IMG/VR virus record: IMGVR_UViG_3300037882_001770
Coordinates: 186,001 to 250,000 of that record
Direction: 5' to 3' (one strand)
DNA: 64,000 nt
Program-made: the position numbers and the translations under genes
In this document: one piece after another, positions 1 through 64,000 of the stretch
Layout of the letters: each line of letters begins with the position of its first letter
Position numbering within the stretch: the stretch's first letter is position 1
Notes under the pieces: model-generated
Databases searched by the model: none
What the model was told of the DNA's origin: nothing
Seen by the model: only the letters and a program-made list of their open reading frames with translations

Positions 1-206
1 GCATACAAACTTATAATGATAGCGATGCCACCCATGATGAACCCAATGAATGCATAGGTAACTTCCAATGTCATCATGCTAGTAATCCCACTACTACGCC
101 GGCTACAAATGCTATCAAGGCAGCCTTGGCCAAATCTATATCGGTCCAGATTGGATGATTATGTCCATATTCAGCAATGCTTTTAGGCAAATTCCCAGGC
201 TTAAAT

Positions 207-395
207 TTATTCATTATTCTTTCCGTCTCTTAAAAATTTTTCTAGTGGATCTACTTTGACCAGCATAGCACGACCGTTGACATTTTTAACTTGGAAGTAG
301 TCGCCGCCCTTCCACCCTAACTTGTCTATATCAAGTTCAGAATCTAATAGAATTCTATTAGGTTCTAAATCCCAGGTATAATCGCAATATAACAT
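207..395 (-). CDS. hypothetical phage protein
   Basis: 62-aa ORF, TAATG-coupled to the upstream ORF in a minus-strand run. Confidence 0.7.
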   Translation of the reverse strand: MLYCDYTWDLEPNRILLDSELDIDKLGWKGGDYFQVKNVNGRAMLVKVDPLEKFLRDGKNNE

Positions 396-655
396 TACTT
401 GGCCTTGTTTATATCACTTAATTGATCAGCACAAGCACGAATGTCTTTGCTTAGTGCGCCTACTCCAATTTTTTGTTCAACTTCTCTAGCAATATCGTGT
501 AAATGTATTACCAAGTATTCGATATCAAAATTCATTATATTTGCTCCTTCTTTGAGAAACTTTTTGAGTTTTCTAGTTCTTATTTCTTCTTCACAGATGG
601 CCATATTTCTTATAATTTGCTCTCGGCGATTTGTTACGTTTTCCCAAGTGGACAT
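395..655 (-). CDS. hypothetical phage protein
   Basis: 86-aa ORF, overlapping stop/start with neighbours. Confidence 0.7.
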   Translation of the reverse strand: MSTWENVTNRREQIIRNMAICEEEIRTRKLKKFLKEGANIMNFDIEYLVIHLHDIAREVEQKIGVGALSKDIRACADQLSDINKAK

Positions 656-936
656 TAATCTCTCCTTGCATCGTTTTTGCCGTCGGCACGAGCAATACGG
701 TCAGTATCGGGCTTTAATCCTAGTGCGTTGCTTACAATTGTATCAATACGGATGACATCGTGATTCATTGTTTTAACACGATTGTCCAAGGCTGTGATAA
801 TTCCGGCCATGCCTTTGATGGCCGACAACACGCCAGCCAATAACAGTTTGATAGTTAGATATACAAAATAGCCACCAGCTAGTGCCGTAGCAATTGGAAA
901 ACCCAGATCCCCAATAATTTTGAAGATTTCATTCAT
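655..936 (-). CDS. small membrane protein, YvrJ-like
   Basis: N-terminal LGFPIA..GYFVY transmembrane segment followed by a coiled coil; AAGGAG RBS and TAAATA late promoter upstream. Confidence 0.6.
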   Translation of the reverse strand: MNEIFKIIGDLGFPIATALAGGYFVYLTIKLLLAGVLSAIKGMAGIITALDNRVKTMNHDVIRIDTIVSNALGLKPDTDRIARADGKNDARRD

Positions 937-1024
937 ACTCAGCTCCTTTTGTTAGAGTCTTTTTGTTGTATGAATATTTATTGAAAAATTAGATTTACAT
1001 CAACTCCGGAATTAACAGGGTATA

Positions 1025-2335
1025 TTATAGATCAACACCGATGTGTTTATACAAGCGGGCTAATTCTTCTGGAGTTCTAACAGAAGTAACTATGGAATCC
1101 ATAGTGGTTTTAAATTCTGGATTTTGTTGTTTTTCTTTGGTGATTTGTTGCAGATATTTTGCAGTTTTGTTTTGATTCATAATTGACATGGCCTGCTGTA
1201 AATTTTGTCTATATTCGTTCACAATACTATTGTGCCAGCGGTCTGAAAAAAACAATTCTTTATTATATTCGGTAATAATTCTAGCCTGAGACATTTTGTT
1301 ATCACGTTGTTCTGGAGTCCAATTTGAAATGTATTTCATAAGCTCAGCAATCTGTAACAACCGTTCAGCTGGATCTTCTACTAGATCATAACTTTCGTCC
1401 CAGATATCACCAAATGTTTTAAATCCGTAGTTACGTAAGTATTCTAAACTACCGTGTGTGCCAGCCAGTATAAAAGGTTGAGCACACGCAATAGGCCTTA
1501 GTGTTTTTTCAGTCAAATGCAATCGACTGTCATCGAATAGTGTTTCAAGCACTACTTCAATGTCGGTAGATTCATAATCTTTAAGATCAAAATCTGCACT
1601 ATAATTGCTGGATGCAAGACTTGGCGGAAAGAAATTTTCTAAAACAGTTTGAGGTCTCCATTGAGTATTTTTAAAGATGTGCAAATCGTAGTGTAGGCCT
1701 AACTCGGGTTCAACGGGATTAACACTGGTTTTACAGTGTTCTTGTAAATTTAGATGTATTAATAATTCAGCAAAACGTAACCGGTATTCTCTTGTGCCAG
1801 ACCAAGCTCTATTGTAAATCAAAAAAGTTTTTTGGACCTGTTTTTTTTGGGCAACCTGTTTGGCATATCTAAACCAGTCCCTGGCAATAACCGCATGGCT
1901 CCACCAATACACACCCAAAAATCCGTTTTGCTCATAGTACTCAAGTTGTTTGCTGTTTTTTTCAGAATGACACAGCAACACCAAATCATAGCAGTGTAGT
2001 GGATAGCGTAGTATTGATCTAAGGTGCATTCCAGAAAACATTTTAGCAATAGAGTCGGACTTGTCGACCCAGGCCCCTAACCGTTGAGTTACATGATTTA
2101 ACGCCAAGCCTGAGATATTATAGGCTTCAAAATCCAGTGGCTCCTGATCGTGGCAAATCATGTTTGGCAAGATCATGTTGTCTATCCACGATTGTGATTG
2201 AGTTTTTAATGGCAATATGTCTTCTATTTTTTTTGAGCCATGGGGGTAAAAGCGATAAATTACTAAGTCTCCATCACAAATGTCAGTTGAAACGTTATCA
2301 ATATGATGATATAATCGATCTAAAGGAATGCTCAT
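1025..2335 (-). CDS. glycosyltransferase-like protein (GT10/GT-B-like)
   Basis: VVLETLF...LTEKTLRPI...PFILAG...LRNYGFKTF..WDESYD resembles the GT10 nucleotide-sugar-binding motif. Confidence 0.6.
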   Translation of the reverse strand: MSIPLDRLYHHIDNVSTDICDGDLVIYRFYPHGSKKIEDILPLKTQSQSWIDNMILPNMICHDQEPLDFEAYNISGLALNHVTQRLGAWVDKSDSIAKMFSGMHLRSILRYPLHCYDLVLLCHSEKNSKQLEYYEQNGFLGVYWWSHAVIARDWFRYAKQVAQKKQVQKTFLIYNRAWSGTREYRLRFAELLIHLNLQEHCKTSVNPVEPELGLHYDLHIFKNTQWRPQTVLENFFPPSLASSNYSADFDLKDYESTDIEVVLETLFDDSRLHLTEKTLRPIACAQPFILAGTHGSLEYLRNYGFKTFGDIWDESYDLVEDPAERLLQIAELMKYISNWTPEQRDNKMSQARIITEYNKELFFSDRWHNSIVNEYRQNLQQAMSIMNQNKTAKYLQQITKEKQQNPEFKTTMDSIVTSVRTPEELARLYKHIGVDL

Positions 2336-2338
2336 AGT

Positions 2339-3586
2339 ATGAAAAAAATAGGATTTATTGGGTTGGGTAAACTTGGCCTAGACTGCGCCGAAGTGTTTGC
2401 CGAACATTATGAAGTGCGCGGCTTTGATATTTACCCAAGAACCAGTGACCTGGTAAAAGTTTGTAGCATAGAAGAAACTGTCAATGAAAGTGAATGGATT
2501 TTTTTAGCAGTACCAACTCCTCACTGTGAAGGATACGATGGATCAGTTCCTAGCAGCCATATGGAACCCAAAGACTTTGGACGCGAAGCAGTATTAGCCG
2601 CAATTGACAGTATAAACAAACATGCAACCTCAAGCAAAAAAGTAGTGCTAATCAGCACAGTGTTGCCAGGTACTACTAGACATTATTTTGCTGGACGTCT
2701 TGATTCTGTACACAATTTTTTGTACAATCCTTACTTGATTGCTATGGGCAGTGTAAAGTGGGACATGGTCAATCCAGAAATGATCATGATCGGCACCGAA
2801 GATGGCAATCCCAATGCGCTTGCACAAGAGTTAATCGATCTATATACACCAATGATGAAAAATAGTCCAAGGTATGAAGTTGGTACTTGGGACGAGTGTG
2901 AAGCAATTAAAATTTTCTATAACACATTTATCAGTGCCAAAGTTGGTCTGGCCAATATGATTCAAGATTTTGCTATGAAGATTGGTAATATCAATGTGGA
3001 TGTGGTCACGGATGCATTGGCTCGTAGCACAATGCGTATTATGGGTCCCAAGTATATGACAGCTGGCATGGGCGATGCAGGTGCTTGCCATCCTAGAGAT
3101 AATATTGCTCTACGTTGGCTGGCACAAGAATATGACTTAGGGTACGACATGTTTGATACAATCATGCATGCTCGAGAAATTCAAGCACGTAATCTAGCTG
3201 AGTTTTTAGTAATACAAGCACAAAAAAATAACTTGCCAATAGTAATTCATGGCAAGGCTTATAAACCAGACGTGCCGTATTGTATTGGTAGTTATAGCAC
3301 CCTAATTGGACATTATGTTGAACAGGCAGGACACCGGGTGTCCTATGTTGATCCATTGGCCGACGACCAAACAAATGTAGTATCAAGTCTTGACACCCCG
3401 GCGGTAGTGTTGTTGGCACATAACCGACATGTAACCTATGGATATACTGGACAACCTCAACAAGACATTTTTTATTACGATATTAAGTCTGGCAGCGTTA
3501 TTGTTGATCCGTGGCGCTCAATTTCACAAGACACGAAAGGCATGACTGTTATACACTATGGAAACACACGTAATAACCAAATATAA
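2339..3586 (+). CDS. ugd: UDP-glucose/GDP-mannose dehydrogenase family protein
   Basis: Rossmann GLGKLG, AVPTP, STVLPGTT, catalytic Lys in EAIKIFYN, catalytic Cys in GACHPRD, AYKPD. Confidence 0.9.
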   Translation: MKKIGFIGLGKLGLDCAEVFAEHYEVRGFDIYPRTSDLVKVCSIEETVNESEWIFLAVPTPHCEGYDGSVPSSHMEPKDFGREAVLAAIDSINKHATSSKKVVLISTVLPGTTRHYFAGRLDSVHNFLYNPYLIAMGSVKWDMVNPEMIMIGTEDGNPNALAQELIDLYTPMMKNSPRYEVGTWDECEAIKIFYNTFISAKVGLANMIQDFAMKIGNINVDVVTDALARSTMRIMGPKYMTAGMGDAGACHPRDNIALRWLAQEYDLGYDMFDTIMHAREIQARNLAEFLVIQAQKNNLPIVIHGKAYKPDVPYCIGSYSTLIGHYVEQAGHRVSYVDPLADDQTNVVSSLDTPAVVLLAHNRHVTYGYTGQPQQDIFYYDIKSGSVIVDPWRSISQDTKGMTVIHYGNTRNNQI

Positions 3587-4076
3587 TCTAGTAAAATTCT
3601 GGGACGATGAATACAAACACCTGGAGTACATCAATGAGCCGTTTAACGATCCGGTAAATCTAGCCTTGTGGACCGGCCAGGGATACACTACACAGTTCAC
3701 CGGCGACATGTGTGACATGCGTAGCCAACAGCCTAGATGGAATGAGCAATTTATATCTATTTTTTCAGCTCTTGGCTGGCAAAATATTGGAACCAGTTAC
3801 TATCGAATGGGCACTGGTACGGTGTTGCCTGTACACGGTGATCTATACACAAAGTACATTGAACTGTATAACCTTCAAGGTCAAGAGAACCGTATACGCA
3901 GAGCCGTGGTATTCTTAGAAGATTGGGCCAGCGGCCATTACTTCGAAGGCATGGGGCAAGCTATGACAAATTGGAAAGCTGGCACTGTGATCGAATGGAC
4001 TTACGATACTCCTCACATGGCAGCCAACATAGGACTTACTCCTAGATATACCTTACAAATTACAGGGCATGTATGA
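3558..4076 (+). CDS. 2OG-Fe(II) oxygenase/cupin-like protein
   Basis: LPVHGD (HxD) ... PHMAANIG..PRYTLQITG double-stranded beta-helix signature. Confidence 0.75.
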   Translation: METHVITKYNLVKFWDDEYKHLEYINEPFNDPVNLALWTGQGYTTQFTGDMCDMRSQQPRWNEQFISIFSALGWQNIGTSYYRMGTGTVLPVHGDLYTKYIELYNLQGQENRIRRAVVFLEDWASGHYFEGMGQAMTNWKAGTVIEWTYDTPHMAANIGLTPRYTLQITGHV

Positions 4077-4996
4077 TATATTCTGTCAATGAGTGGGACC
4101 CATTGGAAAAAATCATAGTAGGCACTGCTAGTCATGCCAACTGGCCCATGACTGACCCAGTTTTTGCCGAAGAAGCAAAGAATTCGTTGTGGAAAGAAAC
4201 ACCAGCACCCAGCGGTCCTGTGCCACAGTTTATCATTGATGAAGCCAATAGAGAACTAGATATTTTGTCAGAGACCCTGTTGCGGTATGGTGCAATAGTG
4301 TATAGGCCTCGCCCCATGGACTTTGTTGAGAACAAAGGCATGTACAATTATTGCCCTAGAGATCGATTATTGGTCGCCGGAGACACCTTGATTGATTGTA
4401 ATATGATGTATCCTTGCCGTAATCAAGAAATCAAAAACTATACTAAATTAATAAGCGAAGCGCGAAACGTATTGACCATGCCAAGAGATCAAGGCATGAT
4501 TTTAGATGCTGCTAATATTTGTCGATTGGGCGACACTTGGTTGTTTTTAGAAAGTGCCAGTGGCAATCGTGCTGCATATGAATGGTTGTGTCATAAGTTT
4601 CCCAACATCACAATTGAACTATGCAATTTTTATGCAGGCGTACATATTGATTCAACTATTACTCCGCTACGTGAAGGCTTGGTAATGCTTAATGCCAGTC
4701 GTGTAACTGAAGAAAACTGTCCCAAGGTATTGCAAGATTGGGAAAAGATCTGGGTAACCGAAGACATGATTGTGGCACAAAACTTTTATCAGTATCCGTA
4801 TGCAAGCAAGTGGATTGCTATGAATCTATTGGTGCTGGACCCAGAAACTGTTATAATTGATGCTGCCCAAACCAAGTTAATTGCTATATTAAAGTCTAAA
4901 GGGATTGATAGTATCCCGTTGACCTTGAGCCACAGCCGCACTTTGGGTGGTGGCTTTCATTGTGTTACTTTAGACACACGGAGAAAACATGCTTGA
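4073..4996 (+). CDS. amidinotransferase (glycine/inosamine-phosphate amidinotransferase family)
   Basis: NEWDPLE.IIVG, CPRD, LDAAN, HIDST, GGGFHCVT (Cys-His-Asp triad). Confidence 0.9.
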   Translation: MIYSVNEWDPLEKIIVGTASHANWPMTDPVFAEEAKNSLWKETPAPSGPVPQFIIDEANRELDILSETLLRYGAIVYRPRPMDFVENKGMYNYCPRDRLLVAGDTLIDCNMMYPCRNQEIKNYTKLISEARNVLTMPRDQGMILDAANICRLGDTWLFLESASGNRAAYEWLCHKFPNITIELCNFYAGVHIDSTITPLREGLVMLNASRVTEENCPKVLQDWEKIWVTEDMIVAQNFYQYPYASKWIAMNLLVLDPETVIIDAAQTKLIAILKSKGIDSIPLTLSHSRTLGGGFHCVTLDTRRKHA

Positions 4997-6266
4997 TACA
5001 AATGCTGTACAACAGCTAATTGAACAACAGATAAACAAAACAGTCAACGAGCAAATCAAGGAAGTGCTGGCAGCCAAAGACTGGATGGAGTCACTCGAAA
5101 ACAAAATTATTAATTATACCAAGGATCGTATTGTAAGCAAATTTGCAAACTCGTCGGCCTTGCCTGAAATTGTTGAAGCAGTTAAAAGCAGTGTGAGTGA
5201 GTTGTTTGCATCGGGCCAAATTCCGGGTATCGAACAATATGTAAATGACACTCAAATTCAATATTCAATTGACCAAGCAGTTGAGCAGTTGATACAAGGT
5301 GCAATTGAGCAGTTAGGACGTGATCCAATCTGGTTGGCAAGAATTGAACACCTGATTAACCAAGCAGTGGTTCAACGAACTGTTGCTGGGCTAGGAGCAA
5401 TTGATATTACCAGTGTTATTCATCAACGTATTGACGAAAATATAAAAAACGCCCGATATAATTTATTGACTAATTTTTCTAGTCTAGGTATTAATGATCA
5501 AGCCACCAGTTGTCAGTTTACTGTAATGGATGACACTACAGTGGTTGAAAATAAACTAACAGCTAGAGAATTAGATGTAGTAGGGTCTGCCCGGATTAAA
5601 GATCTAGCAATCACAGGCTCGATTAACACTGATAACCGAGCCTGGACAGATCTAGCCGATGTTATTTCAGTCAAAACATTGGATAAAATTAATACCGAGT
5701 GGCAAAACTCTCTAGTTGCACAAGTGGTTGAACAAATTGAAATTAATGGAGTCTCGTTTGACCAAGTCAGAGTTGGCGACACCTTATTAGTTGACGGCAA
5801 CATATTATCTTCGAAGATCACCGAATCAGCTATACAAGCACTTGGCACTTTACGCACCTTATCAGTCAAGGGCGAAACACACCTCAATGAAACTGTTAGT
5901 GTGTTGCGTGGACGATTGGGTATCAACACTCAAGAACCAGAATCTGCACTCAGTATCTGGGACGAAGAAGTTTCATTGGTCTTGGGCAAGCACAAGTTAA
6001 AACAGGCTTATATTGGTACTAATAGAGATCAAGGCCTAGTTCTTGGAGTTAATAGATTGGCACAATTAGAAATTAGCACTGATGGACTAACTACAATTAA
6101 AAAGTTGCGAGTAGGACTGCATAAGATAGGGCATGACACACAAGTTCCAGGGTATGTGGGCACACGCGGCGACATTGTGTTTAATTCCAATCCTGGCCCA
6201 GATCGAGTATTTGCTTGGATATGCTTGGGCTCATACAACTGGCAAGTATTAAAGAGCGCAGAATGA
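4989..6266 (+). CDS. putative virion/tail-associated protein
   Basis: helical N-half; GRLGINTQEP and GTRGDIVFNSNP..AWIC motifs of the type seen in fibre/spike proteins. Confidence 0.5.
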   Translation: MLDTNAVQQLIEQQINKTVNEQIKEVLAAKDWMESLENKIINYTKDRIVSKFANSSALPEIVEAVKSSVSELFASGQIPGIEQYVNDTQIQYSIDQAVEQLIQGAIEQLGRDPIWLARIEHLINQAVVQRTVAGLGAIDITSVIHQRIDENIKNARYNLLTNFSSLGINDQATSCQFTVMDDTTVVENKLTARELDVVGSARIKDLAITGSINTDNRAWTDLADVISVKTLDKINTEWQNSLVAQVVEQIEINGVSFDQVRVGDTLLVDGNILSSKITESAIQALGTLRTLSVKGETHLNETVSVLRGRLGINTQEPESALSIWDEEVSLVLGKHKLKQAYIGTNRDQGLVLGVNRLAQLEISTDGLTTIKKLRVGLHKIGHDTQVPGYVGTRGDIVFNSNPGPDRVFAWICLGSYNWQVLKSAE

Positions 6267-6820
6267 ACATCAACTGGGTATTAGCAAATCAAGTAGTGGT
6301 TGACCCACTATACAATATTGATGAGATGAAAAGCATTGGTAGTTTTTGGGGCGGCTGGCAGACCTGGAGATCATGTCAAACCGACAATGTGATTTGCCAT
6401 GATTTACAAAAAGCACAAGACCTGGTCAAAAGAAATTTTCATACCCTGTGTAATCTCCACGTGCCTTCGTCGTCGTTTGTTGCATTGGATCGGCCTGACA
6501 GAGTACGTTTATATGAAGGTGAATTCAAACACGAAGTTTACAACAAAGAAGAATTAGTGGCCATGCATTTGGCTGCAACCACCAGCGATATAATTTTGCT
6601 ATTGGGATTCAATTGGGAAACTCCCAAAGATACCGGCGATCGACTACAAAATCATTATGACCACAACTATTTTGGGCTAACAAAAGAAGTCATAAAAAAT
6701 CACCCACTGGTACAGTGGGTGTTGGTTGATCACATCGCCGACGTAACTGTTGATTTTAAAACTTTGCCCAATTTAACTCGTGAAAGTTTAACTGGTGTTT
6801 TGAGTTTGTTAAAATCTTAA
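6263..6820 (+). CDS. hypothetical protein (possibly degenerate glycosyltransferase/Maf-like)
   Basis: ATGA-coupled start at 6263; VICHD and A...IILLLGF motifs. Confidence 0.55.
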   Translation: MNINWVLANQVVVDPLYNIDEMKSIGSFWGGWQTWRSCQTDNVICHDLQKAQDLVKRNFHTLCNLHVPSSSFVALDRPDRVRLYEGEFKHEVYNKEELVAMHLAATTSDIILLLGFNWETPKDTGDRLQNHYDHNYFGLTKEVIKNHPLVQWVLVDHIADVTVDFKTLPNLTRESLTGVLSLLKS

Positions 6821-6821
6821 A

Positions 6822-7094
6822 TTATTCTGGCGCTGGTTCACCGGCCACTACATTTTCAATAAGCACAGCAGATGGTGGCGTAGCAAGTGCATAAATCCAG
6901 GCTTCCCAAGCTTCAGCATTGGGCACGCTGTCGTACCAGTTGCGATAAATTATCACGTCGTCGCCGACAAATTCGCGGTATGGAACACCGTCGGTTTTGC
7001 CTTCGGCTGTAAGTATATCGATTTGAGCCTTGCATTCGGCTTGCACTGCCTCATAAGCTGTAAGAGTCCAAGTAGTTTTGGTTCTAATAGTCAT
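6822..7094 (-). CDS. hypothetical protein
   Basis: AGGAAGG RBS and TATAAATA late promoter at about 7121-7128 on the minus strand. Confidence 0.65.
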   Translation of the reverse strand: MTIRTKTTWTLTAYEAVQAECKAQIDILTAEGKTDGVPYREFVGDDVIIYRNWYDSVPNAEAWEAWIYALATPPSAVLIENVVAGEPAPE

Positions 7095-7179
7095 TGTAAA
7101 TCCTTCCTGATTTGATAACATTATTTATACCTAGTTTAGAATAGTTGACAATATAAGGACTTGGTTGTATAATACTTGT

Positions 7180-8214
7180 ATGAATACACTCAAACGCATA
7201 GGTTTTTGTTGCAAATGGCTAAATGATCCGTCTGAATGTGGCGGCATGAAGGTCAATGCCAAAGACCGTGATCTAAACGGGCGTAGCACTACCATGCGTT
7301 GGTTGCGTGAGCACCCAGCTGAAGCCGAACAACGCCAATGGGACATCATGAATCATAATACTAGTGCAGCGGTCAAGCTGATTGAGCGGGTGGCTACCCT
7401 GCCAGCTAATCGCAGAATGGTACGCTTGGGTAGTGAGATGTTGCAGGGTTATACCGAAAAAGACTGGATTGTGTGGTGGCAACAGAAGGATGTACAGGCA
7501 CATTTGGAACGTATATTTGCACCCATAGGCGAAACAGCACGTAGACTAGATGTGCGACTCAGTTTTCATCCAGGGCAATTTTGTGTGCTGGCATCAGAGA
7601 ATCCCGGCATTGTTGAACGATCAATACAGGAGTTTGAATATCATGCGGATATGGCCAGATGGATGGGCTATGGCAAATCCTTTCAGGATTTTAAAATCAA
7701 CGTACACATCTCGGGTAAACAAGGTCCCGAAGGCCTCCGACGCACCTACGGTAAACTCTCACCCGAAGCCCGCAGTTGTATTACAATTGAAAACGAAGAA
7801 AATTCATGGGGATTAGATGATTGCCTTACCATTAGCGATATTGTTCCTATTGTGCTTGACGTACACCATTATTGGATACGCGAAGGGGCATACATTGATG
7901 CCGCTAGTGATCGCGTTAAACGAGTGGTGGATAGTTGGCGTGGTGTACGTCCTGCTATGCACTACAGCGTATCTCGCGAAGATATTCTAATAGGACATGA
8001 CAGTCAAGTAGCTCCTGAATATGCTACCTTGCTAGAGGCCGGTCACAAAAAACAAAAGTTACGGGCACACTCAGACTTTTATTGGAACCAAGCCACTACA
8101 GATTGGGCCTTGACGTTCTGGGAACAGTTTGACATACAGTGCGAATCAAAGGGCAAGAACTTAGCTAGCGAGCAAGTGTACAATCGTGCTGTAGAATTGG
8201 GATTAGTAACATAG
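7180..8214 (+). CDS. uvsE: UV-damage endonuclease UvsE/UVDE
   Basis: RIGFCC, RLGSE, RLSFHPGQF.VL.S, NVH, IENEE, LDVHH, HYS, RAHSD, ESKGK; sigma70 promoter TTGACA 7145 / TATAAT 7168. Confidence 0.92.
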   Translation: MNTLKRIGFCCKWLNDPSECGGMKVNAKDRDLNGRSTTMRWLREHPAEAEQRQWDIMNHNTSAAVKLIERVATLPANRRMVRLGSEMLQGYTEKDWIVWWQQKDVQAHLERIFAPIGETARRLDVRLSFHPGQFCVLASENPGIVERSIQEFEYHADMARWMGYGKSFQDFKINVHISGKQGPEGLRRTYGKLSPEARSCITIENEENSWGLDDCLTISDIVPIVLDVHHYWIREGAYIDAASDRVKRVVDSWRGVRPAMHYSVSREDILIGHDSQVAPEYATLLEAGHKKQKLRAHSDFYWNQATTDWALTFWEQFDIQCESKGKNLASEQVYNRAVELGLVT

Positions 8215-8255
8215 AAAAAGTAGATTATCAAGATCCGCACCCTGCATGGACGGAA

Positions 8256-8438
8256 GTGATTATACTGTGGGAAGATATATTAGATGGTCCCAAATATCCT
8301 ATCAGAGACATTTTAAATTGGATAGACTTTGCTCCCGGAAGCAGATATCATCTACATGGATATCAAAATGACCAAGGATTTGTTTTTAGATTCCAAGACC
8401 CTCAAGATGCAACATATTTTAGATTAAGGTGGATGTAA
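8256..8438 (+). CDS. small protein, F-x-F-xxx-D-A-xx-F-x-L-x-W family
   Basis: C-terminus FRFQDPQDATYFRLRW shared with other ORFs in the window. Confidence 0.65.
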   Translation: MIILWEDILDGPKYPIRDILNWIDFAPGSRYHLHGYQNDQGFVFRFQDPQDATYFRLRWM

Positions 8439-8740
8439 TGAATTTTATTTTTGTAGCAAAAGAAAATGTCTGGGCCTATGTGCAACACGACTGGACCAGC
8501 AATCGTGTGCGTTTCTGTGCCGAAGTCATGGCCTGGGCATGCAGTGTGGTAAGTGCCATTATGTTTGCAGCCACCGTGCCCAACATTCCGGTTGTGCCGC
8601 TGTACAGTATCTTTATCACAGGATGCGTGTGCAGTGCCTATGCTTGCTATAACCGCAGAAGTTTTGGCCTGCTGGCCAATTCGGTATTTCTGATTATAAT
8701 TGATGGTATTGGCTTGATCCGATACTTTGTTGTTACTTAG
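8438..8740 (+). CDS. small membrane protein
   Basis: three hydrophobic segments; TAATG coupling. Confidence 0.7.
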   Translation: MNFIFVAKENVWAYVQHDWTSNRVRFCAEVMAWACSVVSAIMFAATVPNIPVVPLYSIFITGCVCSAYACYNRRSFGLLANSVFLIIIDGIGLIRYFVVT

Positions 8741-8934
8741 GCCTTAGGAGCCGATGGCTTGCGTGGTTTGCGGGCACTGGGTTTCTTAGCAACTGGCTTT
8801 TTTTTGGATTCAGAGGTGTTGGCTGTAGGGAACGGAAATTCAGCAACTTTGGACTCCGGTTTTTCTACCTTGTAGGGCGCAGGTACAGGTTCGGTTGGGG
8901 TAGCATTAAAAATCTTCTTCAAAAATGATAGCAT
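8737..8934 (-). CDS. basic Lys/Pro-rich small protein
   Basis: TAAGGAG RBS and TAAATA promoter upstream on the minus strand. Confidence 0.7.
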   Translation of the reverse strand: MLSFLKKIFNATPTEPVPAPYKVEKPESKVAEFPFPTANTSESKKKPVAKKPSARKPRKPSAPKA

Positions 8935-9071
8935 GTTAAATCTCCTTATTGAGTATTTAGTTTGAGTCGATTGAGGTTGCTATTTGTGCAGATGCAGTAT
9001 ATAATGGTAAATACTATTAGTAGAAACCATGAGTTTTTACTATCTTAAAATTTACTCAAAAGGAAAATATC

Positions 9072-9200
9072 ATGAAAATCGTAAAATCAATTTTATCCGC
9101 AGTTTGGACATTCTTATGTGCTTGTGGGCAGGCTAGGTATGCCGCAGAACTGGCACGCAATGGTAAATGGGCCGAAGCACAGGCTGTCTACAAAAACTAA
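9072..9200 (+). CDS. 42-aa hypothetical protein (not in ORF track)
   Basis: AAGGA RBS; MKIVKSILSAVWTFLCACGQARYAAELARNGKWAEAQAVYKN; TAATG-coupled to GNAT gene. Confidence 0.65.
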   Translation: MKIVKSILSAVWTFLCACGQARYAAELARNGKWAEAQAVYKN

Positions 9201-9745
9201 TGATCTCCACAATGTTTCTTCCCCGGGGAGAATACAGCATGTACGGGGATTGGCTGTCACGCCAAGACCCCGAAACCCTAAAAACCTATTTTGGAGTCAC
9301 AACAACACCAGGATTTATTAAATCCTTGGTGGATCGCATTGCTTTTAATCCCGGCAAACACGAATTTTTAATTGCACTAAATGATTGTCGTTGGGTGGGC
9401 ACCCTGCATATGGCTCTGCACTTGAACACAACCATTGAGTTTGGATTGATTGTTGATCAGAGACATCGCGGACAAGGTATTGCAGATCGTCTCATGGATG
9501 AAGCAGTGACCTGGGCACAAAATCGTAGGTACAAACGATTGTATCTACACTGTTTGAGTTGGAATCAGCCGATCAAACACCTGTGCAAAAAATATGGTCT
9601 AGAAATACGTAACCGAGACGGGTCAGGTGAAGTTGATGTAGAATTACCACCGCCTAGCATGATTAGTGTAGGCAAAGAGTTTGCCACCATGAATCGCAAC
9701 ATTTTTACCAAACTATTAGAAACAAGCTGGGATACTGCTAAGTAA
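9200..9745 (+). CDS. GNAT family acetyltransferase
   Basis: EFGLIVDQRHRGQGIADRLM acetyl-CoA motif; N.PIKHLCKKYG. Confidence 0.85.
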   Translation: MISTMFLPRGEYSMYGDWLSRQDPETLKTYFGVTTTPGFIKSLVDRIAFNPGKHEFLIALNDCRWVGTLHMALHLNTTIEFGLIVDQRHRGQGIADRLMDEAVTWAQNRRYKRLYLHCLSWNQPIKHLCKKYGLEIRNRDGSGEVDVELPPPSMISVGKEFATMNRNIFTKLLETSWDTAK

Positions 9746-9748
9746 AGT

Positions 9749-10453
9749 ATGACTGAATTAATCTATACCTTGGTAATGGTTCAAATTACCATAGCATGTG
9801 TTACTTTGTATTTGCATCGTGGTCAAGCGCATCGTGGTGTGACTTTTCATCCTGTGATAGAACATGCTATGCGTTTTTGGCTATGGCTAACCACAGGCAT
9901 GGTTACACGTCAGTGGGTAGCTATACACAGAAAACATCATCAACGTAGCGATCAAGCAGGCGATCCTCACAGCCCGCAGGTCCACGGGATTTGGCGTGTG
10001 CTGTTTGGTGGTGCATTTTTGTATCATGCAGCCAGCAAAGACACAGAAATGGTTGCCCGGCTAAGTCACGGAACCCCGGATGACTGGGTTGAGCGGAACG
10101 TATATGCAGCGCACAGCAGACTGGGTATAATGATCATGCTGTCCATAGATCTTGTGGCGTTTGGCTGGTGGGGGTTCTTGGTTTGGGGCATACAAATGAT
10201 CTGGGTACCTGTTTGGGCAGCCGGAGTCATTAACGGCCTGGCACACTGGTGGGGCTACCGCAACACCAAAACCGCAGATACCAGCACAAATTTGTGGCCC
10301 ATTGCAATTTGGATTGGCGGCGAAGAATTGCACAATAACCACCACGCAGATGGTGCCAACGCAAAATTCAGTCAACGTTGGTGGGAATTTGATATTGGGT
10401 GGTTTTACATAACCGTACTTAAAACTTTTAATTTGGCAAAATTGAGAGTATAA
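9749..10453 (+). CDS. fatty-acid (delta-9 acyl) desaturase
   Basis: His boxes HRGQAH, HRKHH, HNNHH; GDPHSP; WWEFDIGW. Confidence 0.93.
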   Translation: MTELIYTLVMVQITIACVTLYLHRGQAHRGVTFHPVIEHAMRFWLWLTTGMVTRQWVAIHRKHHQRSDQAGDPHSPQVHGIWRVLFGGAFLYHAASKDTEMVARLSHGTPDDWVERNVYAAHSRLGIMIMLSIDLVAFGWWGFLVWGIQMIWVPVWAAGVINGLAHWWGYRNTKTADTSTNLWPIAIWIGGEELHNNHHADGANAKFSQRWWEFDIGWFYITVLKTFNLAKLRV

Positions 10454-10567
10454 AATGTTGCAATGCAAGGTAAATTCTGTTATACTATCATAAATAAGTT
10501 AGAGAAAAGAAGTTAGTGCCGATAGTCGGGCTAACGCAACCCCCTCGCTTAATTAAGGAGATTTACC

Positions 10568-10810
10568 ATGTTTGATTTTAAATCAGTAGTAGACCAAGTA
10601 GCAACAGCAACCAAACAACCGTTGACATACGTTGAGGACAAAGCCATCCGTGCAAATCTAGAAACTCTAGTGGAAGCACAAGCAGAATTTGCAAAGACTG
10701 TTTACGATACAACTTTAGAACTGTCTAAGCAAATTGTAGAAAGCGTAAAATCAACAGATTTTACTAAGTCTTTTGAAAAGGCTACTAAAGGTTTCAAAGT
10801 GGCTGCTTAA
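10568..10810 (+). CDS. helical protein, possibly phasin-like
   Basis: strong RBS, Ala/Lys/Thr-rich amphipathic helices, high-expression codon usage. Confidence 0.55.
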   Translation: MFDFKSVVDQVATATKQPLTYVEDKAIRANLETLVEAQAEFAKTVYDTTLELSKQIVESVKSTDFTKSFEKATKGFKVAA

Positions 10811-10838
10811 TAGCTCAGTTGCGTAAAAACAACACCCT

Positions 10839-10868
10839 AAACCCCCAGTCCGATGGGGGTTTTCTTTT
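10839..10868 (+). terminator. intrinsic terminator
   Basis: AAACCCCCA-gtccga-TGGGGGTTT followed by T-rich tail. Confidence 0.85.
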
Positions 10869-10940
10869 GGCTACAATTTGATTGACCATTAATTGACATT
10901 TTGCTATACTTGCTTTATGAAAACTAAAAGAGGTATCATT

Positions 10941-11612
10941 ATGAACAAGCGTATTTTGGTAGCCGCAATGGCAGTGGCCGGTTTGCATCTGGTAGGTTGT
11001 AGTTCAACCGGTACTAAATTGTCCAGTGGCGAATCTATTCAACCAGGGGCCAATGCTGGAGTGGCAATTGCAGATCAACGACTGGCGTCAAGTGAATTTA
11101 AGAGCCAGGGCGTCAAGGTCATTTATAATTTGTTTGGCAATGTAGAGGCCATTGAAGTTACTGGCTATGCCGCAGTATGGGGCAATAGCACAAATGCTGC
11201 ACGTGAAAGTTATCGTGTGGCCGAACTTGAAGCTAAAAAATCACTAAGTGATTTTATCAACAAAGAGTCTATTACCAGCACCACTAGTGTTCGAATGATC
11301 AGTAACAATCTCGAGCAGGCACAAGACAACAATACCAACAAGTTTGCAAGCAATAAGTCGCCAAGTTTAGAGGCAGTTGACACTGAGGCCAATAATAGCA
11401 CTCAAGAAAACACAGCAGTTCGAAACAATGCTGTTAAGATTGCTAGCCAGCTCAACACAATCATTACCACCCAAAATCGTGGTATTATTGGCGGACTTTA
11501 TCTCAAAGAAGGCACTGTAATTGATGGTGGACGTGCTGTCAAGGTTGTGATGCGTTGGGATAAAAAACACAACGATGCTCGCAAGCAGATTCGTAACTTG
11601 ATGGCACAATAA
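10941..11612 (+). CDS. lipoprotein (LPP20-like)
   Basis: signal peptide with lipobox LVGC; A..VAELEAK..L motif; promoter TTGACC 10882 / TATACT 10905. Confidence 0.7.
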   Translation: MNKRILVAAMAVAGLHLVGCSSTGTKLSSGESIQPGANAGVAIADQRLASSEFKSQGVKVIYNLFGNVEAIEVTGYAAVWGNSTNAARESYRVAELEAKKSLSDFINKESITSTTSVRMISNNLEQAQDNNTNKFASNKSPSLEAVDTEANNSTQENTAVRNNAVKIASQLNTIITTQNRGIIGGLYLKEGTVIDGGRAVKVVMRWDKKHNDARKQIRNLMAQ

Positions 11613-11614
11613 TT

Positions 11615-12703
11615 GTGCGCCGGCTGGTAGTAATTGGCGCATGCCTGTTAGGGCTGACAGCACCCTTGGCTCAAGCACAGATCACTCCTGTGCTTGCAGC
11701 ATCTTTTGCTCCTAGTCCACTGGGCCTAGCATTGACTGTGGGCAAATGGATCTACGATGCCGCAACCAAGCAACAGGTCTACTATGTCGAAGTGGCAGGC
11801 GAGGGCAATGATCCCGCCCAAGCTAGAGATAATGGATTTCGACTAGCAACCGAAATGGCGTTGGGTAGCTTAATCAGTAGTGAAACCGAAGTACAGGCCG
11901 GCCGGATTCAGCGAGATGAAATTATCAGCTATTCTTCAGGTTTTGTAGAAAGATTTGAAATAATTGAAACTCGCCCAGGCAAACAAGGAACCACTGTGGT
12001 TATGAAGGTCTGGATCAAACGCAGTGCATTGGCTGATCGATTATTGAATCGCAGCAAACAAGCAGGCGAAGTGGATGGTGCTAGAGCCAGTGTACAATTG
12101 CAGACTCTAAACAAAGAACGGGCCACCGGTGATCGCTTGTTGCAAACTGTACTAAACGATTTTCCAAAACGAGCCTTTGATATCGCGCTGAACCCAGCCG
12201 ATATTGTCCGCAACGATCGAAGTGCAGGCATTGAAATTTCTTTTGCTATAGCATGGAATCAAGACTATTTGAAAAGTCTATGGACGGCAGTCGAAGCAAC
12301 TGCACAAAAAAATTCAAACCAAGTTGCAATCATTGGTGTAAATTCAGGGGGATTATTTAGAGGCTACGGCGGGCAAGCACATTACGATGATACTAGAAAA
12401 TACGAATTACTGGTAAATCAGATGGTTATGTCGGGACCATCTGTACTAGTAACTATACGCAACGCCCACAGACTCGTTTTGTACTCGGCTTGTTTTAACT
12501 ACCAAGAGCTGGATCATCAGCCCAGTTATGTGGTTACAAATCGACGTTTTGTGGAATTAAGCCCATACCGCCCTACAGCATTTGTAGACGGCTCCTACAA
12601 AATGCGCAGTAAAATACAAATTCCAGTTAATTTGATCACGCTAGAGCAGGCCGGAATTGTAGAAATGGATGTAGTGGTTCGAAAACAGTGCCCAAATCAG
12701 TAG
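11615..12703 (+). CDS. exported protein, probable partner of the lipoprotein
   Basis: signal peptide ending AQA; G.G.D..QARDNGFR.A.E.A.G..I.SET N-domain. Confidence 0.6.
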   Translation: MRRLVVIGACLLGLTAPLAQAQITPVLAASFAPSPLGLALTVGKWIYDAATKQQVYYVEVAGEGNDPAQARDNGFRLATEMALGSLISSETEVQAGRIQRDEIISYSSGFVERFEIIETRPGKQGTTVVMKVWIKRSALADRLLNRSKQAGEVDGARASVQLQTLNKERATGDRLLQTVLNDFPKRAFDIALNPADIVRNDRSAGIEISFAIAWNQDYLKSLWTAVEATAQKNSNQVAIIGVNSGGLFRGYGGQAHYDDTRKYELLVNQMVMSGPSVLVTIRNAHRLVLYSACFNYQELDHQPSYVVTNRRFVELSPYRPTAFVDGSYKMRSKIQIPVNLITLEQAGIVEMDVVVRKQCPNQ

Positions 12704-12795
12704 TAATTTTGTAACAAGATTGGAAATATTTGCCATAAGTAATATGAGCAGTTCCAGGGTAGTTATAATATACGCAGTTAATTACAGTTGAGATC

Positions 12796-13371
12796 ATGGC
12801 CTTACCAACCGATATAGATTCTGAGAAAGATCCGTCTCGCTTGCTTCAAGAAGCAGGCATGTACGTGTTTATGAGCGATGTTTCAGACGAAAGCATCAAG
12901 CCCATCATTGAATGGATTTTGGTGGAAAATCATGTGGTCAAGAAAAAGAAAAAAGAACTGTTGTTAATGATCTGCAGTGAAGGCGGTTCGGTAGAAGATG
13001 CCTTTGCCTTGATTGATGTAATGAAGTCTAGCAGTATTCCAATCAAGACAGTAGGACTCGGGTGTGTGGCCAGTTCAGGCCTGCTGATATTCTTGGCCGG
13101 TATGAAAGGTCGTAGAATGTTGACTCCTAACACTAGTATCCTGAGTCATCAATACTCAAACTATCACGAAGGCAAGCATCACGAGTTATTTGCCATTGCT
13201 AAAGAACACAGCCTGATTCAAGAACGCATGTTGCGTCATTATCAAGCAACCACCGGACTAAGTGAAGAAATTATTTTGAGCAAGTTGCTACCACCAACTG
13301 ATGTTTATCTATCATCTGACGAAGCACTGGCCTTGGGCCTGTGCGATTACGTTACAGACTTAAAAAAATAA
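12796..13371 (+). CDS. clpP: divergent ClpP-like serine protease
   Basis: ICSEGGSV, GCVASSG (Ser), LSHQ (His), PTDVYLS.DEAL.LGL.D. Confidence 0.85.
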   Translation: MALPTDIDSEKDPSRLLQEAGMYVFMSDVSDESIKPIIEWILVENHVVKKKKKELLLMICSEGGSVEDAFALIDVMKSSSIPIKTVGLGCVASSGLLIFLAGMKGRRMLTPNTSILSHQYSNYHEGKHHELFAIAKEHSLIQERMLRHYQATTGLSEEIILSKLLPPTDVYLSSDEALALGLCDYVTDLKK

Positions 13372-14949
13372 TCAACGCTGTTTAGGCCTACCGTAGGCTT
13401 TTTCGTTGTATTTAGGCTCTTTTTTGTTTTTGTCAATTCCGCCGGTTCTGGCAGTGAGCCCTGAATCAGCTGGCATATAATCAACTAATTCGCCAGCTTG
13501 ACTTGCACCAGGTGCATCAGTAGTAGAACTTTGTTCAACGTTGGGTATTACCTTAGGTTCTTTGTTAATGTTGAACACTAACTTACCACTTGAACTTGAT
13601 GTTGAACTATAACTTTTTTGTGCTTCCAGCGTAACTTCCGTAAACAACTTACTTGGCCAAACAGTGGTAAAACCTTGGATAATAAACTCTCCTTTACTTT
13701 TTTTAGCTTCGGTATACATCTGAACAAATGCAGAGTTATTTAAAATATCAGCGGCAGCTTCTGAAAAGTTAGTTTTCATATTAATTTCATTGCATACTTT
13801 ATAAGCAATACTTGATACTAAATGATTGAGTGGGATAACTTTATTTTCATCATCGGCTACACGGTCTTTGTAAATTTGTTTTAAGTTTTTAGTCAAGTTG
13901 GTATTGTCAATATTAAAATTTTTGTCGCCGTCGTATGATTTTAAGGTCATGACTTGTTCTGATTCAGCTGGAGTTATTAGCTTAAGATCTACAGCCAACT
14001 CTAATGGAGCTGAATCGTGAGTTCCTTTGTCGATCACCTCAAGAATTCTAATAGGTTCTGGATACAGTTCACGGAACTGTGTTATGCCAGCCGCTTCTAG
14101 CTCACGCACACTCTTAATAAGATTGGTACTGGATGCCATGGCACCCTTGGCACCTTTACTTGATAGTTTGATTTGTTTACCTTGAGGATTAATCAATAAA
14201 CTATCGTAAAGTTCGCCACTGGTTTTTTCATTGAAACTTATGATACAATCACTATAGGTTCCGCCCATGAATACTTCTGCGGCTTTGCTGGCATTACCTT
14301 TTACTGGTTGACCATTGATCAATATGATAGGCTGTAACATTTCGCAAAAGTAGTCACGAAACCCAGCAAAATCCATGTTGCCCGATGGAACGCTTACTGG
14401 GAAACTAGCGGCACTGGTTATGATCACAGCGGCATTGTACTCATCTGAGTTTGCACCAAATTTAGTTTGAATTTGTGCAAGAATACTTTCAGGCGTTTGA
14501 CTTTTGAATTCTTTTAAAACCTGACTGGGTTTGTAGCCAACCTTTTCTTTTGATCCACGGGCATCGGCTTGACTGAATCCACCCGGAATATCGTCAGTTT
14601 GAAAAAATTTATTTGAATCGTGAACAGGTTTAATATTTTGTGCAAATTTGGCCAAATATCGTGTACCTACAGCAGTGTCAAACGTAGCAATACCAAATGC
14701 CCGATTGCTGTTACTAGGTTGATTGATCTGCTCAATCGGATGACCTAGTTTTTTTTGTACTTGATCAAATGCTGCTTGGGTTTCTTCTTTGCTAGCATAT
14801 TGCCCAACTTGGGGATAAAATGTTAAACTTTGGAAGACAATTTGATCGTCGGGGTTATCACCACGCTTATAAACAGCACCTGGCACACGACCGCTGAGTC
14901 CACGGCTTTCGTTTAGTATAGTATCGAGTAGATTTAGAATGTCACGCAT
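13372..14949 (-). CDS. hypothetical late protein, possible internal virion protein
   Basis: 525-aa ORF; TAAGTA late promoter at about 14976-14981 (minus); leader MRDILNLLDTILNE. Confidence 0.7.
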   Translation of the reverse strand: MRDILNLLDTILNESRGLSGRVPGAVYKRGDNPDDQIVFQSLTFYPQVGQYASKEETQAAFDQVQKKLGHPIEQINQPSNSNRAFGIATFDTAVGTRYLAKFAQNIKPVHDSNKFFQTDDIPGGFSQADARGSKEKVGYKPSQVLKEFKSQTPESILAQIQTKFGANSDEYNAAVIITSAASFPVSVPSGNMDFAGFRDYFCEMLQPIILINGQPVKGNASKAAEVFMGGTYSDCIISFNEKTSGELYDSLLINPQGKQIKLSSKGAKGAMASSTNLIKSVRELEAAGITQFRELYPEPIRILEVIDKGTHDSAPLELAVDLKLITPAESEQVMTLKSYDGDKNFNIDNTNLTKNLKQIYKDRVADDENKVIPLNHLVSSIAYKVCNEINMKTNFSEAAADILNNSAFVQMYTEAKKSKGEFIIQGFTTVWPSKLFTEVTLEAQKSYSSTSSSSGKLVFNINKEPKVIPNVEQSSTTDAPGASQAGELVDYMPADSGLTARTGGIDKNKKEPKYNEKAYGRPKQR

Positions 14950-15000
14950 TTGCTTTTTCTTTAAGTTAATGTTATACTTATCTAATAAACAGGAGAACCC

Positions 15001-15597
15001 ATGCCAAATTTAGTACCCATTGTAGTAGAACAAACCAGCAAAGGCGAACGCAGTTACGATATATATAGTAGACTGCTGCGTGATCGTATTGTAATGCTAG
15101 ATACAGACGTAAACGAGCATACTGCCAGTTTGATAGTGGCTCAGTTGCTGTTTTTAGAAGCAGAAGATCCAGAGCGCGATATTATTTTTTACATCAACAG
15201 CCCAGGTGGCGTAGTCACGGCAGGTATGGCAATTTACGACACTATGAACTTTATTCGCCCGGATGTAAGCACAGTGGTCATGGGCCAGGCATGTAGCATG
15301 GGAAGTTGTTTAGCTCAGGCTGGCGCCGCAGGTAAACGATTTATTTTGCCAAATGCACGTCATATGATTCACCAACCTTCGGGCGGTGCCAGAGGACAAG
15401 CAACAGATATTCAGATTCAAGCACAAGAAATACTCAAAATGAAAAAATACTTAACAGAGATCTATGTCAAGCACAACACTGCTGGCAAAACCTTTGAGCA
15501 GTTGACCGCAGACATGGAACGCGACAACTTTATGAGTGCTGAAGAAGCAGTGGCCTATGGCTTGGCTGATCAGATTATAACTCGACGCGATGCCTAA
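15001..15597 (+). CDS. clpP: ATP-dependent Clp protease proteolytic subunit
   Basis: [46 protein letters not shown]. Confidence 0.97.
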
Positions 15598-16897
15598 TCA
15601 GCAGGTATTTTGCAACACCCCGTGGTATGAATTACATATCTATTGGGACGGTGGCTTTGGTATTTGTTGTCAAGAAAGCCACCGATTGTATAAAGATTCC
15701 ACACAGTACAACATTGCCAACATGAGCATTATGGAATGGTTTAATAGCCAACCTGTGCGAAAATTCAGAACAGACATACTGGGTGACAGTAAAATATCTG
15801 AGTGCCAGCGTTGTTATATTGAAGAACGACACGGCGGCAACAGTCGTAGATTAAAAAGTAATTTAAAAAGCGTTATCTTTACACGTCAGGCCTTTGATGA
15901 AAGTTTTAAACAAAGTCCAGGATATCCGATATTTTCAACCAACGACCAAACTCAAGGCTACACCACGACCCATCCGATTGATCTGCATGTTGACCTAGGA
16001 AACTACTGTAACTTGGCCTGTAAAATGTGCCATGCACAGGCCAGTAGCACAATTGCAAGCCAAGAAGTAAAATGGGGCATTGCCGAAAGCAAACAGTATC
16101 TTGGTACCGACTGGACCAGAAATCCGCAGGTATGGCAATCGTTTAAACAGCAGTTGTTGGAAATACCAAATTTAAAGAATATACACTTCATGGGCGGCGA
16201 AACTCTACTGACCAATCAATTTGAAGATCTAGTGGACTGGTTGACCGAACATCGACGATTTGAAGTGTGTTTTAGTTTTGTGACCAATGGTACAGTGTTT
16301 AAACCAACACTAATCGACAAACTTAAAAAGTTTCAGCGAGTGGGCATAGAAATCAGTATAGAATCTGTAGATGAACACAATGCTTATCAACGTCAGGGCA
16401 CCGATACTGCTCTGGTACTAGCCAACATCAAACAATATCAAACACACTGCAACAACACCAGCATCACCGTGGCATTACGTCCAGCACCTAGCGCATTGAC
16501 CATTGGCTACTATGTGGGATTATTGCAGTTTGCACTAGACAATCAGTTGGTGGTCAAAAGCAATCTGTGTTACGAGCCAAGATTCTTAAATGCAGAAATA
16601 TTACCTGACAAAACAAAATTGCTTTACCAGTCATATTATCAAGAATTTTTAACACAATTTGCCGATGTACAGGCCAATATCGATTACAATGCCAGCGACT
16701 TGAATAACTATCGATTAATCATCAAAGAACATGCAGAAATGTGCCTGGCCATATTGCAAACCCCGGAGCCCAACGATTATCAACATCAAATTGAATGTCT
16801 GGTCAATCACTGTAGAAAATGGGATGATATTTACGGATACGATGCACGAGTATTATATCCTGAATTAACTGAAATATTGGATCTTTATGGCTATTGA
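15590..16897 (+). CDS. radical SAM protein with N-terminal SPASM/Twitch-like domain
   Basis: [16 protein letters not shown]; N-terminal C..PW...CC...C..C. Confidence 0.9.
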
Positions 16898-17339
16898 TTA
16901 TTCTGTAGTAATAGATATTCATTTACGATCAATATGGCATGATAATCCGCCCGAGATTAATATTGGTATTAATGATGACATCAATAGAATAATATTAACT
17001 GACAATCGAGTATTCCATTATGATTTTACTGCTTCTGAAACTTCAGTATTAACTGTGGAATTATTAAACAAAACCGACACCGATACTGTCGATGGATTAG
17101 ATAAGGCAGTTGTAATAGAATCGGTTGATTTTTTTGGAATATCCGATCCAAAATTTTCCTGGGCCGGAATATACAAGCCCGATTACCCCGAACCCTGGGC
17201 AAGTCAACAAACAGACTTAAAACCGTTGTTAAAAAGCCACACTTATTTGGGCTGGAATGGTAAGTGGACACTGACATTTGATGTGCCTGTGTTTACATGG
17301 GTACACAGGGTGCAAAATCTGGGTTGGATTTACGGTTGA
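16887..17339 (+). CDS. hypothetical protein
   Basis: 150-aa ORF overlapping the radical SAM gene end. Confidence 0.75.
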   Translation: MAIDYSVVIDIHLRSIWHDNPPEINIGINDDINRIILTDNRVFHYDFTASETSVLTVELLNKTDTDTVDGLDKAVVIESVDFFGISDPKFSWAGIYKPDYPEPWASQQTDLKPLLKSHTYLGWNGKWTLTFDVPVFTWVHRVQNLGWIYG

Positions 17340-17364
17340 CCAGAAATGTCCGATTTGTTATACT
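17336..17364 (+). promoter_or_regulatory. sigma70-type early promoter
   Basis: TTGACC-N17-TATACT then AAGGAG; the -35 contains the upstream TGA stop. Confidence 0.85.
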
Positions 17365-17393
17365 AGTTCTATAGTAAACAAAAAGGAGCCGAA

Positions 17394-17801
17394 ATGAAAG
17401 ACGCAATTATATACGCAGGTTACAGTCGTGACAAAGCAGGCAAGATGCGTTTCCGTACTGCCACAACCCAAAAGCGTGTTGAACAATTAGAAGCACTAGG
17501 TGAAGAAGTTCACATGCGTATCATCAACGATGTTTACAGCAAGTCAGCGGCTGCCAAGGAATTACTCCGTTTGGATCATGCCAATGGTGCCAAAGAGCTT
17601 GAAGCATTTTATGCCGCACAAGTTCGTGACGAGAATCCGTTTAAAAAGACCACTAGTTTAGTCAAAGTAAAGGTTCCTACTAAGTTTATGGCACAAATGA
17701 CAGGTGCCCGCGTTGAAGTAGAAAAAATGAGTGTAAAAGAAGCGGCCCGGATCCGTGCCGAGTTCAATGCAAAGGTCAAAGCGGCTTACGAGGCCAACTA
17801 A
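17394..17801 (+). CDS. hypothetical early protein, probable paralog of 45776..46105
   Basis: AG....G..K/R.R.A...R...L...G N-terminal pattern. Confidence 0.75.
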   Translation: MKDAIIYAGYSRDKAGKMRFRTATTQKRVEQLEALGEEVHMRIINDVYSKSAAAKELLRLDHANGAKELEAFYAAQVRDENPFKKTTSLVKVKVPTKFMAQMTGARVEVEKMSVKEAARIRAEFNAKVKAAYEAN

Positions 17802-17802
17802 T

Positions 17803-17946
17803 ATGTACGAACTAAGATCATACGGTAATCGTGAGACAGGTGAAGCACACTATCTAGTGGATGGTGTAGAAGTTACCAAGTCTGAATACGATCGTTGCAT
17901 GGCAGAGTATCAACTGGCCAAATCCAAGGAGGTAGTACAATCATGA
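17803..17946 (+). CDS. hypothetical protein
   Basis: MYELRSYG...; ATGA coupling to next gene. Confidence 0.6.
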   Translation: MYELRSYGNRETGEAHYLVDGVEVTKSEYDRCMAEYQLAKSKEVVQS

Positions 17947-18215
17947 ATCTAACGCAAATCAAAGCAGAAATTTTAACCGGCGGGTTTGACAATGCCGAAC
18001 TTCGAGAACTAATCGAAACTGTGCAGTATGCTCGAGCTCAACTTGGTAAAGACATCAAGCGACAATTGGCACCCGGTGCAAGTGTCAGTTTTGTTAGTAA
18101 TCGTTCAGGACAACGGGTGTTAGGCACTGTGGAACGGGTGGCCATCAAGAATATTGTGGTGCGCACTCACTTGGGCCTGTATCGTGTGCCGGCCAACATG
18201 ATTGAGGTGGTATAA
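17943..18215 (+). CDS. hypothetical protein (SH3-like C-terminus)
   Basis: GGAGG RBS; G..VSF....G...GTV..VAIKNIVV......YRVPANMI. Confidence 0.75.
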   Translation: MNLTQIKAEILTGGFDNAELRELIETVQYARAQLGKDIKRQLAPGASVSFVSNRSGQRVLGTVERVAIKNIVVRTHLGLYRVPANMIEVV

Positions 18216-18394
18216 TGACAAATCCGATCCCAACTAGCGGTCTTTGGATGACACCAGCAGACATGGATCACTTGACCAGACTCCTAAACGAGTCGGGCAC
18301 CAAAGAGGAACAGCGAATGGCCTGGTATGGTGCCATGTTGGCCCTAAATCTAGCCCATATGCTACACGAAAAAAGCCTAGCAGATGTGGCATAA
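18215..18394 (+). CDS. 59-aa hypothetical protein (not in ORF track)
   Basis: GAGG RBS, TAATG coupling; MTNPIPTSGLWMTP...ADVA. Confidence 0.65.
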   Translation: MTNPIPTSGLWMTPADMDHLTRLLNESGTKEEQRMAWYGAMLALNLAHMLHEKSLADVA

Positions 18395-18501
18395 AAACAA
18401 CACTCTAAACCCCGTTTTAGCGGGGTTTTTTGTGGGTTGTCCAAACGGTTGACCCAAAATGATACCTGCGCTATAATGTATGTATAGTGAAAATAAAGGA
18501 G
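18385..18501 (+). promoter_or_regulatory. palindrome + terminator + early promoter + RBS module
   Basis: TGTGG-N8-CAACA, hairpin AAACCCCG/CGGGGTTT, TTGACC 18449-N17-TATAAT 18472, AAGGAG. Confidence 0.85.
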
Positions 18502-18507
18502 CAGAAA

Positions 18508-18789
18508 ATGGTTGGATTAACAGTAGTGGATGGTGACGTGATCCGTGCATACGACTTCAAGCCCATGGTAGGTCGTGACGACTGCTTTATTGAAGGTCGT
18601 GTGATTGATGCTCACAGCACCGAACAAGGGTATCAGGCCTACAAGATCCTGGTTACTAAAGATCATTTTGGTAACGATCGTGTTTCAACCCAAGCCGGTC
18701 CGGACAACCGTGTTGGTATCGAAATGTTTGTTCCGTGGAGAACCAGCTTTATGGAATTCCAAGGCCGCGTAATCAACTTGTCAAGATAA
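18508..18789 (+). CDS. hypothetical early protein
   Basis: RBS AAGGAG; GDVIRAYDF...DCFIEGRV. Confidence 0.75.
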   Translation: MVGLTVVDGDVIRAYDFKPMVGRDDCFIEGRVIDAHSTEQGYQAYKILVTKDHFGNDRVSTQAGPDNRVGIEMFVPWRTSFMEFQGRVINLSR

Positions 18790-18798
18790 GGAGCAGGT

Positions 18799-18975
18799 AT
18801 GAAGACCACAGTAGACTTGATTCGAATTGCCGACAGGATTGCTGACTTGACCGCAGACGAGCGAGTTAGGTTAGGTCGTATTCTAGTAGATCAATACAGC
18901 CAAGACGCTTGTGATTTAAAAGATGGCATCGAAGACGGATTTATTCAGTTAGAAAAAGAACTGGGGTTAGTATGA
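18799..18975 (+). CDS. 58-aa hypothetical protein (not in ORF track)
   Basis: TAAGGAG RBS; ATGA coupling. Confidence 0.65.
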   Translation: MKTTVDLIRIADRIADLTADERVRLGRILVDQYSQDACDLKDGIEDGFIQLEKELGLV

Positions 18976-19304
18976 AATTTACAAATACCGCCAACGCCAA
19001 TATGACCAGTCTCAAAGGTGAGTTTCCGATTACCTACGCAGAACTTGTTGAGATCTTTGGTCGGCCTAAATATGGACCAAATGCTGACCTGGACAAGACC
19101 ACTTGTGAATGGGCACTCACTTTTGAAGATGGTATTATTGCTACCATTTACGATTATAAAACCGACCGAACACCAATGGGTTTATACGAGTGGCACATCG
19201 GTGGGCACGATGCACTAGCCTATACTCATGTAGTGGATACCATTGTCCTACACCGCGATCGCTTGGTTAGAATGATTCGTAACTACTTGCCGGATGCAGT
19301 ATGA
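18972..19304 (+). CDS. conserved hypothetical phage protein
   Basis: TSL.G....TY.ELV..FG.P...DKT..EW...F....ATIYDYK...WHIGG. Confidence 0.8.
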   Translation: MKFTNTANANMTSLKGEFPITYAELVEIFGRPKYGPNADLDKTTCEWALTFEDGIIATIYDYKTDRTPMGLYEWHIGGHDALAYTHVVDTIVLHRDRLVRMIRNYLPDAV

Positions 19305-19678
19305 AAGCATTTCAAGAGACAACCGAATGGGACACAGATTTTGTGATGCCTAACCATGTTTATTTTTTAAGCGACTCAAAAGATAAAATGTATGGCTATG
19401 TACAGGCTGGTACCGGTCTTGTACAGGCCATAAGCAAGCCGTATCGGTTCAAAGCTGGCGGCCGCAAGTTTAAAGAAGTAGAAAATCGTTGGAACTTTAG
19501 AATTGCTGAAGATGAAACTGAAGCGGAAGCTACAGGTAAACAGTATCAGGTTCCGGGTAGCAAGGGTGCAGTCTATATAGTGACCGATGATTTGGGTACT
19601 TGGTCATGTACCTGTCCGGCATCAAAGTGGCAAAAAGGCGAGTGTAAGCATATCAAGAGCTTAAACACCAAATCTTGA
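19301..19678 (+). CDS. SWIM zinc-finger protein
   Basis: V.GSKG..Y.V......WSCTCP.......CKHI. Confidence 0.8.
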   Translation: MKAFQETTEWDTDFVMPNHVYFLSDSKDKMYGYVQAGTGLVQAISKPYRFKAGGRKFKEVENRWNFRIAEDETEAEATGKQYQVPGSKGAVYIVTDDLGTWSCTCPASKWQKGECKHIKSLNTKS

Positions 19679-20347
19679 TCTCAAAAAGTAATAATTTCTC
19701 TGTATCTGTTCTTGATTAAGCTGATCAGTATATAAAAGCATGTTGGCCACGTAGCCGAATGGTTGTCCTGGAATTTGACCTGTATAGTCGTGAGCATTAC
19801 CAGCCACTGTTCGAACTGTGGTTCCTACCTGTTCACCGTTGATGTAAAATGTTTGTCCTGAGCTGTTGCCGGTTACTGCCCACTGAACCCAGACGTTGGC
19901 TAGAGCACTTACATCGTTGTATCCTGAGGGATAAAATGCACTTGTACCATTGTCATACATGCCCAGGCGATTAGAACCAATTTCAATTATGATAGCGTGG
20001 TCATCTGGATTGGATCTAAACAAGGTTCTCCAACTGGTAGTACTAGCGATCATTCTTGCCCACACAATATAAGTAAATCCTGTTGTAGGAAGAGTAGGAG
20101 TGGCACTAGCGGCTCGAATGTTATAGGTGTTGGTACAATCCCAACACTTAACTCCCGACAATACTGTATAGGCAGCAGCATTGGATAAATTTTGTGTGCG
20201 ACCGTTCCCTGACAGATCTGTAATTGTAGTGCCTGATCCGGGATAACTGGCAACATTGTCGGCGTCAATCCATATGGCCATATTGTCGGCTGTAATACCA
20301 GCATCGAATATTTGTGTTCCGCGGAGTGTTACACCTGATATGATCAT
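19661..20347 (-). CDS. LamG/concanavalin A-like lectin domain protein (fibre-associated)
   Basis: DA.N..SYPGSGTT..DLSGNG; YINGEQV; L...QIQRNY....RFGV; ATGA-coupled to fibre gene. Confidence 0.8.
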   Translation of the reverse strand: MIISGVTLRGTQIFDAGITADNMAIWIDADNVASYPGSGTTITDLSGNGRTQNLSNAAAYTVLSGVKCWDCTNTYNIRAASATPTLPTTGFTYIVWARMIASTTSWRTLFRSNPDDHAIIIEIGSNRLGMYDNGTSAFYPSGYNDVSALANVWVQWAVTGNSSGQTFYINGEQVGTTVRTVAGNAHDYTGQIPGQPFGYVANMLLYTDQLNQEQIQRNYYFLRSRFGV

Positions 20348-23300
20348 ACCAATCTTTCGATAGTGATCATATTGTTGTTGTAGTCGGTACCAACGATCAA
20401 CGATATTCTCCAAGAAATAGCATTGGCTGTGTCCATGATTACCCAGGTGTCTGTGGCTCCTGCTGTAGCAAAATTGATGTTAGCGTCTAGATACGTAGGA
20501 GTCGTAGTAATGCTCACCGGTGTTTGCCCGGTGATAGTTGTGCTACTGACACTGTTTTCAACCCGAGTGTCGCTGCCAAACACGCTGTATGTTCCTGTTA
20601 CAGTTGACAGTTGTAAGCTCACGTTACCGGTGGCTGGTATTCTGGCTTTTAGATTGTCCAAGGTGACATCAACTCCACGATTGACCAAACCGCTGGCTTT
20701 GAACTGTAGTTCACCGCCTACACCCGCAGGTGCTTTGGACAAATCGATGTACACGCCTCTAGTATTACCACCGCTTTCAAAAAATCTAAGTTTATCAACA
20801 TATTGATCAACAACAACAGTGTTACCCGACAATGTGCTGTTGGCTGCTTGAGTAAAAGAAATTTCTCCGCCTTCATTACCGCTACTGCCTGTTGGCAATG
20901 TTAGCATACCGGTGTTGTCAAACACATAAGAATAACTACCAGCAACCAATGTGACATTTGGTTGTGTGCCTATCACATTGCCAGTGATATTGATGTTGCC
21001 AACAAAGTTAGCGGCTGTAATGTTACCAGTGGCAGTGATAGAATTGCCCACTGCGATGTTTTCTACAGTGAGTCGATTCTGTGCAGGATTGTAGGTGATA
21101 TTGGCTGTGCCATCAGCAGCCTTGATGCCAAGATTGCCGGTGTTGGCCACCAGCAGGGCTGGCACATATTCTTGATTTAACAACACGCTCGACACTGTAA
21201 CAGTGTTGGCCAAGGTAGCTTCGGACACAGCACCTGTGACATTGGCACCGATGATGGAAGTCAATGTGGAACCATTACCGACGAAGTAGTTGCCGGTGAT
21301 GTTGCCAAGCACGCTGAAGGGAACGTTTTGTACCTTTACGAGCACGTTACTCACTAGAAGATTGTTGTTGCCACCGGCACCAATGTTTACAGTATTGCCA
21401 GGACTCGGTGCAAAGATATTTGTAACCGTTAGGTTTGTAGTGTCAACATTGAGTATATCTCCTGTTGTTCCTTGAATGTTACCGACAAAATTAGCGGCTG
21501 TGATGTTGCCAGAGAATGTAGCACCTGCTCCATTAATGTTGCCTGACGCTGTGATATTGCCTGTGGCGCCCACAGTCGAAATTGAGCTAAATCCTGACAG
21601 ACTCGGAGCAGGACTTGCACCTGATCCTACCAAACTACCAGTAAGAACAATATTGCCTGTGGCAATCAAGTTGCTAGCAGTGACATTGCCAATAGCACTG
21701 ATATCGCCGGGAGCAGAAAGATCTCCGCTGGTGTCAAACGTCCAGCTCTCTGTGTTGGCAGTTATGACCGCATTAGATTGTGTGAATATCAATCCAAAGT
21801 CCGGATTCAAAGAAATGTTTCCATAGTCAGCATTGATATTTCTAGCTGTTACAGCCAAGCCTTCAATGGACTGGGTTGTGGTAATGTTGCCCGGAGCAGT
21901 CAAGTTGCCAGTGGTGTCAAATGTCCAGCCTGTGTTTCCAGCATCAGTGTATACGGATACATTGGAGTTAGCATAGATCTCAGCATCACCAGTGTTGTTC
22001 AAAAACAAGCCAGTAGCATCACTGGCACCAGCACTGAATCTCACTCCAGTGTTGCCCGCGGGCAGTATTTGGCTATTGCCCGGCAATGTAAGGGTGCCAT
22101 TGTTATCAAACAACCATGACTGAGTGTTGGCAGTGATAGCAACGTTGCCGGCTGATGGTCCTACAATATCATTGGTATAGACATTGCCTGATACGTTGAG
22201 ATTGATAGGAACTGAAAGATCTCCAAACTGACTGAAAGTAAAAGTATACGTGGCAGTGCCAGTGTTGGAAGTATTGATAGTGAAGTCGTTGTCTAGGCCG
22301 CCGTATATGGATGCTTGACTTCTAGGGAAAATCAAGGTACCGGTGTTGTCAAACACCCATTCATAAGTAGGAGCACCGATGGATAATGACCCGGCACCGA
22401 TCTCCACGTTGCCGGCATCGTTGTGCAGGCGTGTGTCGGTAACGTTGGCTGTGTCATTGGTAGGCAGTTGCAAGAATGCCCAACCTTCTGGGTCAGGGCT
22501 GATGTTGATCAGTGTGTCTGTGGCCCCATTGGCTATACTTATTTCTGTACCATAGATTGCAAGGTTACCAATGTTGGCTTCGCCGGTGTTGCTGGTTACA
22601 ACAACATCATCACCGTTGACTGTGAGTATATTGCCAGCAGTTAAACTTATTGGTACATTGTTCATGTAAATGGTAGCGTTTGATATGTACAAATCGTTCC
22701 ATTGATTCGTACTATTACCCAAACTATATGTGTTTGAAGTAGCCGGAATAATGTTTCCGGCCCAACCCACTTGTCCATATGCTACTGCATTGGCATTGGC
22801 ATAGTTTGAAACCCCAGTAAGTTGACTACCATCACCAATGAAATATCCGCCTGGACTTGCTACAATATTGGCAAAACTAGTGATTTCACCAACAGCATTT
22901 ATTTCTCCACTTATTCCAATATTTCCGCCAGCAATATTTCCAGAATATGTTGGCAAATATACAGCAACATTGCTATTACCGTACATACCAGTGAGCTGAC
23001 TACCATTACCTATAAAGTATGCGGCTGTAATATTTCCCGACGCACCGACAGTTTCGGACAAGATATCACCGTGGACCTCTAGGCCATCTTCGATGTTTAC
23101 AAAAGTAGAATCATCTGAACTGATATTGTTAACTATGAGATTGTTGACTGCAATATCTGGAGTTTCTAGGCCAATGTTCATTGTCCATGTGTTTGAACTT
23201 GCACTGTACAGCATTATGGCTATGTTATCATTGGCGCCCACTGTGATACCTGACCCATTGGCCGCATTAGCGGTGCTGGCTGTGTTGGCCAGCTGTATAG

Positions 23301-23724
23301 TTTTGGCATCGGTGATCAAGTTACCAATTTGTATGGTATTACCGGTCACTGTTAGGTTGCCGCTGACACTCAGATCAGCTACACTAAATGTTCCTGCGAG
23401 ATCTAAGTTTCCAGAAATGTTAGCATATTGTATGTACAACGAACTCCAGCGTTGTGTGCCGGATCCCAAGTTACGAATATTTGATGTGTTCGGAACAATG
23501 CTGACATTTGATTGTACTACTCCAATACCGTTGGGAGCCAAGACCAAGTTTCCATTGGTGTTAGTGGTCAAGATGGTATTGTTGGCAATTTGCACGTTGC
23601 TCAATACTGGACCAGCAGCGAAAATCTGATTGAAATTCAGGTTAGTTTCGTTAAACGCGGTTCTTAAAGGGTCGCCAGTACCATCATTTGGTAGTGCGCC
23701 GATGTTGATTACATACTGTGTCAT
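20344..23724 (-). CDS. tail fibre / baseplate-attached fibre protein
   Basis: N-terminal INIGALPNDGTGDPLRTAF..TN.NF attachment motif; GN-rich repeats and W.FD.TG.L..P repeats; TAAATA promoter upstream. Confidence 0.85.
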   Translation of the reverse strand: MTQYVINIGALPNDGTGDPLRTAFNETNLNFNQIFAAGPVLSNVQIANNTILTTNTNGNLVLAPNGIGVVQSNVSIVPNTSNIRNLGSGTQRWSSLYIQYANISGNLDLAGTFSVADLSVSGNLTVTGNTIQIGNLITDAKTIQLANTASTANAANGSGITVGANDNIAIMLYSASSNTWTMNIGLETPDIAVNNLIVNNISSDDSTFVNIEDGLEVHGDILSETVGASGNITAAYFIGNGSQLTGMYGNSNVAVYLPTYSGNIAGGNIGISGEINAVGEITSFANIVASPGGYFIGDGSQLTGVSNYANANAVAYGQVGWAGNIIPATSNTYSLGNSTNQWNDLYISNATIYMNNVPISLTAGNILTVNGDDVVVTSNTGEANIGNLAIYGTEISIANGATDTLINISPDPEGWAFLQLPTNDTANVTDTRLHNDAGNVEIGAGSLSIGAPTYEWVFDNTGTLIFPRSQASIYGGLDNDFTINTSNTGTATYTFTFSQFGDLSVPINLNVSGNVYTNDIVGPSAGNVAITANTQSWLFDNNGTLTLPGNSQILPAGNTGVRFSAGASDATGLFLNNTGDAEIYANSNVSVYTDAGNTGWTFDTTGNLTAPGNITTTQSIEGLAVTARNINADYGNISLNPDFGLIFTQSNAVITANTESWTFDTSGDLSAPGDISAIGNVTASNLIATGNIVLTGSLVGSGASPAPSLSGFSSISTVGATGNITASGNINGAGATFSGNITAANFVGNIQGTTGDILNVDTTNLTVTNIFAPSPGNTVNIGAGGNNNLLVSNVLVKVQNVPFSVLGNITGNYFVGNGSTLTSIIGANVTGAVSEATLANTVTVSSVLLNQEYVPALLVANTGNLGIKAADGTANITYNPAQNRLTVENIAVGNSITATGNITAANFVGNINITGNVIGTQPNVTLVAGSYSYVFDNTGMLTLPTGSSGNEGGEISFTQAANSTLSGNTVVVDQYVDKLRFFESGGNTRGVYIDLSKAPAGVGGELQFKASGLVNRGVDVTLDNLKARIPATGNVSLQLSTVTGTYSVFGSDTRVENSVSSTTITGQTPVSITTTPTYLDANINFATAGATDTWVIMDTANAISWRISLIVGTDYNNNMITIERLV

Positions 23725-23858
23725 GGGTGGAGTTAGCCTTTTTTATTATTTATGGTTAAATGCTTAACCTAAAGGCGTTGCGCATCGTGCAACTTAGTGC
23801 TATACTAGTCCTATGCTGTTGTTAAACAGCGTTTAACAAAGAAAGGTAATTTTTACAA

Positions 23859-24122
23859 ATGAAACATTTTAATCCAGAAACCAAGACGTTTAAAGTATTT
23901 ACTGCATTGCAGTCCGGCAAAGCATTGACAGCTAGCCAAGCATCCAAGATGGGTGTTAAGAACTTGTCAGCAGAAGTAAGCCGTATCCGTTCAAACGGTT
24001 TTGCAGTTTACACCAACAGCCGCAAAGCTGGCAACGGTGTTCAAGTAACCGAATACGTGTTGGGTAAACCAAGCCGTAAATTGGTAGCCGCTGGCTATCG
24101 CGCTCTTGCATTAGGTATCTAA
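23859..24122 (+). CDS. winged helix-turn-helix DNA-binding protein
   Basis: L.SG..LTA.QA...GVKNLSAEVSRIR..G..VYTN; promoter TTGCGC-N17-TATACT. Confidence 0.7.
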   Translation: MKHFNPETKTFKVFTALQSGKALTASQASKMGVKNLSAEVSRIRSNGFAVYTNSRKAGNGVQVTEYVLGKPSRKLVAAGYRALALGI

Positions 24123-24161
24123 TACCTCAACGCTGTCCGATTCAGACCGGACACTGAGCCC

Positions 24162-24187
24162 AAACCCCGTGCAATGCGGGGTTTTTT
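24162..24187 (+). terminator. intrinsic terminator
   Basis: AAACCCCG-tgcaatg-CGGGGTTTTTT. Confidence 0.85.
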
Positions 24188-24262
24188 CTTGACTAAAATA
24201 CCGTTTGACCAATAAATCCATTTCAAGTATAATAATAGTATATTAATAAGTAAGGATGTGCC

Positions 24263-24775
24263 ATGCCAAATTGGTGTTCAAATCGTGCTACTATCGCCGG
24301 TCCTGCTCCGATAATTGCCGAAATTACAGAAATCCTAAATCGAGACGACACTCCACTACTAAACTGGATGATGCCAGAACCCAAACACAACGAAGGTTGG
24401 TATGACTGGCGTGTAAACAATTGGGGTACCAAGTGGGATATCTGTGATGTTTACTTTGAAAACCAACCCGAAGAAGATTCAATAGAATTTTCGTTTTGTA
24501 GTGCATGGGCTCCGCCCACAGAAGCATTTCGAGTATGGGCAGAATCAGATGGACGAGTTGAGTTTAAACTGGAATATTGGGAACCTGGAATTGGATTTGT
24601 AGGATCGGCCGTCTATGATGGCGACTGCTACTTTGAAGATTATGTAGACTGCAATCAAGATGAAAAAGAGTACAAGCGTATTGCCAGTGATGTTTGGGGG
24701 TATGAAGAATACGAAGAACCCGAGCCACTTACCGAGTGGTACAAAGACGGCATCAAAGAAAAAGGACTAAAGTAA
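24263..24775 (+). CDS. DUF1281/YubB ferredoxin-like domain protein
   Basis: MPNWCSN, WYDWRVNNWGTKWD, F.SAWAPP, Y.EPG..F.G; promoter TTGACC 24205 / TATAAT 24228. Confidence 0.8.
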   Translation: MPNWCSNRATIAGPAPIIAEITEILNRDDTPLLNWMMPEPKHNEGWYDWRVNNWGTKWDICDVYFENQPEEDSIEFSFCSAWAPPTEAFRVWAESDGRVEFKLEYWEPGIGFVGSAVYDGDCYFEDYVDCNQDEKEYKRIASDVWGYEEYEEPEPLTEWYKDGIKEKGLK

Positions 24776-25152
24776 TGGAACTTTCAGATATTGTTGTAAA
24801 CATTTTAATTGGTATCGGCATTGGATTTGGTATGATTGTTGCGTATGCCTGGTATCTGTATCGAGGTCTAAAGGCCCGTGTGGATCAAATGATTGCAGAA
24901 GTCATTGCCGAAGCCGAAGCCAGCATGGTTGGCCTCGACATCGAAGTTGACAATGGTGTGTATTTTTGCTATAATAGCAAAGATAAACAGTTTGTTTGTC
25001 AAGGATCCACAGTAGAAGAAATTCGCGAAGGATTCCGTCGACAATTTCCGAACAAGACAGCATACTTGGCTGGAGGAGATCCGGCAGTGATGGAACAAAT
25101 TAAAATAGAATTATTAAAGATAGCACCCAATGAAAATAGCCCTAGCGTCTGA
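24775..25152 (+). CDS. membrane-anchored hypothetical protein
   Basis: N-terminal TM helix; YFCY...KQFVCQG.T.EE. Confidence 0.7.
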   Translation: MELSDIVVNILIGIGIGFGMIVAYAWYLYRGLKARVDQMIAEVIAEAEASMVGLDIEVDNGVYFCYNSKDKQFVCQGSTVEEIREGFRRQFPNKTAYLAGGDPAVMEQIKIELLKIAPNENSPSV

Positions 25153-26053
25153 CATACATTTAGAATTTGGACCCATTGTCTTAGACAATACCCAATCGGC
25201 TGAAGTGTTGATCTTGGCTGGCGACATCTGTGTGGCACAGCATTTTGCTGATCGTAATCCCACCTATGTCAAACACCTGGCCGGTGAGTATCGAGATTTC
25301 TTTGATCATGTGACCCAGCAATTTCCGCATGTGATCTATATCTTGGGCAATCACGAACACTACTCGGGTGATGTGGCTCACAGCTACAATATTCTTAAAC
25401 ACCACTTAAATTATCCCAATCTGCACATTCTTGAAAAAGAAACCTGGGTACATCAAGGCTATACCTTCGTCGGCGGAACTCTTTGGACTGACATGGACAG
25501 TGAAAACGCTGTGGCCATGAGCTATGCACGCTCGGCCATGACCGACTTTCGCGAAATACTCAACAGCAACAGAATGGTGGTGCGTAATGTGCCCATTTAT
25601 GAACGCAACCCGCTCTGGACCGAAGACGGCAAAAATGGTGGGCAGTATGTTAAAAATGAAGACGGATCATTGATTCGTACCGGTTATAAAAGCCGTGAGG
25701 AGCCAGCTAGATGGACACCAGAAGATTCAGTTGCGGATCACAAACGGATGCTGGACTACATTGACTTGGTTACTCGTGCGCCCGGACAATATGTTGTGGT
25801 AGGTCACCACTGCCCGAGTGAGTCGAGTGTAGCTGAGTGTTATAAGGGTAATCTGCTGAATGCGGCATTTCGTAGTCGCCTGGATGACTTTATTGAGCAA
25901 CGCCCACAGATTCAACTTTGGTTGCATGGACACACCCATTTTAATTTCAATTATTGGATTGGTGAAACTCGGGTGGTGTGCAATCCCAGAGGCTATGTGG
26001 GTCATGAATCAATTGCCAACTTTTTCCAATTGCAGTATATAGATCTAGCTTGA
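25130..26053 (+). CDS. calcineurin-like metallophosphoesterase
   Basis: SDIHLE, LAGDI, GNHEHY, TLWTD, HHCP, HGHTH, CNPRGY. Confidence 0.92.
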   Translation: MKIALASDIHLEFGPIVLDNTQSAEVLILAGDICVAQHFADRNPTYVKHLAGEYRDFFDHVTQQFPHVIYILGNHEHYSGDVAHSYNILKHHLNYPNLHILEKETWVHQGYTFVGGTLWTDMDSENAVAMSYARSAMTDFREILNSNRMVVRNVPIYERNPLWTEDGKNGGQYVKNEDGSLIRTGYKSREEPARWTPEDSVADHKRMLDYIDLVTRAPGQYVVVGHHCPSESSVAECYKGNLLNAAFRSRLDDFIEQRPQIQLWLHGHTHFNFNYWIGETRVVCNPRGYVGHESIANFFQLQYIDLA

Positions 26054-26084
26054 CCTGTAATGGGCAATCCTGTATAATGTTACT

Positions 26085-26282
26085 ATGACTACAGAACAAG
26101 AATTCCGCGCCATTGCCGATCAACTGGTCACCAGCTTAGTTGGAAAGAACATGGTTGATGCCTGGTGGGCCAGCCCCAATCGGGCCTTTGATGACCGCAC
26201 ACCCGAAGCACAGTGGGCCCAAGGGTCGGATCAGGTAGTCAATTATCTAATGCATTATGCATTCGCCGGGGGAGGCAGTTAA
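26085..26282 (+). CDS. stand-alone Xre/MbcA/ParS antitoxin C-terminal-like protein
   Basis: G.....AWW.SPN.AFD..TP.......G...V..YL; own promoter TTGACC 26050 / TATAAT 26073. Confidence 0.6.
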   Translation: MTTEQEFRAIADQLVTSLVGKNMVDAWWASPNRAFDDRTPEAQWAQGSDQVVNYLMHYAFAGGGS

Positions 26283-26506
26283 TGAACGAGCGGATTCGAC
26301 AACTTGCTGAACAGGCTACCACTTACATTGAGCTAGTACCGGGACATAGTGGTGAAGGGTGGATCTTTGACAAAGAAAAGTTCGCCCAGTTGATTGTGGA
26401 AGAATGTGCTCGTGCTTGCTTGGCTGCTACTGAACCAGGTTCCTCTGTGCATCTAGTATCAGTGGCCTATGCTGACGCAGTCCGAGGACATTTTGGAGTT
26501 GAATGA
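26282..26506 (+). CDS. MNERI-family small protein, copy 1
   Basis: MNERIRQLAEQ..EKFAQLIVEECA..HFGVE. Confidence 0.8.
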   Translation: MNERIRQLAEQATTYIELVPGHSGEGWIFDKEKFAQLIVEECARACLAATEPGSSVHLVSVAYADAVRGHFGVE

Positions 26507-26931
26507 TGAGAGCAAGTAATCCAATCGAAACCTTGTCCCATTGTATGGCGCATGCTGTATATGAAGGGTTTCCTGAATTTGAGTACCAAGACCGTGATTG
26601 GTCGCAAGGTTATCAACCAGGAGTTGAACCAACATATATCACGAAGAAACGCAAACACATTGCGTATGATGTGACTGTATATGCCATGTTTCCACAAACG
26701 TGGGGTTCTACCGCATTGGGCTTTGGTGGTCTTGGTGGACAAGCAATCACTGATGCATACACTGTGGTATTAGAATCTCACCAAGGTGGAGGATATTGCG
26801 TATACTTTGGTGGTCGTTTTGCATATAGAATTAAACGACCATATGGCAAATTTTGGGATGATATTCAGACACAAAGTTTGAATGGTGTTGCTGGTGCCAA
26901 GAAAATGTATGAAAGTGCAGTTGAAGAATGA
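26503..26931 (+). CDS. conserved hypothetical phage protein
   Basis: FPQTWGSTALGFGG.GGQA.T.AYT...VYFGGRFAY. Confidence 0.8.
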   Translation: MMRASNPIETLSHCMAHAVYEGFPEFEYQDRDWSQGYQPGVEPTYITKKRKHIAYDVTVYAMFPQTWGSTALGFGGLGGQAITDAYTVVLESHQGGGYCVYFGGRFAYRIKRPYGKFWDDIQTQSLNGVAGAKKMYESAVEE

Positions 26932-27134
26932 AAAAATCTTACACTCTTGTCTCTAACTCTAAGGCAAAGAAGCCTTATGTTATTGGGCATTATGCCACGA
27001 TGAAGGATGCTGAAAACGCACTTGAACTCTATGAGCGTAAACGTGCCAACTCACTGGAACTACAGCGTAAGTATCCAGGACAGGGTATAGAAGAGTTATA
27101 CTGTGATTTGAAAATTATCGGAGTTGAAGAATGA
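26928..27134 (+). CDS. hypothetical protein
   Basis: ATGA-coupled, ends GVEE. Confidence 0.7.
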   Translation: MKKSYTLVSNSKAKKPYVIGHYATMKDAENALELYERKRANSLELQRKYPGQGIEELYCDLKIIGVEE

Positions 27135-27310
27135 ACTTTGGCTACATAATCGACCGGTTGCCCATCACCGTTGTGACTCTGATGTTGCTATCCGTTCCAT
27201 TTTTTGTTTACGATTTTTTACAAGCAGACAAAGCGTGTACTCAAGCAGGCGGGGTGTTGGTTAAATCCGCAGGCGGATGGATTTGTATTCGAGCGGAGGC
27301 AAAACAATGA
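27131..27310 (+). CDS. 59-aa membrane protein with Cys pair (not in ORF track)
   Basis: MNFGYIIDRLP-TM-...CTQAGGVLVK..GGWICI; ATGA coupling at both ends. Confidence 0.7.
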   Translation: MNFGYIIDRLPITVVTLMLLSVPFFVYDFLQADKACTQAGGVLVKSAGGWICIRAEAKQ

Positions 27311-27519
27311 ACGAGCGGATTCGACAACTTGCTGAACAATGTCGTTGGCAAGAAACTGTCACGGAAGATGGTGAAGAATGGATCCACGCACACTTTGATG
27401 AAGCCAAGTTCGCCCAGTTGATTGTTCAGGAATGTGCTGGCCTTGTAGATCATGTGCGTATGGAAGATGGAACAAACAGAGGCGATTTTATTCGCAAACA
27501 TTTTGGAGTTGAACAATGA
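27307..27519 (+). CDS. MNERI-family small protein, copy 2
   Basis: MNERIRQLAEQ..AKFAQLIVQECA..KHFGVEQ. Confidence 0.8.
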   Translation: MNERIRQLAEQCRWQETVTEDGEEWIHAHFDEAKFAQLIVQECAGLVDHVRMEDGTNRGDFIRKHFGVEQ

Positions 27520-27887
27520 GTGAATACACACCAGACCGTTGGCTTGTTATACGAATTACCACACCCACGGAACAACTTTATAAAGTGTTTGCGGCCTGGT
27601 CCGGCGGCTACACAGGATCAGATTCATGGAAGATGAATTCGGGCATTGTGCGTGCTACCTGGGCGGATCCTTACTGGGAGTTTGATGGGTCATCTGGATC
27701 AGTATATCAGTGTCACTGGGATGGGTATGGCACCAATGGCTATGGTGGAGCGGTCTTGGACAACCTGATCAGTCAGGCTCAAGCTCAAGGCATTCAGATT
27801 GAAGTCATGGATGGAGAAACTGACTGGGCACAACTACAGTATGATCCCTTGGCACAGTGGGTAGAGTCAGGAGCAAACAATGCTTAA
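27516..27887 (+). CDS. conserved hypothetical phage protein
   Basis: YTPDRW...YKVFA.W.GGY.GSDSWK.NSGI...F.GSSGSVY.C. Confidence 0.8.
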   Translation: MSEYTPDRWLVIRITTPTEQLYKVFAAWSGGYTGSDSWKMNSGIVRATWADPYWEFDGSSGSVYQCHWDGYGTNGYGGAVLDNLISQAQAQGIQIEVMDGETDWAQLQYDPLAQWVESGANNA

Positions 27888-28065
27888 ATGGTTGCGTTAT
27901 AGTGGTGCCAGTCTGGTAATAACAGTTAATCCACTACACTGGCGTTGGGTTCCACAAGCAGGACAGGTATTTACAACCGAGTGGGCCACGCCCAATGAAC
28001 AGACCTGGCAGGCAAGTTGGTTATTTTTGACTGTGAGAATTTGGATCGATGACGGGAGTTGGTAA
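27880..28065 (+). CDS. hypothetical protein
   Basis: AGGAG RBS; Trp-rich 61 aa. Confidence 0.7.
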   Translation: MLKWLRYSGASLVITVNPLHWRWVPQAGQVFTTEWATPNEQTWQASWLFLTVRIWIDDGSW

Positions 28066-28268
28066 TGGCAGAAATAGCACTGAATCGCAGACAGTTGGAA
28101 AAACTGTTTGAAATAACCCGGCACTTTCACGAGGTGGAATGGTTTACTGTGGAGACTGATGACACCAGCGGCATTGGCACCGGAATTGTGGTCAAGTTCA
28201 ACGCATTTGGCGACACGGATAAAGACACCGACACTACTGTGAACATAACTGATGTGAGTACTTGGTAA
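28065..28268 (+). CDS. hypothetical protein
   Basis: SGIG...ITDVSTW; TAATG coupling. Confidence 0.7.
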   Translation: MAEIALNRRQLEKLFEITRHFHEVEWFTVETDDTSGIGTGIVVKFNAFGDTDKDTDTTVNITDVSTW

Positions 28269-28492
28269 TGAAGATTGAATCTGCAGACGGACAAGAAGGC
28301 ATACTAATCTGGTGTGGCGGCGACCGCTATGTGTTTAGAGTCTACACTGCACCACCAGAAGAATTTGTGGATTATGACATCTGCCACACAGACATGCGTG
28401 TGGTAATTCGAGATTTTGATGCATATTTTTACACAGATGACAATGGAGCCCGTGTGGATCATAGTCCTGTTACCTTAGGGATTAATCTGTAA
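28268..28492 (+). CDS. hypothetical protein
   Basis: YVFRVY...F.DYDI.H.D...DHSP.TLG. Confidence 0.7.
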   Translation: MKIESADGQEGILIWCGGDRYVFRVYTAPPEEFVDYDICHTDMRVVIRDFDAYFYTDDNGARVDHSPVTLGINL

Positions 28493-28869
28493 TGGGCATG
28501 TTTGATCATGTTCTCTACCAAGGTCGTGAGTATCAGACCAAGGATACACCTGAGCAGATGTTGGACAATTATAAAATTGAACAGGATGCAGAATCGGGTG
28601 AGTGGCATCTGTGGCATGAAGAATACGACGCTGAATGGATTCAGGATGATGGCCAACTGTTTGGTGGCAGCATCAAGCAGAGCAATCATCGTTGGGTGCT
28701 CTGTACAGACTTTGATGGTGAAATACGTTTTTACTATTATCGTAGCCATGAGGATCAGGAAGAATACCGAGCCCTGTTTATGGACGGACGCATGTTAAAA
28801 ATACGTTTGACCAGTGAACCACTCACTGACTGGTTGGTCAAGGGCATGGAAGAACGAGGAATTAAATGA
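28492..28869 (+). CDS. hypothetical protein
   Basis: MGMFD...YQTKD...F.GEIRFY...EY.A.F.DG. Confidence 0.75.
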   Translation: MGMFDHVLYQGREYQTKDTPEQMLDNYKIEQDAESGEWHLWHEEYDAEWIQDDGQLFGGSIKQSNHRWVLCTDFDGEIRFYYYRSHEDQEEYRALFMDGRMLKIRLTSEPLTDWLVKGMEERGIK

Positions 28870-29063
28870 AACAGTGGATTGGTCGTGTGGTCAGCGAAGT
28901 GCTATTTTATCTAGGACATTGGATACATTTTCCAATGATTTGGTTTGATTGGGCTTGGATGCATCGCCCCTACAGTTATTTAATGACCTGGAGTCATGAC
29001 GTGCAAGTCTGGGCCGGAACCGACGGCCCCTGGGGTCCTGATACAACAAAGGATGTAGAATGA
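28866..29063 (+). CDS. hypothetical protein
   Basis: ATGA coupling. Confidence 0.65.
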   Translation: MKQWIGRVVSEVLFYLGHWIHFPMIWFDWAWMHRPYSYLMTWSHDVQVWAGTDGPWGPDTTKDVE

Positions 29064-29272
29064 AGTGGTTACACGTGCGACGCCAAGAAGGCGAATGGTT
29101 AAACTATGGATTAACCTTTTATCCGCTATCCGACAAGCATAGCATTGGGTTTATGTTTAGAACCGAAGAGCGATATTTTAGACTACGCTACAGCAAAAAG
29201 GTTAGGAAATGGTTTTGGCAATATGTGCGTCTAGAACCAAAAGCATGGCGTATATTGAAAGGTGAAGAATGA
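29060..29272 (+). CDS. hypothetical protein
   Basis: ATGA coupling, ends GEE. Confidence 0.65.
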   Translation: MKWLHVRRQEGEWLNYGLTFYPLSDKHSIGFMFRTEERYFRLRYSKKVRKWFWQYVRLEPKAWRILKGEE

Positions 29273-29499
29273 ACACTCGAATACAAAAACTAATGGATCG
29301 AAGCTTTACCGACGAACAGGGTGAACGATTCGATCCCGAACGATTTGCCAAATTGATTGTGCAGGAATGTGCTATTTTTGGTATGGTCATAACCGATGAT
29401 CACTTTGATGTCGATGCTTTATACAAGCATTTTGGCATGGACAACAATCCGTTACCAGGTCGGTCTACCTATCCTGGCCCACAATGTTCGCCCCCATAA
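29269..29499 (+). CDS. MNERI-family small protein, copy 3 (diverged)
   Basis: MNTRIQKL..ERFAKLIVQECA..KHFG. Confidence 0.75.
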   Translation: MNTRIQKLMDRSFTDEQGERFDPERFAKLIVQECAIFGMVITDDHFDVDALYKHFGMDNNPLPGRSTYPGPQCSPP

Positions 29500-29514
29500 T
29501 CCAAGGAAAATAAA

Positions 29515-29619
29515 ATGGAAATTACTCAACTCACTCTAGGCATTGTAACCTTCACTGTAGCTATTGTTACTCTGCTTGTTATTATTATTTTTAGCCGTTG
29601 GCCCAACCGAAAGGACTGA
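29515..29619 (+). CDS. 34-aa single-pass membrane peptide (not in ORF track)
   Basis: AAGGA RBS; MEITQLTLGIVTFTVAIVTLLVIIIFSRWPNRKD. Confidence 0.55.
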   Translation: MEITQLTLGIVTFTVAIVTLLVIIIFSRWPNRKD

Positions 29620-29620
29620 C

Positions 29621-30007
29621 ATGTTTACTATATTCAAATTCTTCTGGTCATTGTCCCAGTCATCATGGGATATCATGAATCCTAATCATAATCCTCTGCG
29701 TCTTGCTCCGCCACACATCAAATACTTTGCCTCAATCTTGTTAGGTTGTTTTTGGAGTCTGGCATTTGGTATCTATGCTGGTGAACTCTACTATATCGGC
29801 TACAACATGTTTGGACACATTGCTGTCATCAGCATGGTGTTTGTGACCTGGCTAGTGTTCGCTCAGTTTAAGAAAACATATGGATCTGGTTCATATCCAC
29901 TTATGCGTGCTCCAGATCGCTCCAGTCGCTGTGATGAACTCACTGACGAACAGCGACAACAAGCTGTTGCTCGTGCTGATCAACTGCTGTTGACAAATAA
30001 AAATTAA
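29621..30007 (+). CDS. membrane protein
   Basis: AAGGA RBS before ATG 29621; MNP..NPL..P and two TM helices. Confidence 0.7.
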   Translation: MFTIFKFFWSLSQSSWDIMNPNHNPLRLAPPHIKYFASILLGCFWSLAFGIYAGELYYIGYNMFGHIAVISMVFVTWLVFAQFKKTYGSGSYPLMRAPDRSSRCDELTDEQRQQAVARADQLLLTNKN

Positions 30008-30024
30008 TTCTTAAGGAAAACAAA

Positions 30025-30498
30025 ATGTTTAGAAAATTTAACAACATGCGTAATTATTGGAACAGCCTGCCAGATCTGGCTTTGGCTCACTTCTTACTGA
30101 GAATCCCCCTGGCCGTGGTGTTCATCACACAAGGCATCAGCAAGTTGCCGTTTGATCCAACAGGTGGTGAAGCATTTGGACTCATACCCCTGGTCTGGTG
30201 GGTGGTAGTCTACGGTGAAATTGCAGCCGGTATTGGTTTGTTAGTAGGCGGCCTGGCCACCCTGCCCAGAATACAGGACATACCCCTGGTGGCCGAACTG
30301 GGCGACATGCTTACTCGATTCTGCGGTATCACCATGTGCTGTGTGGTCACAGGTGTGATCTGGGTAGTGAGCAAGCCCGAAAGTCTTTGGGCATTTGTGC
30401 TGTATGATAACCTGCACTTGTTTTTATGGGTAGGTGGTCTTTATTTTGCTCTAAGAGGCAACTGGGCTGTGGCTGTGAAAAAGACACTGGGCAGTTGA
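30025..30498 (+). CDS. DoxX family membrane protein
   Basis: LLRIPLA.VFI.QG.SK; V.YGEI.AGIGLL.G; LTR. Confidence 0.75.
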   Translation: MFRKFNNMRNYWNSLPDLALAHFLLRIPLAVVFITQGISKLPFDPTGGEAFGLIPLVWWVVVYGEIAAGIGLLVGGLATLPRIQDIPLVAELGDMLTRFCGITMCCVVTGVIWVVSKPESLWAFVLYDNLHLFLWVGGLYFALRGNWAVAVKKTLGS

Positions 30499-30550
30499 CC
30501 ACTATATTGTAAAGTGTTATAATGTTGCATAATCAAAGGATCCGCCCTAC

Positions 30551-31276
30551 ATGAAAATCTATAAATCTTGCTACAGAAATCATTGGATTTCTCCCTACAC
30601 CATCATTGACTATGTGTTCTTTTGGACTGACTGGAGCCGGTGTAGTCGTAACAGCACTTTACAAACAGCTATCGACGAGGCCGAAGGCAAATACAAGTAC
30701 ATAGAACATCCTGAGTGGGTGGACCGCTGGGCTGATCGATTGAGTCCCATCAGCCGTGCCCTACAGTGGTTTTTAGATCTTGTTCACCCGCAGATCAAGT
30801 ATGTGAAAATTGATCCATGGGATACCTGGAGCATGGATCATACCTTAGCCGACATTATCCTGCCCATGCTGAAACAGTTGCAGGCAACCAAGCATGGTAG
30901 CCCCAACACCGATGACGAGGACGTGCCCGAATACCTACGCAGTCACATGGCACAGCCCAAAGAAAACGAGTGGGATACCGACAGCCTACACCATATGCGT
31001 TGGGACTGGATCTTGGCCGAAATGATCTTTGCCTTTGAGAAAAAAGCACAGGATGACTGGCAAGCTGAGTTCCACTCGGGCAAGATTGACTGGGTCCATG
31101 TGCCGGTAGATGCCAAAGGTAACGAAGTACCCAAAGGCGAACACCGTTTTTACCAAATGAAAGACGGTCCCAACCATACTCATGTGTATGATGCCGAAGG
31201 TGCCCAACGGGTGCAAGAACGCATCTCAAACGGCTTCCGCCTGTTTGGCAAATACTATGAAAATCTCTGGGACTAA
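30551..31276 (+). CDS. conserved hypothetical phage protein
   Basis: D.WDTWSMD.TLA.II.PML.QL...KHG.P; RWDW.L.EMI.AF; GF.LFGKYY..LWD; promoter 30495/30518. Confidence 0.85.
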   Translation: MKIYKSCYRNHWISPYTIIDYVFFWTDWSRCSRNSTLQTAIDEAEGKYKYIEHPEWVDRWADRLSPISRALQWFLDLVHPQIKYVKIDPWDTWSMDHTLADIILPMLKQLQATKHGSPNTDDEDVPEYLRSHMAQPKENEWDTDSLHHMRWDWILAEMIFAFEKKAQDDWQAEFHSGKIDWVHVPVDAKGNEVPKGEHRFYQMKDGPNHTHVYDAEGAQRVQERISNGFRLFGKYYENLWD

Positions 31277-31277
31277 C

Positions 31278-31457
31278 ATGGATATCATAGTGGTTCCAGG
31301 CAACAACAAGAGTCATGATAGATTCAATGATCAATTTGCCTGGTGTGAAAAAACCTTTGGCCAGTTTAGAGATCAGTGGAACTACGATATTGTAAAAGAT
31401 GTCTACGGGTTTCGTTACGAATCAGATGCAGTTTTGTTCAAGTTAAAATGGGAGTAA
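31278..31457 (+). CDS. small protein, F-x-F-xxx-D-A-xx-F-x-L-x-W family
   Basis: WC..TFG.....W...YGFRYESDAVLFKLKW. Confidence 0.7.
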   Translation: MDIIVVPGNNKSHDRFNDQFAWCEKTFGQFRDQWNYDIVKDVYGFRYESDAVLFKLKWE

Positions 31458-31460
31458 AAT

Positions 31461-32213
31461 ATGTCTAGCACATTAATACCTACAAGAATTTATAACACCA
31501 ACACTGTTTTTGAGGTCGATGATGATTTTGATATATTACTAGAAGAAAAAACAGACCGAGCATTAAAAAAAGAAATACCTGACGCTGTTTTTAAAGATGA
31601 TCCGGTGGCTCTCAGCATTACCAGCTACCTGATCTGGATTAAAAATCCGCATCGTCGTTGGGTCACTATAGATGAAGTAGGCCAGGTTGTGCCCGAAGCT
31701 AGGGCAATGGCACACGAGTTACGCCAATATTTTCTACATCGCGGCACAATGAAAGTGCTACAAGGCCAGACTCCTACTGAATTTCAGTACAAGATGAATG
31801 CTTTCTTGAGTGATATTCGCCCACTCAAAACAGATGAACTGGGTTTGTTGTATCGCTTGCCTTACTTCTGGCAAGAGGACATGGCTCTGGATCGGGTATT
31901 TGAAGGAGCTACCGACATTACAGTTGATCACGAACCTCAGTTGCGTCACATCACAATGATAGCTCCGTTGACACCTATTCGTGAAGTGTTGAAGAGTCGT
32001 CGTAGTGGCGACATGGTTCAGTTTTGGTTTGCTAATACTGAAGGTCAACGATGTGTGTACACAGTTCGCAGTGACAACAGTCTAATCTCTGTGTTTAGAA
32101 GCCTGTACAAGCAGGAGAAACTACAGATAAAAGCTCAGGCATCGTGGCACCAATTGCCTGGCAGTCATATTAGAACTCGATTCTGGAAACTGTCAGCTTT
32201 AGAACTAGCATAA
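31461..32213 (+). CDS. hypothetical protein
   Basis: 250-aa ORF with GGAG RBS. Confidence 0.75.
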   Translation: MSSTLIPTRIYNTNTVFEVDDDFDILLEEKTDRALKKEIPDAVFKDDPVALSITSYLIWIKNPHRRWVTIDEVGQVVPEARAMAHELRQYFLHRGTMKVLQGQTPTEFQYKMNAFLSDIRPLKTDELGLLYRLPYFWQEDMALDRVFEGATDITVDHEPQLRHITMIAPLTPIREVLKSRRSGDMVQFWFANTEGQRCVYTVRSDNSLISVFRSLYKQEKLQIKAQASWHQLPGSHIRTRFWKLSALELA

Positions 32214-32743
32214 TGGGACTAACCTTGCCACCAGACGATCCTCGCAACCCCAAGAAGAAAAAATCAAATCTTGCGGATGGTCGAACCAGTGCCGACATGG
32301 ATGTAGGCGGCAATCTAGTTGAATTTATCAACCGCAATGTCACACCATATCCCACCGAAGTTGGTGGTCCTGCGTTTGATCTGATTCCGGTTGAGAAGCA
32401 AAAAGACATCATGGTCAATGTTGCCCGTATGCACGGCCATCAAGAATATCGTCGTATCATGGAACTGGTTAGTGTACTGCAGCGACAAGCTGACGAAGTT
32501 CGTCAGCGTCTGGAAATTACCGATCTGGTACACGCAGCCAAGTACAGCTTTCAAATTTACCATGGTCAGTGCTATTGGTTAGCACGTGATCTAGCCCGTG
32601 GCGGAACCTTGTTGACCCAAACCGGTCCGACCGAATGGACCACCACTCCACCTGACTACTACGAATACATCTGCAGAGTAAAATGGCTGGGTGATTATAC
32701 CTGGATTGAAGTTGACCTAAATGGAGAAAGTGTGTTAAAATAG
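32213..32743 (+). CDS. DUF2452-like protein
   Basis: PYPTEVGGP.F; LQ.QA.....R......V..A.Y.F....GQ.Y.L; P.EW; D.TW. Confidence 0.7.
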   Translation: MGLTLPPDDPRNPKKKKSNLADGRTSADMDVGGNLVEFINRNVTPYPTEVGGPAFDLIPVEKQKDIMVNVARMHGHQEYRRIMELVSVLQRQADEVRQRLEITDLVHAAKYSFQIYHGQCYWLARDLARGGTLLTQTGPTEWTTTPPDYYEYICRVKWLGDYTWIEVDLNGESVLK

Positions 32744-32746
32744 TAT

Positions 32747-32992
32747 ATGGATAAAGTATTTGAAGATATTGTAGCTTGGGCTGACAGAAGTGGACAGATT
32801 CGCACACCCATCGGTCTTGAAGAATTTGATCTATGGCGACACGATTATATCTGGGAAGCCTTGCATGGTCAACGCTATGGCCAGAGTTTTTGCAACAGGT
32901 TTGGCATAACCGACAACCTACTATATTATACAACCTGGCCTGCTGAACAGGTTGATGATTACATACGGAAACACTACATTGAGAGAACCTAA
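32747..32992 (+). CDS. hypothetical protein
   Basis: GQRYGQSFCN.F.I.D.LLYY. Confidence 0.7.
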   Translation: MDKVFEDIVAWADRSGQIRTPIGLEEFDLWRHDYIWEALHGQRYGQSFCNRFGITDNLLYYTTWPAEQVDDYIRKHYIERT

Positions 32993-33200
32993 GTTTCTAT
33001 ATCATTGCACAATACCCTGGATTGATCAAACCAATCCTATGTATTATTGGGACACATTGTGTGCCAATGCTATAGAATTATTTGGACTTCCGGGAGATAG
33101 GTACATAACCGATATAAGCGAGCACTCAATGACCTGGAGTTTTTGCAACCAACATGACGCATTACTTTTTAAATTAAAATTTGGGGAAACATGTCAGTAA
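32952..33200 (+). CDS. small protein, F-x-F-xxx-D-A-xx-F-x-L-x-W family (start may be TTG 32979)
   Basis: W...CA.AIE.FGLPG.RY...WSFCNQHDALLFKLKF. Confidence 0.65.
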   Translation: MMITYGNTTLREPKFLYHCTIPWIDQTNPMYYWDTLCANAIELFGLPGDRYITDISEHSMTWSFCNQHDALLFKLKFGETCQ

Positions 33201-33823
33201 ACGACGAAATCATTCGTGTAACTCCAATACCAGAATATTTCAACATCACATGGATGCTAGGATCTAGATGCAACTACGATTGTATGTATTGTCCGGCCGA
33301 ATTGCACGATGCTACAAGTCGGCCACACGATTTAGAAACCATGCAAAAGGCGTGGATAAACATACACTCTAAAACAACTAATAAAAACTTGCCTTACAAA
33401 ATTAGTTTCACTGGCGGTGAAGTAACTGCCAATAAAAACTTTTTATCATTGGTTGGGTGGTTAAAATCCAACTACTCTGAAATTGGAATGATATTAACGA
33501 CCACTAACGGCAGCGCCAGTAAACGTTATTACGAACAGTTGAGTCAATCAATTGATTCGATCAGCTTTAGCACTCACAGTGAGTTTATGAACGAAGCAGA
33601 ATTTTTTGACAAGGTGTTGGCAACAGATCGGTTGATGCTACGTCCAGAAAAAAGTGTTCATGTTAACATCATGGACGAATATTGGAATCAGTCACGCATA
33701 CAAATATACAAAGAATTCTTAGAAAAACACAGTATCAGTTATAGCATAAACACAATCGATTACACTAGTAAAATTAGAGAAAACATTTTGAATAACGGAG
33801 TACAAAATCTTGTCGTCACTTGA
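33191..33823 (+). CDS. radical SAM protein (core domain only)
   Basis: CNYDCMYC, FTGGEVT, TNGS, SFSTHSE. Confidence 0.9.
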   Translation: MSVNDEIIRVTPIPEYFNITWMLGSRCNYDCMYCPAELHDATSRPHDLETMQKAWINIHSKTTNKNLPYKISFTGGEVTANKNFLSLVGWLKSNYSEIGMILTTTNGSASKRYYEQLSQSIDSISFSTHSEFMNEAEFFDKVLATDRLMLRPEKSVHVNIMDEYWNQSRIQIYKEFLEKHSISYSINTIDYTSKIRENILNNGVQNLVVT

Positions 33824-34115
33824 AAATCATATCAACTACAACTGCGAGGTCGAAACCGTTCAGGGAAAAACATATCAAATATATGCCAACTGGCTACACA
33901 ACCATGGCCTTGACCACTGGCAGGGCTGGCACTGTTCGGCCGGCAACACACGCTTATATATTGATAAAGATCTAGTGGTGCACAGTGGAATGTGTCTGAA
34001 CGATACCCTTGGCTCTGCGCTAGACGGGTTTGATCTATTAGAACACGCTATATGTCGGCAATCTACTTGTACTGGATGTACCGATGATCTGGTCATTTCT
34101 AAACATAAATTATGA
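33810..34115 (+). CDS. stand-alone SPASM/Twitch-like Fe-S domain
   Basis: GWHCSAG...L.I..D.......C..D.LG....C....C..C.DD; GGAG RBS 33797. Confidence 0.7.
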   Translation: MSSLENHINYNCEVETVQGKTYQIYANWLHNHGLDHWQGWHCSAGNTRLYIDKDLVVHSGMCLNDTLGSALDGFDLLEHAICRQSTCTGCTDDLVISKHKL

Positions 34116-34519
34116 ATACTAATTTTTATTTTGCTTACGGTGCCAATATGCATCCAGGACATATGCAATTTCGTTGCCCAGCGGCTCAAGCGGTAGGCGC
34201 ATTCACATTGAGAAAGTGGGAACTTAAATTTTATAGTCATGCTACAATTGAACCTAATCCTCAAGCTACGGTTGCTGGGGTTTTATGGAAAATCACCAAC
34301 GACTGCGAGTCAAGCCTTGATATGTTTGAGGGATACCCCAGTTATTATACCAAACGTACTTGGATACAAGACGAAACTCAGTTTTTCTTTTATGAGATGA
34401 CCGCACCTAAGTCGGGTAGGCCCAGTGAAGGTTATGTGCTAGACATTGCAGAAAGTTATAAGTTCTGGCAATTACCTCAAAATTTATTAATTGAATCTTT
34501 GCATGACACTATTGCGTAG
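34112..34519 (+). CDS. gamma-glutamylcyclotransferase (AIG2-like)
   Basis: YFAYGANM....M..RCP.A; V.GVLW; LD.FEG.P..Y; PS..Y. Confidence 0.85.
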   Translation: MNTNFYFAYGANMHPGHMQFRCPAAQAVGAFTLRKWELKFYSHATIEPNPQATVAGVLWKITNDCESSLDMFEGYPSYYTKRTWIQDETQFFFYEMTAPKSGRPSEGYVLDIAESYKFWQLPQNLLIESLHDTIA

Positions 34520-34766
34520 AGAAACAGGACCATTATTAAAAAGTCCCATGGACTACATGCGTGATAAGGACAGTTTTCGTCATGCACAAGAAATTGCCAA
34601 ACCGTTTGGTGTGCTAGAACAGGTATTAGATTGGTGCAAAGAAGAACTAGTTGGCGAATGGCGCTGGCAGTTAATTGAAGTTAGTAGCGATCGTAAACCA
34701 GGCCGTTATTGTTTTTTCTTTGATTCGGAACGCGATTGCCTGGCATTTACAATGAAATGGTCTTAG
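34503..34766 (+). CDS. small protein, F-x-F-xxx-D-A-xx-F-x-L-x-W family
   Basis: WCKEEL.GEWRW...YCFFFDSERDCLAFTMKW. Confidence 0.7.
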   Translation: MTLLRRETGPLLKSPMDYMRDKDSFRHAQEIAKPFGVLEQVLDWCKEELVGEWRWQLIEVSSDRKPGRYCFFFDSERDCLAFTMKWS

Positions 34767-34826
34767 GTTGACCAACAATATTCTTTTTAGTATAATAGCA
34801 GTATAGTAATTAATTGTGAGATTCTG

Positions 34827-35180
34827 ATGAAAAACTATCGTTTTTTTGGTGACGAAGCAGAGGTGCTTGGTAATCGTTTAGATCAAGCCCGTGAGCGTTT
34901 AGCCAACTCAAAAACTGCTTGGTCAAAAAATTATTGGTTACAGACTCTAGAACGATTGCTGTTACAATGGCGGCACCTTCCTATACTACATGATAGTGAC
35001 GCCCTGGTAACTATTATTCCGCGGTGGACCGTGAGTTATGATTTTTATGAAAAAGGCAACGACGTTGGATACAATGGCATTACTGATCGAGCTTACAACA
35101 AGGTATTCAGAGACAATGTGGATCTAGATGCCAGTTGGGAAAATCATCGAGCACAACGACTGGCCCGGGCACAATTCTAA
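34827..35180 (+). CDS. hypothetical early protein
   Basis: promoter TTGACC 34768 / TATAAT 34791. Confidence 0.7.
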   Translation: MKNYRFFGDEAEVLGNRLDQARERLANSKTAWSKNYWLQTLERLLLQWRHLPILHDSDALVTIIPRWTVSYDFYEKGNDVGYNGITDRAYNKVFRDNVDLDASWENHRAQRLARAQF

Positions 35181-35347
35181 TGGCAATAGTTTATACAGAC
35201 GGCCGTTCCAGATTCTTTTATGTAGTAGAACGCTATAAGATTGATCAAACAGACTGGATACGTTATACTAATTCTGTTGGTGAAGAATTTGCTTGCCTAG
35301 AAGAAGCATTTAATTTTAGATTTCAACCAGTGGAGAATGAATCATGA
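35180..35347 (+). CDS. hypothetical protein
   Basis: TAATG coupling; W..Y.N..G.EF.CLEEAF..RF. Confidence 0.65.
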   Translation: MAIVYTDGRSRFFYVVERYKIDQTDWIRYTNSVGEEFACLEEAFNFRFQPVENES

Positions 35348-35538
35348 TGAGCGAAGATCGTTTGATGGTAGCAGAAGCAGTGTTGGCAGGCCAGATTCCG
35401 GAGTATCATTTGACCCAAGATGAAATTGACGAACTGTTTGAAATTGCATGCGATGCTGCAACTGACAAATTGATGTACGAAGCCGAACAGCGTGGTTGTT
35501 CAGTATTCGACGGAGTTGAAGGCGATACAGTGCAATGA
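35344..35538 (+). CDS. hypothetical acidic protein
   Basis: GGAG RBS; ATGA coupling. Confidence 0.65.
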   Translation: MMSEDRLMVAEAVLAGQIPEYHLTQDEIDELFEIACDAATDKLMYEAEQRGCSVFDGVEGDTVQ

Positions 35539-35864
35539 CACATCAGTTTGTGGTCATGTGGGATTGCAATGGTCTTGAGTATGTGGGCGATATCACCGAG
35601 GAACAGGGCCGAAAAACCTGGGCCACACTCAAAGGTGAGGAATATCGCGGCATGCCCAATCTGTTACATCTACGACTCAGAGCACAAGCAAACTATCAAA
35701 GAAATTATGAGATTTATTTTGTGGATGCAGTCGAAGGAATTACCACGGAAGATATCTGTAGCATGTTTGAGGCTGATCCTCAAACCGCCGCCGAAACTGT
35801 TAGACGTTTGGGACAGGTGTTTTACAGTAACCGGATCGACATATCAGATCGGGTTATAGTATAA
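35535..35864 (+). CDS. conserved hypothetical phage protein
   Basis: MWDC.GLE; LRA.AN.QR.YEIY; F...PQ..A..VR..G. Confidence 0.75.
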   Translation: MTHQFVVMWDCNGLEYVGDITEEQGRKTWATLKGEEYRGMPNLLHLRLRAQANYQRNYEIYFVDAVEGITTEDICSMFEADPQTAAETVRRLGQVFYSNRIDISDRVIV

Positions 35865-35873
35865 GTTTTTCGA

Positions 35874-36095
35874 AGCTGAGTGATATCGGCTAGTGTGACC
35901 CGCACGATAAGTGAAATAATCAATCACGGGTGGTCCCAGTCTAACCTAACTGGCGCTGGCAATGCGTAACGGGCCCTGTAGTGAGCGGGTGAGGACTAGC
36001 TTGTTTCTCTGCTGAATCCGATGGGATAACCAGAGGCAACATAAACCGAATGTTGCAAAGTATAGGGTATAATTGACCGCCTGGGGCTGCAGAGC
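35874..36095 (+). ncRNA. candidate structured non-coding RNA, family unassigned
   Basis: GC-richer intergenic stretch with nested stems GCTAGT/ACTAGC, ACCCGC/GCGGGT, CCAGT/ACTGG, CTCTG/CAGAG, GCAACAT/ATGTTGC. Confidence 0.6.
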
Positions 36096-36112
36096 ATTGT
36101 GGTATGTAGAGG

Positions 36113-36141
36113 TTGACATTTCTTAAAGATTCCAGTATAAT
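36113..36141 (+). promoter_or_regulatory. consensus sigma70 promoter
   Basis: TTGACA-N17-TATAAT. Confidence 0.9.
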
Positions 36142-36227
36142 TGTCAAATGCTAGCCGATTTAAACTAAAGAAGTCGGCGGCTAGTTATTAACTGACAGTC
36201 TCAGGACTGCTATGAAAGGATGTAAAC

Positions 36228-37292
36228 ATGGTACAGCGTCTTACACGTAAACTTACCGATGTGGCCTCGGAAGTTGAAAAGCAAATCAAGGCCCACTACA
36301 ATATCACGCAAAAAATACTAGATAGTTTTCGTGAGCAAGCTCAAGCAAAACACACTCTAGGATATAACTTTCCTGAATCAAAAATGGTTGCCATTGATGA
36401 TCTCTGGATTGATTACGAAGTTCAACGAGATGTGCTACACAAACATATTATCAGTATTATGAAAAATTGGGATCCAAGAATTTGTAGCCCAGTTTCAGCT
36501 TGCAAACTAACAGACCGCGAGCGGTGCGATACATACGACGGCCAGCATCGAACCATCTCTGCGGCAATCCTAGGCTATACAGAAATCCCAGGTGCAGTAG
36601 TTCATACCAACGACCCAAACTTTGCCAGTCTAGCATTTGAACAACTCAACGACACAGGTGTCAAACGTTTGGGTCCAGGCGACTTGCATCGCAATGCCTT
36701 GGTGCGTTATAAAAATGGTAGTCACGAACTTCGCAATGTTCGTGCTCGCATCTTGCAAGATCAGTTTGATAACTTGCAAATTGACCTGCAAGACAAAGGT
36801 GCTAGGTCCAGCGATAACCTACGCGGCGATCACGACTACTTTTTTAGTCATTTTAAATATGCCTACAAGGCTATTGATATTGACGAATCCGGCAAGGTGT
36901 TGTGTGCTGTGTTGGATGCTATAAAAACAGTATTTCCTTTGCAGGAAGAAGTTGATCAAGGTGTGTTTATTGGCCTAGTTGAATTGCAACGATTAACCAA
37001 TACTAATCCACGTAATCAACTACCCACGGATTGGATGAAAACCTTGTTGGAATCTGTTAAATCTACTTTTAAAAGCAGTCATTTGATTCATGCCAAAGCA
37101 AAGATTCAATGGGAACACAGCCATCCAGGTGCAGGTTGGGTCGCTCCTACTGCTATGAGTAACTTCATGCGTGAGATTCATCTACGCAATGGTGGCAAAT
37201 TGAATCTTCCTTATCACGGTGAGGGTGCCAAGGTTGGTATTGTGGATGGTAATGTCGCTCCGGGACTATTTCCACAGGGAGCCGAACAATGA
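36228..37292 (+). CDS. ParB/Srx-like (DGQHR) domain protein
   Basis: L.IDYEVQRD, WDP....P, DGQHR..A..LG, A..F..LN...K.L. Confidence 0.8.
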   Translation: MVQRLTRKLTDVASEVEKQIKAHYNITQKILDSFREQAQAKHTLGYNFPESKMVAIDDLWIDYEVQRDVLHKHIISIMKNWDPRICSPVSACKLTDRERCDTYDGQHRTISAAILGYTEIPGAVVHTNDPNFASLAFEQLNDTGVKRLGPGDLHRNALVRYKNGSHELRNVRARILQDQFDNLQIDLQDKGARSSDNLRGDHDYFFSHFKYAYKAIDIDESGKVLCAVLDAIKTVFPLQEEVDQGVFIGLVELQRLTNTNPRNQLPTDWMKTLLESVKSTFKSSHLIHAKAKIQWEHSHPGAGWVAPTAMSNFMREIHLRNGGKLNLPYHGEGAKVGIVDGNVAPGLFPQGAEQ

Positions 37293-37771
37293 ATCCTACC
37301 ATCACAATCAACCTGGCAGATATTTGGGACTATACAGAAATTCCACACATCATGCGAAATCACATGATTGCTGAGTATGGCTATGCTTTTAGACGTGGTA
37401 ACATGATTCTCAAGTACGGATTAAGTGCCGACAACTCTAGAATTTACGGCGAACGTATCTATCGTCAATCCGGCAATTTACCAGGATGGAGAAAACTGCT
37501 GGGCGGCCCCAGTGGTAGCGACATGGCAGATATTGCTCGTGAGTTTGAACAAATATACGGTCTGGAGTTGAATAGAAAAGATGTGTCTATTGATGTTTAC
37601 CAGATGCCCAATGCCTCTGCTTGTGCTGAGTTCGAACGCAAACTGATCACCGATTATATATGGACTCACGAAGGATCAGCACCACTGGGTAACAAAGATT
37701 TTGAGACCTTGCTGGAAGAGCGCAAGTATCGTAATACCCGTATGTTGTCTACTATCATAGAGTTTATCTAA
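37289..37771 (+). CDS. GIY-YIG-like nuclease
   Basis: YGYAF....ILKYGLS......GERI.R; E..LI..Y....G..PLGNK. Confidence 0.6.
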   Translation: MNPTITINLADIWDYTEIPHIMRNHMIAEYGYAFRRGNMILKYGLSADNSRIYGERIYRQSGNLPGWRKLLGGPSGSDMADIAREFEQIYGLELNRKDVSIDVYQMPNASACAEFERKLITDYIWTHEGSAPLGNKDFETLLEERKYRNTRMLSTIIEFI

Positions 37772-37773
37772 CC

Positions 37774-38331
37774 ATGCTTAAAGAATCTCTAGATACGTTT
37801 GTTGCACCCAACTACGGTAAGACTCAGCGCAGTCCCGAAACTTATCAAGCGGTAGCTCAACATTGTCGCCAGCACTTGATTCACTTGGTTACCGAATATC
37901 ATCTTGTAAATAATAATCAACAATTATTACGAGAAATTCGTAACGATATGGATTATTACCTACGACGATATCACGAATACTGTATCCAACAACGTGATGG
38001 TATGAAAGCGCACTACTATGAAATTGGCGCCGACGATGACTGTGACTTTGAACACTTGATACCAGCAGCTCGAATTCGTGATCTGCTGTTATTTGGGATC
38101 ATCACTGTAGAGCAAGCTCTTAATGCTCCTACTGTAAGATTGAGTCGCGCTAAACACATGGCGCTCAAAGATGCTGGTTGGGCCAGTAAAACTCCCGACA
38201 TGTGGTTACCGTTCCGTCGATACACTCAGGTATTTGCCGCAAACTTTCAAACGCATGACGGGGTAGCAATAGATACAGAAACATGGACATTAGAAAAACA
38301 TTTTGATTATTTTAAACATTTGGTGTTATAA
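37774..38331 (+). CDS. hypothetical protein with EHxxP (HNH-like) motif
   Basis: DFEHLIPA...P.V.L....H..L...G....P....PF.RY. Confidence 0.55.
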   Translation: MLKESLDTFVAPNYGKTQRSPETYQAVAQHCRQHLIHLVTEYHLVNNNQQLLREIRNDMDYYLRRYHEYCIQQRDGMKAHYYEIGADDDCDFEHLIPAARIRDLLLFGIITVEQALNAPTVRLSRAKHMALKDAGWASKTPDMWLPFRRYTQVFAANFQTHDGVAIDTETWTLEKHFDYFKHLVL

Positions 38332-38777
38332 TGAGTGAAATTACTTTTAAACGATTTCCTGAAAGCAAGCAAGAACAGATCAGACAGTTTGTGGCCTATG
38401 CACAGATGTGTGGCTTGTCGGGCAAGGACATTCGCAGCATCGGTGACAAGCTGGATCGGCAACGCAAGGTCAGCGAGCGGCAGGCCAACATGGAAATCGT
38501 TAAAGGCTTTGAGTGTTTAAGCATTGGGGATGATGCCAAGAAATACGATAAAAAATATCAACTCAACCAACGTTTCAAACTCAAAACTGCTAACGGCGCT
38601 TACAACTTTGTTTACAACTGGGGTGGTTATACGGTCACCAGTTTAAAAACTAAAAAAACTGTAAGCCACAAGACTGACATCCATGCTTATGAACTTCCGG
38701 TTAGAAACTATGATGAAGTCGCTCGTTATGCAACCTTGTTGGATATTGCATTTGGTAAATTGAAACTGAATTTTTAA
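38331..38777 (+). CDS. hypothetical basic protein
   Basis: TAATG coupling at both ends. Confidence 0.7.
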   Translation: MSEITFKRFPESKQEQIRQFVAYAQMCGLSGKDIRSIGDKLDRQRKVSERQANMEIVKGFECLSIGDDAKKYDKKYQLNQRFKLKTANGAYNFVYNWGGYTVTSLKTKKTVSHKTDIHAYELPVRNYDEVARYATLLDIAFGKLKLNF

Positions 38778-39925
38778 TGATTGAACAATACTATCAACAG
38801 CTATGTCAGGAGTGGGGATATACGCCCACCGCCGATGTATGCACAGGTTACGAATCGGTTATGCCTAGATTGCGAGCACTTGGCAAAGAAGCATGGAACC
38901 GAGCCGACGAAGCGGGGAAGCAATCGATTCAGGATGAAGTATTTAATATCTATCGCAGTGTGGGCGTAGTTCCTATTACCTACTACAATCTGGACGGGTG
39001 TCGTGCTCAAGTCAATGAACTAGTAACCAAGACAAAGTCAGTTAAGAATCATCAGTTAGGAGTGGGCAACAACGAAGGCTTGGCATTTGGTCGGTTTTGG
39101 TTTCCTAACATGCAAGATGCCAAATGGAACGACAACGCCACAGTGAGTATTCGGGCTAGATTTAATCACGACAGCAAACTCAAACGAGCAATCAAGTTGG
39201 CCTATGTACATCGCGACGAAGGTGAGGACACAGTAATACCCAAAAATATTCGCCGTGCATTGGAGCTGGTCAATGGTGGGACCATACAAAACTTCAAACC
39301 TATGAATGCTCGTGCTGTTTGGGAACATATCTGCCCAGTATTTCGTGGCAACGTATTAGACTTTAGTTCGGGATATGGTGGTCGTATGTTTGGAGCAATG
39401 ACTAGTAATCTACGATATCATTACACAGGATTAGATCCAAATACCAGGACATTTCAAGGACTCAATGCACTGGGTGAATTACTTACAGATCAAAATTTAG
39501 GGGCAGGTTATTCTATGCACTGTATTCCCAGTGAGGAATTTGATCCAGACCCTGGCTTCTACGATGCGGCATTCTCTAGTCCACCTTATTTTAATTTAGA
39601 AACCTACACCGATGAACCAACACAATGTATGAATCGTTATACTACATTAGACGAATGGTTTGATGGATATGTAGTTGAAACTATACACATGACTCACAAG
39701 GCATTATGTCAGGGCGGTATGTATGCTGTAAACATTGCTGACTACAAGAACGGAAAGCAAGATTTTAAGATTGTAAACCACTGGATTGAACTAGCCGAAG
39801 CGACTGGATTCAGGCACGTCGAAACAATAGATATGATACTAAATGTTCGCCCAGGAGTTGGCAACAACAAGTTGGAAAAAGCCTACAAAAGCGAAGGCAT
39901 CTATATTTTCCAAAAAAAATCATAA
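38777..39925 (+). CDS. SAM-dependent DNA amino-methyltransferase (N4-C/N6-A)
   Basis: NFKP..A; motif I VLDFSSGYGGR; Y.G.DPN; motif IV FSSPPYFNLE.Y. Confidence 0.88.
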   Translation: MIEQYYQQLCQEWGYTPTADVCTGYESVMPRLRALGKEAWNRADEAGKQSIQDEVFNIYRSVGVVPITYYNLDGCRAQVNELVTKTKSVKNHQLGVGNNEGLAFGRFWFPNMQDAKWNDNATVSIRARFNHDSKLKRAIKLAYVHRDEGEDTVIPKNIRRALELVNGGTIQNFKPMNARAVWEHICPVFRGNVLDFSSGYGGRMFGAMTSNLRYHYTGLDPNTRTFQGLNALGELLTDQNLGAGYSMHCIPSEEFDPDPGFYDAAFSSPPYFNLETYTDEPTQCMNRYTTLDEWFDGYVVETIHMTHKALCQGGMYAVNIADYKNGKQDFKIVNHWIELAEATGFRHVETIDMILNVRPGVGNNKLEKAYKSEGIYIFQKKS

Positions 39926-39943
39926 AAATATATTCGCAAGCCC

Positions 39944-39996
39944 ATAGGCACAATCTATTAAAAACTGTTGACAATAGTATTAAATAAACATATACT
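39944..39996 (+). promoter_or_regulatory. LysR/OxyR-like box plus sigma70 promoter
   Basis: ATAG-N7-CTAT 39944-39958; TTGACA 39968-N17-TATACT 39991. Confidence 0.6.
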
Positions 39997-40036
39997 ATTA
40001 ATCAGTAGTTGTAACAATATTCAAAAGGAAATCTAA

Positions 40037-40180
40037 ATGGAACAATATGTATGTGGAGTATGTGGCCACGTTCACAATGAGGCCGTCGAAGGTGTGTTTG
40101 CAGAACTTAGCGACAACTTTCTTTGCCCTGAGTGCGGGTGCTACAAAGATGAGTACGCAGTACAAGAACTAGCAGTATAA
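40037..40180 (+). CDS. rubredoxin (not in ORF track)
   Basis: MEQYVCGVCGHVHNE...F.EL.D.F.CPECG..K..Y, two CxxC motifs; AAGGA RBS. Confidence 0.9.
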   Translation: MEQYVCGVCGHVHNEAVEGVFAELSDNFLCPECGCYKDEYAVQELAV

Positions 40181-40237
40181 GGTCGACACAGTGAGTAAAT
40201 CACTGTATAATTGTTTTTTTATAAAGGAGAAGTAAAG

Positions 40238-40678
40238 ATGGCAAAATCAGTAAAAGGTACCAAAACAGAACACGCATTGAAAGATGCGTTTGCAGGTGAA
40301 AGCAAAGCCAACCGCCGTTATTTGTATTTCGCAAACATGGCTGACGTAGCAGGCGCACCAGATGTTGCGGCAGTATTCCGTTCCACCGCTGAAGGCGAAA
40401 CAGGTCATGCACACGGCCATATGGAGTACTTGATCACAGGTGGTGCAGGCGATCCTGAAACAGGTCTTCCAGCTGGTTCAGTCAAAGAAGCTTTAGAAAG
40501 TGCTATCGCAGGCGAGACACACGAGTACACCGACATGTACCCAGGCATGGCTAAGACAGCCCGCGACGAAGGCTTTGACGAAATCGCTGACTGGTTTGAG
40601 ACTTTGGCTAAGGCTGAGCGTAGCCACGCAAACAAGTTCACCAAGACTTTGGCGGCTCACTTAGAAGACATCAAGTAA
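40238..40678 (+). CDS. rbr: rubrerythrin (di-iron domain only)
   Basis: [38 protein letters not shown]. Confidence 0.93.
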
Positions 40679-40879
40679 TTGGAAACCAGAACAAGAACTC
40701 TTGTCAAGACAATGATCTACAGGTGCTGGGTCTTGCTCAGCACCTATGTGATGCTGTTGGTCACTGGTCAAAGTTTTGCTGAGGCTATTGTTCCTACTAT
40801 CATTATCAACTGTGTCTGGATGACGTCCTACTACCTGTATGACCGACTCTGGGCACACATTGCCTGGGGACGTGAATGA
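40679..40879 (+). CDS. DUF2061-like membrane protein
   Basis: ET..RTL.KT..YR; YY..DR.W..I.WG. Confidence 0.7.
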   Translation: METRTRTLVKTMIYRCWVLLSTYVMLLVTGQSFAEAIVPTIIINCVWMTSYYLYDRLWAHIAWGRE

Positions 40880-41185
40880 ATGCAAGTTGTCACCTGGTCT
40901 GATTGGCTTGAACGCCATATTCCCTACTACCAACAGCAGCAACAGCAAGACCAGTATGGCAATTATCCACCGGAAGCTGTGTTGATAATTGACCCCACAG
41001 ATCGCTATCAACGCTCAGTTCGTCATGGTTATATTGGCAGCACCTGGGAAGCTATGGACAATCTGATTGCGGCGTTAAACTATCGGTCCAAACCAATATT
41101 CTTGGATACTGACACACACCAACGCTGGTATTGGGGTTTTTGGTCACAAAACGATGCCCTGGCAGCTGTAATACGATTGTCATAA
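40880..41185 (+). CDS. hypothetical protein, related to the F..DA..L family
   Basis: C-terminus WGFWSQNDALAAVIRL. Confidence 0.6.
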   Translation: MQVVTWSDWLERHIPYYQQQQQQDQYGNYPPEAVLIIDPTDRYQRSVRHGYIGSTWEAMDNLIAALNYRSKPIFLDTDTHQRWYWGFWSQNDALAAVIRLS

Positions 41186-41200
41186 AATAACCAGTAAATA

Positions 41201-41272
41201 ACTTAACCGGACACAAGATAAGGTGATCGCTGGAGTCCGTAACCAGCACTAAAGAGCCCAGGCTCTTTTTTT
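41201..41272 (+). ncRNA. candidate small pseudoknotted RNA with terminator
   Basis: TAAATA promoter 41195; hairpin GCTGG/CCAGC whose loop GTCCG pairs with upstream CGGAC; terminator AAAGAGC/GCTCTTT+T. Confidence 0.5.
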
Positions 41273-41345
41273 ATTGTCACAATTTTCTCCTTGATTTTTC
41301 ATATATACTTGTGTTACAGTTTTATTACTGAAGGAGGACAAGACT

Positions 41346-41504
41346 ATGAAACAAAGTAAATTGGTTCGTAAAGTGTATCAGGCCTGTATCGACCATGACG
41401 CTGAGAAACAGCAGGAACTTCGCAAGAAGGAATTTGCCAAGATCTTTAAGCACAAGTCCGCAGGCAAATCATTTGACACCAAGTGGACACTAGTAACGGT
41501 GTAA
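41346..41504 (+). CDS. 52-aa basic hypothetical protein (not in ORF track)
   Basis: AAGGAGG RBS; MKQSKLVRKVYQACIDHDAEKQ... Confidence 0.7.
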   Translation: MKQSKLVRKVYQACIDHDAEKQQELRKKEFAKIFKHKSAGKSFDTKWTLVTV

Positions 41505-41549
41505 CAAAAGTGTAATACTTTTTTCTCTGGCATTGCAGTAAATAAGCAC

Positions 41550-42374
41550 ATGCCAGAAAAAACCTACAGATCAATTTTTATTTCGGATGTACATCTCGGT
41601 ACCCGTGACTGCAAGGCCGAAGCTCTCAACAACTTTCTCAAACACAACACCTGCGAAACCCTGTATCTTGTAGGAGACATAATTGACGCATGGAAAATAC
41701 AACAGAACAAGTGGCGATGGAAACAAAGCCACACCAATGTGATACGCAGAGTAATGGGTCATGCCAAACGTGGCACTCGAGTAATTTATGTGGCCGGCAA
41801 CCACGATGAATTTCTAAGACCCTTGATACCTTTGGGCATTGGCTTTGGCCTGATCGAAGTGGTAAATCAAGCAGAACACATAGGCGTGGATGGCCGACAC
41901 TATCTGGTCACACATGGTGATCTGTTCGACGGTATTACTAGACTGGCACCGTGGCTAGCATTTCTGGGTGACAAACTTTATGATTTTGTATTAAACTTAA
42001 ATTCACAGTTCAATGCTGTTCGTCGTAGGTTGCGCTTGGGTTATTGGAGTCTAAGCCGGTATCTCAAATACAAAGTCAAAAAAGCCGCCGATTTTTTGTT
42101 TCAGTTTGAACGTAATCTTGCTACCTACTGCAAGAAGCGTGGCTACGATGGTGTTATTTGTGGGCACATACATCATGCAGAAATCAAAGAGATAGATGGA
42201 ATCATGTACATGAATGACGGAGACTGGGTTGAGAGTATGACCGCCTTGGTTGAACATCATTCAGGAACATGGGAAATCATAACCTGGACCAAGGAGCACG
42301 ACGATGTGGATACTGATACTGTTGGCCGTGAACATAAACAATCCAAACGACGTACCCGGAAGAGTAAGCATTGA
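41550..42374 (+). CDS. LpxH/PlcP-like metallophosphoesterase
   Basis: FISDVHLG, YLVGDIID.W, GNHDE, HGD.FD, ICGHIH, Y.NDGDWVES.TALVE. Confidence 0.9.
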   Translation: MPEKTYRSIFISDVHLGTRDCKAEALNNFLKHNTCETLYLVGDIIDAWKIQQNKWRWKQSHTNVIRRVMGHAKRGTRVIYVAGNHDEFLRPLIPLGIGFGLIEVVNQAEHIGVDGRHYLVTHGDLFDGITRLAPWLAFLGDKLYDFVLNLNSQFNAVRRRLRLGYWSLSRYLKYKVKKAADFLFQFERNLATYCKKRGYDGVICGHIHHAEIKEIDGIMYMNDGDWVESMTALVEHHSGTWEIITWTKEHDDVDTDTVGREHKQSKRRTRKSKH

Positions 42375-42477
42375 GTTTGCCACCGAATCTGAATGTGTGC
42401 GGGCTCAGTCCACTGTGCAGTCGTGGTTGAAATTTGATTCTTTTCGAGTGATTACCAAATGTCAAAAACAATCTTAG
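42304..42477 (+). CDS. 57-aa exported protein with Cys pair (not in ORF track)
   Basis: AAGGAG RBS at about 42291; MWILILLAV...F.TE.EC..A......C. Confidence 0.6.
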   Translation: MWILILLAVNINNPNDVPGRVSIEFATESECVRAQSTVQSWLKFDSFRVITKCQKQS

Positions 42478-43466
42478 TAATAACCGACAATGTTCCAGAT
42501 CAAATCAACGGTGTGGTCACAACTTTCAAAAACCTGGAAAGTCACGCTGTTGACGCTGGGCATTGTGTTGTTTATCTTGATCCCTCTCAGTTTCCTCATT
42601 GTGCTTGCCCTGGGTATCCTGAAGTTCAACTCTGCTGGCCACACGGCATTAGCACGAAGATTAAGGCGATACAGCCGTCGTATATTCACATTGCCACCGA
42701 AGGCCCAGTAGGCCTATTTGCTCGCTGGTGGTGTGAGCGAAATCACATTCCCTACAATACCAGTTATCACACCGACTTTGCCAAGTTTCTAAAGAAAATG
42801 TATCGTGTGCCTGAGTCCGTGACCTGGTGGTATCTGCGTTGGTTTCACAAGAACAGTCACAGGGTGCTGGTTACAACAGAAAGCATACGGCAAGACTTGT
42901 TGACTCGTGGATTCGCCAATCTGCGTGTGTGGACTCGAGGAGTAGACCGAACCATATTTAACAGCACTCATCGTGGTGAAACTGTGGCAGGCGGTCCGGT
43001 ACTGTTAAGTGTTGGTCGGGTAAGTGTTGAAAAAGGCCTAGATGATTTTTGCCGATTAGACATTCCAGGCGCCACCAAAATTGTAGTTGGGGACGGTCCA
43101 TATAGACAAGAATTACAACGCCGGTATCCTGATATCGTTTTTGTGGGAAGTAAACAAGGAACCGACTTGGCTCGGTATTATGCTCAAGCCGATGTGTTTG
43201 TTTTTGCCAGTCGTGCTGACACTTTTGGTGTGGTCAACATTGAAGCATTGGCCTGCGGAACCCCGGTTGCGGCCTATCCTGTTGCAGGACCCAAGGATAT
43301 TGTTGAGCCTGGACTTACCGGATTCTTAAACAACAATTTACAATTAGCAGTGCAACAGTGCTTGACTCTGGATCGTGCGGCGGTAGAAACAGCCAGCCTA
43401 CAATGGACCTGGGCAGAATGTTGGCGTATATTTGAGGACAATCTAGTAGACTGTTCTGTTGCCTAA
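42459..43466 (+). CDS. GT4 glycosyltransferase (Agt/MgtA-like lipid glycosyltransferase)
   Basis: TD...QINGVV.T, HIATEGP.G, SYHT.F, W.RGVD, VGRVS.EK, DTFG.V..EALACGTPVAAYP. Confidence 0.92.
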   Translation: MSKTILVITDNVPDQINGVVTTFKNLESHAVDAGHCVVYLDPSQFPHCACPGYPEVQLCWPHGISTKIKAIQPSYIHIATEGPVGLFARWWCERNHIPYNTSYHTDFAKFLKKMYRVPESVTWWYLRWFHKNSHRVLVTTESIRQDLLTRGFANLRVWTRGVDRTIFNSTHRGETVAGGPVLLSVGRVSVEKGLDDFCRLDIPGATKIVVGDGPYRQELQRRYPDIVFVGSKQGTDLARYYAQADVFVFASRADTFGVVNIEALACGTPVAAYPVAGPKDIVEPGLTGFLNNNLQLAVQQCLTLDRAAVETASLQWTWAECWRIFEDNLVDCSVA

Positions 43467-43574
43467 AAACAACACATTTAAAGCCCGATAAAACGGGCTT
43501 TTTTCTGGGTTTACCAAAAGGTTGACCAAAAATACCAGATCGGCTATAATAGTTGTATAGTTAATAAAAAGGAG
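43457..43574 (+). promoter_or_regulatory. palindrome + terminator + early promoter + RBS module
   Basis: TGTTG-N8-CAACA; AAAGCCCG/CGGGCTTT hairpin; TTGACC 43522-N17-TATAAT 43545; AGGAG. Confidence 0.88.
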
Positions 43575-43911
43575 CCGAAGATGAGCAAACTTACAGCATA
43601 TACTTTAGAGATTTACAAAAAAGACCGCAGAATCAAAGCAGGCCAACGCCTGGTTGAAAAGAAGGACTTCTGCCCAGTTACCCTGGATTACATTCAAACC
43701 GTGGTATCGGACAAGATTGCACAGGGATTTCTAGTGCAGGTTCACGAAACCTTTGTTACCAAGACTAACCTAATGGGTGGTAAGGAGTTTACCGAGCGTT
43801 ATGATACTCCACATTTTTGCTCGCCTGCTAGCGAATCATATTGGAGCATGTAAAACGGTTGACCAAAATTTACCGATTTGCTATAATAGTTGTATAGTTA
43901 ATAAAAAGGAG
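43543..43911 (+). repeat. 32-bp direct repeat covering -10 box to RBS, flanking one gene
   Basis: GCTATAATAGTTGTATAGTTAATAAAAAGGAG at 43543-43574 and 43880-43911. Confidence 0.9.
43581..43853 (+). CDS. hypothetical early protein
   Basis: YK.DRR.K.G.R; NLM.G.EF.E..DTP..CSP.SE.YWSM. Confidence 0.8.
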   Translation: MSKLTAYTLEIYKKDRRIKAGQRLVEKKDFCPVTLDYIQTVVSDKIAQGFLVQVHETFVTKTNLMGGKEFTERYDTPHFCSPASESYWSM

Positions 43912-43917
43912 TAGATA

Positions 43918-44115
43918 ATGACCACATTACAAGATAAATTAGGCCGTACCTTGACAGTAGGCGATCGTGTAGCATACGCTTCTTTTAAAAACCTGGGCAT
44001 GACATTTGGTACAGTTACCAAACTGGGTCGTGTGCGAGCCACGATAACTCCAGAAGCCCCTGCATTTAACCCCGATTCAGAGTCGTTTCGAACTACTGAA
44101 TTGGTAAAGATCTGA
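43918..44115 (+). CDS. hypothetical early protein (SH3-like)
   Basis: D.LGR.L.VGD.VAY; own promoter 43859/43882. Confidence 0.75.
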   Translation: MTTLQDKLGRTLTVGDRVAYASFKNLGMTFGTVTKLGRVRATITPEAPAFNPDSESFRTTELVKI

Positions 44116-44179
44116 AACGGTTGACCAAAAAAGGCATTTAGGGTATAATAGTATATACAGTCAAAAAACGGAGCAGGAA

Positions 44180-44335
44180 ATGACAAAAAAACATTTTATC
44201 GCAATGGCAAAAGAAATCGCCCAAATGCCTAACATGGCAGATCGTTTAAAGGTTGCAATCGCTTTCTGTAAGGTAGCGGCAACGACCAATCCAAGATTTG
44301 ACCAAGCAAAATTTTTAGACGCATGTGGAGTTTAA
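44180..44335 (+). CDS. 51-aa hypothetical early protein (not in ORF track)
   Basis: MTKKHFIA.A.......NPRFD..KF..AC; promoter 44121/44144. Confidence 0.75.
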   Translation: MTKKHFIAMAKEIAQMPNMADRLKVAIAFCKVAATTNPRFDQAKFLDACGV

Positions 44336-44336
44336 T

Positions 44337-44684
44337 ATGACTGACATCAACAATATCATTCAAGTTAATACAATCGTGAACGAGGCCAAACAAGCCGCAC
44401 GTGAAGCCGCAGAAAAGTACTTCCAAGAAAAGCTGGGCGGTGTGGATCGATACTCGTGCGGATTTGCATGGGTTGACATCTACGGTATCAAGGGCAATAC
44501 CCGATTGGGCAAGGCATTCAAGGCCGCGGGCGTTCGCAAGAGTTACACTGGATCGTATCAGATTTGGAATCCAGCTGAAATGGGTGTACAGAACATTGAT
44601 ACTCTCGAAGCAGGTGCAGAAGCGGCCGCAAAGGTCTTTGAGAAGTATGGTTTCCGGGCCTATGCAGGATCGAGGTTAGACTAA
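44337..44684 (+). CDS. conserved hypothetical phage protein
   Basis: CGFAWV; Q.ID..EAGA.A.A.V...G..AYA.SRLD. Confidence 0.8.
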   Translation: MTDINNIIQVNTIVNEAKQAAREAAEKYFQEKLGGVDRYSCGFAWVDIYGIKGNTRLGKAFKAAGVRKSYTGSYQIWNPAEMGVQNIDTLEAGAEAAAKVFEKYGFRAYAGSRLD

Positions 44685-44848
44685 TGACCCTAGACCAAGC
44701 CCTGGAGGCAATTGAGAAGTACAGTATTAACCAAGGGGTAGACAGTCTTACAGCCATTGAACAGATGGTTCGATGCGTAAAAACTCTAACTCCAGAACAG
44801 TTGGAGGCATTGGATGTATTCATGGCCGAAGTAAAGGAACCAGTGTGA
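44684..44848 (+). CDS. 54-aa hypothetical protein (not in ORF track)
   Basis: GAGG RBS; TAATG and GTGA coupling. Confidence 0.6.
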   Translation: MTLDQALEAIEKYSINQGVDSLTAIEQMVRCVKTLTPEQLEALDVFMAEVKEPV

Positions 44849-45513
44849 GAGTAACCAAGCAGAAACATGATGCCATTGACCTAATACCAGCTGACCTAGC
44901 TTGGTCTGCGGCTCAAGCGGCCTATCGTATCAATGGTGGTTATCTTAAACAACCGCTGGTCAAAGGCGATAAAATTGTCAAGCCTACCAACCGTGAGATT
45001 GTCAAGATTGCTCTGCACGATTTGTCATTAATCACTGATGCAGACCGTGAACTGGCTCAACAGATGCGTAAATTTATGGCCTCGACTGTGACCATGCAGG
45101 CACTCAAAACCGAACTCGGTGAGTGGGAACGGATTACTGCTCAGATATGTGGCCTAGATGTGGTTGATAGTTTATACGCTTTATCAGTGATCACAGCCAT
45201 GCCGCACAGTTATGCCAAGACCTTAAAGAAAGAATCTGTGGATGCCAGACTGGCTCGCACTCAAGAAGGCGGACTTCAAGCCAAAGTAGGCGACAAGGTT
45301 GATTTGACTGTGGAAATTGTTCGCAACAACTACAGTGCCAAGTTCAACACCTGGTTCATATCTGCCATTACCAATGACAACTATGCGGTGTTCTTTGCAT
45401 ACCGCGAAGCCATGCAACCAGACACTTGTATAAAAATCCGTGGCACGGTCAAACGACACACTGACCGTAGCACTCAACTCAATCGTGTCAAACTTGTAGG
45501 AGATAAAGAATGA
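44845..45513 (+). CDS. protein with C-terminal OB-fold
   Basis: A.RINGGY.K; VGDKV...V.......IRGTVK.H.....TQLNRVK. Confidence 0.7.
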   Translation: MRVTKQKHDAIDLIPADLAWSAAQAAYRINGGYLKQPLVKGDKIVKPTNREIVKIALHDLSLITDADRELAQQMRKFMASTVTMQALKTELGEWERITAQICGLDVVDSLYALSVITAMPHSYAKTLKKESVDARLARTQEGGLQAKVGDKVDLTVEIVRNNYSAKFNTWFISAITNDNYAVFFAYREAMQPDTCIKIRGTVKRHTDRSTQLNRVKLVGDKE

Positions 45514-45638
45514 AAGCATTCGTGCTAGGAACCGTTTTTGGTATTTTGATCTGCACCGTTGGTTTATCTGGAATCGCTAAGATTTTGGACAACGGTGTAG
45601 CCAAAGTGCAAGAAGTATCCAAAGAAGCGGCCAAATAA
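45510..45638 (+). CDS. 42-aa membrane peptide (not in ORF track)
   Basis: AGGAG RBS; MKAFVLGTVFGILICTVGLSGIAKILDNGV... Confidence 0.6.
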   Translation: MKAFVLGTVFGILICTVGLSGIAKILDNGVAKVQEVSKEAAK

Positions 45639-45775
45639 GGCATTTTGGATAACCAAAGATACACATTATGGTTGACAACAAATACTCAATCAGCTATAAT
45701 ATGTATATGCTAAGAAATTGGCATAGTAGTTCAGTAGTTTAAATCAACTTAATAGGCAACTTAGAAAGGCAACAC

Positions 45776-46105
45776 ATGTCACAAGAAAAATTATTTACAG
45801 TAGCAGGTACAGCAACTAATCCTAACGGCACAGTGAAAGCTCGTTTCGCTAACGATTTGGTAGCTCGTATCAAGATTTTAAACAAAGCAGGTTGCACTGC
45901 AATCAATTTAATTGAGCTCCCAAGCCCAATGACCAAATTGCAAGCTCTCCAGCATTTGCAGAGCGTTGGTATCACTGAAGGTGATGCTGGTTACGCAGTA
46001 GCAAACAAGTTGGCAGAAAAGACCAAGCTCGCCAAGAAAGGCGAAGTAAAGGTCAAGGCAACCGCAGTTAAGGCACCTGCTAAGGCAGAGAAAGTAACAG
46101 CCTAA
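45776..46105 (+). CDS. hypothetical protein with Lys/Ala-rich tail
   Basis: VAG.....G..K.RFAND..RIK.L.K.G...I.L.ELP.PMTK; promoter 45672/45695. Confidence 0.8.
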   Translation: MSQEKLFTVAGTATNPNGTVKARFANDLVARIKILNKAGCTAINLIELPSPMTKLQALQHLQSVGITEGDAGYAVANKLAEKTKLAKKGEVKVKATAVKAPAKAEKVTA

Positions 46106-46137
46106 TCTTCAGGGGCCAGGCAACTGTAAGTCCCCTG

Positions 46138-46260
46138 ATATTAGTTTTGTTGTTTGTAAGCTCAGAAGCACGATCAAGCCTTATGTAACCAAAACAATAA
46201 ACAGTAAACTCGAGTAAAGCTGTTGAGTTAGGCATATAGTGCAAACAACAAAACTAATAT
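46138..46260. repeat. perfect 19-bp inverted repeat enclosing 85 nt
   Basis: ATATTAGTTTTGTTGTTTG 46138-46156 / CAAACAACAAAACTAATAT 46242-46260. Confidence 0.9.
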
Positions 46261-46264
46261 TACG

Positions 46265-46287
46265 AGCTCACTTCGGTGAGCTTTTTT
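46265..46287 (+). terminator. intrinsic terminator with UUCG loop
   Basis: AGCTCAC-TTCG-GTGAGCT-TTTTT. Confidence 0.9.
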
Positions 46288-46317
46288 ACGGCCAACATTT
46301 CTATGCTAAGTATCTTT

Positions 46318-46554
46318 ATGCTGGACGATATCAAACTCGAAGAAAGTATTCGCTTAACTATCCTTAATCTTATGGTGGTGTTGCATGATTGCGGAATTAA
46401 AGAAATACACCTAGGCGGGCTCATGCGAATACTTGGAATTGCCAATGACAAAGCAAGTATGCATGACAATGAGCTGGTTCAAATAGATGATAATTTTGTT
46501 AAATATGTAGAGGAAATAAATGCTCCAAGACCCGCAAATCAATCTTTACATTAA
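46318..46554 (+). CDS. hypothetical protein
   Basis: TAAGTA late-type promoter just upstream; VL...GI..IH.G.LMR.LG. Confidence 0.7.
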   Translation: MLDDIKLEESIRLTILNLMVVLHDCGIKEIHLGGLMRILGIANDKASMHDNELVQIDDNFVKYVEEINAPRPANQSLH

Positions 46555-46796
46555 TGACTTTACCTACGTTTAAAAATGGGGATGCCCTTTATACAGTAAT
46601 CATACGAGACCCAGACGCCAAAAATCATTTAACCAAATGGTCCACATCGAGTCGTAGCATTCAGGCCCGGGTTGAGGACAATCGTATGCATATCTATGAC
46701 CATAATACTCTAAGTCTTTTTATAGTAACTTGGACACACAGTTGGGACAACATGGTCATTTGGGATCCTTGGACCAAACGGCATATTACTTTTTAA
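46554..46796 (+). CDS. hypothetical protein
   Basis: TAATG coupling. Confidence 0.7.
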   Translation: MTLPTFKNGDALYTVIIRDPDAKNHLTKWSTSSRSIQARVEDNRMHIYDHNTLSLFIVTWTHSWDNMVIWDPWTKRHITF

Positions 46797-46868
46797 AATA
46801 CTTGACATACCGCCTTTATAGTGTATAATTAACTAGTGCATCAAGCACTTTATATAAAGGAAATAACA

Positions 46869-47054
46869 ATGTCACAACATGACGCAATCGTAACAGCATT
46901 TAACAACTATATCTCTGAAAACGAGAAATTTACAACCAAAGGTGTAAAAGCATCAGCTGCTCGTGCTCGCAAAGCTCTCCAAGAAATGAGTAAAGGCATC
47001 AAAGAGCGTCGCAAAGAAATTACTGCTGAAAAAGAAGCCTTGGCCGCCAAGTAA
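46869..47054 (+). CDS. histone H1-like (Hc1-type) small basic protein
   Basis: EKF..KG.KA.A.RARKAL.E..K..KE.RKEI. Confidence 0.7.
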   Translation: MSQHDAIVTAFNNYISENEKFTTKGVKASAARARKALQEMSKGIKERRKEITAEKEALAAK

Positions 47055-47055
47055 C

Positions 47056-47505
47056 ATGTCAAGTCCGCTTTGGAAATCTGGACAAACACTAACTGATACA
47101 TTAACAGCATCAGTTAGTGCAACTACAGCCAGTCAAAATTATACCATTGGAAATCTTGGAAGTGGGTTGACTTATTCCAACACAGCTATTACCGGTCTGG
47201 CATATCCTAATGTGACTATCAGTGCCGGGACCAATGCTCAACCGTGGTTTAATACTAATGCAAGCCCTAAGATCAAACTGGACGGTGAAGGTGCTGACAT
47301 AGTGGTCAATGGACACAGTCTAGTTGATGCTATCAATGACATCCGAGATCGTCTCAATTGCCTGCAGATCAATCCGGCGTTGGAAAAGGAATGGGACGAA
47401 CTTAGAGCGTTAGGCGATCAGTACCGCGAACTGGAAAAACAGATCCTAGCCAAACAGGCCACGTGGGATCGGTTAAAGGCCATGCTGCCGCCTGAGATTG
47501 ACTAA
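47056..47505 (+). CDS. hypothetical protein
   Basis: ADI..NG.SL...I..RL..L..NP.LE.EW.EL coiled-coil C-terminus. Confidence 0.75.
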   Translation: MSSPLWKSGQTLTDTLTASVSATTASQNYTIGNLGSGLTYSNTAITGLAYPNVTISAGTNAQPWFNTNASPKIKLDGEGADIVVNGHSLVDAINDIRDRLNCLQINPALEKEWDELRALGDQYRELEKQILAKQATWDRLKAMLPPEID

Positions 47506-47594
47506 ATTAGTAAACTTTGCTATAATGTATGTATATTATGGTAAAAACGCATCAAAATTTGCAGTTATTGGCCCGTGTTGTTGTGCATGAGCTA

Positions 47595-47880
47595 AGTATT
47601 CTAGAGAGTAGAAAACACAACCAGGCTGTCGTTTGTTCGATCAGCGGAGGATTACAGTCTAAATCTACTCCACAACGGATCGACCAGTGCCGCAAAGCTG
47701 GTCTTTTTACAAGAGGACTTCGGAAATCCTCTTCATTGACAAATGGTATAGGCCCGGGGAGAAACAAAACCGCGCTTAAAGAGTATGGCACTGAGGCCCG
47801 AGGTCTTTATCTGTCCTGCGACTTTGTCTATGCGTCCATCCTGGGCACTCCGGTGAACGGTTCACTATAACCGAAAGGAG
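47595..47880 (+). ncRNA. candidate structured leader/ncRNA upstream of cell-wall hydrolase
   Basis: stems GAGTAGA/TCTACTC, AGGCTGT/ACAGTCT, GACCAGT/GCTGGTC, AAGAGGA/TCCTCTT, TAAAGA/TCTTTA, CGGTT/AACCG. Confidence 0.5.
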
Positions 47881-47886
47881 AAGACA

Positions 47887-48447
47887 TTGAAACTTATCTC
47901 AATATCGAACTTAGGTAGTTTTGCATTCAAGTTGGTGGGCTTTACCGCAGTGATGTTTGCTGTGGTCTCAGCGGTCAATTATAAATTGGATGCGTTGGCA
48001 GCAGAAAATCAAGTGGCACGTCAGGGATTTATCAGCGTGGCAGAACGTAGTAAGCAGTTGGATTGCCTGACCCGCAACATCTACTGGGAAGCCGGATCTG
48101 AGCCGTTTGAAGGCAAGGTGGCTGTGGCCCAGGTCACTTTAAACCGCGTGGAGTCGGGACGATTTGCTCGAGACATTTGCGGTGTAGTTTATCAAAAAAA
48201 TGTAGTGTACGATCGAGTAATCTGCCAGTTCAGCTGGTACTGTGACGGATCCAGTGTACGCAAGACCATTTACCCAGCACACTGGAAAGAGTCGGAAGAA
48301 GTGGCCAAAAAGGTCTTACTGGAAGGCTTTAGGCTGCCCAGCGTAAAAAACGCCATGTATTTTCATGCGGACTATGTAAATCCGCGGTGGGGTAAACCAC
48401 AAGTAGCAAAATTTGGAAGGCACATCTTTTATGCGGAAAAAATATGA
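47887..48447 (+). CDS. cell wall hydrolase (SleB/Hydrolase_2) with N-terminal TM anchor
   Basis: CL..NIY.EA.SE...GK.AVAQV..NR; IC.VVYQ; CQFSW; FHA.YV.P.W; G.HIFY. Confidence 0.92.
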   Translation: MKLISISNLGSFAFKLVGFTAVMFAVVSAVNYKLDALAAENQVARQGFISVAERSKQLDCLTRNIYWEAGSEPFEGKVAVAQVTLNRVESGRFARDICGVVYQKNVVYDRVICQFSWYCDGSSVRKTIYPAHWKESEEVAKKVLLEGFRLPSVKNAMYFHADYVNPRWGKPQVAKFGRHIFYAEKI

Positions 48448-48758
48448 TCAAAAACTTAGACACTTTTGTAACGTCATCAAGAACCTGGTTAGAACAACAC
48501 TTGCCCAAAGTAAGTGCTGACACGCTGGGTTGGTTGGCCATAATATTAATTCATTGTGCAACCATTCCTACCCTGTTGGCCTTGCTGACCGGACTCAGCG
48601 ACAATGTGCCCAACCTGGATATTGTGTTGTTCATGTGGTCCGGCCTGGCACTCTTGTTCTTTAGGGCAGTGGTCATGCGTGATCTACTGAACATTATCAC
48701 AATTGGCCTGGGTTTTATTACCCAAGCTGTGATTATGGCCATGATCCTATTCAAATAG
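48444..48758 (+). CDS. membrane protein (three TM helices)
   Basis: hydrophobic 104 aa, ATGA-coupled to the hydrolase. Confidence 0.7.
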   Translation: MIKNLDTFVTSSRTWLEQHLPKVSADTLGWLAIILIHCATIPTLLALLTGLSDNVPNLDIVLFMWSGLALLFFRAVVMRDLLNIITIGLGFITQAVIMAMILFK

Positions 48759-48805
48759 GTTGACCAAAAACTCGTAATTTGTTACAATAGTAGTATGAAT
48801 AACAA

Positions 48806-49216
48806 ATGCGAGTTTCTCCTATGACAATGCATCTTGAAGGCCCGTGGCTTAGTACCACAGGCAAGAAACGTGGTCCACGTAAATGGGCAAGTTCGGAACA
48901 AAAACGCCAATCCGAAAAGCGCCAGGCTGAATGGGATCGCAAGTTGGTAGAATTTGAACGAATGGCTCCCAAGTTCAGTACAGGTCCTTACAATGCACCC
49001 AAGAAGACTCTGTCAGACTACATGCCCAAGACTCCTCCTGGACGTGAAACGGCTCGTATTGAATCTCGTGACACCGGCTGGGTGCCGTGTGTCAAGGTGC
49101 ATGATCAACAGTACACAGGCACCAAAATTAAAGGTATTGGCACCATGCACAAGAGCAATGCAGTTCCGGTATTTTCCGATGAAGAGGCCAAAGATATTAG
49201 TAAAATGCGCCGTTAA
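48806..49216 (+). CDS. conserved basic phage protein
   Basis: YTGTKIKGIGTMHKSNAVPVF...A.DI..MRR; start may be slightly downstream. Confidence 0.8.
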   Translation: MRVSPMTMHLEGPWLSTTGKKRGPRKWASSEQKRQSEKRQAEWDRKLVEFERMAPKFSTGPYNAPKKTLSDYMPKTPPGRETARIESRDTGWVPCVKVHDQQYTGTKIKGIGTMHKSNAVPVFSDEEAKDISKMRR

Positions 49217-49251
49217 TGCATAAGTACTTGTCAAGGAGATAATAAACACAA

Positions 49252-49470
49252 TTGAGTAAAGAAGACGTCATTAAGATGGAAGGTATTATATCAGAAGTTC
49301 TGCGCAATACCACATACCGAGTTCAAATCGAAAACTTTGAAAAAACTGTACTTGCTACGTTAAATGGCCGTATGCGACAGAACAATATCAAAGTACTAGC
49401 CGGAGACGTAGTCGAGCTAGAATTTAGCCCGTACGATTTAACTCGCGGCAGAATTACAAGAAGGCGCTAA
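49252..49470 (+). CDS. infA: translation initiation factor IF-1
   Basis: KEDVI.MEG.I.E.L.N...RV; G.MR.N.I.VL.GD.V..E.SPYDLTRGRI..R. Confidence 0.95.
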   Translation: MSKEDVIKMEGIISEVLRNTTYRVQIENFEKTVLATLNGRMRQNNIKVLAGDVVELEFSPYDLTRGRITRRR

Positions 49471-50604
49471 ATGAGTTCTTGGTATTGTGCTTTACCTTTT
49501 AAACATGTGTTTGTGGACAGTACAGGACTTAGTCCTTGTTGCAATACCGTCGGACAATTTGGGCTTGACGTCAGTATAGACGAATACAAATCACATCCTA
49601 AGTTACTAGAATTACAAAAACAATTTCTTGATGGGCGCACTCCTGCTGCATGCTCTGTTTGCTTGCACCAAGAAAAAATTCAAAACAAAAGTATGAGAAT
49701 AGACAGTAATATTGACTACAATCATCGGGTGTTTGATTCTACCGAGTTTGATTTTATACACCTTAGTCAAAGTAACTTGTGTAATTTCAAATGCCGCAGT
49801 TGTAGTCCAAGATACAGCCACGGAATAGTTCAAGAACACAAAAAATATCCCGAATTGTTTGCGGACGCACCTCAACAAAAATTCGTCGAAGTCAATCCTG
49901 ACAATTATAAATGGATTATTAAAAATTTATCAAGTATTAAAAGACTTTTAATAACCGGCGGAGAGCCCACAGTAATGCCAGAAATAAGACATTTGTTTGA
50001 ATTTTTGTTGCAAACACCGCGGCCGCAACCACAACCGTATATTATGATGACAACCAATTGTAGCTGGACTGATAATTTTTGGTATCAAGCAATTGACGGT
50101 ATGTCTAATTTGCATATCACAGCTAGTGTAGATGCAGTAGGAGATGCTGCGCAACTAATAAGACACGGTACTGTTTGGAATCAGGTAGAGCGCAACGTGA
50201 AGTGGTTAGCCCAGCATGCCTCGAGTTTTGATATCAATACGGTAATTAGCAATTTAAATATAAACCATCTTTATGATTTACTTCAATTCTGCAGACAAGA
50301 ACAAATAGCCTCCAAAGTAGAAAATGGAGGGAAACAGGGAGATTTGGGACTACGGCATCAATTTACTATAGCTAACGGTGTCAATGAGATTACCTGTTTT
50401 CCGGATGATCTAAAAACAAAAACACTAAAACATTTGGATCAGTGCCTTGCATTGGATCTAGATCCAGACCAACTGAAATTGATCAAGGGGTTAATTGTAA
50501 CTGTTCAAAATAGTACATACAATCATCAAAAATGGCAAAGTATTGTAGAATATCAAACCAAACTTGATCAAATTCGTGGTGAAAACCATTTGAAACTACT
50601 CTAA
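49471..50604 (+). CDS. radical SAM protein with N-terminal Twitch-like domain
   Basis: C.LPF..PCC..C..C; CNFKCRSC; TGGEP; TN. Confidence 0.9.
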   Translation: MSSWYCALPFKHVFVDSTGLSPCCNTVGQFGLDVSIDEYKSHPKLLELQKQFLDGRTPAACSVCLHQEKIQNKSMRIDSNIDYNHRVFDSTEFDFIHLSQSNLCNFKCRSCSPRYSHGIVQEHKKYPELFADAPQQKFVEVNPDNYKWIIKNLSSIKRLLITGGEPTVMPEIRHLFEFLLQTPRPQPQPYIMMTTNCSWTDNFWYQAIDGMSNLHITASVDAVGDAAQLIRHGTVWNQVERNVKWLAQHASSFDINTVISNLNINHLYDLLQFCRQEQIASKVENGGKQGDLGLRHQFTIANGVNEITCFPDDLKTKTLKHLDQCLALDLDPDQLKLIKGLIVTVQNSTYNHQKWQSIVEYQTKLDQIRGENHLKLL

Positions 50605-50615
50605 TAAATATTATC

Positions 50616-51158
50616 ATGCGCAAACATATCGATCTTGTAGAAGCAACTACCCGCCCGGCTAAGTTGGAAACTACTCCGTTGCCGTATGGTGAACAGGACC
50701 TAGAACCAGTGATGAGCCAAGCAACCATTGGCTATCACTACGAGCACCTGGCTAAGGGCTATGCCAAACGCTACAATGCCGGTGAAGGCAATGCTGATTT
50801 TAACCGTGCTGGATCATTTTTACATAATAAATTTTTTCCGCAACTAAAAGAACCCAAAGGTGCAAACCGCCCAAAAGGTGCTGTATTAGAACTTATAGAA
50901 ACAAACTTCAAAACGTACGAAGACTTTAAAGCAGAATTTAAAAAGGTGGCCATGTCTGTGCAAGGGTCCGGATGGGTATATCTCTCTACATCGGGCACTA
51001 TCAAAACCATCCCAAATCATCAGGTTAGAACGGATATCTGTGTTCTTGTTGACTGGTGGGAACACGCTTGGGCACTAGATTATCAATGGGACAAAGAGAA
51101 ATATCTAGATAATATTTGGAAAATAATCAACTGGGACGTGTGTAACGAAAGAATATGA
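50616..51158 (+). CDS. sod: Fe/Mn superoxide dismutase
   Basis: LPY....LEP; YHY; FLHN; GSGWVYL; DWWEHA; INW. Confidence 0.88.
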
Positions 51159-51481
51159 TAACTATAAGCGAAACTGCAATAGCAAAACTGCAAGATATTT
51201 TAATCGAGGAAAACAATCCCGATCTTAAATTACGTGTATTTGTTCAAGGTGGTGGCTGTAGCGGAATGAGCTATGGTTTTACCCTGGACGAAGTTCAAAA
51301 TGAAGACGATTGGGATCTGGAAATTTCCGGTGTAAAAGTCCTAGTAGATTCAATGAGTGGTGGCTATTTACAGGGTGCCGAAGTGGATTACAAAGAGGAC
51401 AATTACGGCAGTAGCTTTACCATCAAAAATCCAAACGCACAAACAACCTGCGGTTGCGGCAGCAGTTTTAGTCCCACCTAG
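51155..51481 (+). CDS. erpA: A-type Fe-S carrier ErpA/IscA
   Basis: [16 protein letters not shown]; VDSMS..YL.GA.VDY; [12 protein letters not shown]. Confidence 0.93.
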
Positions 51482-51545
51482 CAGTAAATCTCTCAAATTG
51501 CCAAGCTAAAGAAATCTGGTAAATACTACCAGAGGACTTAAATCT

Positions 51546-54296
51546 ATGGCTCAACAATTTATTAATGTAGGCGCATCACCCAATGATGGGCAAGGCGATC
51601 CTATACGAACAAGTTTTATCAAATGTAACAACAACTTTGACCAACTGTATAGTCGAGCTCAAACAGCACCTCCTGCTACCCTAGTAGGAACTCCGGGCGA
51701 TGAAGCCGGAATGTACGCATACGACGTAGACTTTTTCTACTATTGTTTTCAAAATTACGACGGTAGTTCAGTTATTTGGAATCAAGTGCAACAGGCCGGT
51801 AATGTCAATGCTTCAACATTGACAAACGGCGACAGTAATGTAAGAATTGCCCTGCCAGATGGTCCTGTCACTGTTTCTGTAAATGCTGTCAGCAACATAG
51901 CAGTGTTTACCACTACAGATTTAACCTTAACTGTTGATGTGAGTGCCACGGGCAATATTACCGGTGGAAATCTATTAGGCGATACTGATATTGTTGCAGT
52001 GGGTAATGTATATGGTGGCAACTTGCTGGCAAATGCCAACATTGTTGCCACTGCAAATGTTTCGGCCAACAATTTGATAGCATTGGCCAATGTATCGGCT
52101 GTGGGCATCAGTGCCTCTGGTAATGTAACAGGTGGCAACATTCTTACTGTTGGACGCATAAGCGCTACCGGCAACGTCAACGGAAATTATATTTTAGGCA
52201 ATGGTGCCTTGTTGACTGGCATTGTGACCACTGTTGACAATGTTACAAACGGAACCAGTAATGTTCGAATCAGTTCAGCCAATGCCAATGTCACAGTTGG
52301 AGTAAATGGCACAGCTAACGTAGCAGTATTTTCTACTTCAGGATTAACAGTTACGGGCATTTCATCATCCACCGGAAATGTAATCGGTGGCAACATTACC
52401 ACAGCAGGTCAAGTTGTTGCCACAGGCAACATCACTGGCGGAAACATATCAACTGCTGGCGGAATAAGTTCGACTGGAAATATTTTAACAGCCGGCAACA
52501 TTTCTGCTACTGGCAATATTACCACAAGCGGAGTGTTTGTTGGAACATTCTTTGGCAACGTAACCGGTAACTTTGTGGTACCCGGTGCCAATACTCAAAT
52601 TATTTTCAACACCAATGGTAATGCTGATGCAGTTGCAGGCCTGACATACAATGCAATATCAAATGTGTTGACTGTGCTAGGAGTAGTAAGCGCCACTGGC
52701 AACGTGTTGGGTGGCAATTTACTAACCACAGGATTAATCAGTGCCACTGGTAACATACAAGCCGGCAATTTAAGAACCACTGGCGTGATGACTGCCACAG
52801 GAAACATTGTGGGTGGAAATCTTTTAACCACCTTGGTTGAAGCCACTACAGTCAGTGCCACTGGTAACATACAAGCCGCCAATTTAAGAACAACCGGATC
52901 AGTCAGTGCCACCGGCAACGTAGCTGGCGGAAATTTAATTGCTGCAGGCATTACTACAGCAGTAGGCAACATCAATTCAGGCGCCAATATTATAGCGGCA
53001 GCCAATGTAATTGGTGGTAATATCTCCACAGCCGGACAATTATCGGCCGCAGGAAATATTACTGGCGCAAACGTTACTACCGGTGGTAGAGTACTAGCAA
53101 CCGGTAACGTAACAGGTGGCAACATTACTACCGGCGGAGATGTTGACGCATTGGGTGATGTTAGCGGACTAACAGTTACAGCTTCGGCAAATATTACTGG
53201 TGGTAATTTACGAACAGCAGGTGTTGCCAATATAGCCACCTTATTAGTAACAGGAAATACCACATTCACAGGCAATGTGGCCAACATCAATGTCACTGGC
53301 AACGTAACAGGTGGCAATTTTGTTACTCCGGGATTAGGATCATTTGGCACTGTGGTAACTGCAACTGGCAACGTGATCGGCGGCAACGTTACCACAGCTG
53401 GCCAGGTCGTTGCCACAGCCAATATAACAGGTGGTAACATCACCACTGCTGGTAGAGTACTAGCCACAGGCAACGTAACAGGTGGTAACATCACCACTGG
53501 TGGCCTAGTTGTAGCCCTTGGCGACATTACCGGCGGTAACTTAAGAACCACCGGATTAGTTAGCGCCACCGGCAATATCACCGGTAACAACGCAACCATT
53601 ACCAACACACTTACAACAGCTGCCCTCAGTGTAACTGGCAACGTTGCCAATAATCTAGCAGTAACTGGTAACGTGTCCGGAGGCAATCTTAGAACAGCTG
53701 GTCAAGTAAGTGCCACTGGCAATATTACTACAAATGGATTGTTTGTTGGAAACTTTACAGGAAATATTACTACTACTAGTATTATAATTCCAGGAACTCT
53801 TACACTCAACAGTGGAAATTCAGCCACGGCAATTATCAATGGTGGCGGCAATGCTGTGGGCAATATTGGTTCAAGTTCAAACTATTTCAACACTGTATTT
53901 GCCAAAGCAACTTCGGCACAGTACGCCGACTTGGCAGAACTTTACCTAGCCGACACAGAGTATGCGCCTGGAACAGTGGTGTCGTTCGGCGGCGCCCAAG
54001 AAATTACGCTCAGCACAGCAGATCACGACGTGACAGTAGCTGGTATTGTGAGTACCAATCCTAGCTACCTAATGAATTCTGGACTGTCGGGAGAACACGT
54101 GGTTGCAGTAGCATTAACTGGTCGCGTTCCCTGTCAGGTACAGGGGCCAGTACGCCCGGGTGCAATGATGGTCAGTGCCGGAAACGGCCGTGCCAGGGCC
54201 GAAGTTAACCCCGCAATGGGCACTGTAATAGGTAAGGCCTTGCAATCATTCGATGGCGAGGTTGGAATAATTGAAATTGTAGTTGGAAGACTTTAA
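51546..54296 (+). CDS. tail fibre protein with GN repeats and C-terminal chaperone/peptidase-like domain
   Basis: INVGASPNDGQGDPIRTSF.K.N.NF; many VSATGN(I/V)TGGN(L/I) repeats; AQYADLAE.Y...G.VST.P..LMN...AL.GRVP. Confidence 0.88.
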   Translation: MAQQFINVGASPNDGQGDPIRTSFIKCNNNFDQLYSRAQTAPPATLVGTPGDEAGMYAYDVDFFYYCFQNYDGSSVIWNQVQQAGNVNASTLTNGDSNVRIALPDGPVTVSVNAVSNIAVFTTTDLTLTVDVSATGNITGGNLLGDTDIVAVGNVYGGNLLANANIVATANVSANNLIALANVSAVGISASGNVTGGNILTVGRISATGNVNGNYILGNGALLTGIVTTVDNVTNGTSNVRISSANANVTVGVNGTANVAVFSTSGLTVTGISSSTGNVIGGNITTAGQVVATGNITGGNISTAGGISSTGNILTAGNISATGNITTSGVFVGTFFGNVTGNFVVPGANTQIIFNTNGNADAVAGLTYNAISNVLTVLGVVSATGNVLGGNLLTTGLISATGNIQAGNLRTTGVMTATGNIVGGNLLTTLVEATTVSATGNIQAANLRTTGSVSATGNVAGGNLIAAGITTAVGNINSGANIIAAANVIGGNISTAGQLSAAGNITGANVTTGGRVLATGNVTGGNITTGGDVDALGDVSGLTVTASANITGGNLRTAGVANIATLLVTGNTTFTGNVANINVTGNVTGGNFVTPGLGSFGTVVTATGNVIGGNVTTAGQVVATANITGGNITTAGRVLATGNVTGGNITTGGLVVALGDITGGNLRTTGLVSATGNITGNNATITNTLTTAALSVTGNVANNLAVTGNVSGGNLRTAGQVSATGNITTNGLFVGNFTGNITTTSIIIPGTLTLNSGNSATAIINGGGNAVGNIGSSSNYFNTVFAKATSAQYADLAELYLADTEYAPGTVVSFGGAQEITLSTADHDVTVAGIVSTNPSYLMNSGLSGEHVVAVALTGRVPCQVQGPVRPGAMMVSAGNGRARAEVNPAMGTVIGKALQSFDGEVGIIEIVVGRL

Positions 54297-54299
54297 AAT

Positions 54300-57089
54300 A
54301 TGGCACAACCTGTTTGGGTAACTCCGGCTGGTAGCTTAGGCACTATTCCCGAAGGGGTCTTTTATCAAATACCCTTAGAGGCCTATGAACCAGAATTAAT
54401 TCTAACAGTTACCTCTCTGGTGGCCACTGGATCTAGTGTTACTTTAAACTTTGCAACACAAGCAACAATTCCGTTTTTGGTAGGCACAACTATAACAGTA
54501 GCCGGATTTATACCCAACACTTACAACTCGATCTACACAGTAACAGGCGCAACTACCAGCTCGGTTACCTTTGCAAGTACTGTAACTGATTCAGTTACCA
54601 ATTATGGCACAGTGCGTGTGGGAGTACAATTTCAAATTATTGCTGGGTCCTTGCCGCCCGGAATACAAGTTGAAGCCACCGGAGTGATTGAAGGCATTCC
54701 GTCGGCGACAATTGAGATACAAGGTGTTCCGGCCAACGTAAGCAGAGATGTCACTAGCAAATTTGCCATACGAGCCTACACAGAAACCATAGTTAACGGC
54801 ATACGAGTTATTAACCGGCTAGCGGATCGAACATTTACACTAACAGTCACTGGTCAAGACGCTCCTGAATTTATTACACCCCCCGGAAACATTGGAATCT
54901 TTTATGATGGCGCCCAAATTGAGCCAATACAGATAGAATATACTGACACAGATCCAACGGACATAGTTGTTATTAGACTGTCAGCTGGACAATTGCCACC
55001 TGGATTAACGCTAAGTGCGTCTGGACTTATCTCGGGCTACACCATTCCTAATTCGCCTATTGATGCCACGGCCGGATACAGTAGAGACGGGCAAGGATTT
55101 GATGAATACCCGTTTGATTTTTCAACTCAAAGTATCGACACAACATATGAGTTTGTGTTAGAAGTAACCGACGGAAAAAACAGTGACCTGCGGGCCTTTA
55201 CAATCCAGGTGTATTCTCGAGATTCGTTAGACGCTTCAACCACAGATATAACTGCTGACAATACCTTTATCACAGCCGATGCTAGCCCAACTCGTGTGCC
55301 GTTTATTACTACTCCACAGGGCAGTATTGGCACTGTAAGAAATGACAACTTCTTTGCTTTCCAATTCCAAGGACTAGACTTTGACGGCGATCGATTCGAC
55401 TTTGCTGCATTGACTACCTTGCCACCTGGGCTAACCTTAGACCCTGTATCGGGTTGGTTATACGGATACATACCCGACTTGGGCCAGACCGAAAATGTAT
55501 ATAATTTTTCACTACGTGTATTCAAGGTAGACAATCCATTGGTGTTCAGTGAAAACTACAACTATTCATTATCTATAATTGGCACAGTTGATACCACAGT
55601 TACTTGGTTGGTCCCAGGTGACCTGGGATCAATCAACAACGGTGATACTAGTACCTTGTATGTCGCAGCTGAAAATGCCGCTGGCATACCATTATTGTAT
55701 CGACTACAATCAGGTAGCGACAGTAGCTTGCCACAAGGACTGACCTTATTGCCCAGTGGCGATATTGCTGGACGAGTAAGTTTTAACACTTTTGCGTTGG
55801 ACAAAGGAGCGACCACATTTGATGTGGCGTCGCGCACCGGCGCAACAACATTTGACCTTACCTACATCTTTGTGGTCAATGCCTACAGTACCAATGGATT
55901 GGTCAGTGTATTTAAAACCTTTACTATACATCTGGTTCGTGAATATAACGAGCCCTATGAAAATCTGTATATCCAAGCCATGCCACCGCTCAATGATCGA
56001 GCAATAATTAACTCGTTGTTGTCAAACTCTAACATATTCCCAGAAGACCTGTTGTATAGACCAACTGATCCAAATTTTGGATTGGCTGACAGTGTGATTT
56101 ATCAACATGCTTTTGGTCTAACCAGTGCAACTATTGCCGACTATGTGTCAAGTTTGTATCTCAACCACTATTGGAAAAATTTAATACTGGGAAATATTCA
56201 AACAGCGCAGGCGTTAGATGATGATGGAAATGTTTTATATGAAGTGGTGTACAGCAAAATCATCGATAATTTAGTTAATGCGCAAGATCAAAGTGTCAGC
56301 AAAGAAGTCACCTTACCTTACCCTATAGCGTTTCCGGACTCGGCTGAATTGTCTACAGTGTATCCAAACAGTCTAGACAACATGCGAGACCAAGTGATTG
56401 ATACTGTAGGACAAATTAGCAATATTTTACCACGTTGGATGTTGAGCAAACAAGCCAACGGACAAGTGTTGGGATTTACGCCTGCTTGGGTAATTGCCTA
56501 CACCAATCCTGGAAAGAGCGGGCAGATTGCCTACAATATAGAAACACAGTTTACACAACCGTTAAATTTGATAGATTTTAAAGTGGATCGTTACGAGTTA
56601 GATCGTGCTCTAAGTATCAATTGGGATCCGTTGGCTGACAGCAGCCAAGGAGCATGGGAGCCATATCCAACCCTGACTACATTTGACATTAATCCGCATT
56701 ATCAATTGATGTCACAACCAACTGTTGGTGGAACTGGATATGCTGTTGGAGACATAATTGCAATATCCGGCGGTGACCTGTTAGGCGTTCCTGGAGCAAA
56801 TGATGCGTTTTTTACTGTGTCGCAGGTTAGTGATGTTGGTGCAATTGAAATAGTGTTTTGTTCGGGCACAGCCGAGCTGTTCACTGAAGGTGCAGTGTTT
56901 ATTGATTATTTTGGAACAAATATCATTGGATCTGGCAGTGGCGCAACATTCAGCATTGAAACAGTAGCCGGAGTACAAACCGAGTTTGATGGTGGCAGCC
57001 TACGATTTATTAGTCCTGTAGATATGTACACTACCGGTAACGAATACGATAAATATCTCGTATTCCCCAAACGGAACATTTTAGAATAA
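54300..57089 (+). CDS. baseplate wedge-like protein with Ig-like (LPPGL) domains
   Basis: repeated W.TP.GSLG and G.LPPGL.L...G.I.G; LPRWM...Q; F..DRY; DKY..FP. Confidence 0.75.
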   Translation: MAQPVWVTPAGSLGTIPEGVFYQIPLEAYEPELILTVTSLVATGSSVTLNFATQATIPFLVGTTITVAGFIPNTYNSIYTVTGATTSSVTFASTVTDSVTNYGTVRVGVQFQIIAGSLPPGIQVEATGVIEGIPSATIEIQGVPANVSRDVTSKFAIRAYTETIVNGIRVINRLADRTFTLTVTGQDAPEFITPPGNIGIFYDGAQIEPIQIEYTDTDPTDIVVIRLSAGQLPPGLTLSASGLISGYTIPNSPIDATAGYSRDGQGFDEYPFDFSTQSIDTTYEFVLEVTDGKNSDLRAFTIQVYSRDSLDASTTDITADNTFITADASPTRVPFITTPQGSIGTVRNDNFFAFQFQGLDFDGDRFDFAALTTLPPGLTLDPVSGWLYGYIPDLGQTENVYNFSLRVFKVDNPLVFSENYNYSLSIIGTVDTTVTWLVPGDLGSINNGDTSTLYVAAENAAGIPLLYRLQSGSDSSLPQGLTLLPSGDIAGRVSFNTFALDKGATTFDVASRTGATTFDLTYIFVVNAYSTNGLVSVFKTFTIHLVREYNEPYENLYIQAMPPLNDRAIINSLLSNSNIFPEDLLYRPTDPNFGLADSVIYQHAFGLTSATIADYVSSLYLNHYWKNLILGNIQTAQALDDDGNVLYEVVYSKIIDNLVNAQDQSVSKEVTLPYPIAFPDSAELSTVYPNSLDNMRDQVIDTVGQISNILPRWMLSKQANGQVLGFTPAWVIAYTNPGKSGQIAYNIETQFTQPLNLIDFKVDRYELDRALSINWDPLADSSQGAWEPYPTLTTFDINPHYQLMSQPTVGGTGYAVGDIIAISGGDLLGVPGANDAFFTVSQVSDVGAIEIVFCSGTAELFTEGAVFIDYFGTNIIGSGSGATFSIETVAGVQTEFDGGSLRFISPVDMYTTGNEYDKYLVFPKRNILE

Positions 57090-57102
57090 ATTAGGATAAA
57101 CT

Positions 57103-57987
57103 ATGACTAGCTTGATTAACCCAAACAACATTGACGGCGCTTACCCAGTTGCCGGCCAAGACAATAATTCACAAGGATTTCGTGATAATTTTACCAACAC
57201 AAAAACCAACTTTCAGTATGCGTCTAACGAAATCACAGACCTGCAAAATAAAGCAGTTCTCAAAAGCGCATTAACCGGAACCACGCTAAACAACGATATG
57301 TTGGGCAGTTTATTAAGCAATGCAACCATACAGGATTTTGGGTTGACCGCAGTTGCATTAGGCACATTGAGCTCAACTGTAACTATTAACTATGCCGCTG
57401 GACACTACCAAACAGTCACAACTGGAGGCAGTATCAGTTTGAGCTTTACCAATGTTCCGGCGGCTGGTACCGCAGGTGTTTTTGCTGTTCAAATTACAGT
57501 GGCTAGCACTGCGCATACTGTCACATTGCCAGCAGCAGTTAGCGTGAACAGTCGTGGTGTCTGTGGATTGAATACTTCAACTAACGTTATTACTTTTTCC
57601 AGCACCGGCGTGTTTACATTCCAATTTATCACATCAGACGGCGGTTCTTCATATACTGTTAATGAAGTTAACAAGCAACTCCAACCATTCAATAACAGCA
57701 GTGAAGATTTAGCAGCCAGTGGTGCCGCTAATTTGGCACTTGCTACCAGTTACTTTTCGACATCTGCAGCCGAAACAGCAACATTGGCAGCCGGGGTAAA
57801 TGGGCAGATTAAAACTTTTGCTATGTTTGCCGATTCTGGCGATATGGTTATTACTGTAACTAATGCTGGTTGGAAAACTTCAGGCACAGGTACAATTACA
57901 TTTGATACCATTGGTGATGCATGTACACTACAATATATCAATGCCAAATGGTTCTGTATTGGCAACAACGGTTGCGTATTTGCCTAA
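57103..57987 (+). CDS. virion structural protein
   Basis: ID..YPVAGQDN.SQGFRDNF.......EI.DLQ N-terminus; Thr/Ser/Gly-rich. Confidence 0.75.
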   Translation: MTSLINPNNIDGAYPVAGQDNNSQGFRDNFTNTKTNFQYASNEITDLQNKAVLKSALTGTTLNNDMLGSLLSNATIQDFGLTAVALGTLSSTVTINYAAGHYQTVTTGGSISLSFTNVPAAGTAGVFAVQITVASTAHTVTLPAAVSVNSRGVCGLNTSTNVITFSSTGVFTFQFITSDGGSSYTVNEVNKQLQPFNNSSEDLAASGAANLALATSYFSTSAAETATLAAGVNGQIKTFAMFADSGDMVITVTNAGWKTSGTGTITFDTIGDACTLQYINAKWFCIGNNGCVFA

Positions 57988-58031
57988 CCAAACTTATTGA
58001 CAATTGACAATTATTCATATACAATTAGTAT

Positions 58032-58253
58032 ATGGAACATCCGTTAATCACAGGTCTGGACTTGCTAACTCCAGACCAACTGTTAGAAAAAATATCCGAA
58101 CTTAATCGAAAGTTAGCATTTGCCTATCGATCTGGCAATGTAAATTTATGCAATCAGATTCGTATGGCCATCGATAGCCACCAATCCATCTACCAAGAAA
58201 AAACTCGTCGCAATCCCGGAACAGCATTTGACGATGTTATTGACATATCATGA
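58032..58253 (+). CDS. hypothetical protein
   Basis: promoter TTGACA 57997 / TACAAT 58020. Confidence 0.7.
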   Translation: MEHPLITGLDLLTPDQLLEKISELNRKLAFAYRSGNVNLCNQIRMAIDSHQSIYQEKTRRNPGTAFDDVIDIS

Positions 58254-58858
58254 ACGTTAGAATACACCACACTTTGCCATTTACAGCCGGAGTTTACTAC
58301 AATGGCCGGATGCAGATGAACACCTATAGTTTAAAACTATGGATGCTGACCAACAGCATGGATGCCAATGATCATAATATAAGTTTTGAGCGCATCAAAC
58401 ATTTTATCTACTCTGAAATCGAAAGCACAATTTTTATCAATAGTGAACACCGCGAACAGTGCCAACTGTATGCCAATGCAGGTCTTAATATTACAACTAT
58501 TCCAGGAGAACCAGTCGACCAATTGATTGGAATCATGCTATACTGTAAACTAAATGCTATTACTGAAACTCGCATGATAATCGTGGAAACAGAACTCAGC
58601 AGTCACCTTGGCGATGGCATGGTGTATATACATAGCGACGATGAAAATATACAAGGCGTTGAGGTACCAGACTGGTGGCTCACCCCCGATCTTGTTCATT
58701 GTGACAGTGCGTTGATTGACGTTGATAATGTGGTTCCTATGCACTTGACCAGTGCCTGGCGAGATTTTGATTTAAACTGGGTTGAAACCTCTGACAAGAA
58801 AACAAAAAACGATAACACTGTAGTATTTGCAGACTTTGGTAGAGATGATACAAAATAA
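58250..58858 (+). CDS. hypothetical protein
   Basis: 202-aa ORF coupled to the DnaE fragment. Confidence 0.75.
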   Translation: MNVRIHHTLPFTAGVYYNGRMQMNTYSLKLWMLTNSMDANDHNISFERIKHFIYSEIESTIFINSEHREQCQLYANAGLNITTIPGEPVDQLIGIMLYCKLNAITETRMIIVETELSSHLGDGMVYIHSDDENIQGVEVPDWWLTPDLVHCDSALIDVDNVVPMHLTSAWRDFDLNWVETSDKKTKNDNTVVFADFGRDDTK

Positions 58859-59366
58859 ATTTGGTGAACTAGTATTTTCAGAAAACGACATATGCGATTT
58901 GCTCATGCAAGGACGCACGGTTAATTCATTAAAAAATGTTGTTGTTGATGAAACTGTAAATATCGAGGCACTGGCCAAGTTGGTTGACCGTCCAGAAAGT
59001 CTACTGACTTGGTCGTTTCCGTACGATGCAGAAACTTCTGTTCCGGAGTTTCATTTGACACAGCAGATGTCCTGGCACATGCCCGATGAATATAAGCAAA
59101 TAGACATAGCAGCTTACATATTAGGGCTGTGCAATAACGAAGCAGAATTGCAAAGGTGCGGCGCAGAGTTATTGTTGTTTCAAGAAAAAGATCTATTCAA
59201 CCTGTTGCGTTACTTGAAATATCTAGTGGATGTCATGACCACCAACCATATTATATGGGGTGTAGGACGTGGGTCAAGTGTAGCCAGCTATGTATTGTAC
59301 AAATTGGGTGTGCACCAAATTGACAGCATGTTCTACGAATTAGACCCCACTGAATTTCTGCGTTAA
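58845..59366 (+). CDS. dnaE: DNA polymerase III alpha subunit fragment (split DnaE)
   Basis: R...EL......L..L.YLVD......I.WGVGRGSSVASYVLY.LGVH.ID...YEL...EFL. Confidence 0.85.
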   Translation: MIQNKFGELVFSENDICDLLMQGRTVNSLKNVVVDETVNIEALAKLVDRPESLLTWSFPYDAETSVPEFHLTQQMSWHMPDEYKQIDIAAYILGLCNNEAELQRCGAELLLFQEKDLFNLLRYLKYLVDVMTTNHIIWGVGRGSSVASYVLYKLGVHQIDSMFYELDPTEFLR

Positions 59367-59393
59367 ATACACCCATATTATTAAGGAAATATT

Positions 59394-59867
59394 ATGACCA
59401 AAAAGATATACAAAACAGCAATGGGCAAAACTGTTGATCTTGGCTCACTGCTACTGCAAAACGAAACAGTGCGAGCCGTGGGCAACATGAATGTCAATGC
59501 CCGAGGCGATCTATTGGATAGCAACAATCGTGTGATTGATCAAAAAAGTCGTCAAGTTCAACGACAATATCGACGCCAAACCAACGTTTCTAATATTCCT
59601 GTGGCTACCAGCACTCGGACTGCCAAGGAAAAACAATTTATTAATACTGTAAACTCAGATGTTTTGGAGCCTGCGCTCGGTAATGAGTTTACAGAGTCTC
59701 CTGAGAATATTGTAGTTGCTCCTGGTGTAGTGAATTCTGAAATTGATGCCACAGTGGAGCCACAAGGCGGTCTTGCAGCTGCTATTGCTCGTGCCAAAAC
59801 TGTCAAGCAAGAACTAGAAAAAACTGCAAAACAACAAGCTCAGTCACAACCACTAAAACGTATCTAA
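59394..59867 (+). CDS. hypothetical late protein
   Basis: TAAATA promoter at about 59364; GK.VD...L...NE...AVGNM.VNARGD. Confidence 0.75.
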   Translation: MTKKIYKTAMGKTVDLGSLLLQNETVRAVGNMNVNARGDLLDSNNRVIDQKSRQVQRQYRRQTNVSNIPVATSTRTAKEKQFINTVNSDVLEPALGNEFTESPENIVVAPGVVNSEIDATVEPQGGLAAAIARAKTVKQELEKTAKQQAQSQPLKRI

Positions 59868-59875
59868 GAGGAATT

Positions 59876-60277
59876 ATGATTAAACCAGCATTTGCTCCAC
59901 ATAAAATTCAGCAGAAACAATTACAAGCTATTAAAAAAGATATCATTGTTACCGATATGGAATTTGCTGAACGATTTACCGCCAACGGATTGATACTGCC
60001 ATCTGACAATGGCACTAGCCTGGGCATTAGACCGCGCTGGGGTAAAGTGTATGCAGTCGGTTCAGACCAGCAAGATGTATCAGTAGGACAATGGGTATGT
60101 GTGGCACACGGCCGCTGGACTCGCGGCCTGGACATTGAGGATGAAACTGGCAAGCGTACTATTCGCAAAATTGACCCAAACGATCTACTGTTGGTGTCTG
60201 ACGAAAAGCCCATGGATATGACCATGAGCAGTGCTATACACGTAGGAAAGAAACCCGCTGATCAACTGCATGATTAA
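59876..60277 (+). CDS. groES: GroES-like co-chaperonin
   Basis: T..GLILP.D; G.V.AVG....V.VG.WV.V; D.LLV. Confidence 0.75.
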   Translation: MIKPAFAPHKIQQKQLQAIKKDIIVTDMEFAERFTANGLILPSDNGTSLGIRPRWGKVYAVGSDQQDVSVGQWVCVAHGRWTRGLDIEDETGKRTIRKIDPNDLLLVSDEKPMDMTMSSAIHVGKKPADQLHD

Positions 60278-60280
60278 ACC

Positions 60281-60502
60281 ATGGGTTTCAAAAAACCAAA
60301 TCTAAATGAAGCCAACTGGGCTATACGTACAGCACTGACCGAAATTCACAGTCCGTTAAATGATGGATTTATTCAAAGTAGTTGCAAACACGAGTTATAC
60401 ATGTTAAAATGTTGGCTAAACGACGAATATGACAAACTTCCAATATTTGTTGGGGAAGAACTATGGGAACAAGAACGAATAGTACAGATACTGAAAAAGT
60501 AA
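60281..60502 (+). CDS. hypothetical protein
   Basis: SP.NDGF....CK..LY.LK....P.F.GEE.W. Confidence 0.7.
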   Translation: MGFKKPNLNEANWAIRTALTEIHSPLNDGFIQSSCKHELYMLKCWLNDEYDKLPIFVGEELWEQERIVQILKK

Positions 60503-60663
60503 AACCTTCAAAATGTAGTTTGTGTAATCAAGAGTATACCCCTGTGTGTGATTATCGGCAAGGACGATGTCCACATCATTCCAGCTGGTTAGATAATATT
60601 TTATCTGATCCATACAAGTCAAGATTTTACAATTTACTTAAATTTTTAAAAGGCAACAAATGA
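60463..60663 (+). CDS. small Cys/His (zinc-binding?) protein
   Basis: C..C......CDY.QGRCPH; ATGA coupling to clamp loader. Confidence 0.55.
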   Translation: MGTRTNSTDTEKVKPSKCSLCNQEYTPVCDYRQGRCPHHSSWLDNILSDPYKSRFYNLLKFLKGNK

Positions 60664-61580
60664 AAGAACTTTGGGTAGAAAAATATAGACCTAATACTAT
60701 AGACGGTTACGTATTTCGCGACACCGCTCAGCGGGAACAAATTGAAAGCTGGATCAAGGATCGAGCAATTCCACATTTGATATTCAGTGGCAATGCTGGC
60801 ATTGGAAAAACAACACTGGCTAAGATTTTGATCAATCAGCTCGAAATAAACGAATATGATCTATTGGAAATCAATGCCAGTCGAACCAACAGTGTTGACG
60901 ATGTTAGAGTAAAGATTCAGACCTTTGTAGAAACAATGCCCTTTGGCGACTTCAAAATTGTGTTGTTAGACGAAGCAGATTATCTAAGCCCTAATGCTCA
61001 AGCCGCACTTCGAGGAGTTATGGAAACCTATGCGCATACAGCCAGATTTATTTTAACCTGTAACTACCCAACCAAGATTATTCCGGCACTACACAGTCGC
61101 TGTCAGGGCTTTCACATTGAACGTGTTGACATGACTGAATTTACTGCTCGAGCAGCTACAGTGCTGGTTGAAGAATCAATTGAATTTGACCTAGATACCC
61201 TAGATACCTATGTCAAGGCTGCTTATCCAGACCTGCGCAAATGTTTAAATACCTTGCAAATGAATAGTTCGTCGGGTAAACTGTTGGTCCCCAGTGGCGA
61301 TGCCGGCAGTACAGGCGACTGGAAACTGTCGGCAGTTGAATTGTTTAAAGAAGGGCGGATCAATGACGCTCGCAAACTGATGTGTAGTCAAGCTCGGCCC
61401 GAGGAAATGGAAGATGTATTCCGTTGGATGTACGACAACTTGTCGTTATGGAGCAAGGACACCGAAAAGCAAGATCAAGCAATTATTATCATTCGTAACG
61501 GCTTGGTGAATGTGCCAATGGTGGCGGATCAGGAGATCAATCTATCAGCAACTATCACGGAACTTTGCCAGTTGCAATGA
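60660..61580 (+). CDS. sliding clamp loader subunit (RFC/gp44-like AAA+)
   Basis: LWVEKYRP, GNAGIGKTT, INAS, LLDEAD, SRC, DLRK. Confidence 0.95.
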   Translation: MKELWVEKYRPNTIDGYVFRDTAQREQIESWIKDRAIPHLIFSGNAGIGKTTLAKILINQLEINEYDLLEINASRTNSVDDVRVKIQTFVETMPFGDFKIVLLDEADYLSPNAQAALRGVMETYAHTARFILTCNYPTKIIPALHSRCQGFHIERVDMTEFTARAATVLVEESIEFDLDTLDTYVKAAYPDLRKCLNTLQMNSSSGKLLVPSGDAGSTGDWKLSAVELFKEGRINDARKLMCSQARPEEMEDVFRWMYDNLSLWSKDTEKQDQAIIIIRNGLVNVPMVADQEINLSATITELCQLQ

Positions 61581-62773
61581 AAAAGGTAATACCGATACAG
61601 ACAGATCGTGATTATTATTGTTCAAATAAATTTACTTTTTTAAAAATTGATTTTGAAAAACAAACCACGTATAATTGTCATGCAGCCACACCCCATCCAA
61701 TTGATTTTGTCTGGTTAGAAAATAATCCTGGGCAATTGTTTAATACGCCAATCAACATGTCTGAACGTGAGTTGATGTTGGATAATCAACGTAACCCTAG
61801 TTGTGAACAAAACTGCTATCCAGCCGAAGATCGTGGCCAGGTCAGTACTCGAATGTTACAGTCTACTCCGGATCGTCAATACACTGATGTTCTAACTCAC
61901 CCCAAGCTGGTGGACTTTACACTGTTTAGTGAATGCAACCTTACCTGTAGTTATTGTTGCAAAGAATACAGCAGTGCCTGGCGCAATGACTTGTTAAAAA
62001 ACGGATCGTATGATCTGCCAAATTACGCCAATCAAAATCGCATGAAATTGTTGCCTATAGATATTGTGTCTGGTAAGGTAAGTCAAAAAGAAAAAGCAAA
62101 TTTGCCTAAGATAAAATTGCTATTGGAGCAAGTTTACAACAGTCGAGAACATCTTGAAATTTTAACCATCACCGGCGGGGAGCCATTTCTAAACAATCTG
62201 CTACCAGAGATATTAGAAAAATTTAAAACAGTTCCTAGAATTGATTTGTTTACTGGTCTTGGAGTTAACACCGAACGATTTAAAAAAATATTATCTGTGG
62301 TATCACAATACAAAAATATCAACTTGTGCATCAGTGCCGAATCTACAGAAAAAAATTACGAGTTTAACCGCTACGGCATGACTTGGCAAAATTTTCAAGA
62401 ACGATTAAAAATTATTCAAGATCTTGGAATCAAATTTGAATTCCACTGCACTATCTCTAATCTTACAGTGTTAGGGTTCAAGGACTTTTATAAACTCTAC
62501 AAAGATGTCAAACTACATATAGACTTTGTGCATCACCCCGATTTTATGTCAGCCAGCAACTTAGATCCTGCATCCAAACAACAAGTCATAGATGATTTAT
62601 TGCCATATCAAGACGATGTAAAAATCCAACAGATATTACAAACCGTAATCAGCGATCATGTAAATAACGATCATAGGGTAACTATGGCCACGTGGCTAGA
62701 GCAGTTTGCTAGTCGTCGACAACTTGATTTAAATTTATACCCAAAAACTTTTTTAGATTGGCTAAAACAATGA
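61577..62773 (+). CDS. radical SAM protein with N-terminal Cys cluster
   Basis: C..KF...CH...SCEQNC; CNLTCSYC; TGGEP. Confidence 0.9.
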   Translation: MKKVIPIQTDRDYYCSNKFTFLKIDFEKQTTYNCHAATPHPIDFVWLENNPGQLFNTPINMSERELMLDNQRNPSCEQNCYPAEDRGQVSTRMLQSTPDRQYTDVLTHPKLVDFTLFSECNLTCSYCCKEYSSAWRNDLLKNGSYDLPNYANQNRMKLLPIDIVSGKVSQKEKANLPKIKLLLEQVYNSREHLEILTITGGEPFLNNLLPEILEKFKTVPRIDLFTGLGVNTERFKKILSVVSQYKNINLCISAESTEKNYEFNRYGMTWQNFQERLKIIQDLGIKFEFHCTISNLTVLGFKDFYKLYKDVKLHIDFVHHPDFMSASNLDPASKQQVIDDLLPYQDDVKIQQILQTVISDHVNNDHRVTMATWLEQFASRRQLDLNLYPKTFLDWLKQ

Positions 62774-63069
62774 GATATCTATTACTAACTTATTATACCA
62801 AACCCAATGGTCAAATCGATGAGGTTATGACAGTTGCTAACAAATTAAAAACCAGAGACTGGCAGACCTGTAACATTATTCTGGACTTCAAGGATCAAAA
62901 AGTATTGTTGTCCAGTGTCAAAGGTATGACCTCCACTAAAGACTGGGACACTGTTGTTGCTTATTATTACAAGCATTATACTCGCACAATCGAACGCATG
63001 TTTGAAGAAAACGGGCACCCTTTAAGTATTTTAGTGGACCAACGCAAAACAACAGAGGTTGACCAATAA
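62770..63069 (+). CDS. hypothetical protein
   Basis: MRYLLLTY..KPNGQIDE...ILDFK..KV; ATGA coupling. Confidence 0.75.
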   Translation: MRYLLLTYYTKPNGQIDEVMTVANKLKTRDWQTCNIILDFKDQKVLLSSVKGMTSTKDWDTVVAYYYKHYTRTIERMFEENGHPLSILVDQRKTTEVDQ

Positions 63070-63093
63070 TCCGATTTCATGTATAATAATACT

Positions 63094-63705
63094 ATGAAAT
63101 CGAAATTTAAGAACTTAGATCGTTTAATCCTAACTGATTGTGACGGTGTATGCCTTGACTGGGAGTGGGCCTTTAATGTTTGGATGCAGGAGCATGGATT
63201 TACCGAAGTTGATGGTAGCAAGTTCAGCTACGACATGAGTATCAGGTATAACATACCTAGGGAACAAGTAACCAAGCTGATACGCATTTTTAATGAAAGT
63301 GCCGCAATTGGTTTTCTACCAGCTATGCGTGATTCGGTGTATTACATCAAACGATTGCATGAAGAACACGGATTCCGTTTCCATGCTATCACTAGTCTGA
63401 GTTTAGATCCTAATGCTCAAAAACTACGTGAAATGAATATTCACAAGTTATTCGGTCCGACTGCATTTGAAAGAATTGTATGTTTGGATACCGGTGCACA
63501 CAAAGACGAAGCACTTGAGGAATATGAAGGCACTGGATGCTTCTGGGTAGAAGACAAAATTGAAAATGCCGAAGTTGGATACCGAGCAGGATTAAAAAGT
63601 TTGTTGCTCGAACATGGGCACAACATGAACCATGAGTGCCCATACCCGATTGTGAAGAACTGGAAACAGATCTATCACATTGTTACTGACTACTCCGAAG
63701 CGTAA
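63094..63705 (+). CDS. HAD-superfamily (T4 gp30.2-like) protein
   Basis: LTDCDGV.LDW; ITS; WVEDK; H.HN; promoter 63059/63082. Confidence 0.85.
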   Translation: MKSKFKNLDRLILTDCDGVCLDWEWAFNVWMQEHGFTEVDGSKFSYDMSIRYNIPREQVTKLIRIFNESAAIGFLPAMRDSVYYIKRLHEEHGFRFHAITSLSLDPNAQKLREMNIHKLFGPTAFERIVCLDTGAHKDEALEEYEGTGCFWVEDKIENAEVGYRAGLKSLLLEHGHNMNHECPYPIVKNWKQIYHIVTDYSEA

Positions 63706-64000
63706 AGTTTTAGCACAGAATCAATAATTCTGTGTCGCTGTATGTCCTTGTTGTCCAAATGACAAACTGCGATTCCTTTTACACCCCCTTCCTCTAATCG
63801 TGAACAAAGGTCCATTAAACCATTGTTGCCGCGATTACGATCGGCCTGTTCTACGTCGCCCGTGATTACAATTTTTGAGCCTTCGCCGATACGGGTCATC
63901 AGCATTTTTACCTGATTAGGTGTTGCATTTTGCATTTCATCTGCAATAATAAAACTATTTTTGAATGTGCGGCCACGCATAAAAGCCAATGGTGCAATTT
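63690..64000 (-). CDS. phoH: PhoH-like ATPase (C-terminal part, truncated by window edge)
   Basis: APLAFMRGRTF.N.FIIADEMQN; LMTRIG.GSK.V.TGD..Q.D; DIQRH. Confidence 0.93.
   Translation of the reverse strand, partial: IAPLAFMRGRTFKNSFIIADEMQNATPNQVKMLMTRIGEGSKIVITGDVEQADRNRGNNGLMDLCSRLEEGGVKGIAVCHLDNKDIQRHRIIDSVLKLYASE

What the first reader, a model, noticed from the sequence alone, without database searches (positions are those of the whole stretch)
50605..51158. SOD with a possible capsid-targeting leader and paired active-site substitutions
Seen: TAAATA lies just before the ATG; the extension [10 protein letters not shown] resembles the leader of the 13372..14949 protein. By manual alignment to E. 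coli MnSOD the four metal ligands and Tyr34 are kept, but His30 is Leu and Tyr174 is Ala. Known: His30 and Tyr174 hydrogen-bond across the dimer interface. Inference: a virion-packaged, possibly altered SOD protecting DNA or the newly infected cell.
Basis: partly seen in the sequence, partly recalled or inferred. Interest (0 to 1): 0.6.

Follow-up and report, generated by a model that had tools for sequence, protein, structure and literature searches.

The report
Jumbo-phage SOD with capsid-targeting-like leader
A 317-kb environmental jumbo phage encodes a compact, probably active iron/manganese superoxide dismutase that belongs to a virus-only clade with a changed active-site surround and carries a conserved N-terminal leader that looks like the signal T4-type phages use to load proteins into the capsid, though packaging is not yet shown.

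Summary
ORF 50616..51158 (180 aa) is a Fe/Mn-type SOD. All four metal ligands, Tyr34 and Glu170 are kept; His30 is Leu and Tyr174 is Ala. This is a clade trait, not a local accident. In 69 unique homologues from about 320-350-kb phage contigs, plus PA5oct-like Pseudomonas phages and a Vibrio jumbo phage, Leu30 is invariant, position 174 is Ala/Ser/Met/Val, no Gln occupies either canonical site, and His135 is invariant. All 19 cellular SODs checked keep His30, Tyr174 and a Gln.

The leader is also conserved: every homologue keeps hydrophobic-x-Glu before the SOD core. The genome encodes a T4 gp21-type prohead protease. Its scaffold protein is 11-fold enriched in this motif, and the capsid protein and the 13372..14949 (minus-strand) protein carry similar N-terminal sites. 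TAAATA lies 5 nt before the ATG in most homologous loci, and a gp55-type late sigma factor is encoded.

The PA5oct homologue is flagged as detected by MS in CsCl-purified virions, but so are RNR and thymidylate synthase. A rival reading is strong: SOD overlaps an ErpA Fe-S carrier gene in most loci, and the phage has 13 radical-SAM ORFs. Packaging is plausible (about 0.5) but unproven.

The parts
50603..50610 (+). T4-late-promoter-like element AATAAATA (TAAATA at 50605-50610), ending 5 nt before the ATG, with no Shine-Dalgarno sequence between them
   Evidence: Sequence. TAAATA lies 3-9 nt before the ATG of 30 ORFs of the genome, including portal and virion proteins, against about 0.8 expected. 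It is conserved in 62 of 69 homologous loci. A gp55-type late sigma factor is encoded at G000 64.3-65.1 kb.
50616..51158 (+). Fe/Mn-type superoxide dismutase precursor, 180 aa, with a shortened alpha-hairpin
   Evidence: Pfam; PDB sequence matches; AF2 model with pLDDT 92.4; Foldseek TM about 0.8 to B. fragilis SodFM2, A. pernix and E. coli SODs; predicted canonical homodimer with ipSAE 0.77 against a best control of 0.01.
50616..50642 (+). Leader codons 1-9 (MRKHIDLVE), a putative capsid-targeting propeptide with an inferred cleavage site after Glu9 (L7-V8-E9 | A10)
   Evidence: Beyond the N-terminus of canonical SODs. Hydrophobic-x-Glu is kept in 69 of 69 unique homologues, where the background probability is about 0.19. 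It is the only [LIVMF]xE[AGS] site in the protein. Predicted as a helix at residues 2-11 with low pLDDT. The T4 precedent is in PMC9026906.
50736..50762 (+). Helix 1 active-site stretch: H41 (ligand, 50736-50738), L45 in place of His30 (50748-50750), Y49 = Tyr34 (50760-50762)
   Evidence: H41, L45 and Y49 are invariant in 69 homologues.
50823..50825 (+). H70, the second His ligand (His81/73). The preceding Fe-type Gln69 position is Ser67, with a one-residue deletion
51018..51074 (+). C-terminal active-site residues: H135 (invariant, at the Mn-type Gln146 position), D146, E149, H150 (ligands and bridging Glu), W152, and A153 in place of Tyr174 (51072-51074)
   Evidence: Residues 134-135, 148-150 and 153-154 lie in the predicted dimer interface.
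51155..51481 (+). ErpA-type A-type Fe-S cluster carrier. Its ATG overlaps the SOD stop codon (ATGA)
   Evidence: NCBIfam ErpA equivalog, 150.8 bits against a cut-off of 117; Pfam Fe-S_biosyn. SOD-IscA adjacency, often with overlap, is conserved in most of about 80 loci.
49471..50604 (+). Twitch-domain radical-SAM protein directly upstream. This is variable cargo and is not conserved at this position
   Evidence: It is one of 13 radical-SAM ORFs in the genome.
49252..49470 (+). IF-1 homologue, the conserved upstream neighbour of the SOD locus
13372..14949 (-). 525-aa protein of unknown function with a strongly conserved CTS-like leader (MRD-hydrophobics-L-x-E | A/S at residue about 14)
   Evidence: The leader is kept in homologues that are only about 24% identical overall. 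No Pfam, PHROG or NCBIfam match.

Best explanation
The gene encodes a compact, dimeric Fe/Mn-family superoxide dismutase of a virus-specific clade. It is made late in infection, from a T4-type late-promoter-like element that sits so close to the ATG that the mRNA would be leaderless or nearly so. The product is a precursor with a short amphipathic N-terminal propeptide.

By analogy with the T4 capsid-targeting sequence, the propeptide takes the enzyme into the prohead core. The phage's gp21-type protease then cuts after Glu9 (L-V-E | A), so that mature SOD (about 171 aa) stays in the capsid and enters the next cell with the DNA.

Its chemistry is ordinary superoxide dismutation at a His3-Asp metal site, but the second sphere is rebuilt: Leu for His30, Ala/Ser for Tyr174 across the dimer interface, and His135 in place of the canonical Gln. 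By the behaviour of engineered MnSOD mutants, this predicts an Fe-preferring or cambialistic enzyme with altered kinetics. The likely physiological purpose is to keep superoxide away from the phage's many Fe-S (radical-SAM) enzymes, together with the co-transcribed ErpA carrier.

Shown: SOD identity, conserved ligands, the clade-wide substitutions, leader conservation, the promoter-like motif, the protease and sigma genes, and the synteny. Inferred: cleavage, packaging, ejection, metal preference, activity, and the transcription start.
For: - SOD fold and ligands.
- Invariance of H41, H70, D146, H150, Y49, E149, L45 and H135 in 69 unique homologues.
- All 19 cellular SODs examined have His30, Tyr174 and a Gln, whereas all phage-type ones lack them.
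- Predicted canonical dimer (ipSAE 0.77, best control 0.01; the mark was reached by 20 of 30 solved homodimers and 1 of 23 proteins solved as single chains; partner pLDDT 91; runs agree), with residues 44-45 and 153-154 in the interface.
- Leader: hydrophobic-x-Glu in 69 of 69 homologues although its length (E at residue 9-17 or later) and sequence vary. PA5oct has ...ISIAE|AAS.
- The gp21-type Peptidase_S77 is encoded.
- The scaffold protein has 14 [LIVMF]xE[AGS] sites in 364 aa, 3.85 per 100 aa against a genome mean of 0.35, the highest of 401 ORFs. The MCP has such sites only at residues 7 and 19. The SOD has only the one at residue 9.
- The same type of leader occurs in the P0001 family, and SOD leaders of distant homologues (L077, L080) resemble it.
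- T4 precedent: the 10-aa CTS is sufficient for packaging foreign proteins, with processing determinants at residues 8 and 10 (PMC9026906).
- The PA5oct homologue EST35_0261 is flagged ESI-MS/MS from CsCl-purified virions, while the scaffold EST35_0153 is not flagged.
- The late-promoter-like motif is shared with portal and virion genes, and a gp55-type sigma factor is present.
- Mutant kinetics and metal-specificity data (H30N, H30V, Y166F, H30N/Y166F non-additive; Q142H gives a cambialistic enzyme; PMC9208312).
Against: - There is no direct evidence of cleavage or of virion location for this phage.
- The PA5oct MS list also contains RNR alpha and beta, thymidylate synthase, GTP cyclohydrolase, QueD, FtsH, ligase, ClpP and MazG. 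Detection is therefore not specific for packaged proteins.
- The three-residue motif is only weakly enriched at N-termini genome-wide: 11 against 5.9 expected in this phage, and 6 of 85 MS-flagged against 6 of 225 unflagged in PA5oct, p = 0.077.
- The Vibrio phage homologue has no leader.
- The TAAATA class also heads radical-SAM and sugar-nucleotide enzymes, so late expression does not imply a virion protein.
- The conserved overlap with ErpA suggests a cytoplasmic partnership.
- A metalloenzyme that is ejected unfolded would have to be re-metallated.
- Human H30V MnSOD is about 300-fold slower, so Leu30 could cripple catalysis.
Confidence: 0.5

Rival explanations
1. A purely intracellular auxiliary enzyme. 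SOD and the overlapping ErpA carrier form a late two-gene unit that protects and re-loads the [4Fe-4S] clusters of the phage's many radical-SAM enzymes in an aerobic host. The N-terminal extension is a structural arm or interaction helix, not a capsid signal, and the PA5oct MS detection is carry-over of an abundant protein.
For: - SOD/IscA adjacency, commonly with stop/start overlap, holds in most of about 80 loci, including distant ones.
- The downstream gene passes the ErpA equivalog cut-off.
- The genome has 13 radical-SAM ORFs and a second A-type carrier.
- Radical-SAM genes share the same TAAATA start arrangement.
- The PA5oct MS list includes obviously non-structural enzymes.
- The Vibrio homologue lacks the leader.
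- In PA5oct and the Vibrio phage the gene lies among proteostasis and translation genes (ClpS, S21, IF-3), not structural genes.
Against: - It does not explain why an extension absent from cellular SODs keeps hydrophobic-x-Glu in 69 of 69 homologues while the rest of the leader drifts.
- It does not explain why distant homologues carry leaders like that of an unrelated protein family.
- It does not explain why the mature part has no other protease-type site.
- A cytoplasmic protective role and packaging are not mutually exclusive.
Confidence: 0.35
2. A SOD-derived metal-binding protein that no longer dismutates superoxide efficiently, for example a metal store or donor working with ErpA, or a decoy. 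The gateway His30, its partner Tyr174 and the second-sphere Gln are all gone.
For: - Three second-sphere residues that were conserved in all 19 cellular SODs are replaced.
- Human H30V is about 300-fold slower, and Q143A/N lose activity.
- The protein scores far below the NCBIfam SodA and SodB equivalog cut-offs: 72 against 348 bits.
- There is a one-residue deletion next to ligand His70 and a shortened hairpin.
Against: - All four ligands, Tyr34, Glu170, Trp128 and Trp169 are invariant across 69 homologues, PA5oct and the Vibrio phage. This is the pattern of a working active site.
- His135 occupies the Gln146 position, and an engineered Gln-to-His MnSOD keeps about 50% activity and becomes cambialistic.
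- H30N/Y166F double mutants keep substantial activity.
- Poxvirus-type decoys lose catalytic function (PMC10583209), unlike this protein with its intact ligand set.
Confidence: 0.1
3. The leader is an annotation artefact and translation really starts downstream.
For: There is no Shine-Dalgarno sequence before the ATG at 50616. An in-frame TTG (Leu17) and an ATG (Met33) exist.
Against: - The conserved SOD N-terminus (L-P-Y at residues 22-24) lies upstream of Met33.
- The amino-acid sequence from residue 5 onward is conserved across loci whose upstream DNA is not.
- The promoter-like motif tracks the ATG at a fixed 5-nt distance even where leader length differs.
- Thirty other ORFs share this SD-less arrangement.
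Confidence: 0.03

Closest known systems
Cambialistic and Fe-type SODs of Bacteroidota and archaea (B. fragilis SodFM2 8avl/8avm, P. gingivalis 1qnn/1ues, A. pernix 3ak1/3ak2, E. coli FeSOD 1isa)
   Same: Same two-domain fold (Foldseek TM 0.79-0.84). Same His3-Asp ligands, Tyr34, bridging Glu and predicted dimer interface. About 25-31% identity.
   Different: About 20 residues are missing from the tip of the alpha-hairpin, and loops in the beta domain are shorter. One residue is deleted before the second His ligand. Leu replaces His30 and Ala/Ser replaces Tyr174. No Gln occupies position 69 or 146; His135 is there instead. There is a 17-residue N-terminal extension. The protein fails the SodA and SodB equivalog cut-offs.
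Uncharacterised SOD-like proteins of Pseudomonas jumbo phages of the PA5oct group (EST35_0261; 'sodB' in MIJ3 and Callisto) and of Vibrio phage 2.275.O (NVP2275O_049)
   Same: Same clade: 39-41% identity, with the same Leu30, non-Tyr174 and His135 signature. The capsid proteins of the phages are 62-66% identical. PA5oct has a comparable leader ending I-A-E | A.
   Different: In PA5oct the gene has a TATAATA-type promoter with a Shine-Dalgarno sequence and sits beside ClpS. The Vibrio protein lacks the leader and has a C-terminal tail. Neither is next to ErpA. None has been studied; no paper was found.
T4 capsid-targeting sequence of internal proteins IPII/IPIII and gp21 processing
   Same: A short N-terminal peptide with a hydrophobic residue at P3 and Glu at P1, followed by a small residue. 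The genome encodes a gp21-family protease, a gp22-like scaffold full of such sites, a Gp23-family capsid protein and a gp55-type sigma factor. The T4 facts are from PMC9026906 and PMC9958956.
   Different: The cargo is a metalloenzyme, not a basic internal protein. There is no sequence homology to the T4 CTS beyond the pattern. Neither targeting nor cleavage has been tested.
Virion-associated Cu,Zn-SODs and SOD-like proteins of eukaryotic large DNA viruses (chlorovirus PBCV-1, Megavirus chilensis, vaccinia A45R)
   Same: The concept is the same: a virus carries or encodes a SOD thought to act on reactive oxygen species early in infection (PMC10583209).
   Different: These belong to an unrelated enzyme family (Cu,Zn beta-barrel), infect eukaryotic hosts and use different packaging routes. 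Some poxvirus homologues are inactive decoys.
Engineered MnSOD second-sphere mutants (human H30N/V/Q, Y166F, H30N/Y166F; C. elegans Q142H, H30N)
   Same: The same three positions are altered. The double mutant is non-additive, showing that His30 and Tyr166 act as a pair. Q142H and H30N shift metal use towards Fe (PMC9208312).
   Different: Here the changes are natural, combined, and fixed across a large clade. The residues are Leu and Ala/Ser rather than Asn and Phe.

Membership tests
Fe/Mn superoxide dismutase (Pfam PF00081 + PF02777) | C-terminal alpha/beta domain | tested here: met
   PF02777: 80.8 bits against a cut-off of 20.9, covering the full profile 1-102.
Fe/Mn superoxide dismutase (Pfam PF00081 + PF02777) | N-terminal two-helix hairpin domain | tested here: inconclusive
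   PF00081: 26.3 bits against a cut-off of 27, covering 45 of 82 positions. The AF2 model has both helices (residues 35-54 and 60-76), but the hairpin is about 20 residues shorter.
Fe/Mn superoxide dismutase (Pfam PF00081 + PF02777) | Metal ligands His26, His81(73), Asp167(156), His171(160) | tested here: met
   H41, H70, D146 and H150 are invariant in 69 homologues, PA5oct and the Vibrio phage.
Fe/Mn superoxide dismutase (Pfam PF00081 + PF02777) | Second-sphere network: Tyr34, His30, Gln69 or Gln146, Tyr174', Glu170' | tested here: not met
   Tyr34 and Glu170 are kept. His30 is Leu, Tyr174 is Ala, and no Gln occupies either site; His135 stands at the 146 position. The ligand set and fold still place it in the superfamily as a divergent subfamily.
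Fe/Mn superoxide dismutase (Pfam PF00081 + PF02777) | Homodimer through the conserved interface | tested here: met
   Prediction only: ipSAE 0.77 against a best control of 0.01. The mark was reached by 20 of 30 solved homodimers and 1 of 23 proteins solved as single chains. Partner pLDDT 91; runs agree. The interface comprises residues 40, 44-45, 116-119, 134-135, 148-150, 153-154 and 157-158. The result may reflect the model's memory of solved SOD dimers.
Fe/Mn superoxide dismutase (Pfam PF00081 + PF02777) | Superoxide dismutase activity and bound Fe or Mn | not testable with these tools
   Needs recombinant protein.
SodB / SodA equivalogs (NCBIfam NF007832, NF008177) | Score above the curated equivalog cut-off | tested here: not met
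   72.5 bits against 348, and 44.1 bits against 363.
T4-type capsid-targeting propeptide processed by a gp21-family protease | Short N-terminal extension beyond the functional domain | tested here: met
   Residues 1-17 precede the first residue aligned to any PDB SOD. The extension is present in all IMG/VR homologues and in PA5oct.
T4-type capsid-targeting propeptide processed by a gp21-family protease | Cleavage determinants: Leu/Ile-type residue at P3 and Glu at P1 | tested here: met
   L7-V8-E9 | A10. [LIVMFC]xE is in the leader of 69 of 69 unique homologues, where the background probability is about 0.19 per 12 positions.
T4-type capsid-targeting propeptide processed by a gp21-family protease | Phage encodes the protease, and its scaffold carries the same sites | tested here: met
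   Peptidase_S77 at 86.9 bits. The scaffold has 14 sites in 364 aa, the top of 401 ORFs.
T4-type capsid-targeting propeptide processed by a gp21-family protease | Protein present in purified virions | tested here: inconclusive
   The only evidence is the GenBank 'ESI-MS/MS' note on the PA5oct homologue. The list also holds metabolic enzymes, and the supplementary table is not held.
T4-type capsid-targeting propeptide processed by a gp21-family protease | Leader removed in the mature protein, and leader sufficient for packaging | not testable with these tools
   Needs N-terminal proteomics and leader-fusion or leader-deletion experiments.
T4-type late promoter (gp55-dependent, TATAAATA) | Motif match upstream of late genes, plus a gp55-type sigma factor in the genome | tested here: met
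   7 of 8 positions match (AATAAATA). The motif is strongly concentrated before ORF starts, including the portal and virion proteins. phrog_12791 at 6e-64 and phrog_234 at 8e-24.
T4-type late promoter (gp55-dependent, TATAAATA) | Mapped transcription start and late timing | not testable with these tools
   No sequencing run was listed.

The most novel reading that the evidence does not exclude
A large, environmentally abundant group of T4-related jumbo phages loads a working Fe/Mn superoxide dismutase into the capsid through a cleavable T4-style targeting peptide and injects it with the DNA. This would be the first virion-borne Fe/Mn SOD of a bacteriophage. The enzyme would be a natural 'triple mutant' (Leu30, Ala174, His at the Gln site) in which the inter-subunit His-Tyr hydrogen bond is replaced by apolar packing, giving altered metal preference and kinetics. 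The gene would also belong to a class of about 30 late genes translated from leaderless mRNAs.
Probability: 0.35. Interest if true: 0.7.

Novelty: new variant of a known kind. Interest (0 to 1): 0.55.

Why it matters
If the leader is a working capsid-targeting signal, T4's cargo-loading mechanism extends to distant jumbo phages and to an antioxidant metalloenzyme. That would give a natural example of an enzyme delivered with the genome to condition the host cell from the first moment of infection. PA5oct is a cultured relative in which this can be tested.

Separately, the clade is a natural experiment on the SOD second sphere. The His30-Tyr174 pair and the Gln, which are treated as near-universal, are all replaced, yet the metal site is under strict conservation. 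Measuring its metal preference and kinetics would test current ideas about proton relay, product inhibition and Fe/Mn selectivity.

The link to ErpA and to 13 radical-SAM genes also suggests that these phages run an oxygen-sensitive Fe-S enzyme programme that needs its own protection.

Tried and rejected
- Megablast of the locus against cultured phages: no match.
- PHROGs: no family for the SOD, for P0001 or for the 170-aa leader-bearing protein g68945.
- tblastn of P0001 and g68945 against cultured phages: nothing.
- The PA5oct supplementary MS table is not held, so peptide coverage of the homologue could not be read. The MIJ3 paper does not mention the SOD.
- Literature searches for phage or jumbo-phage Fe/Mn SODs: nothing specific.
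- Genome-wide test for N-terminal [hydrophobic]x[hydrophobic]xE[AGS]: 11 ORFs against 5.9 expected, which is weak.
- PA5oct test of the motif against MS detection: 6 of 85 against 6 of 225, p = 0.077, suggestive only.
- Public sequencing runs holding the locus: none was listed, so no read evidence on transcript ends.
- Considered and rejected:
  - A secretion signal, because the leader is charged and not hydrophobic.
  - An inactive decoy, because the ligands are invariant.
  - A wrong start codon, because of peptide and promoter conservation.
  - The second L-E in the extension (A-K-L-E | T) as a cleavage site, because it has Lys rather than a hydrophobic residue at P3.
- A GTDB pattern scan found phage-type SODs only on MAG contigs (Haliscomenobacter, Burkholderiaceae, Methylophilaceae). 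At least one has the full phage synteny, so these are taken as binned phage DNA, not cellular genes.
Full report
**What is there.** The window is bases 186001-250000 of a 317,493-bp IMG/VR virus record. ORF 50616..51158 (+) encodes 180 aa. Pfam finds the Fe/Mn-SOD C-terminal domain (8e-23). The N-terminal hairpin domain is found only partly: 26.3 bits against a cut-off of 27, covering 45 of 82 positions. PDB sequence searches match 150+ SODs. The best are B. fragilis SodFM2, P. gingivalis cambialistic SOD and archaeal SODs. In these alignments query residues 18-55 and 58-179 flank a gap of about 20 residues at the tip of the hairpin, and there are smaller deletions in the beta domain. An AlphaFold2 model built on 43 homologues is confident (pLDDT 92.4) and superposes on solved SODs with TM about 0.8. 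The other protein it names, 13372..14949, lies on the minus strand.

**Active site.** The alignments give H41, H70, D146 and H150 as the four ligands, Y49 as Tyr34 and E149 as the bridging Glu170. I collected 80 homologous loci from IMG/VR, which gave 69 unique proteins at 51-89% identity. I added the PA5oct-group and Vibrio 2.275.O proteins at 39-41% identity.
- The ligands, Tyr34, Glu170 and Trp128/169 are invariant.
- Leu at position 30 is invariant.
- Position 174 is Ala (57), Ser (10), Gln or Phe, and Met or Val in the two cultured groups.
- The Fe-type Gln69 position is Ser, Ala or Asn.
- An Asn-His pair (N134-H135) sits where Mn-type enzymes have Asn-Gln, and His135 is invariant.

As a control, all 19 cellular SODs recovered from GTDB genomes have His30, Tyr173-Tyr174 and one of the two Gln types. 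The 'paired substitution' is therefore real and fixed. It is part of a three-position remodelling of the second sphere in a virus-specific subfamily.

A homodimer prediction supports the canonical interface: ipSAE 0.77 against a best control of 0.01. The mark was reached by 20 of 30 solved homodimers and 1 of 23 proteins solved as single chains. Partner pLDDT is 91 and the runs agree. Residues 44-45 and 153-154 lie in the interface, with Ala153 facing Ala153' and Leu45 facing residue 158'. The result may partly reflect the model's memory of solved SOD dimers.

Published mutant data bear on the consequences (PMC9208312):
- Human H30N and Y166F each lower the rate several-fold.
- The double mutant is not additive, so the two residues act as a pair.
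- H30V is about 300-fold slower, through steric blocking of the funnel.
- C. elegans Q142H keeps about half the activity and becomes cambialistic.
- H30N takes up more iron.

By inference, the phage enzyme is likely Fe-preferring or cambialistic with altered kinetics. The small residue at 174 may make room for Leu30. Activity and metal preference remain untested.

**The leader.** Canonical SODs start a few residues before the L-P-Y motif (residues 22-24 here). This protein has 17 extra residues. In the close clade the pattern is a variable stretch of 1-9 residues, then I/L-x-[18 protein letters not shown] before L-P-Y. In distant homologues almost everything changes except a hydrophobic-x-Glu followed mostly by Ala, Gly or Ser. 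Examples are ...F-I-I-E|A...T-I-V-E|G...Y-L-V-E|A, and PA5oct ...S-I-A-E|A. All 69 unique homologues have the motif, against a background chance of about 0.19.

This is the form of the T4 capsid-targeting sequence. The first 10 residues of IPIII suffice to load foreign proteins. Targeting determinants lie at residues 4 and 7 and processing determinants at residues 8 and 10. The gp21 protease cuts after Glu (PMC9026906 and PMC9958956).

The genome has the matching machinery:
- A Peptidase_S77 (gp21-type) protease.
- A Gp23-family capsid protein whose only such sites are L-L-E|G at residues 7 and 19.
- A scaffold protein with 14 [LIVMF]xE[AGS] sites in 364 aa, 11 times the genome mean and the highest of 401 ORFs.

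The SOD has exactly one such site, L-V-E|A at residue 9.

That family keeps an MRD-hydrophobic-L-x-E|A/S leader nearly unchanged in homologues that are only about 24% identical overall. The SOD leaders of two distant homologues (L077, L080) look like it, as if leaders were exchangeable modules. Another ORF outside the window, g68945, starts M-K-T-L-R-E-M-M-D-L-I-E|S.

Against this, the bare motif is only weakly enriched at N-termini genome-wide (11 against 5.9 expected).

**Virion evidence from a cultured relative.** In PA5oct the homologue EST35_0261 carries the GenBank note 'ESI-MS/MS'. The paper and preprint describe CsCl-purified particles and 93 proteins detected, including '7 virion-unrelated enzymes' (PMC7318152 and 10.1101/406421). 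I read the annotation of 250 kb of that genome. The scaffold is not flagged, which speaks for reasonable purity. But RNR alpha and beta, thymidylate synthase, GTP cyclohydrolase, QueD, FtsH, ligase, ClpP and MazG are flagged. Several flagged proteins start with T4-like leaders (M-K-K-V-F-E|A...K-I-T-E|S...I-L-V-E|S, and MCP ...L-F-E|S). The association of the motif with MS detection is only suggestive: 6 of 85 against 6 of 225, one-sided p = 0.077. The supplementary peptide table is not held. This is supportive evidence, not proof.

**Expression signal.** TAAATA (consensus gATAAATAt) is under-represented in the genome. Even so, it lies 3-9 nt before 30 predicted starts, with no Shine-Dalgarno sequence, and 17-26 nt before about 24 more, with a Shine-Dalgarno sequence in between. 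About 1 would be expected by chance in each class. The first class includes the portal and several virion proteins. It also includes radical-SAM and sugar-nucleotide enzymes. The motif sits 5 nt before the SOD ATG here, and 3-9 nt before it in 62 of 69 homologous loci whose flanks are otherwise unrelated. The phage encodes a gp55-type late sigma factor. From my own knowledge of T4, where TATAAATA spans -13 to -6, a 5-nt spacing would put the transcript start on the A of the ATG. That would make the mRNA leaderless. This is inference; no reads were available.

**Context and the main rival.** The SOD stop codon overlaps the start of an ErpA-type A-type Fe-S carrier (ATGA; NCBIfam 150.8 bits against a cut-off of 117). 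The order IF-1, variable cargo, SOD, IscA/ErpA, fibre-like protein is conserved in most loci, and the SOD-carrier overlap is common. The genome has 13 radical-SAM ORFs, 10 of them over the Pfam cut-off, and a second A-type carrier. A plain reading is that SOD plus ErpA protect and refill superoxide-sensitive Fe-S clusters of phage enzymes made late. This role does not need packaging. It is compatible with the leader hypothesis but is also a self-sufficient alternative.

**Distribution.** The nearest cultured phages by capsid protein (62-66% identity) are Sinorhizobium phage Phosso, Vibrio 2.275.O, the PA5oct group and 121Q-like coliphages. The SOD clade is abundant in metagenomes: more than 120 clusters at 82% identity or above, 179-200 aa long. 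In GTDB genomes it occurs only on MAG contigs, and at least one of these (Haliscomenobacter) has the full phage synteny. The next cellular hits are at 34% identity or below. A few records annotate it as sodB or Fe/Mn SOD. I found no paper that discusses it. Virion-borne SODs are known only as Cu,Zn enzymes of eukaryotic large DNA viruses (PMC10583209).

**Verdict.**
- Near 1: a real SOD-family protein of a virus-specific subfamily.
- About 0.8: it is an active enzyme.
- About 0.5: its leader is a protease-processed capsid-targeting peptide and the enzyme travels in the virion.

It is a new variant of known kinds (Fe/Mn SOD and T4-type CTS cargo), and it is directly testable in PA5oct.

Noticed in passing
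Whole genome G000. In the window, for example 41550-42374, 50616 and 51546-54296: TAAATA occurs in two spacing classes before ORF starts: 3-9 nt with no Shine-Dalgarno sequence (30 ORFs) and 17-26 nt with a Shine-Dalgarno sequence in between (about 24 ORFs). With T4 late-promoter geometry, the first class would give leaderless mRNAs. A gp55-type sigma factor is encoded at G000 64.3-65.1 kb.
   Followed up: partly
Window 15590-16897, 33191-33823, 49471-50604 and 61565-62773, plus nine more in G000 outside the window: The 317-kb phage genome has 13 radical-SAM-domain ORFs (10 over the Pfam cut-off). It also has two A-type Fe-S carriers, at window 51155-51481 and G000 153768-154088. What the radical-SAM enzymes modify is unknown.
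   Followed up: partly
Window 12796-13371 (+), 13372-14949 (-) and 15001-15597 (+): The leader-bearing 525-aa protein of unknown function is flanked by two ClpP-like protease genes on the opposite strand. A motif TAAGTATAACA lies 22-26 nt before its ATG and is conserved in relatives.
   Followed up: partly
G000 68945-69457 (outside the window; locus L108): A 170-aa ORF with no family match starts M-K-T-L-R-E-M-M-D-L-I-E|S, a very T4-CTS-like leader, and has TAAATA 7 nt before the ATG. It is a candidate internal head protein.
   Followed up: partly
Window 49252-49470: An IF-1 homologue is the conserved upstream neighbour of the SOD locus in most related contigs. In PA5oct and Vibrio 2.275.O the SOD instead lies near S21, IF-3 and ClpS-like genes. 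In all three groups, therefore, it sits among translation and proteostasis genes.
   Followed up: no
Window 51546-54296 and 54300-57089: Two proteins of about 920 aa lie downstream. The first is built of dozens of short G-N-(I/V)-x-G-G-N-type repeats. Both are fibre-like or virion-structural by weak PHROG matches.
   Followed up: no
L085 and L086 (Haliscomenobacter sp. MAG contigs), L087 (Burkholderiaceae MAG), L088 (Methylophilaceae MAG): Phage-type SOD loci sit in bacterial MAG bins. L085 has the full phage synteny (SleB, p104, p136, IF-1, SOD, IscA, fibre). It is therefore probably phage DNA binned with a bacterium, and possibly a host hint.
   Followed up: partly
L135 (PA5oct 78780-87037) compared with G000 72411-80551: The head modules are collinear: large protein, portal, about 72-aa protein, acidic protein of about 270 aa, protease, scaffold, MCP. 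The MCP N-termini share the two hydrophobic-x-E|G/S sites. The PA5oct scaffold is the only member of the module not detected by MS.
   Followed up: partly
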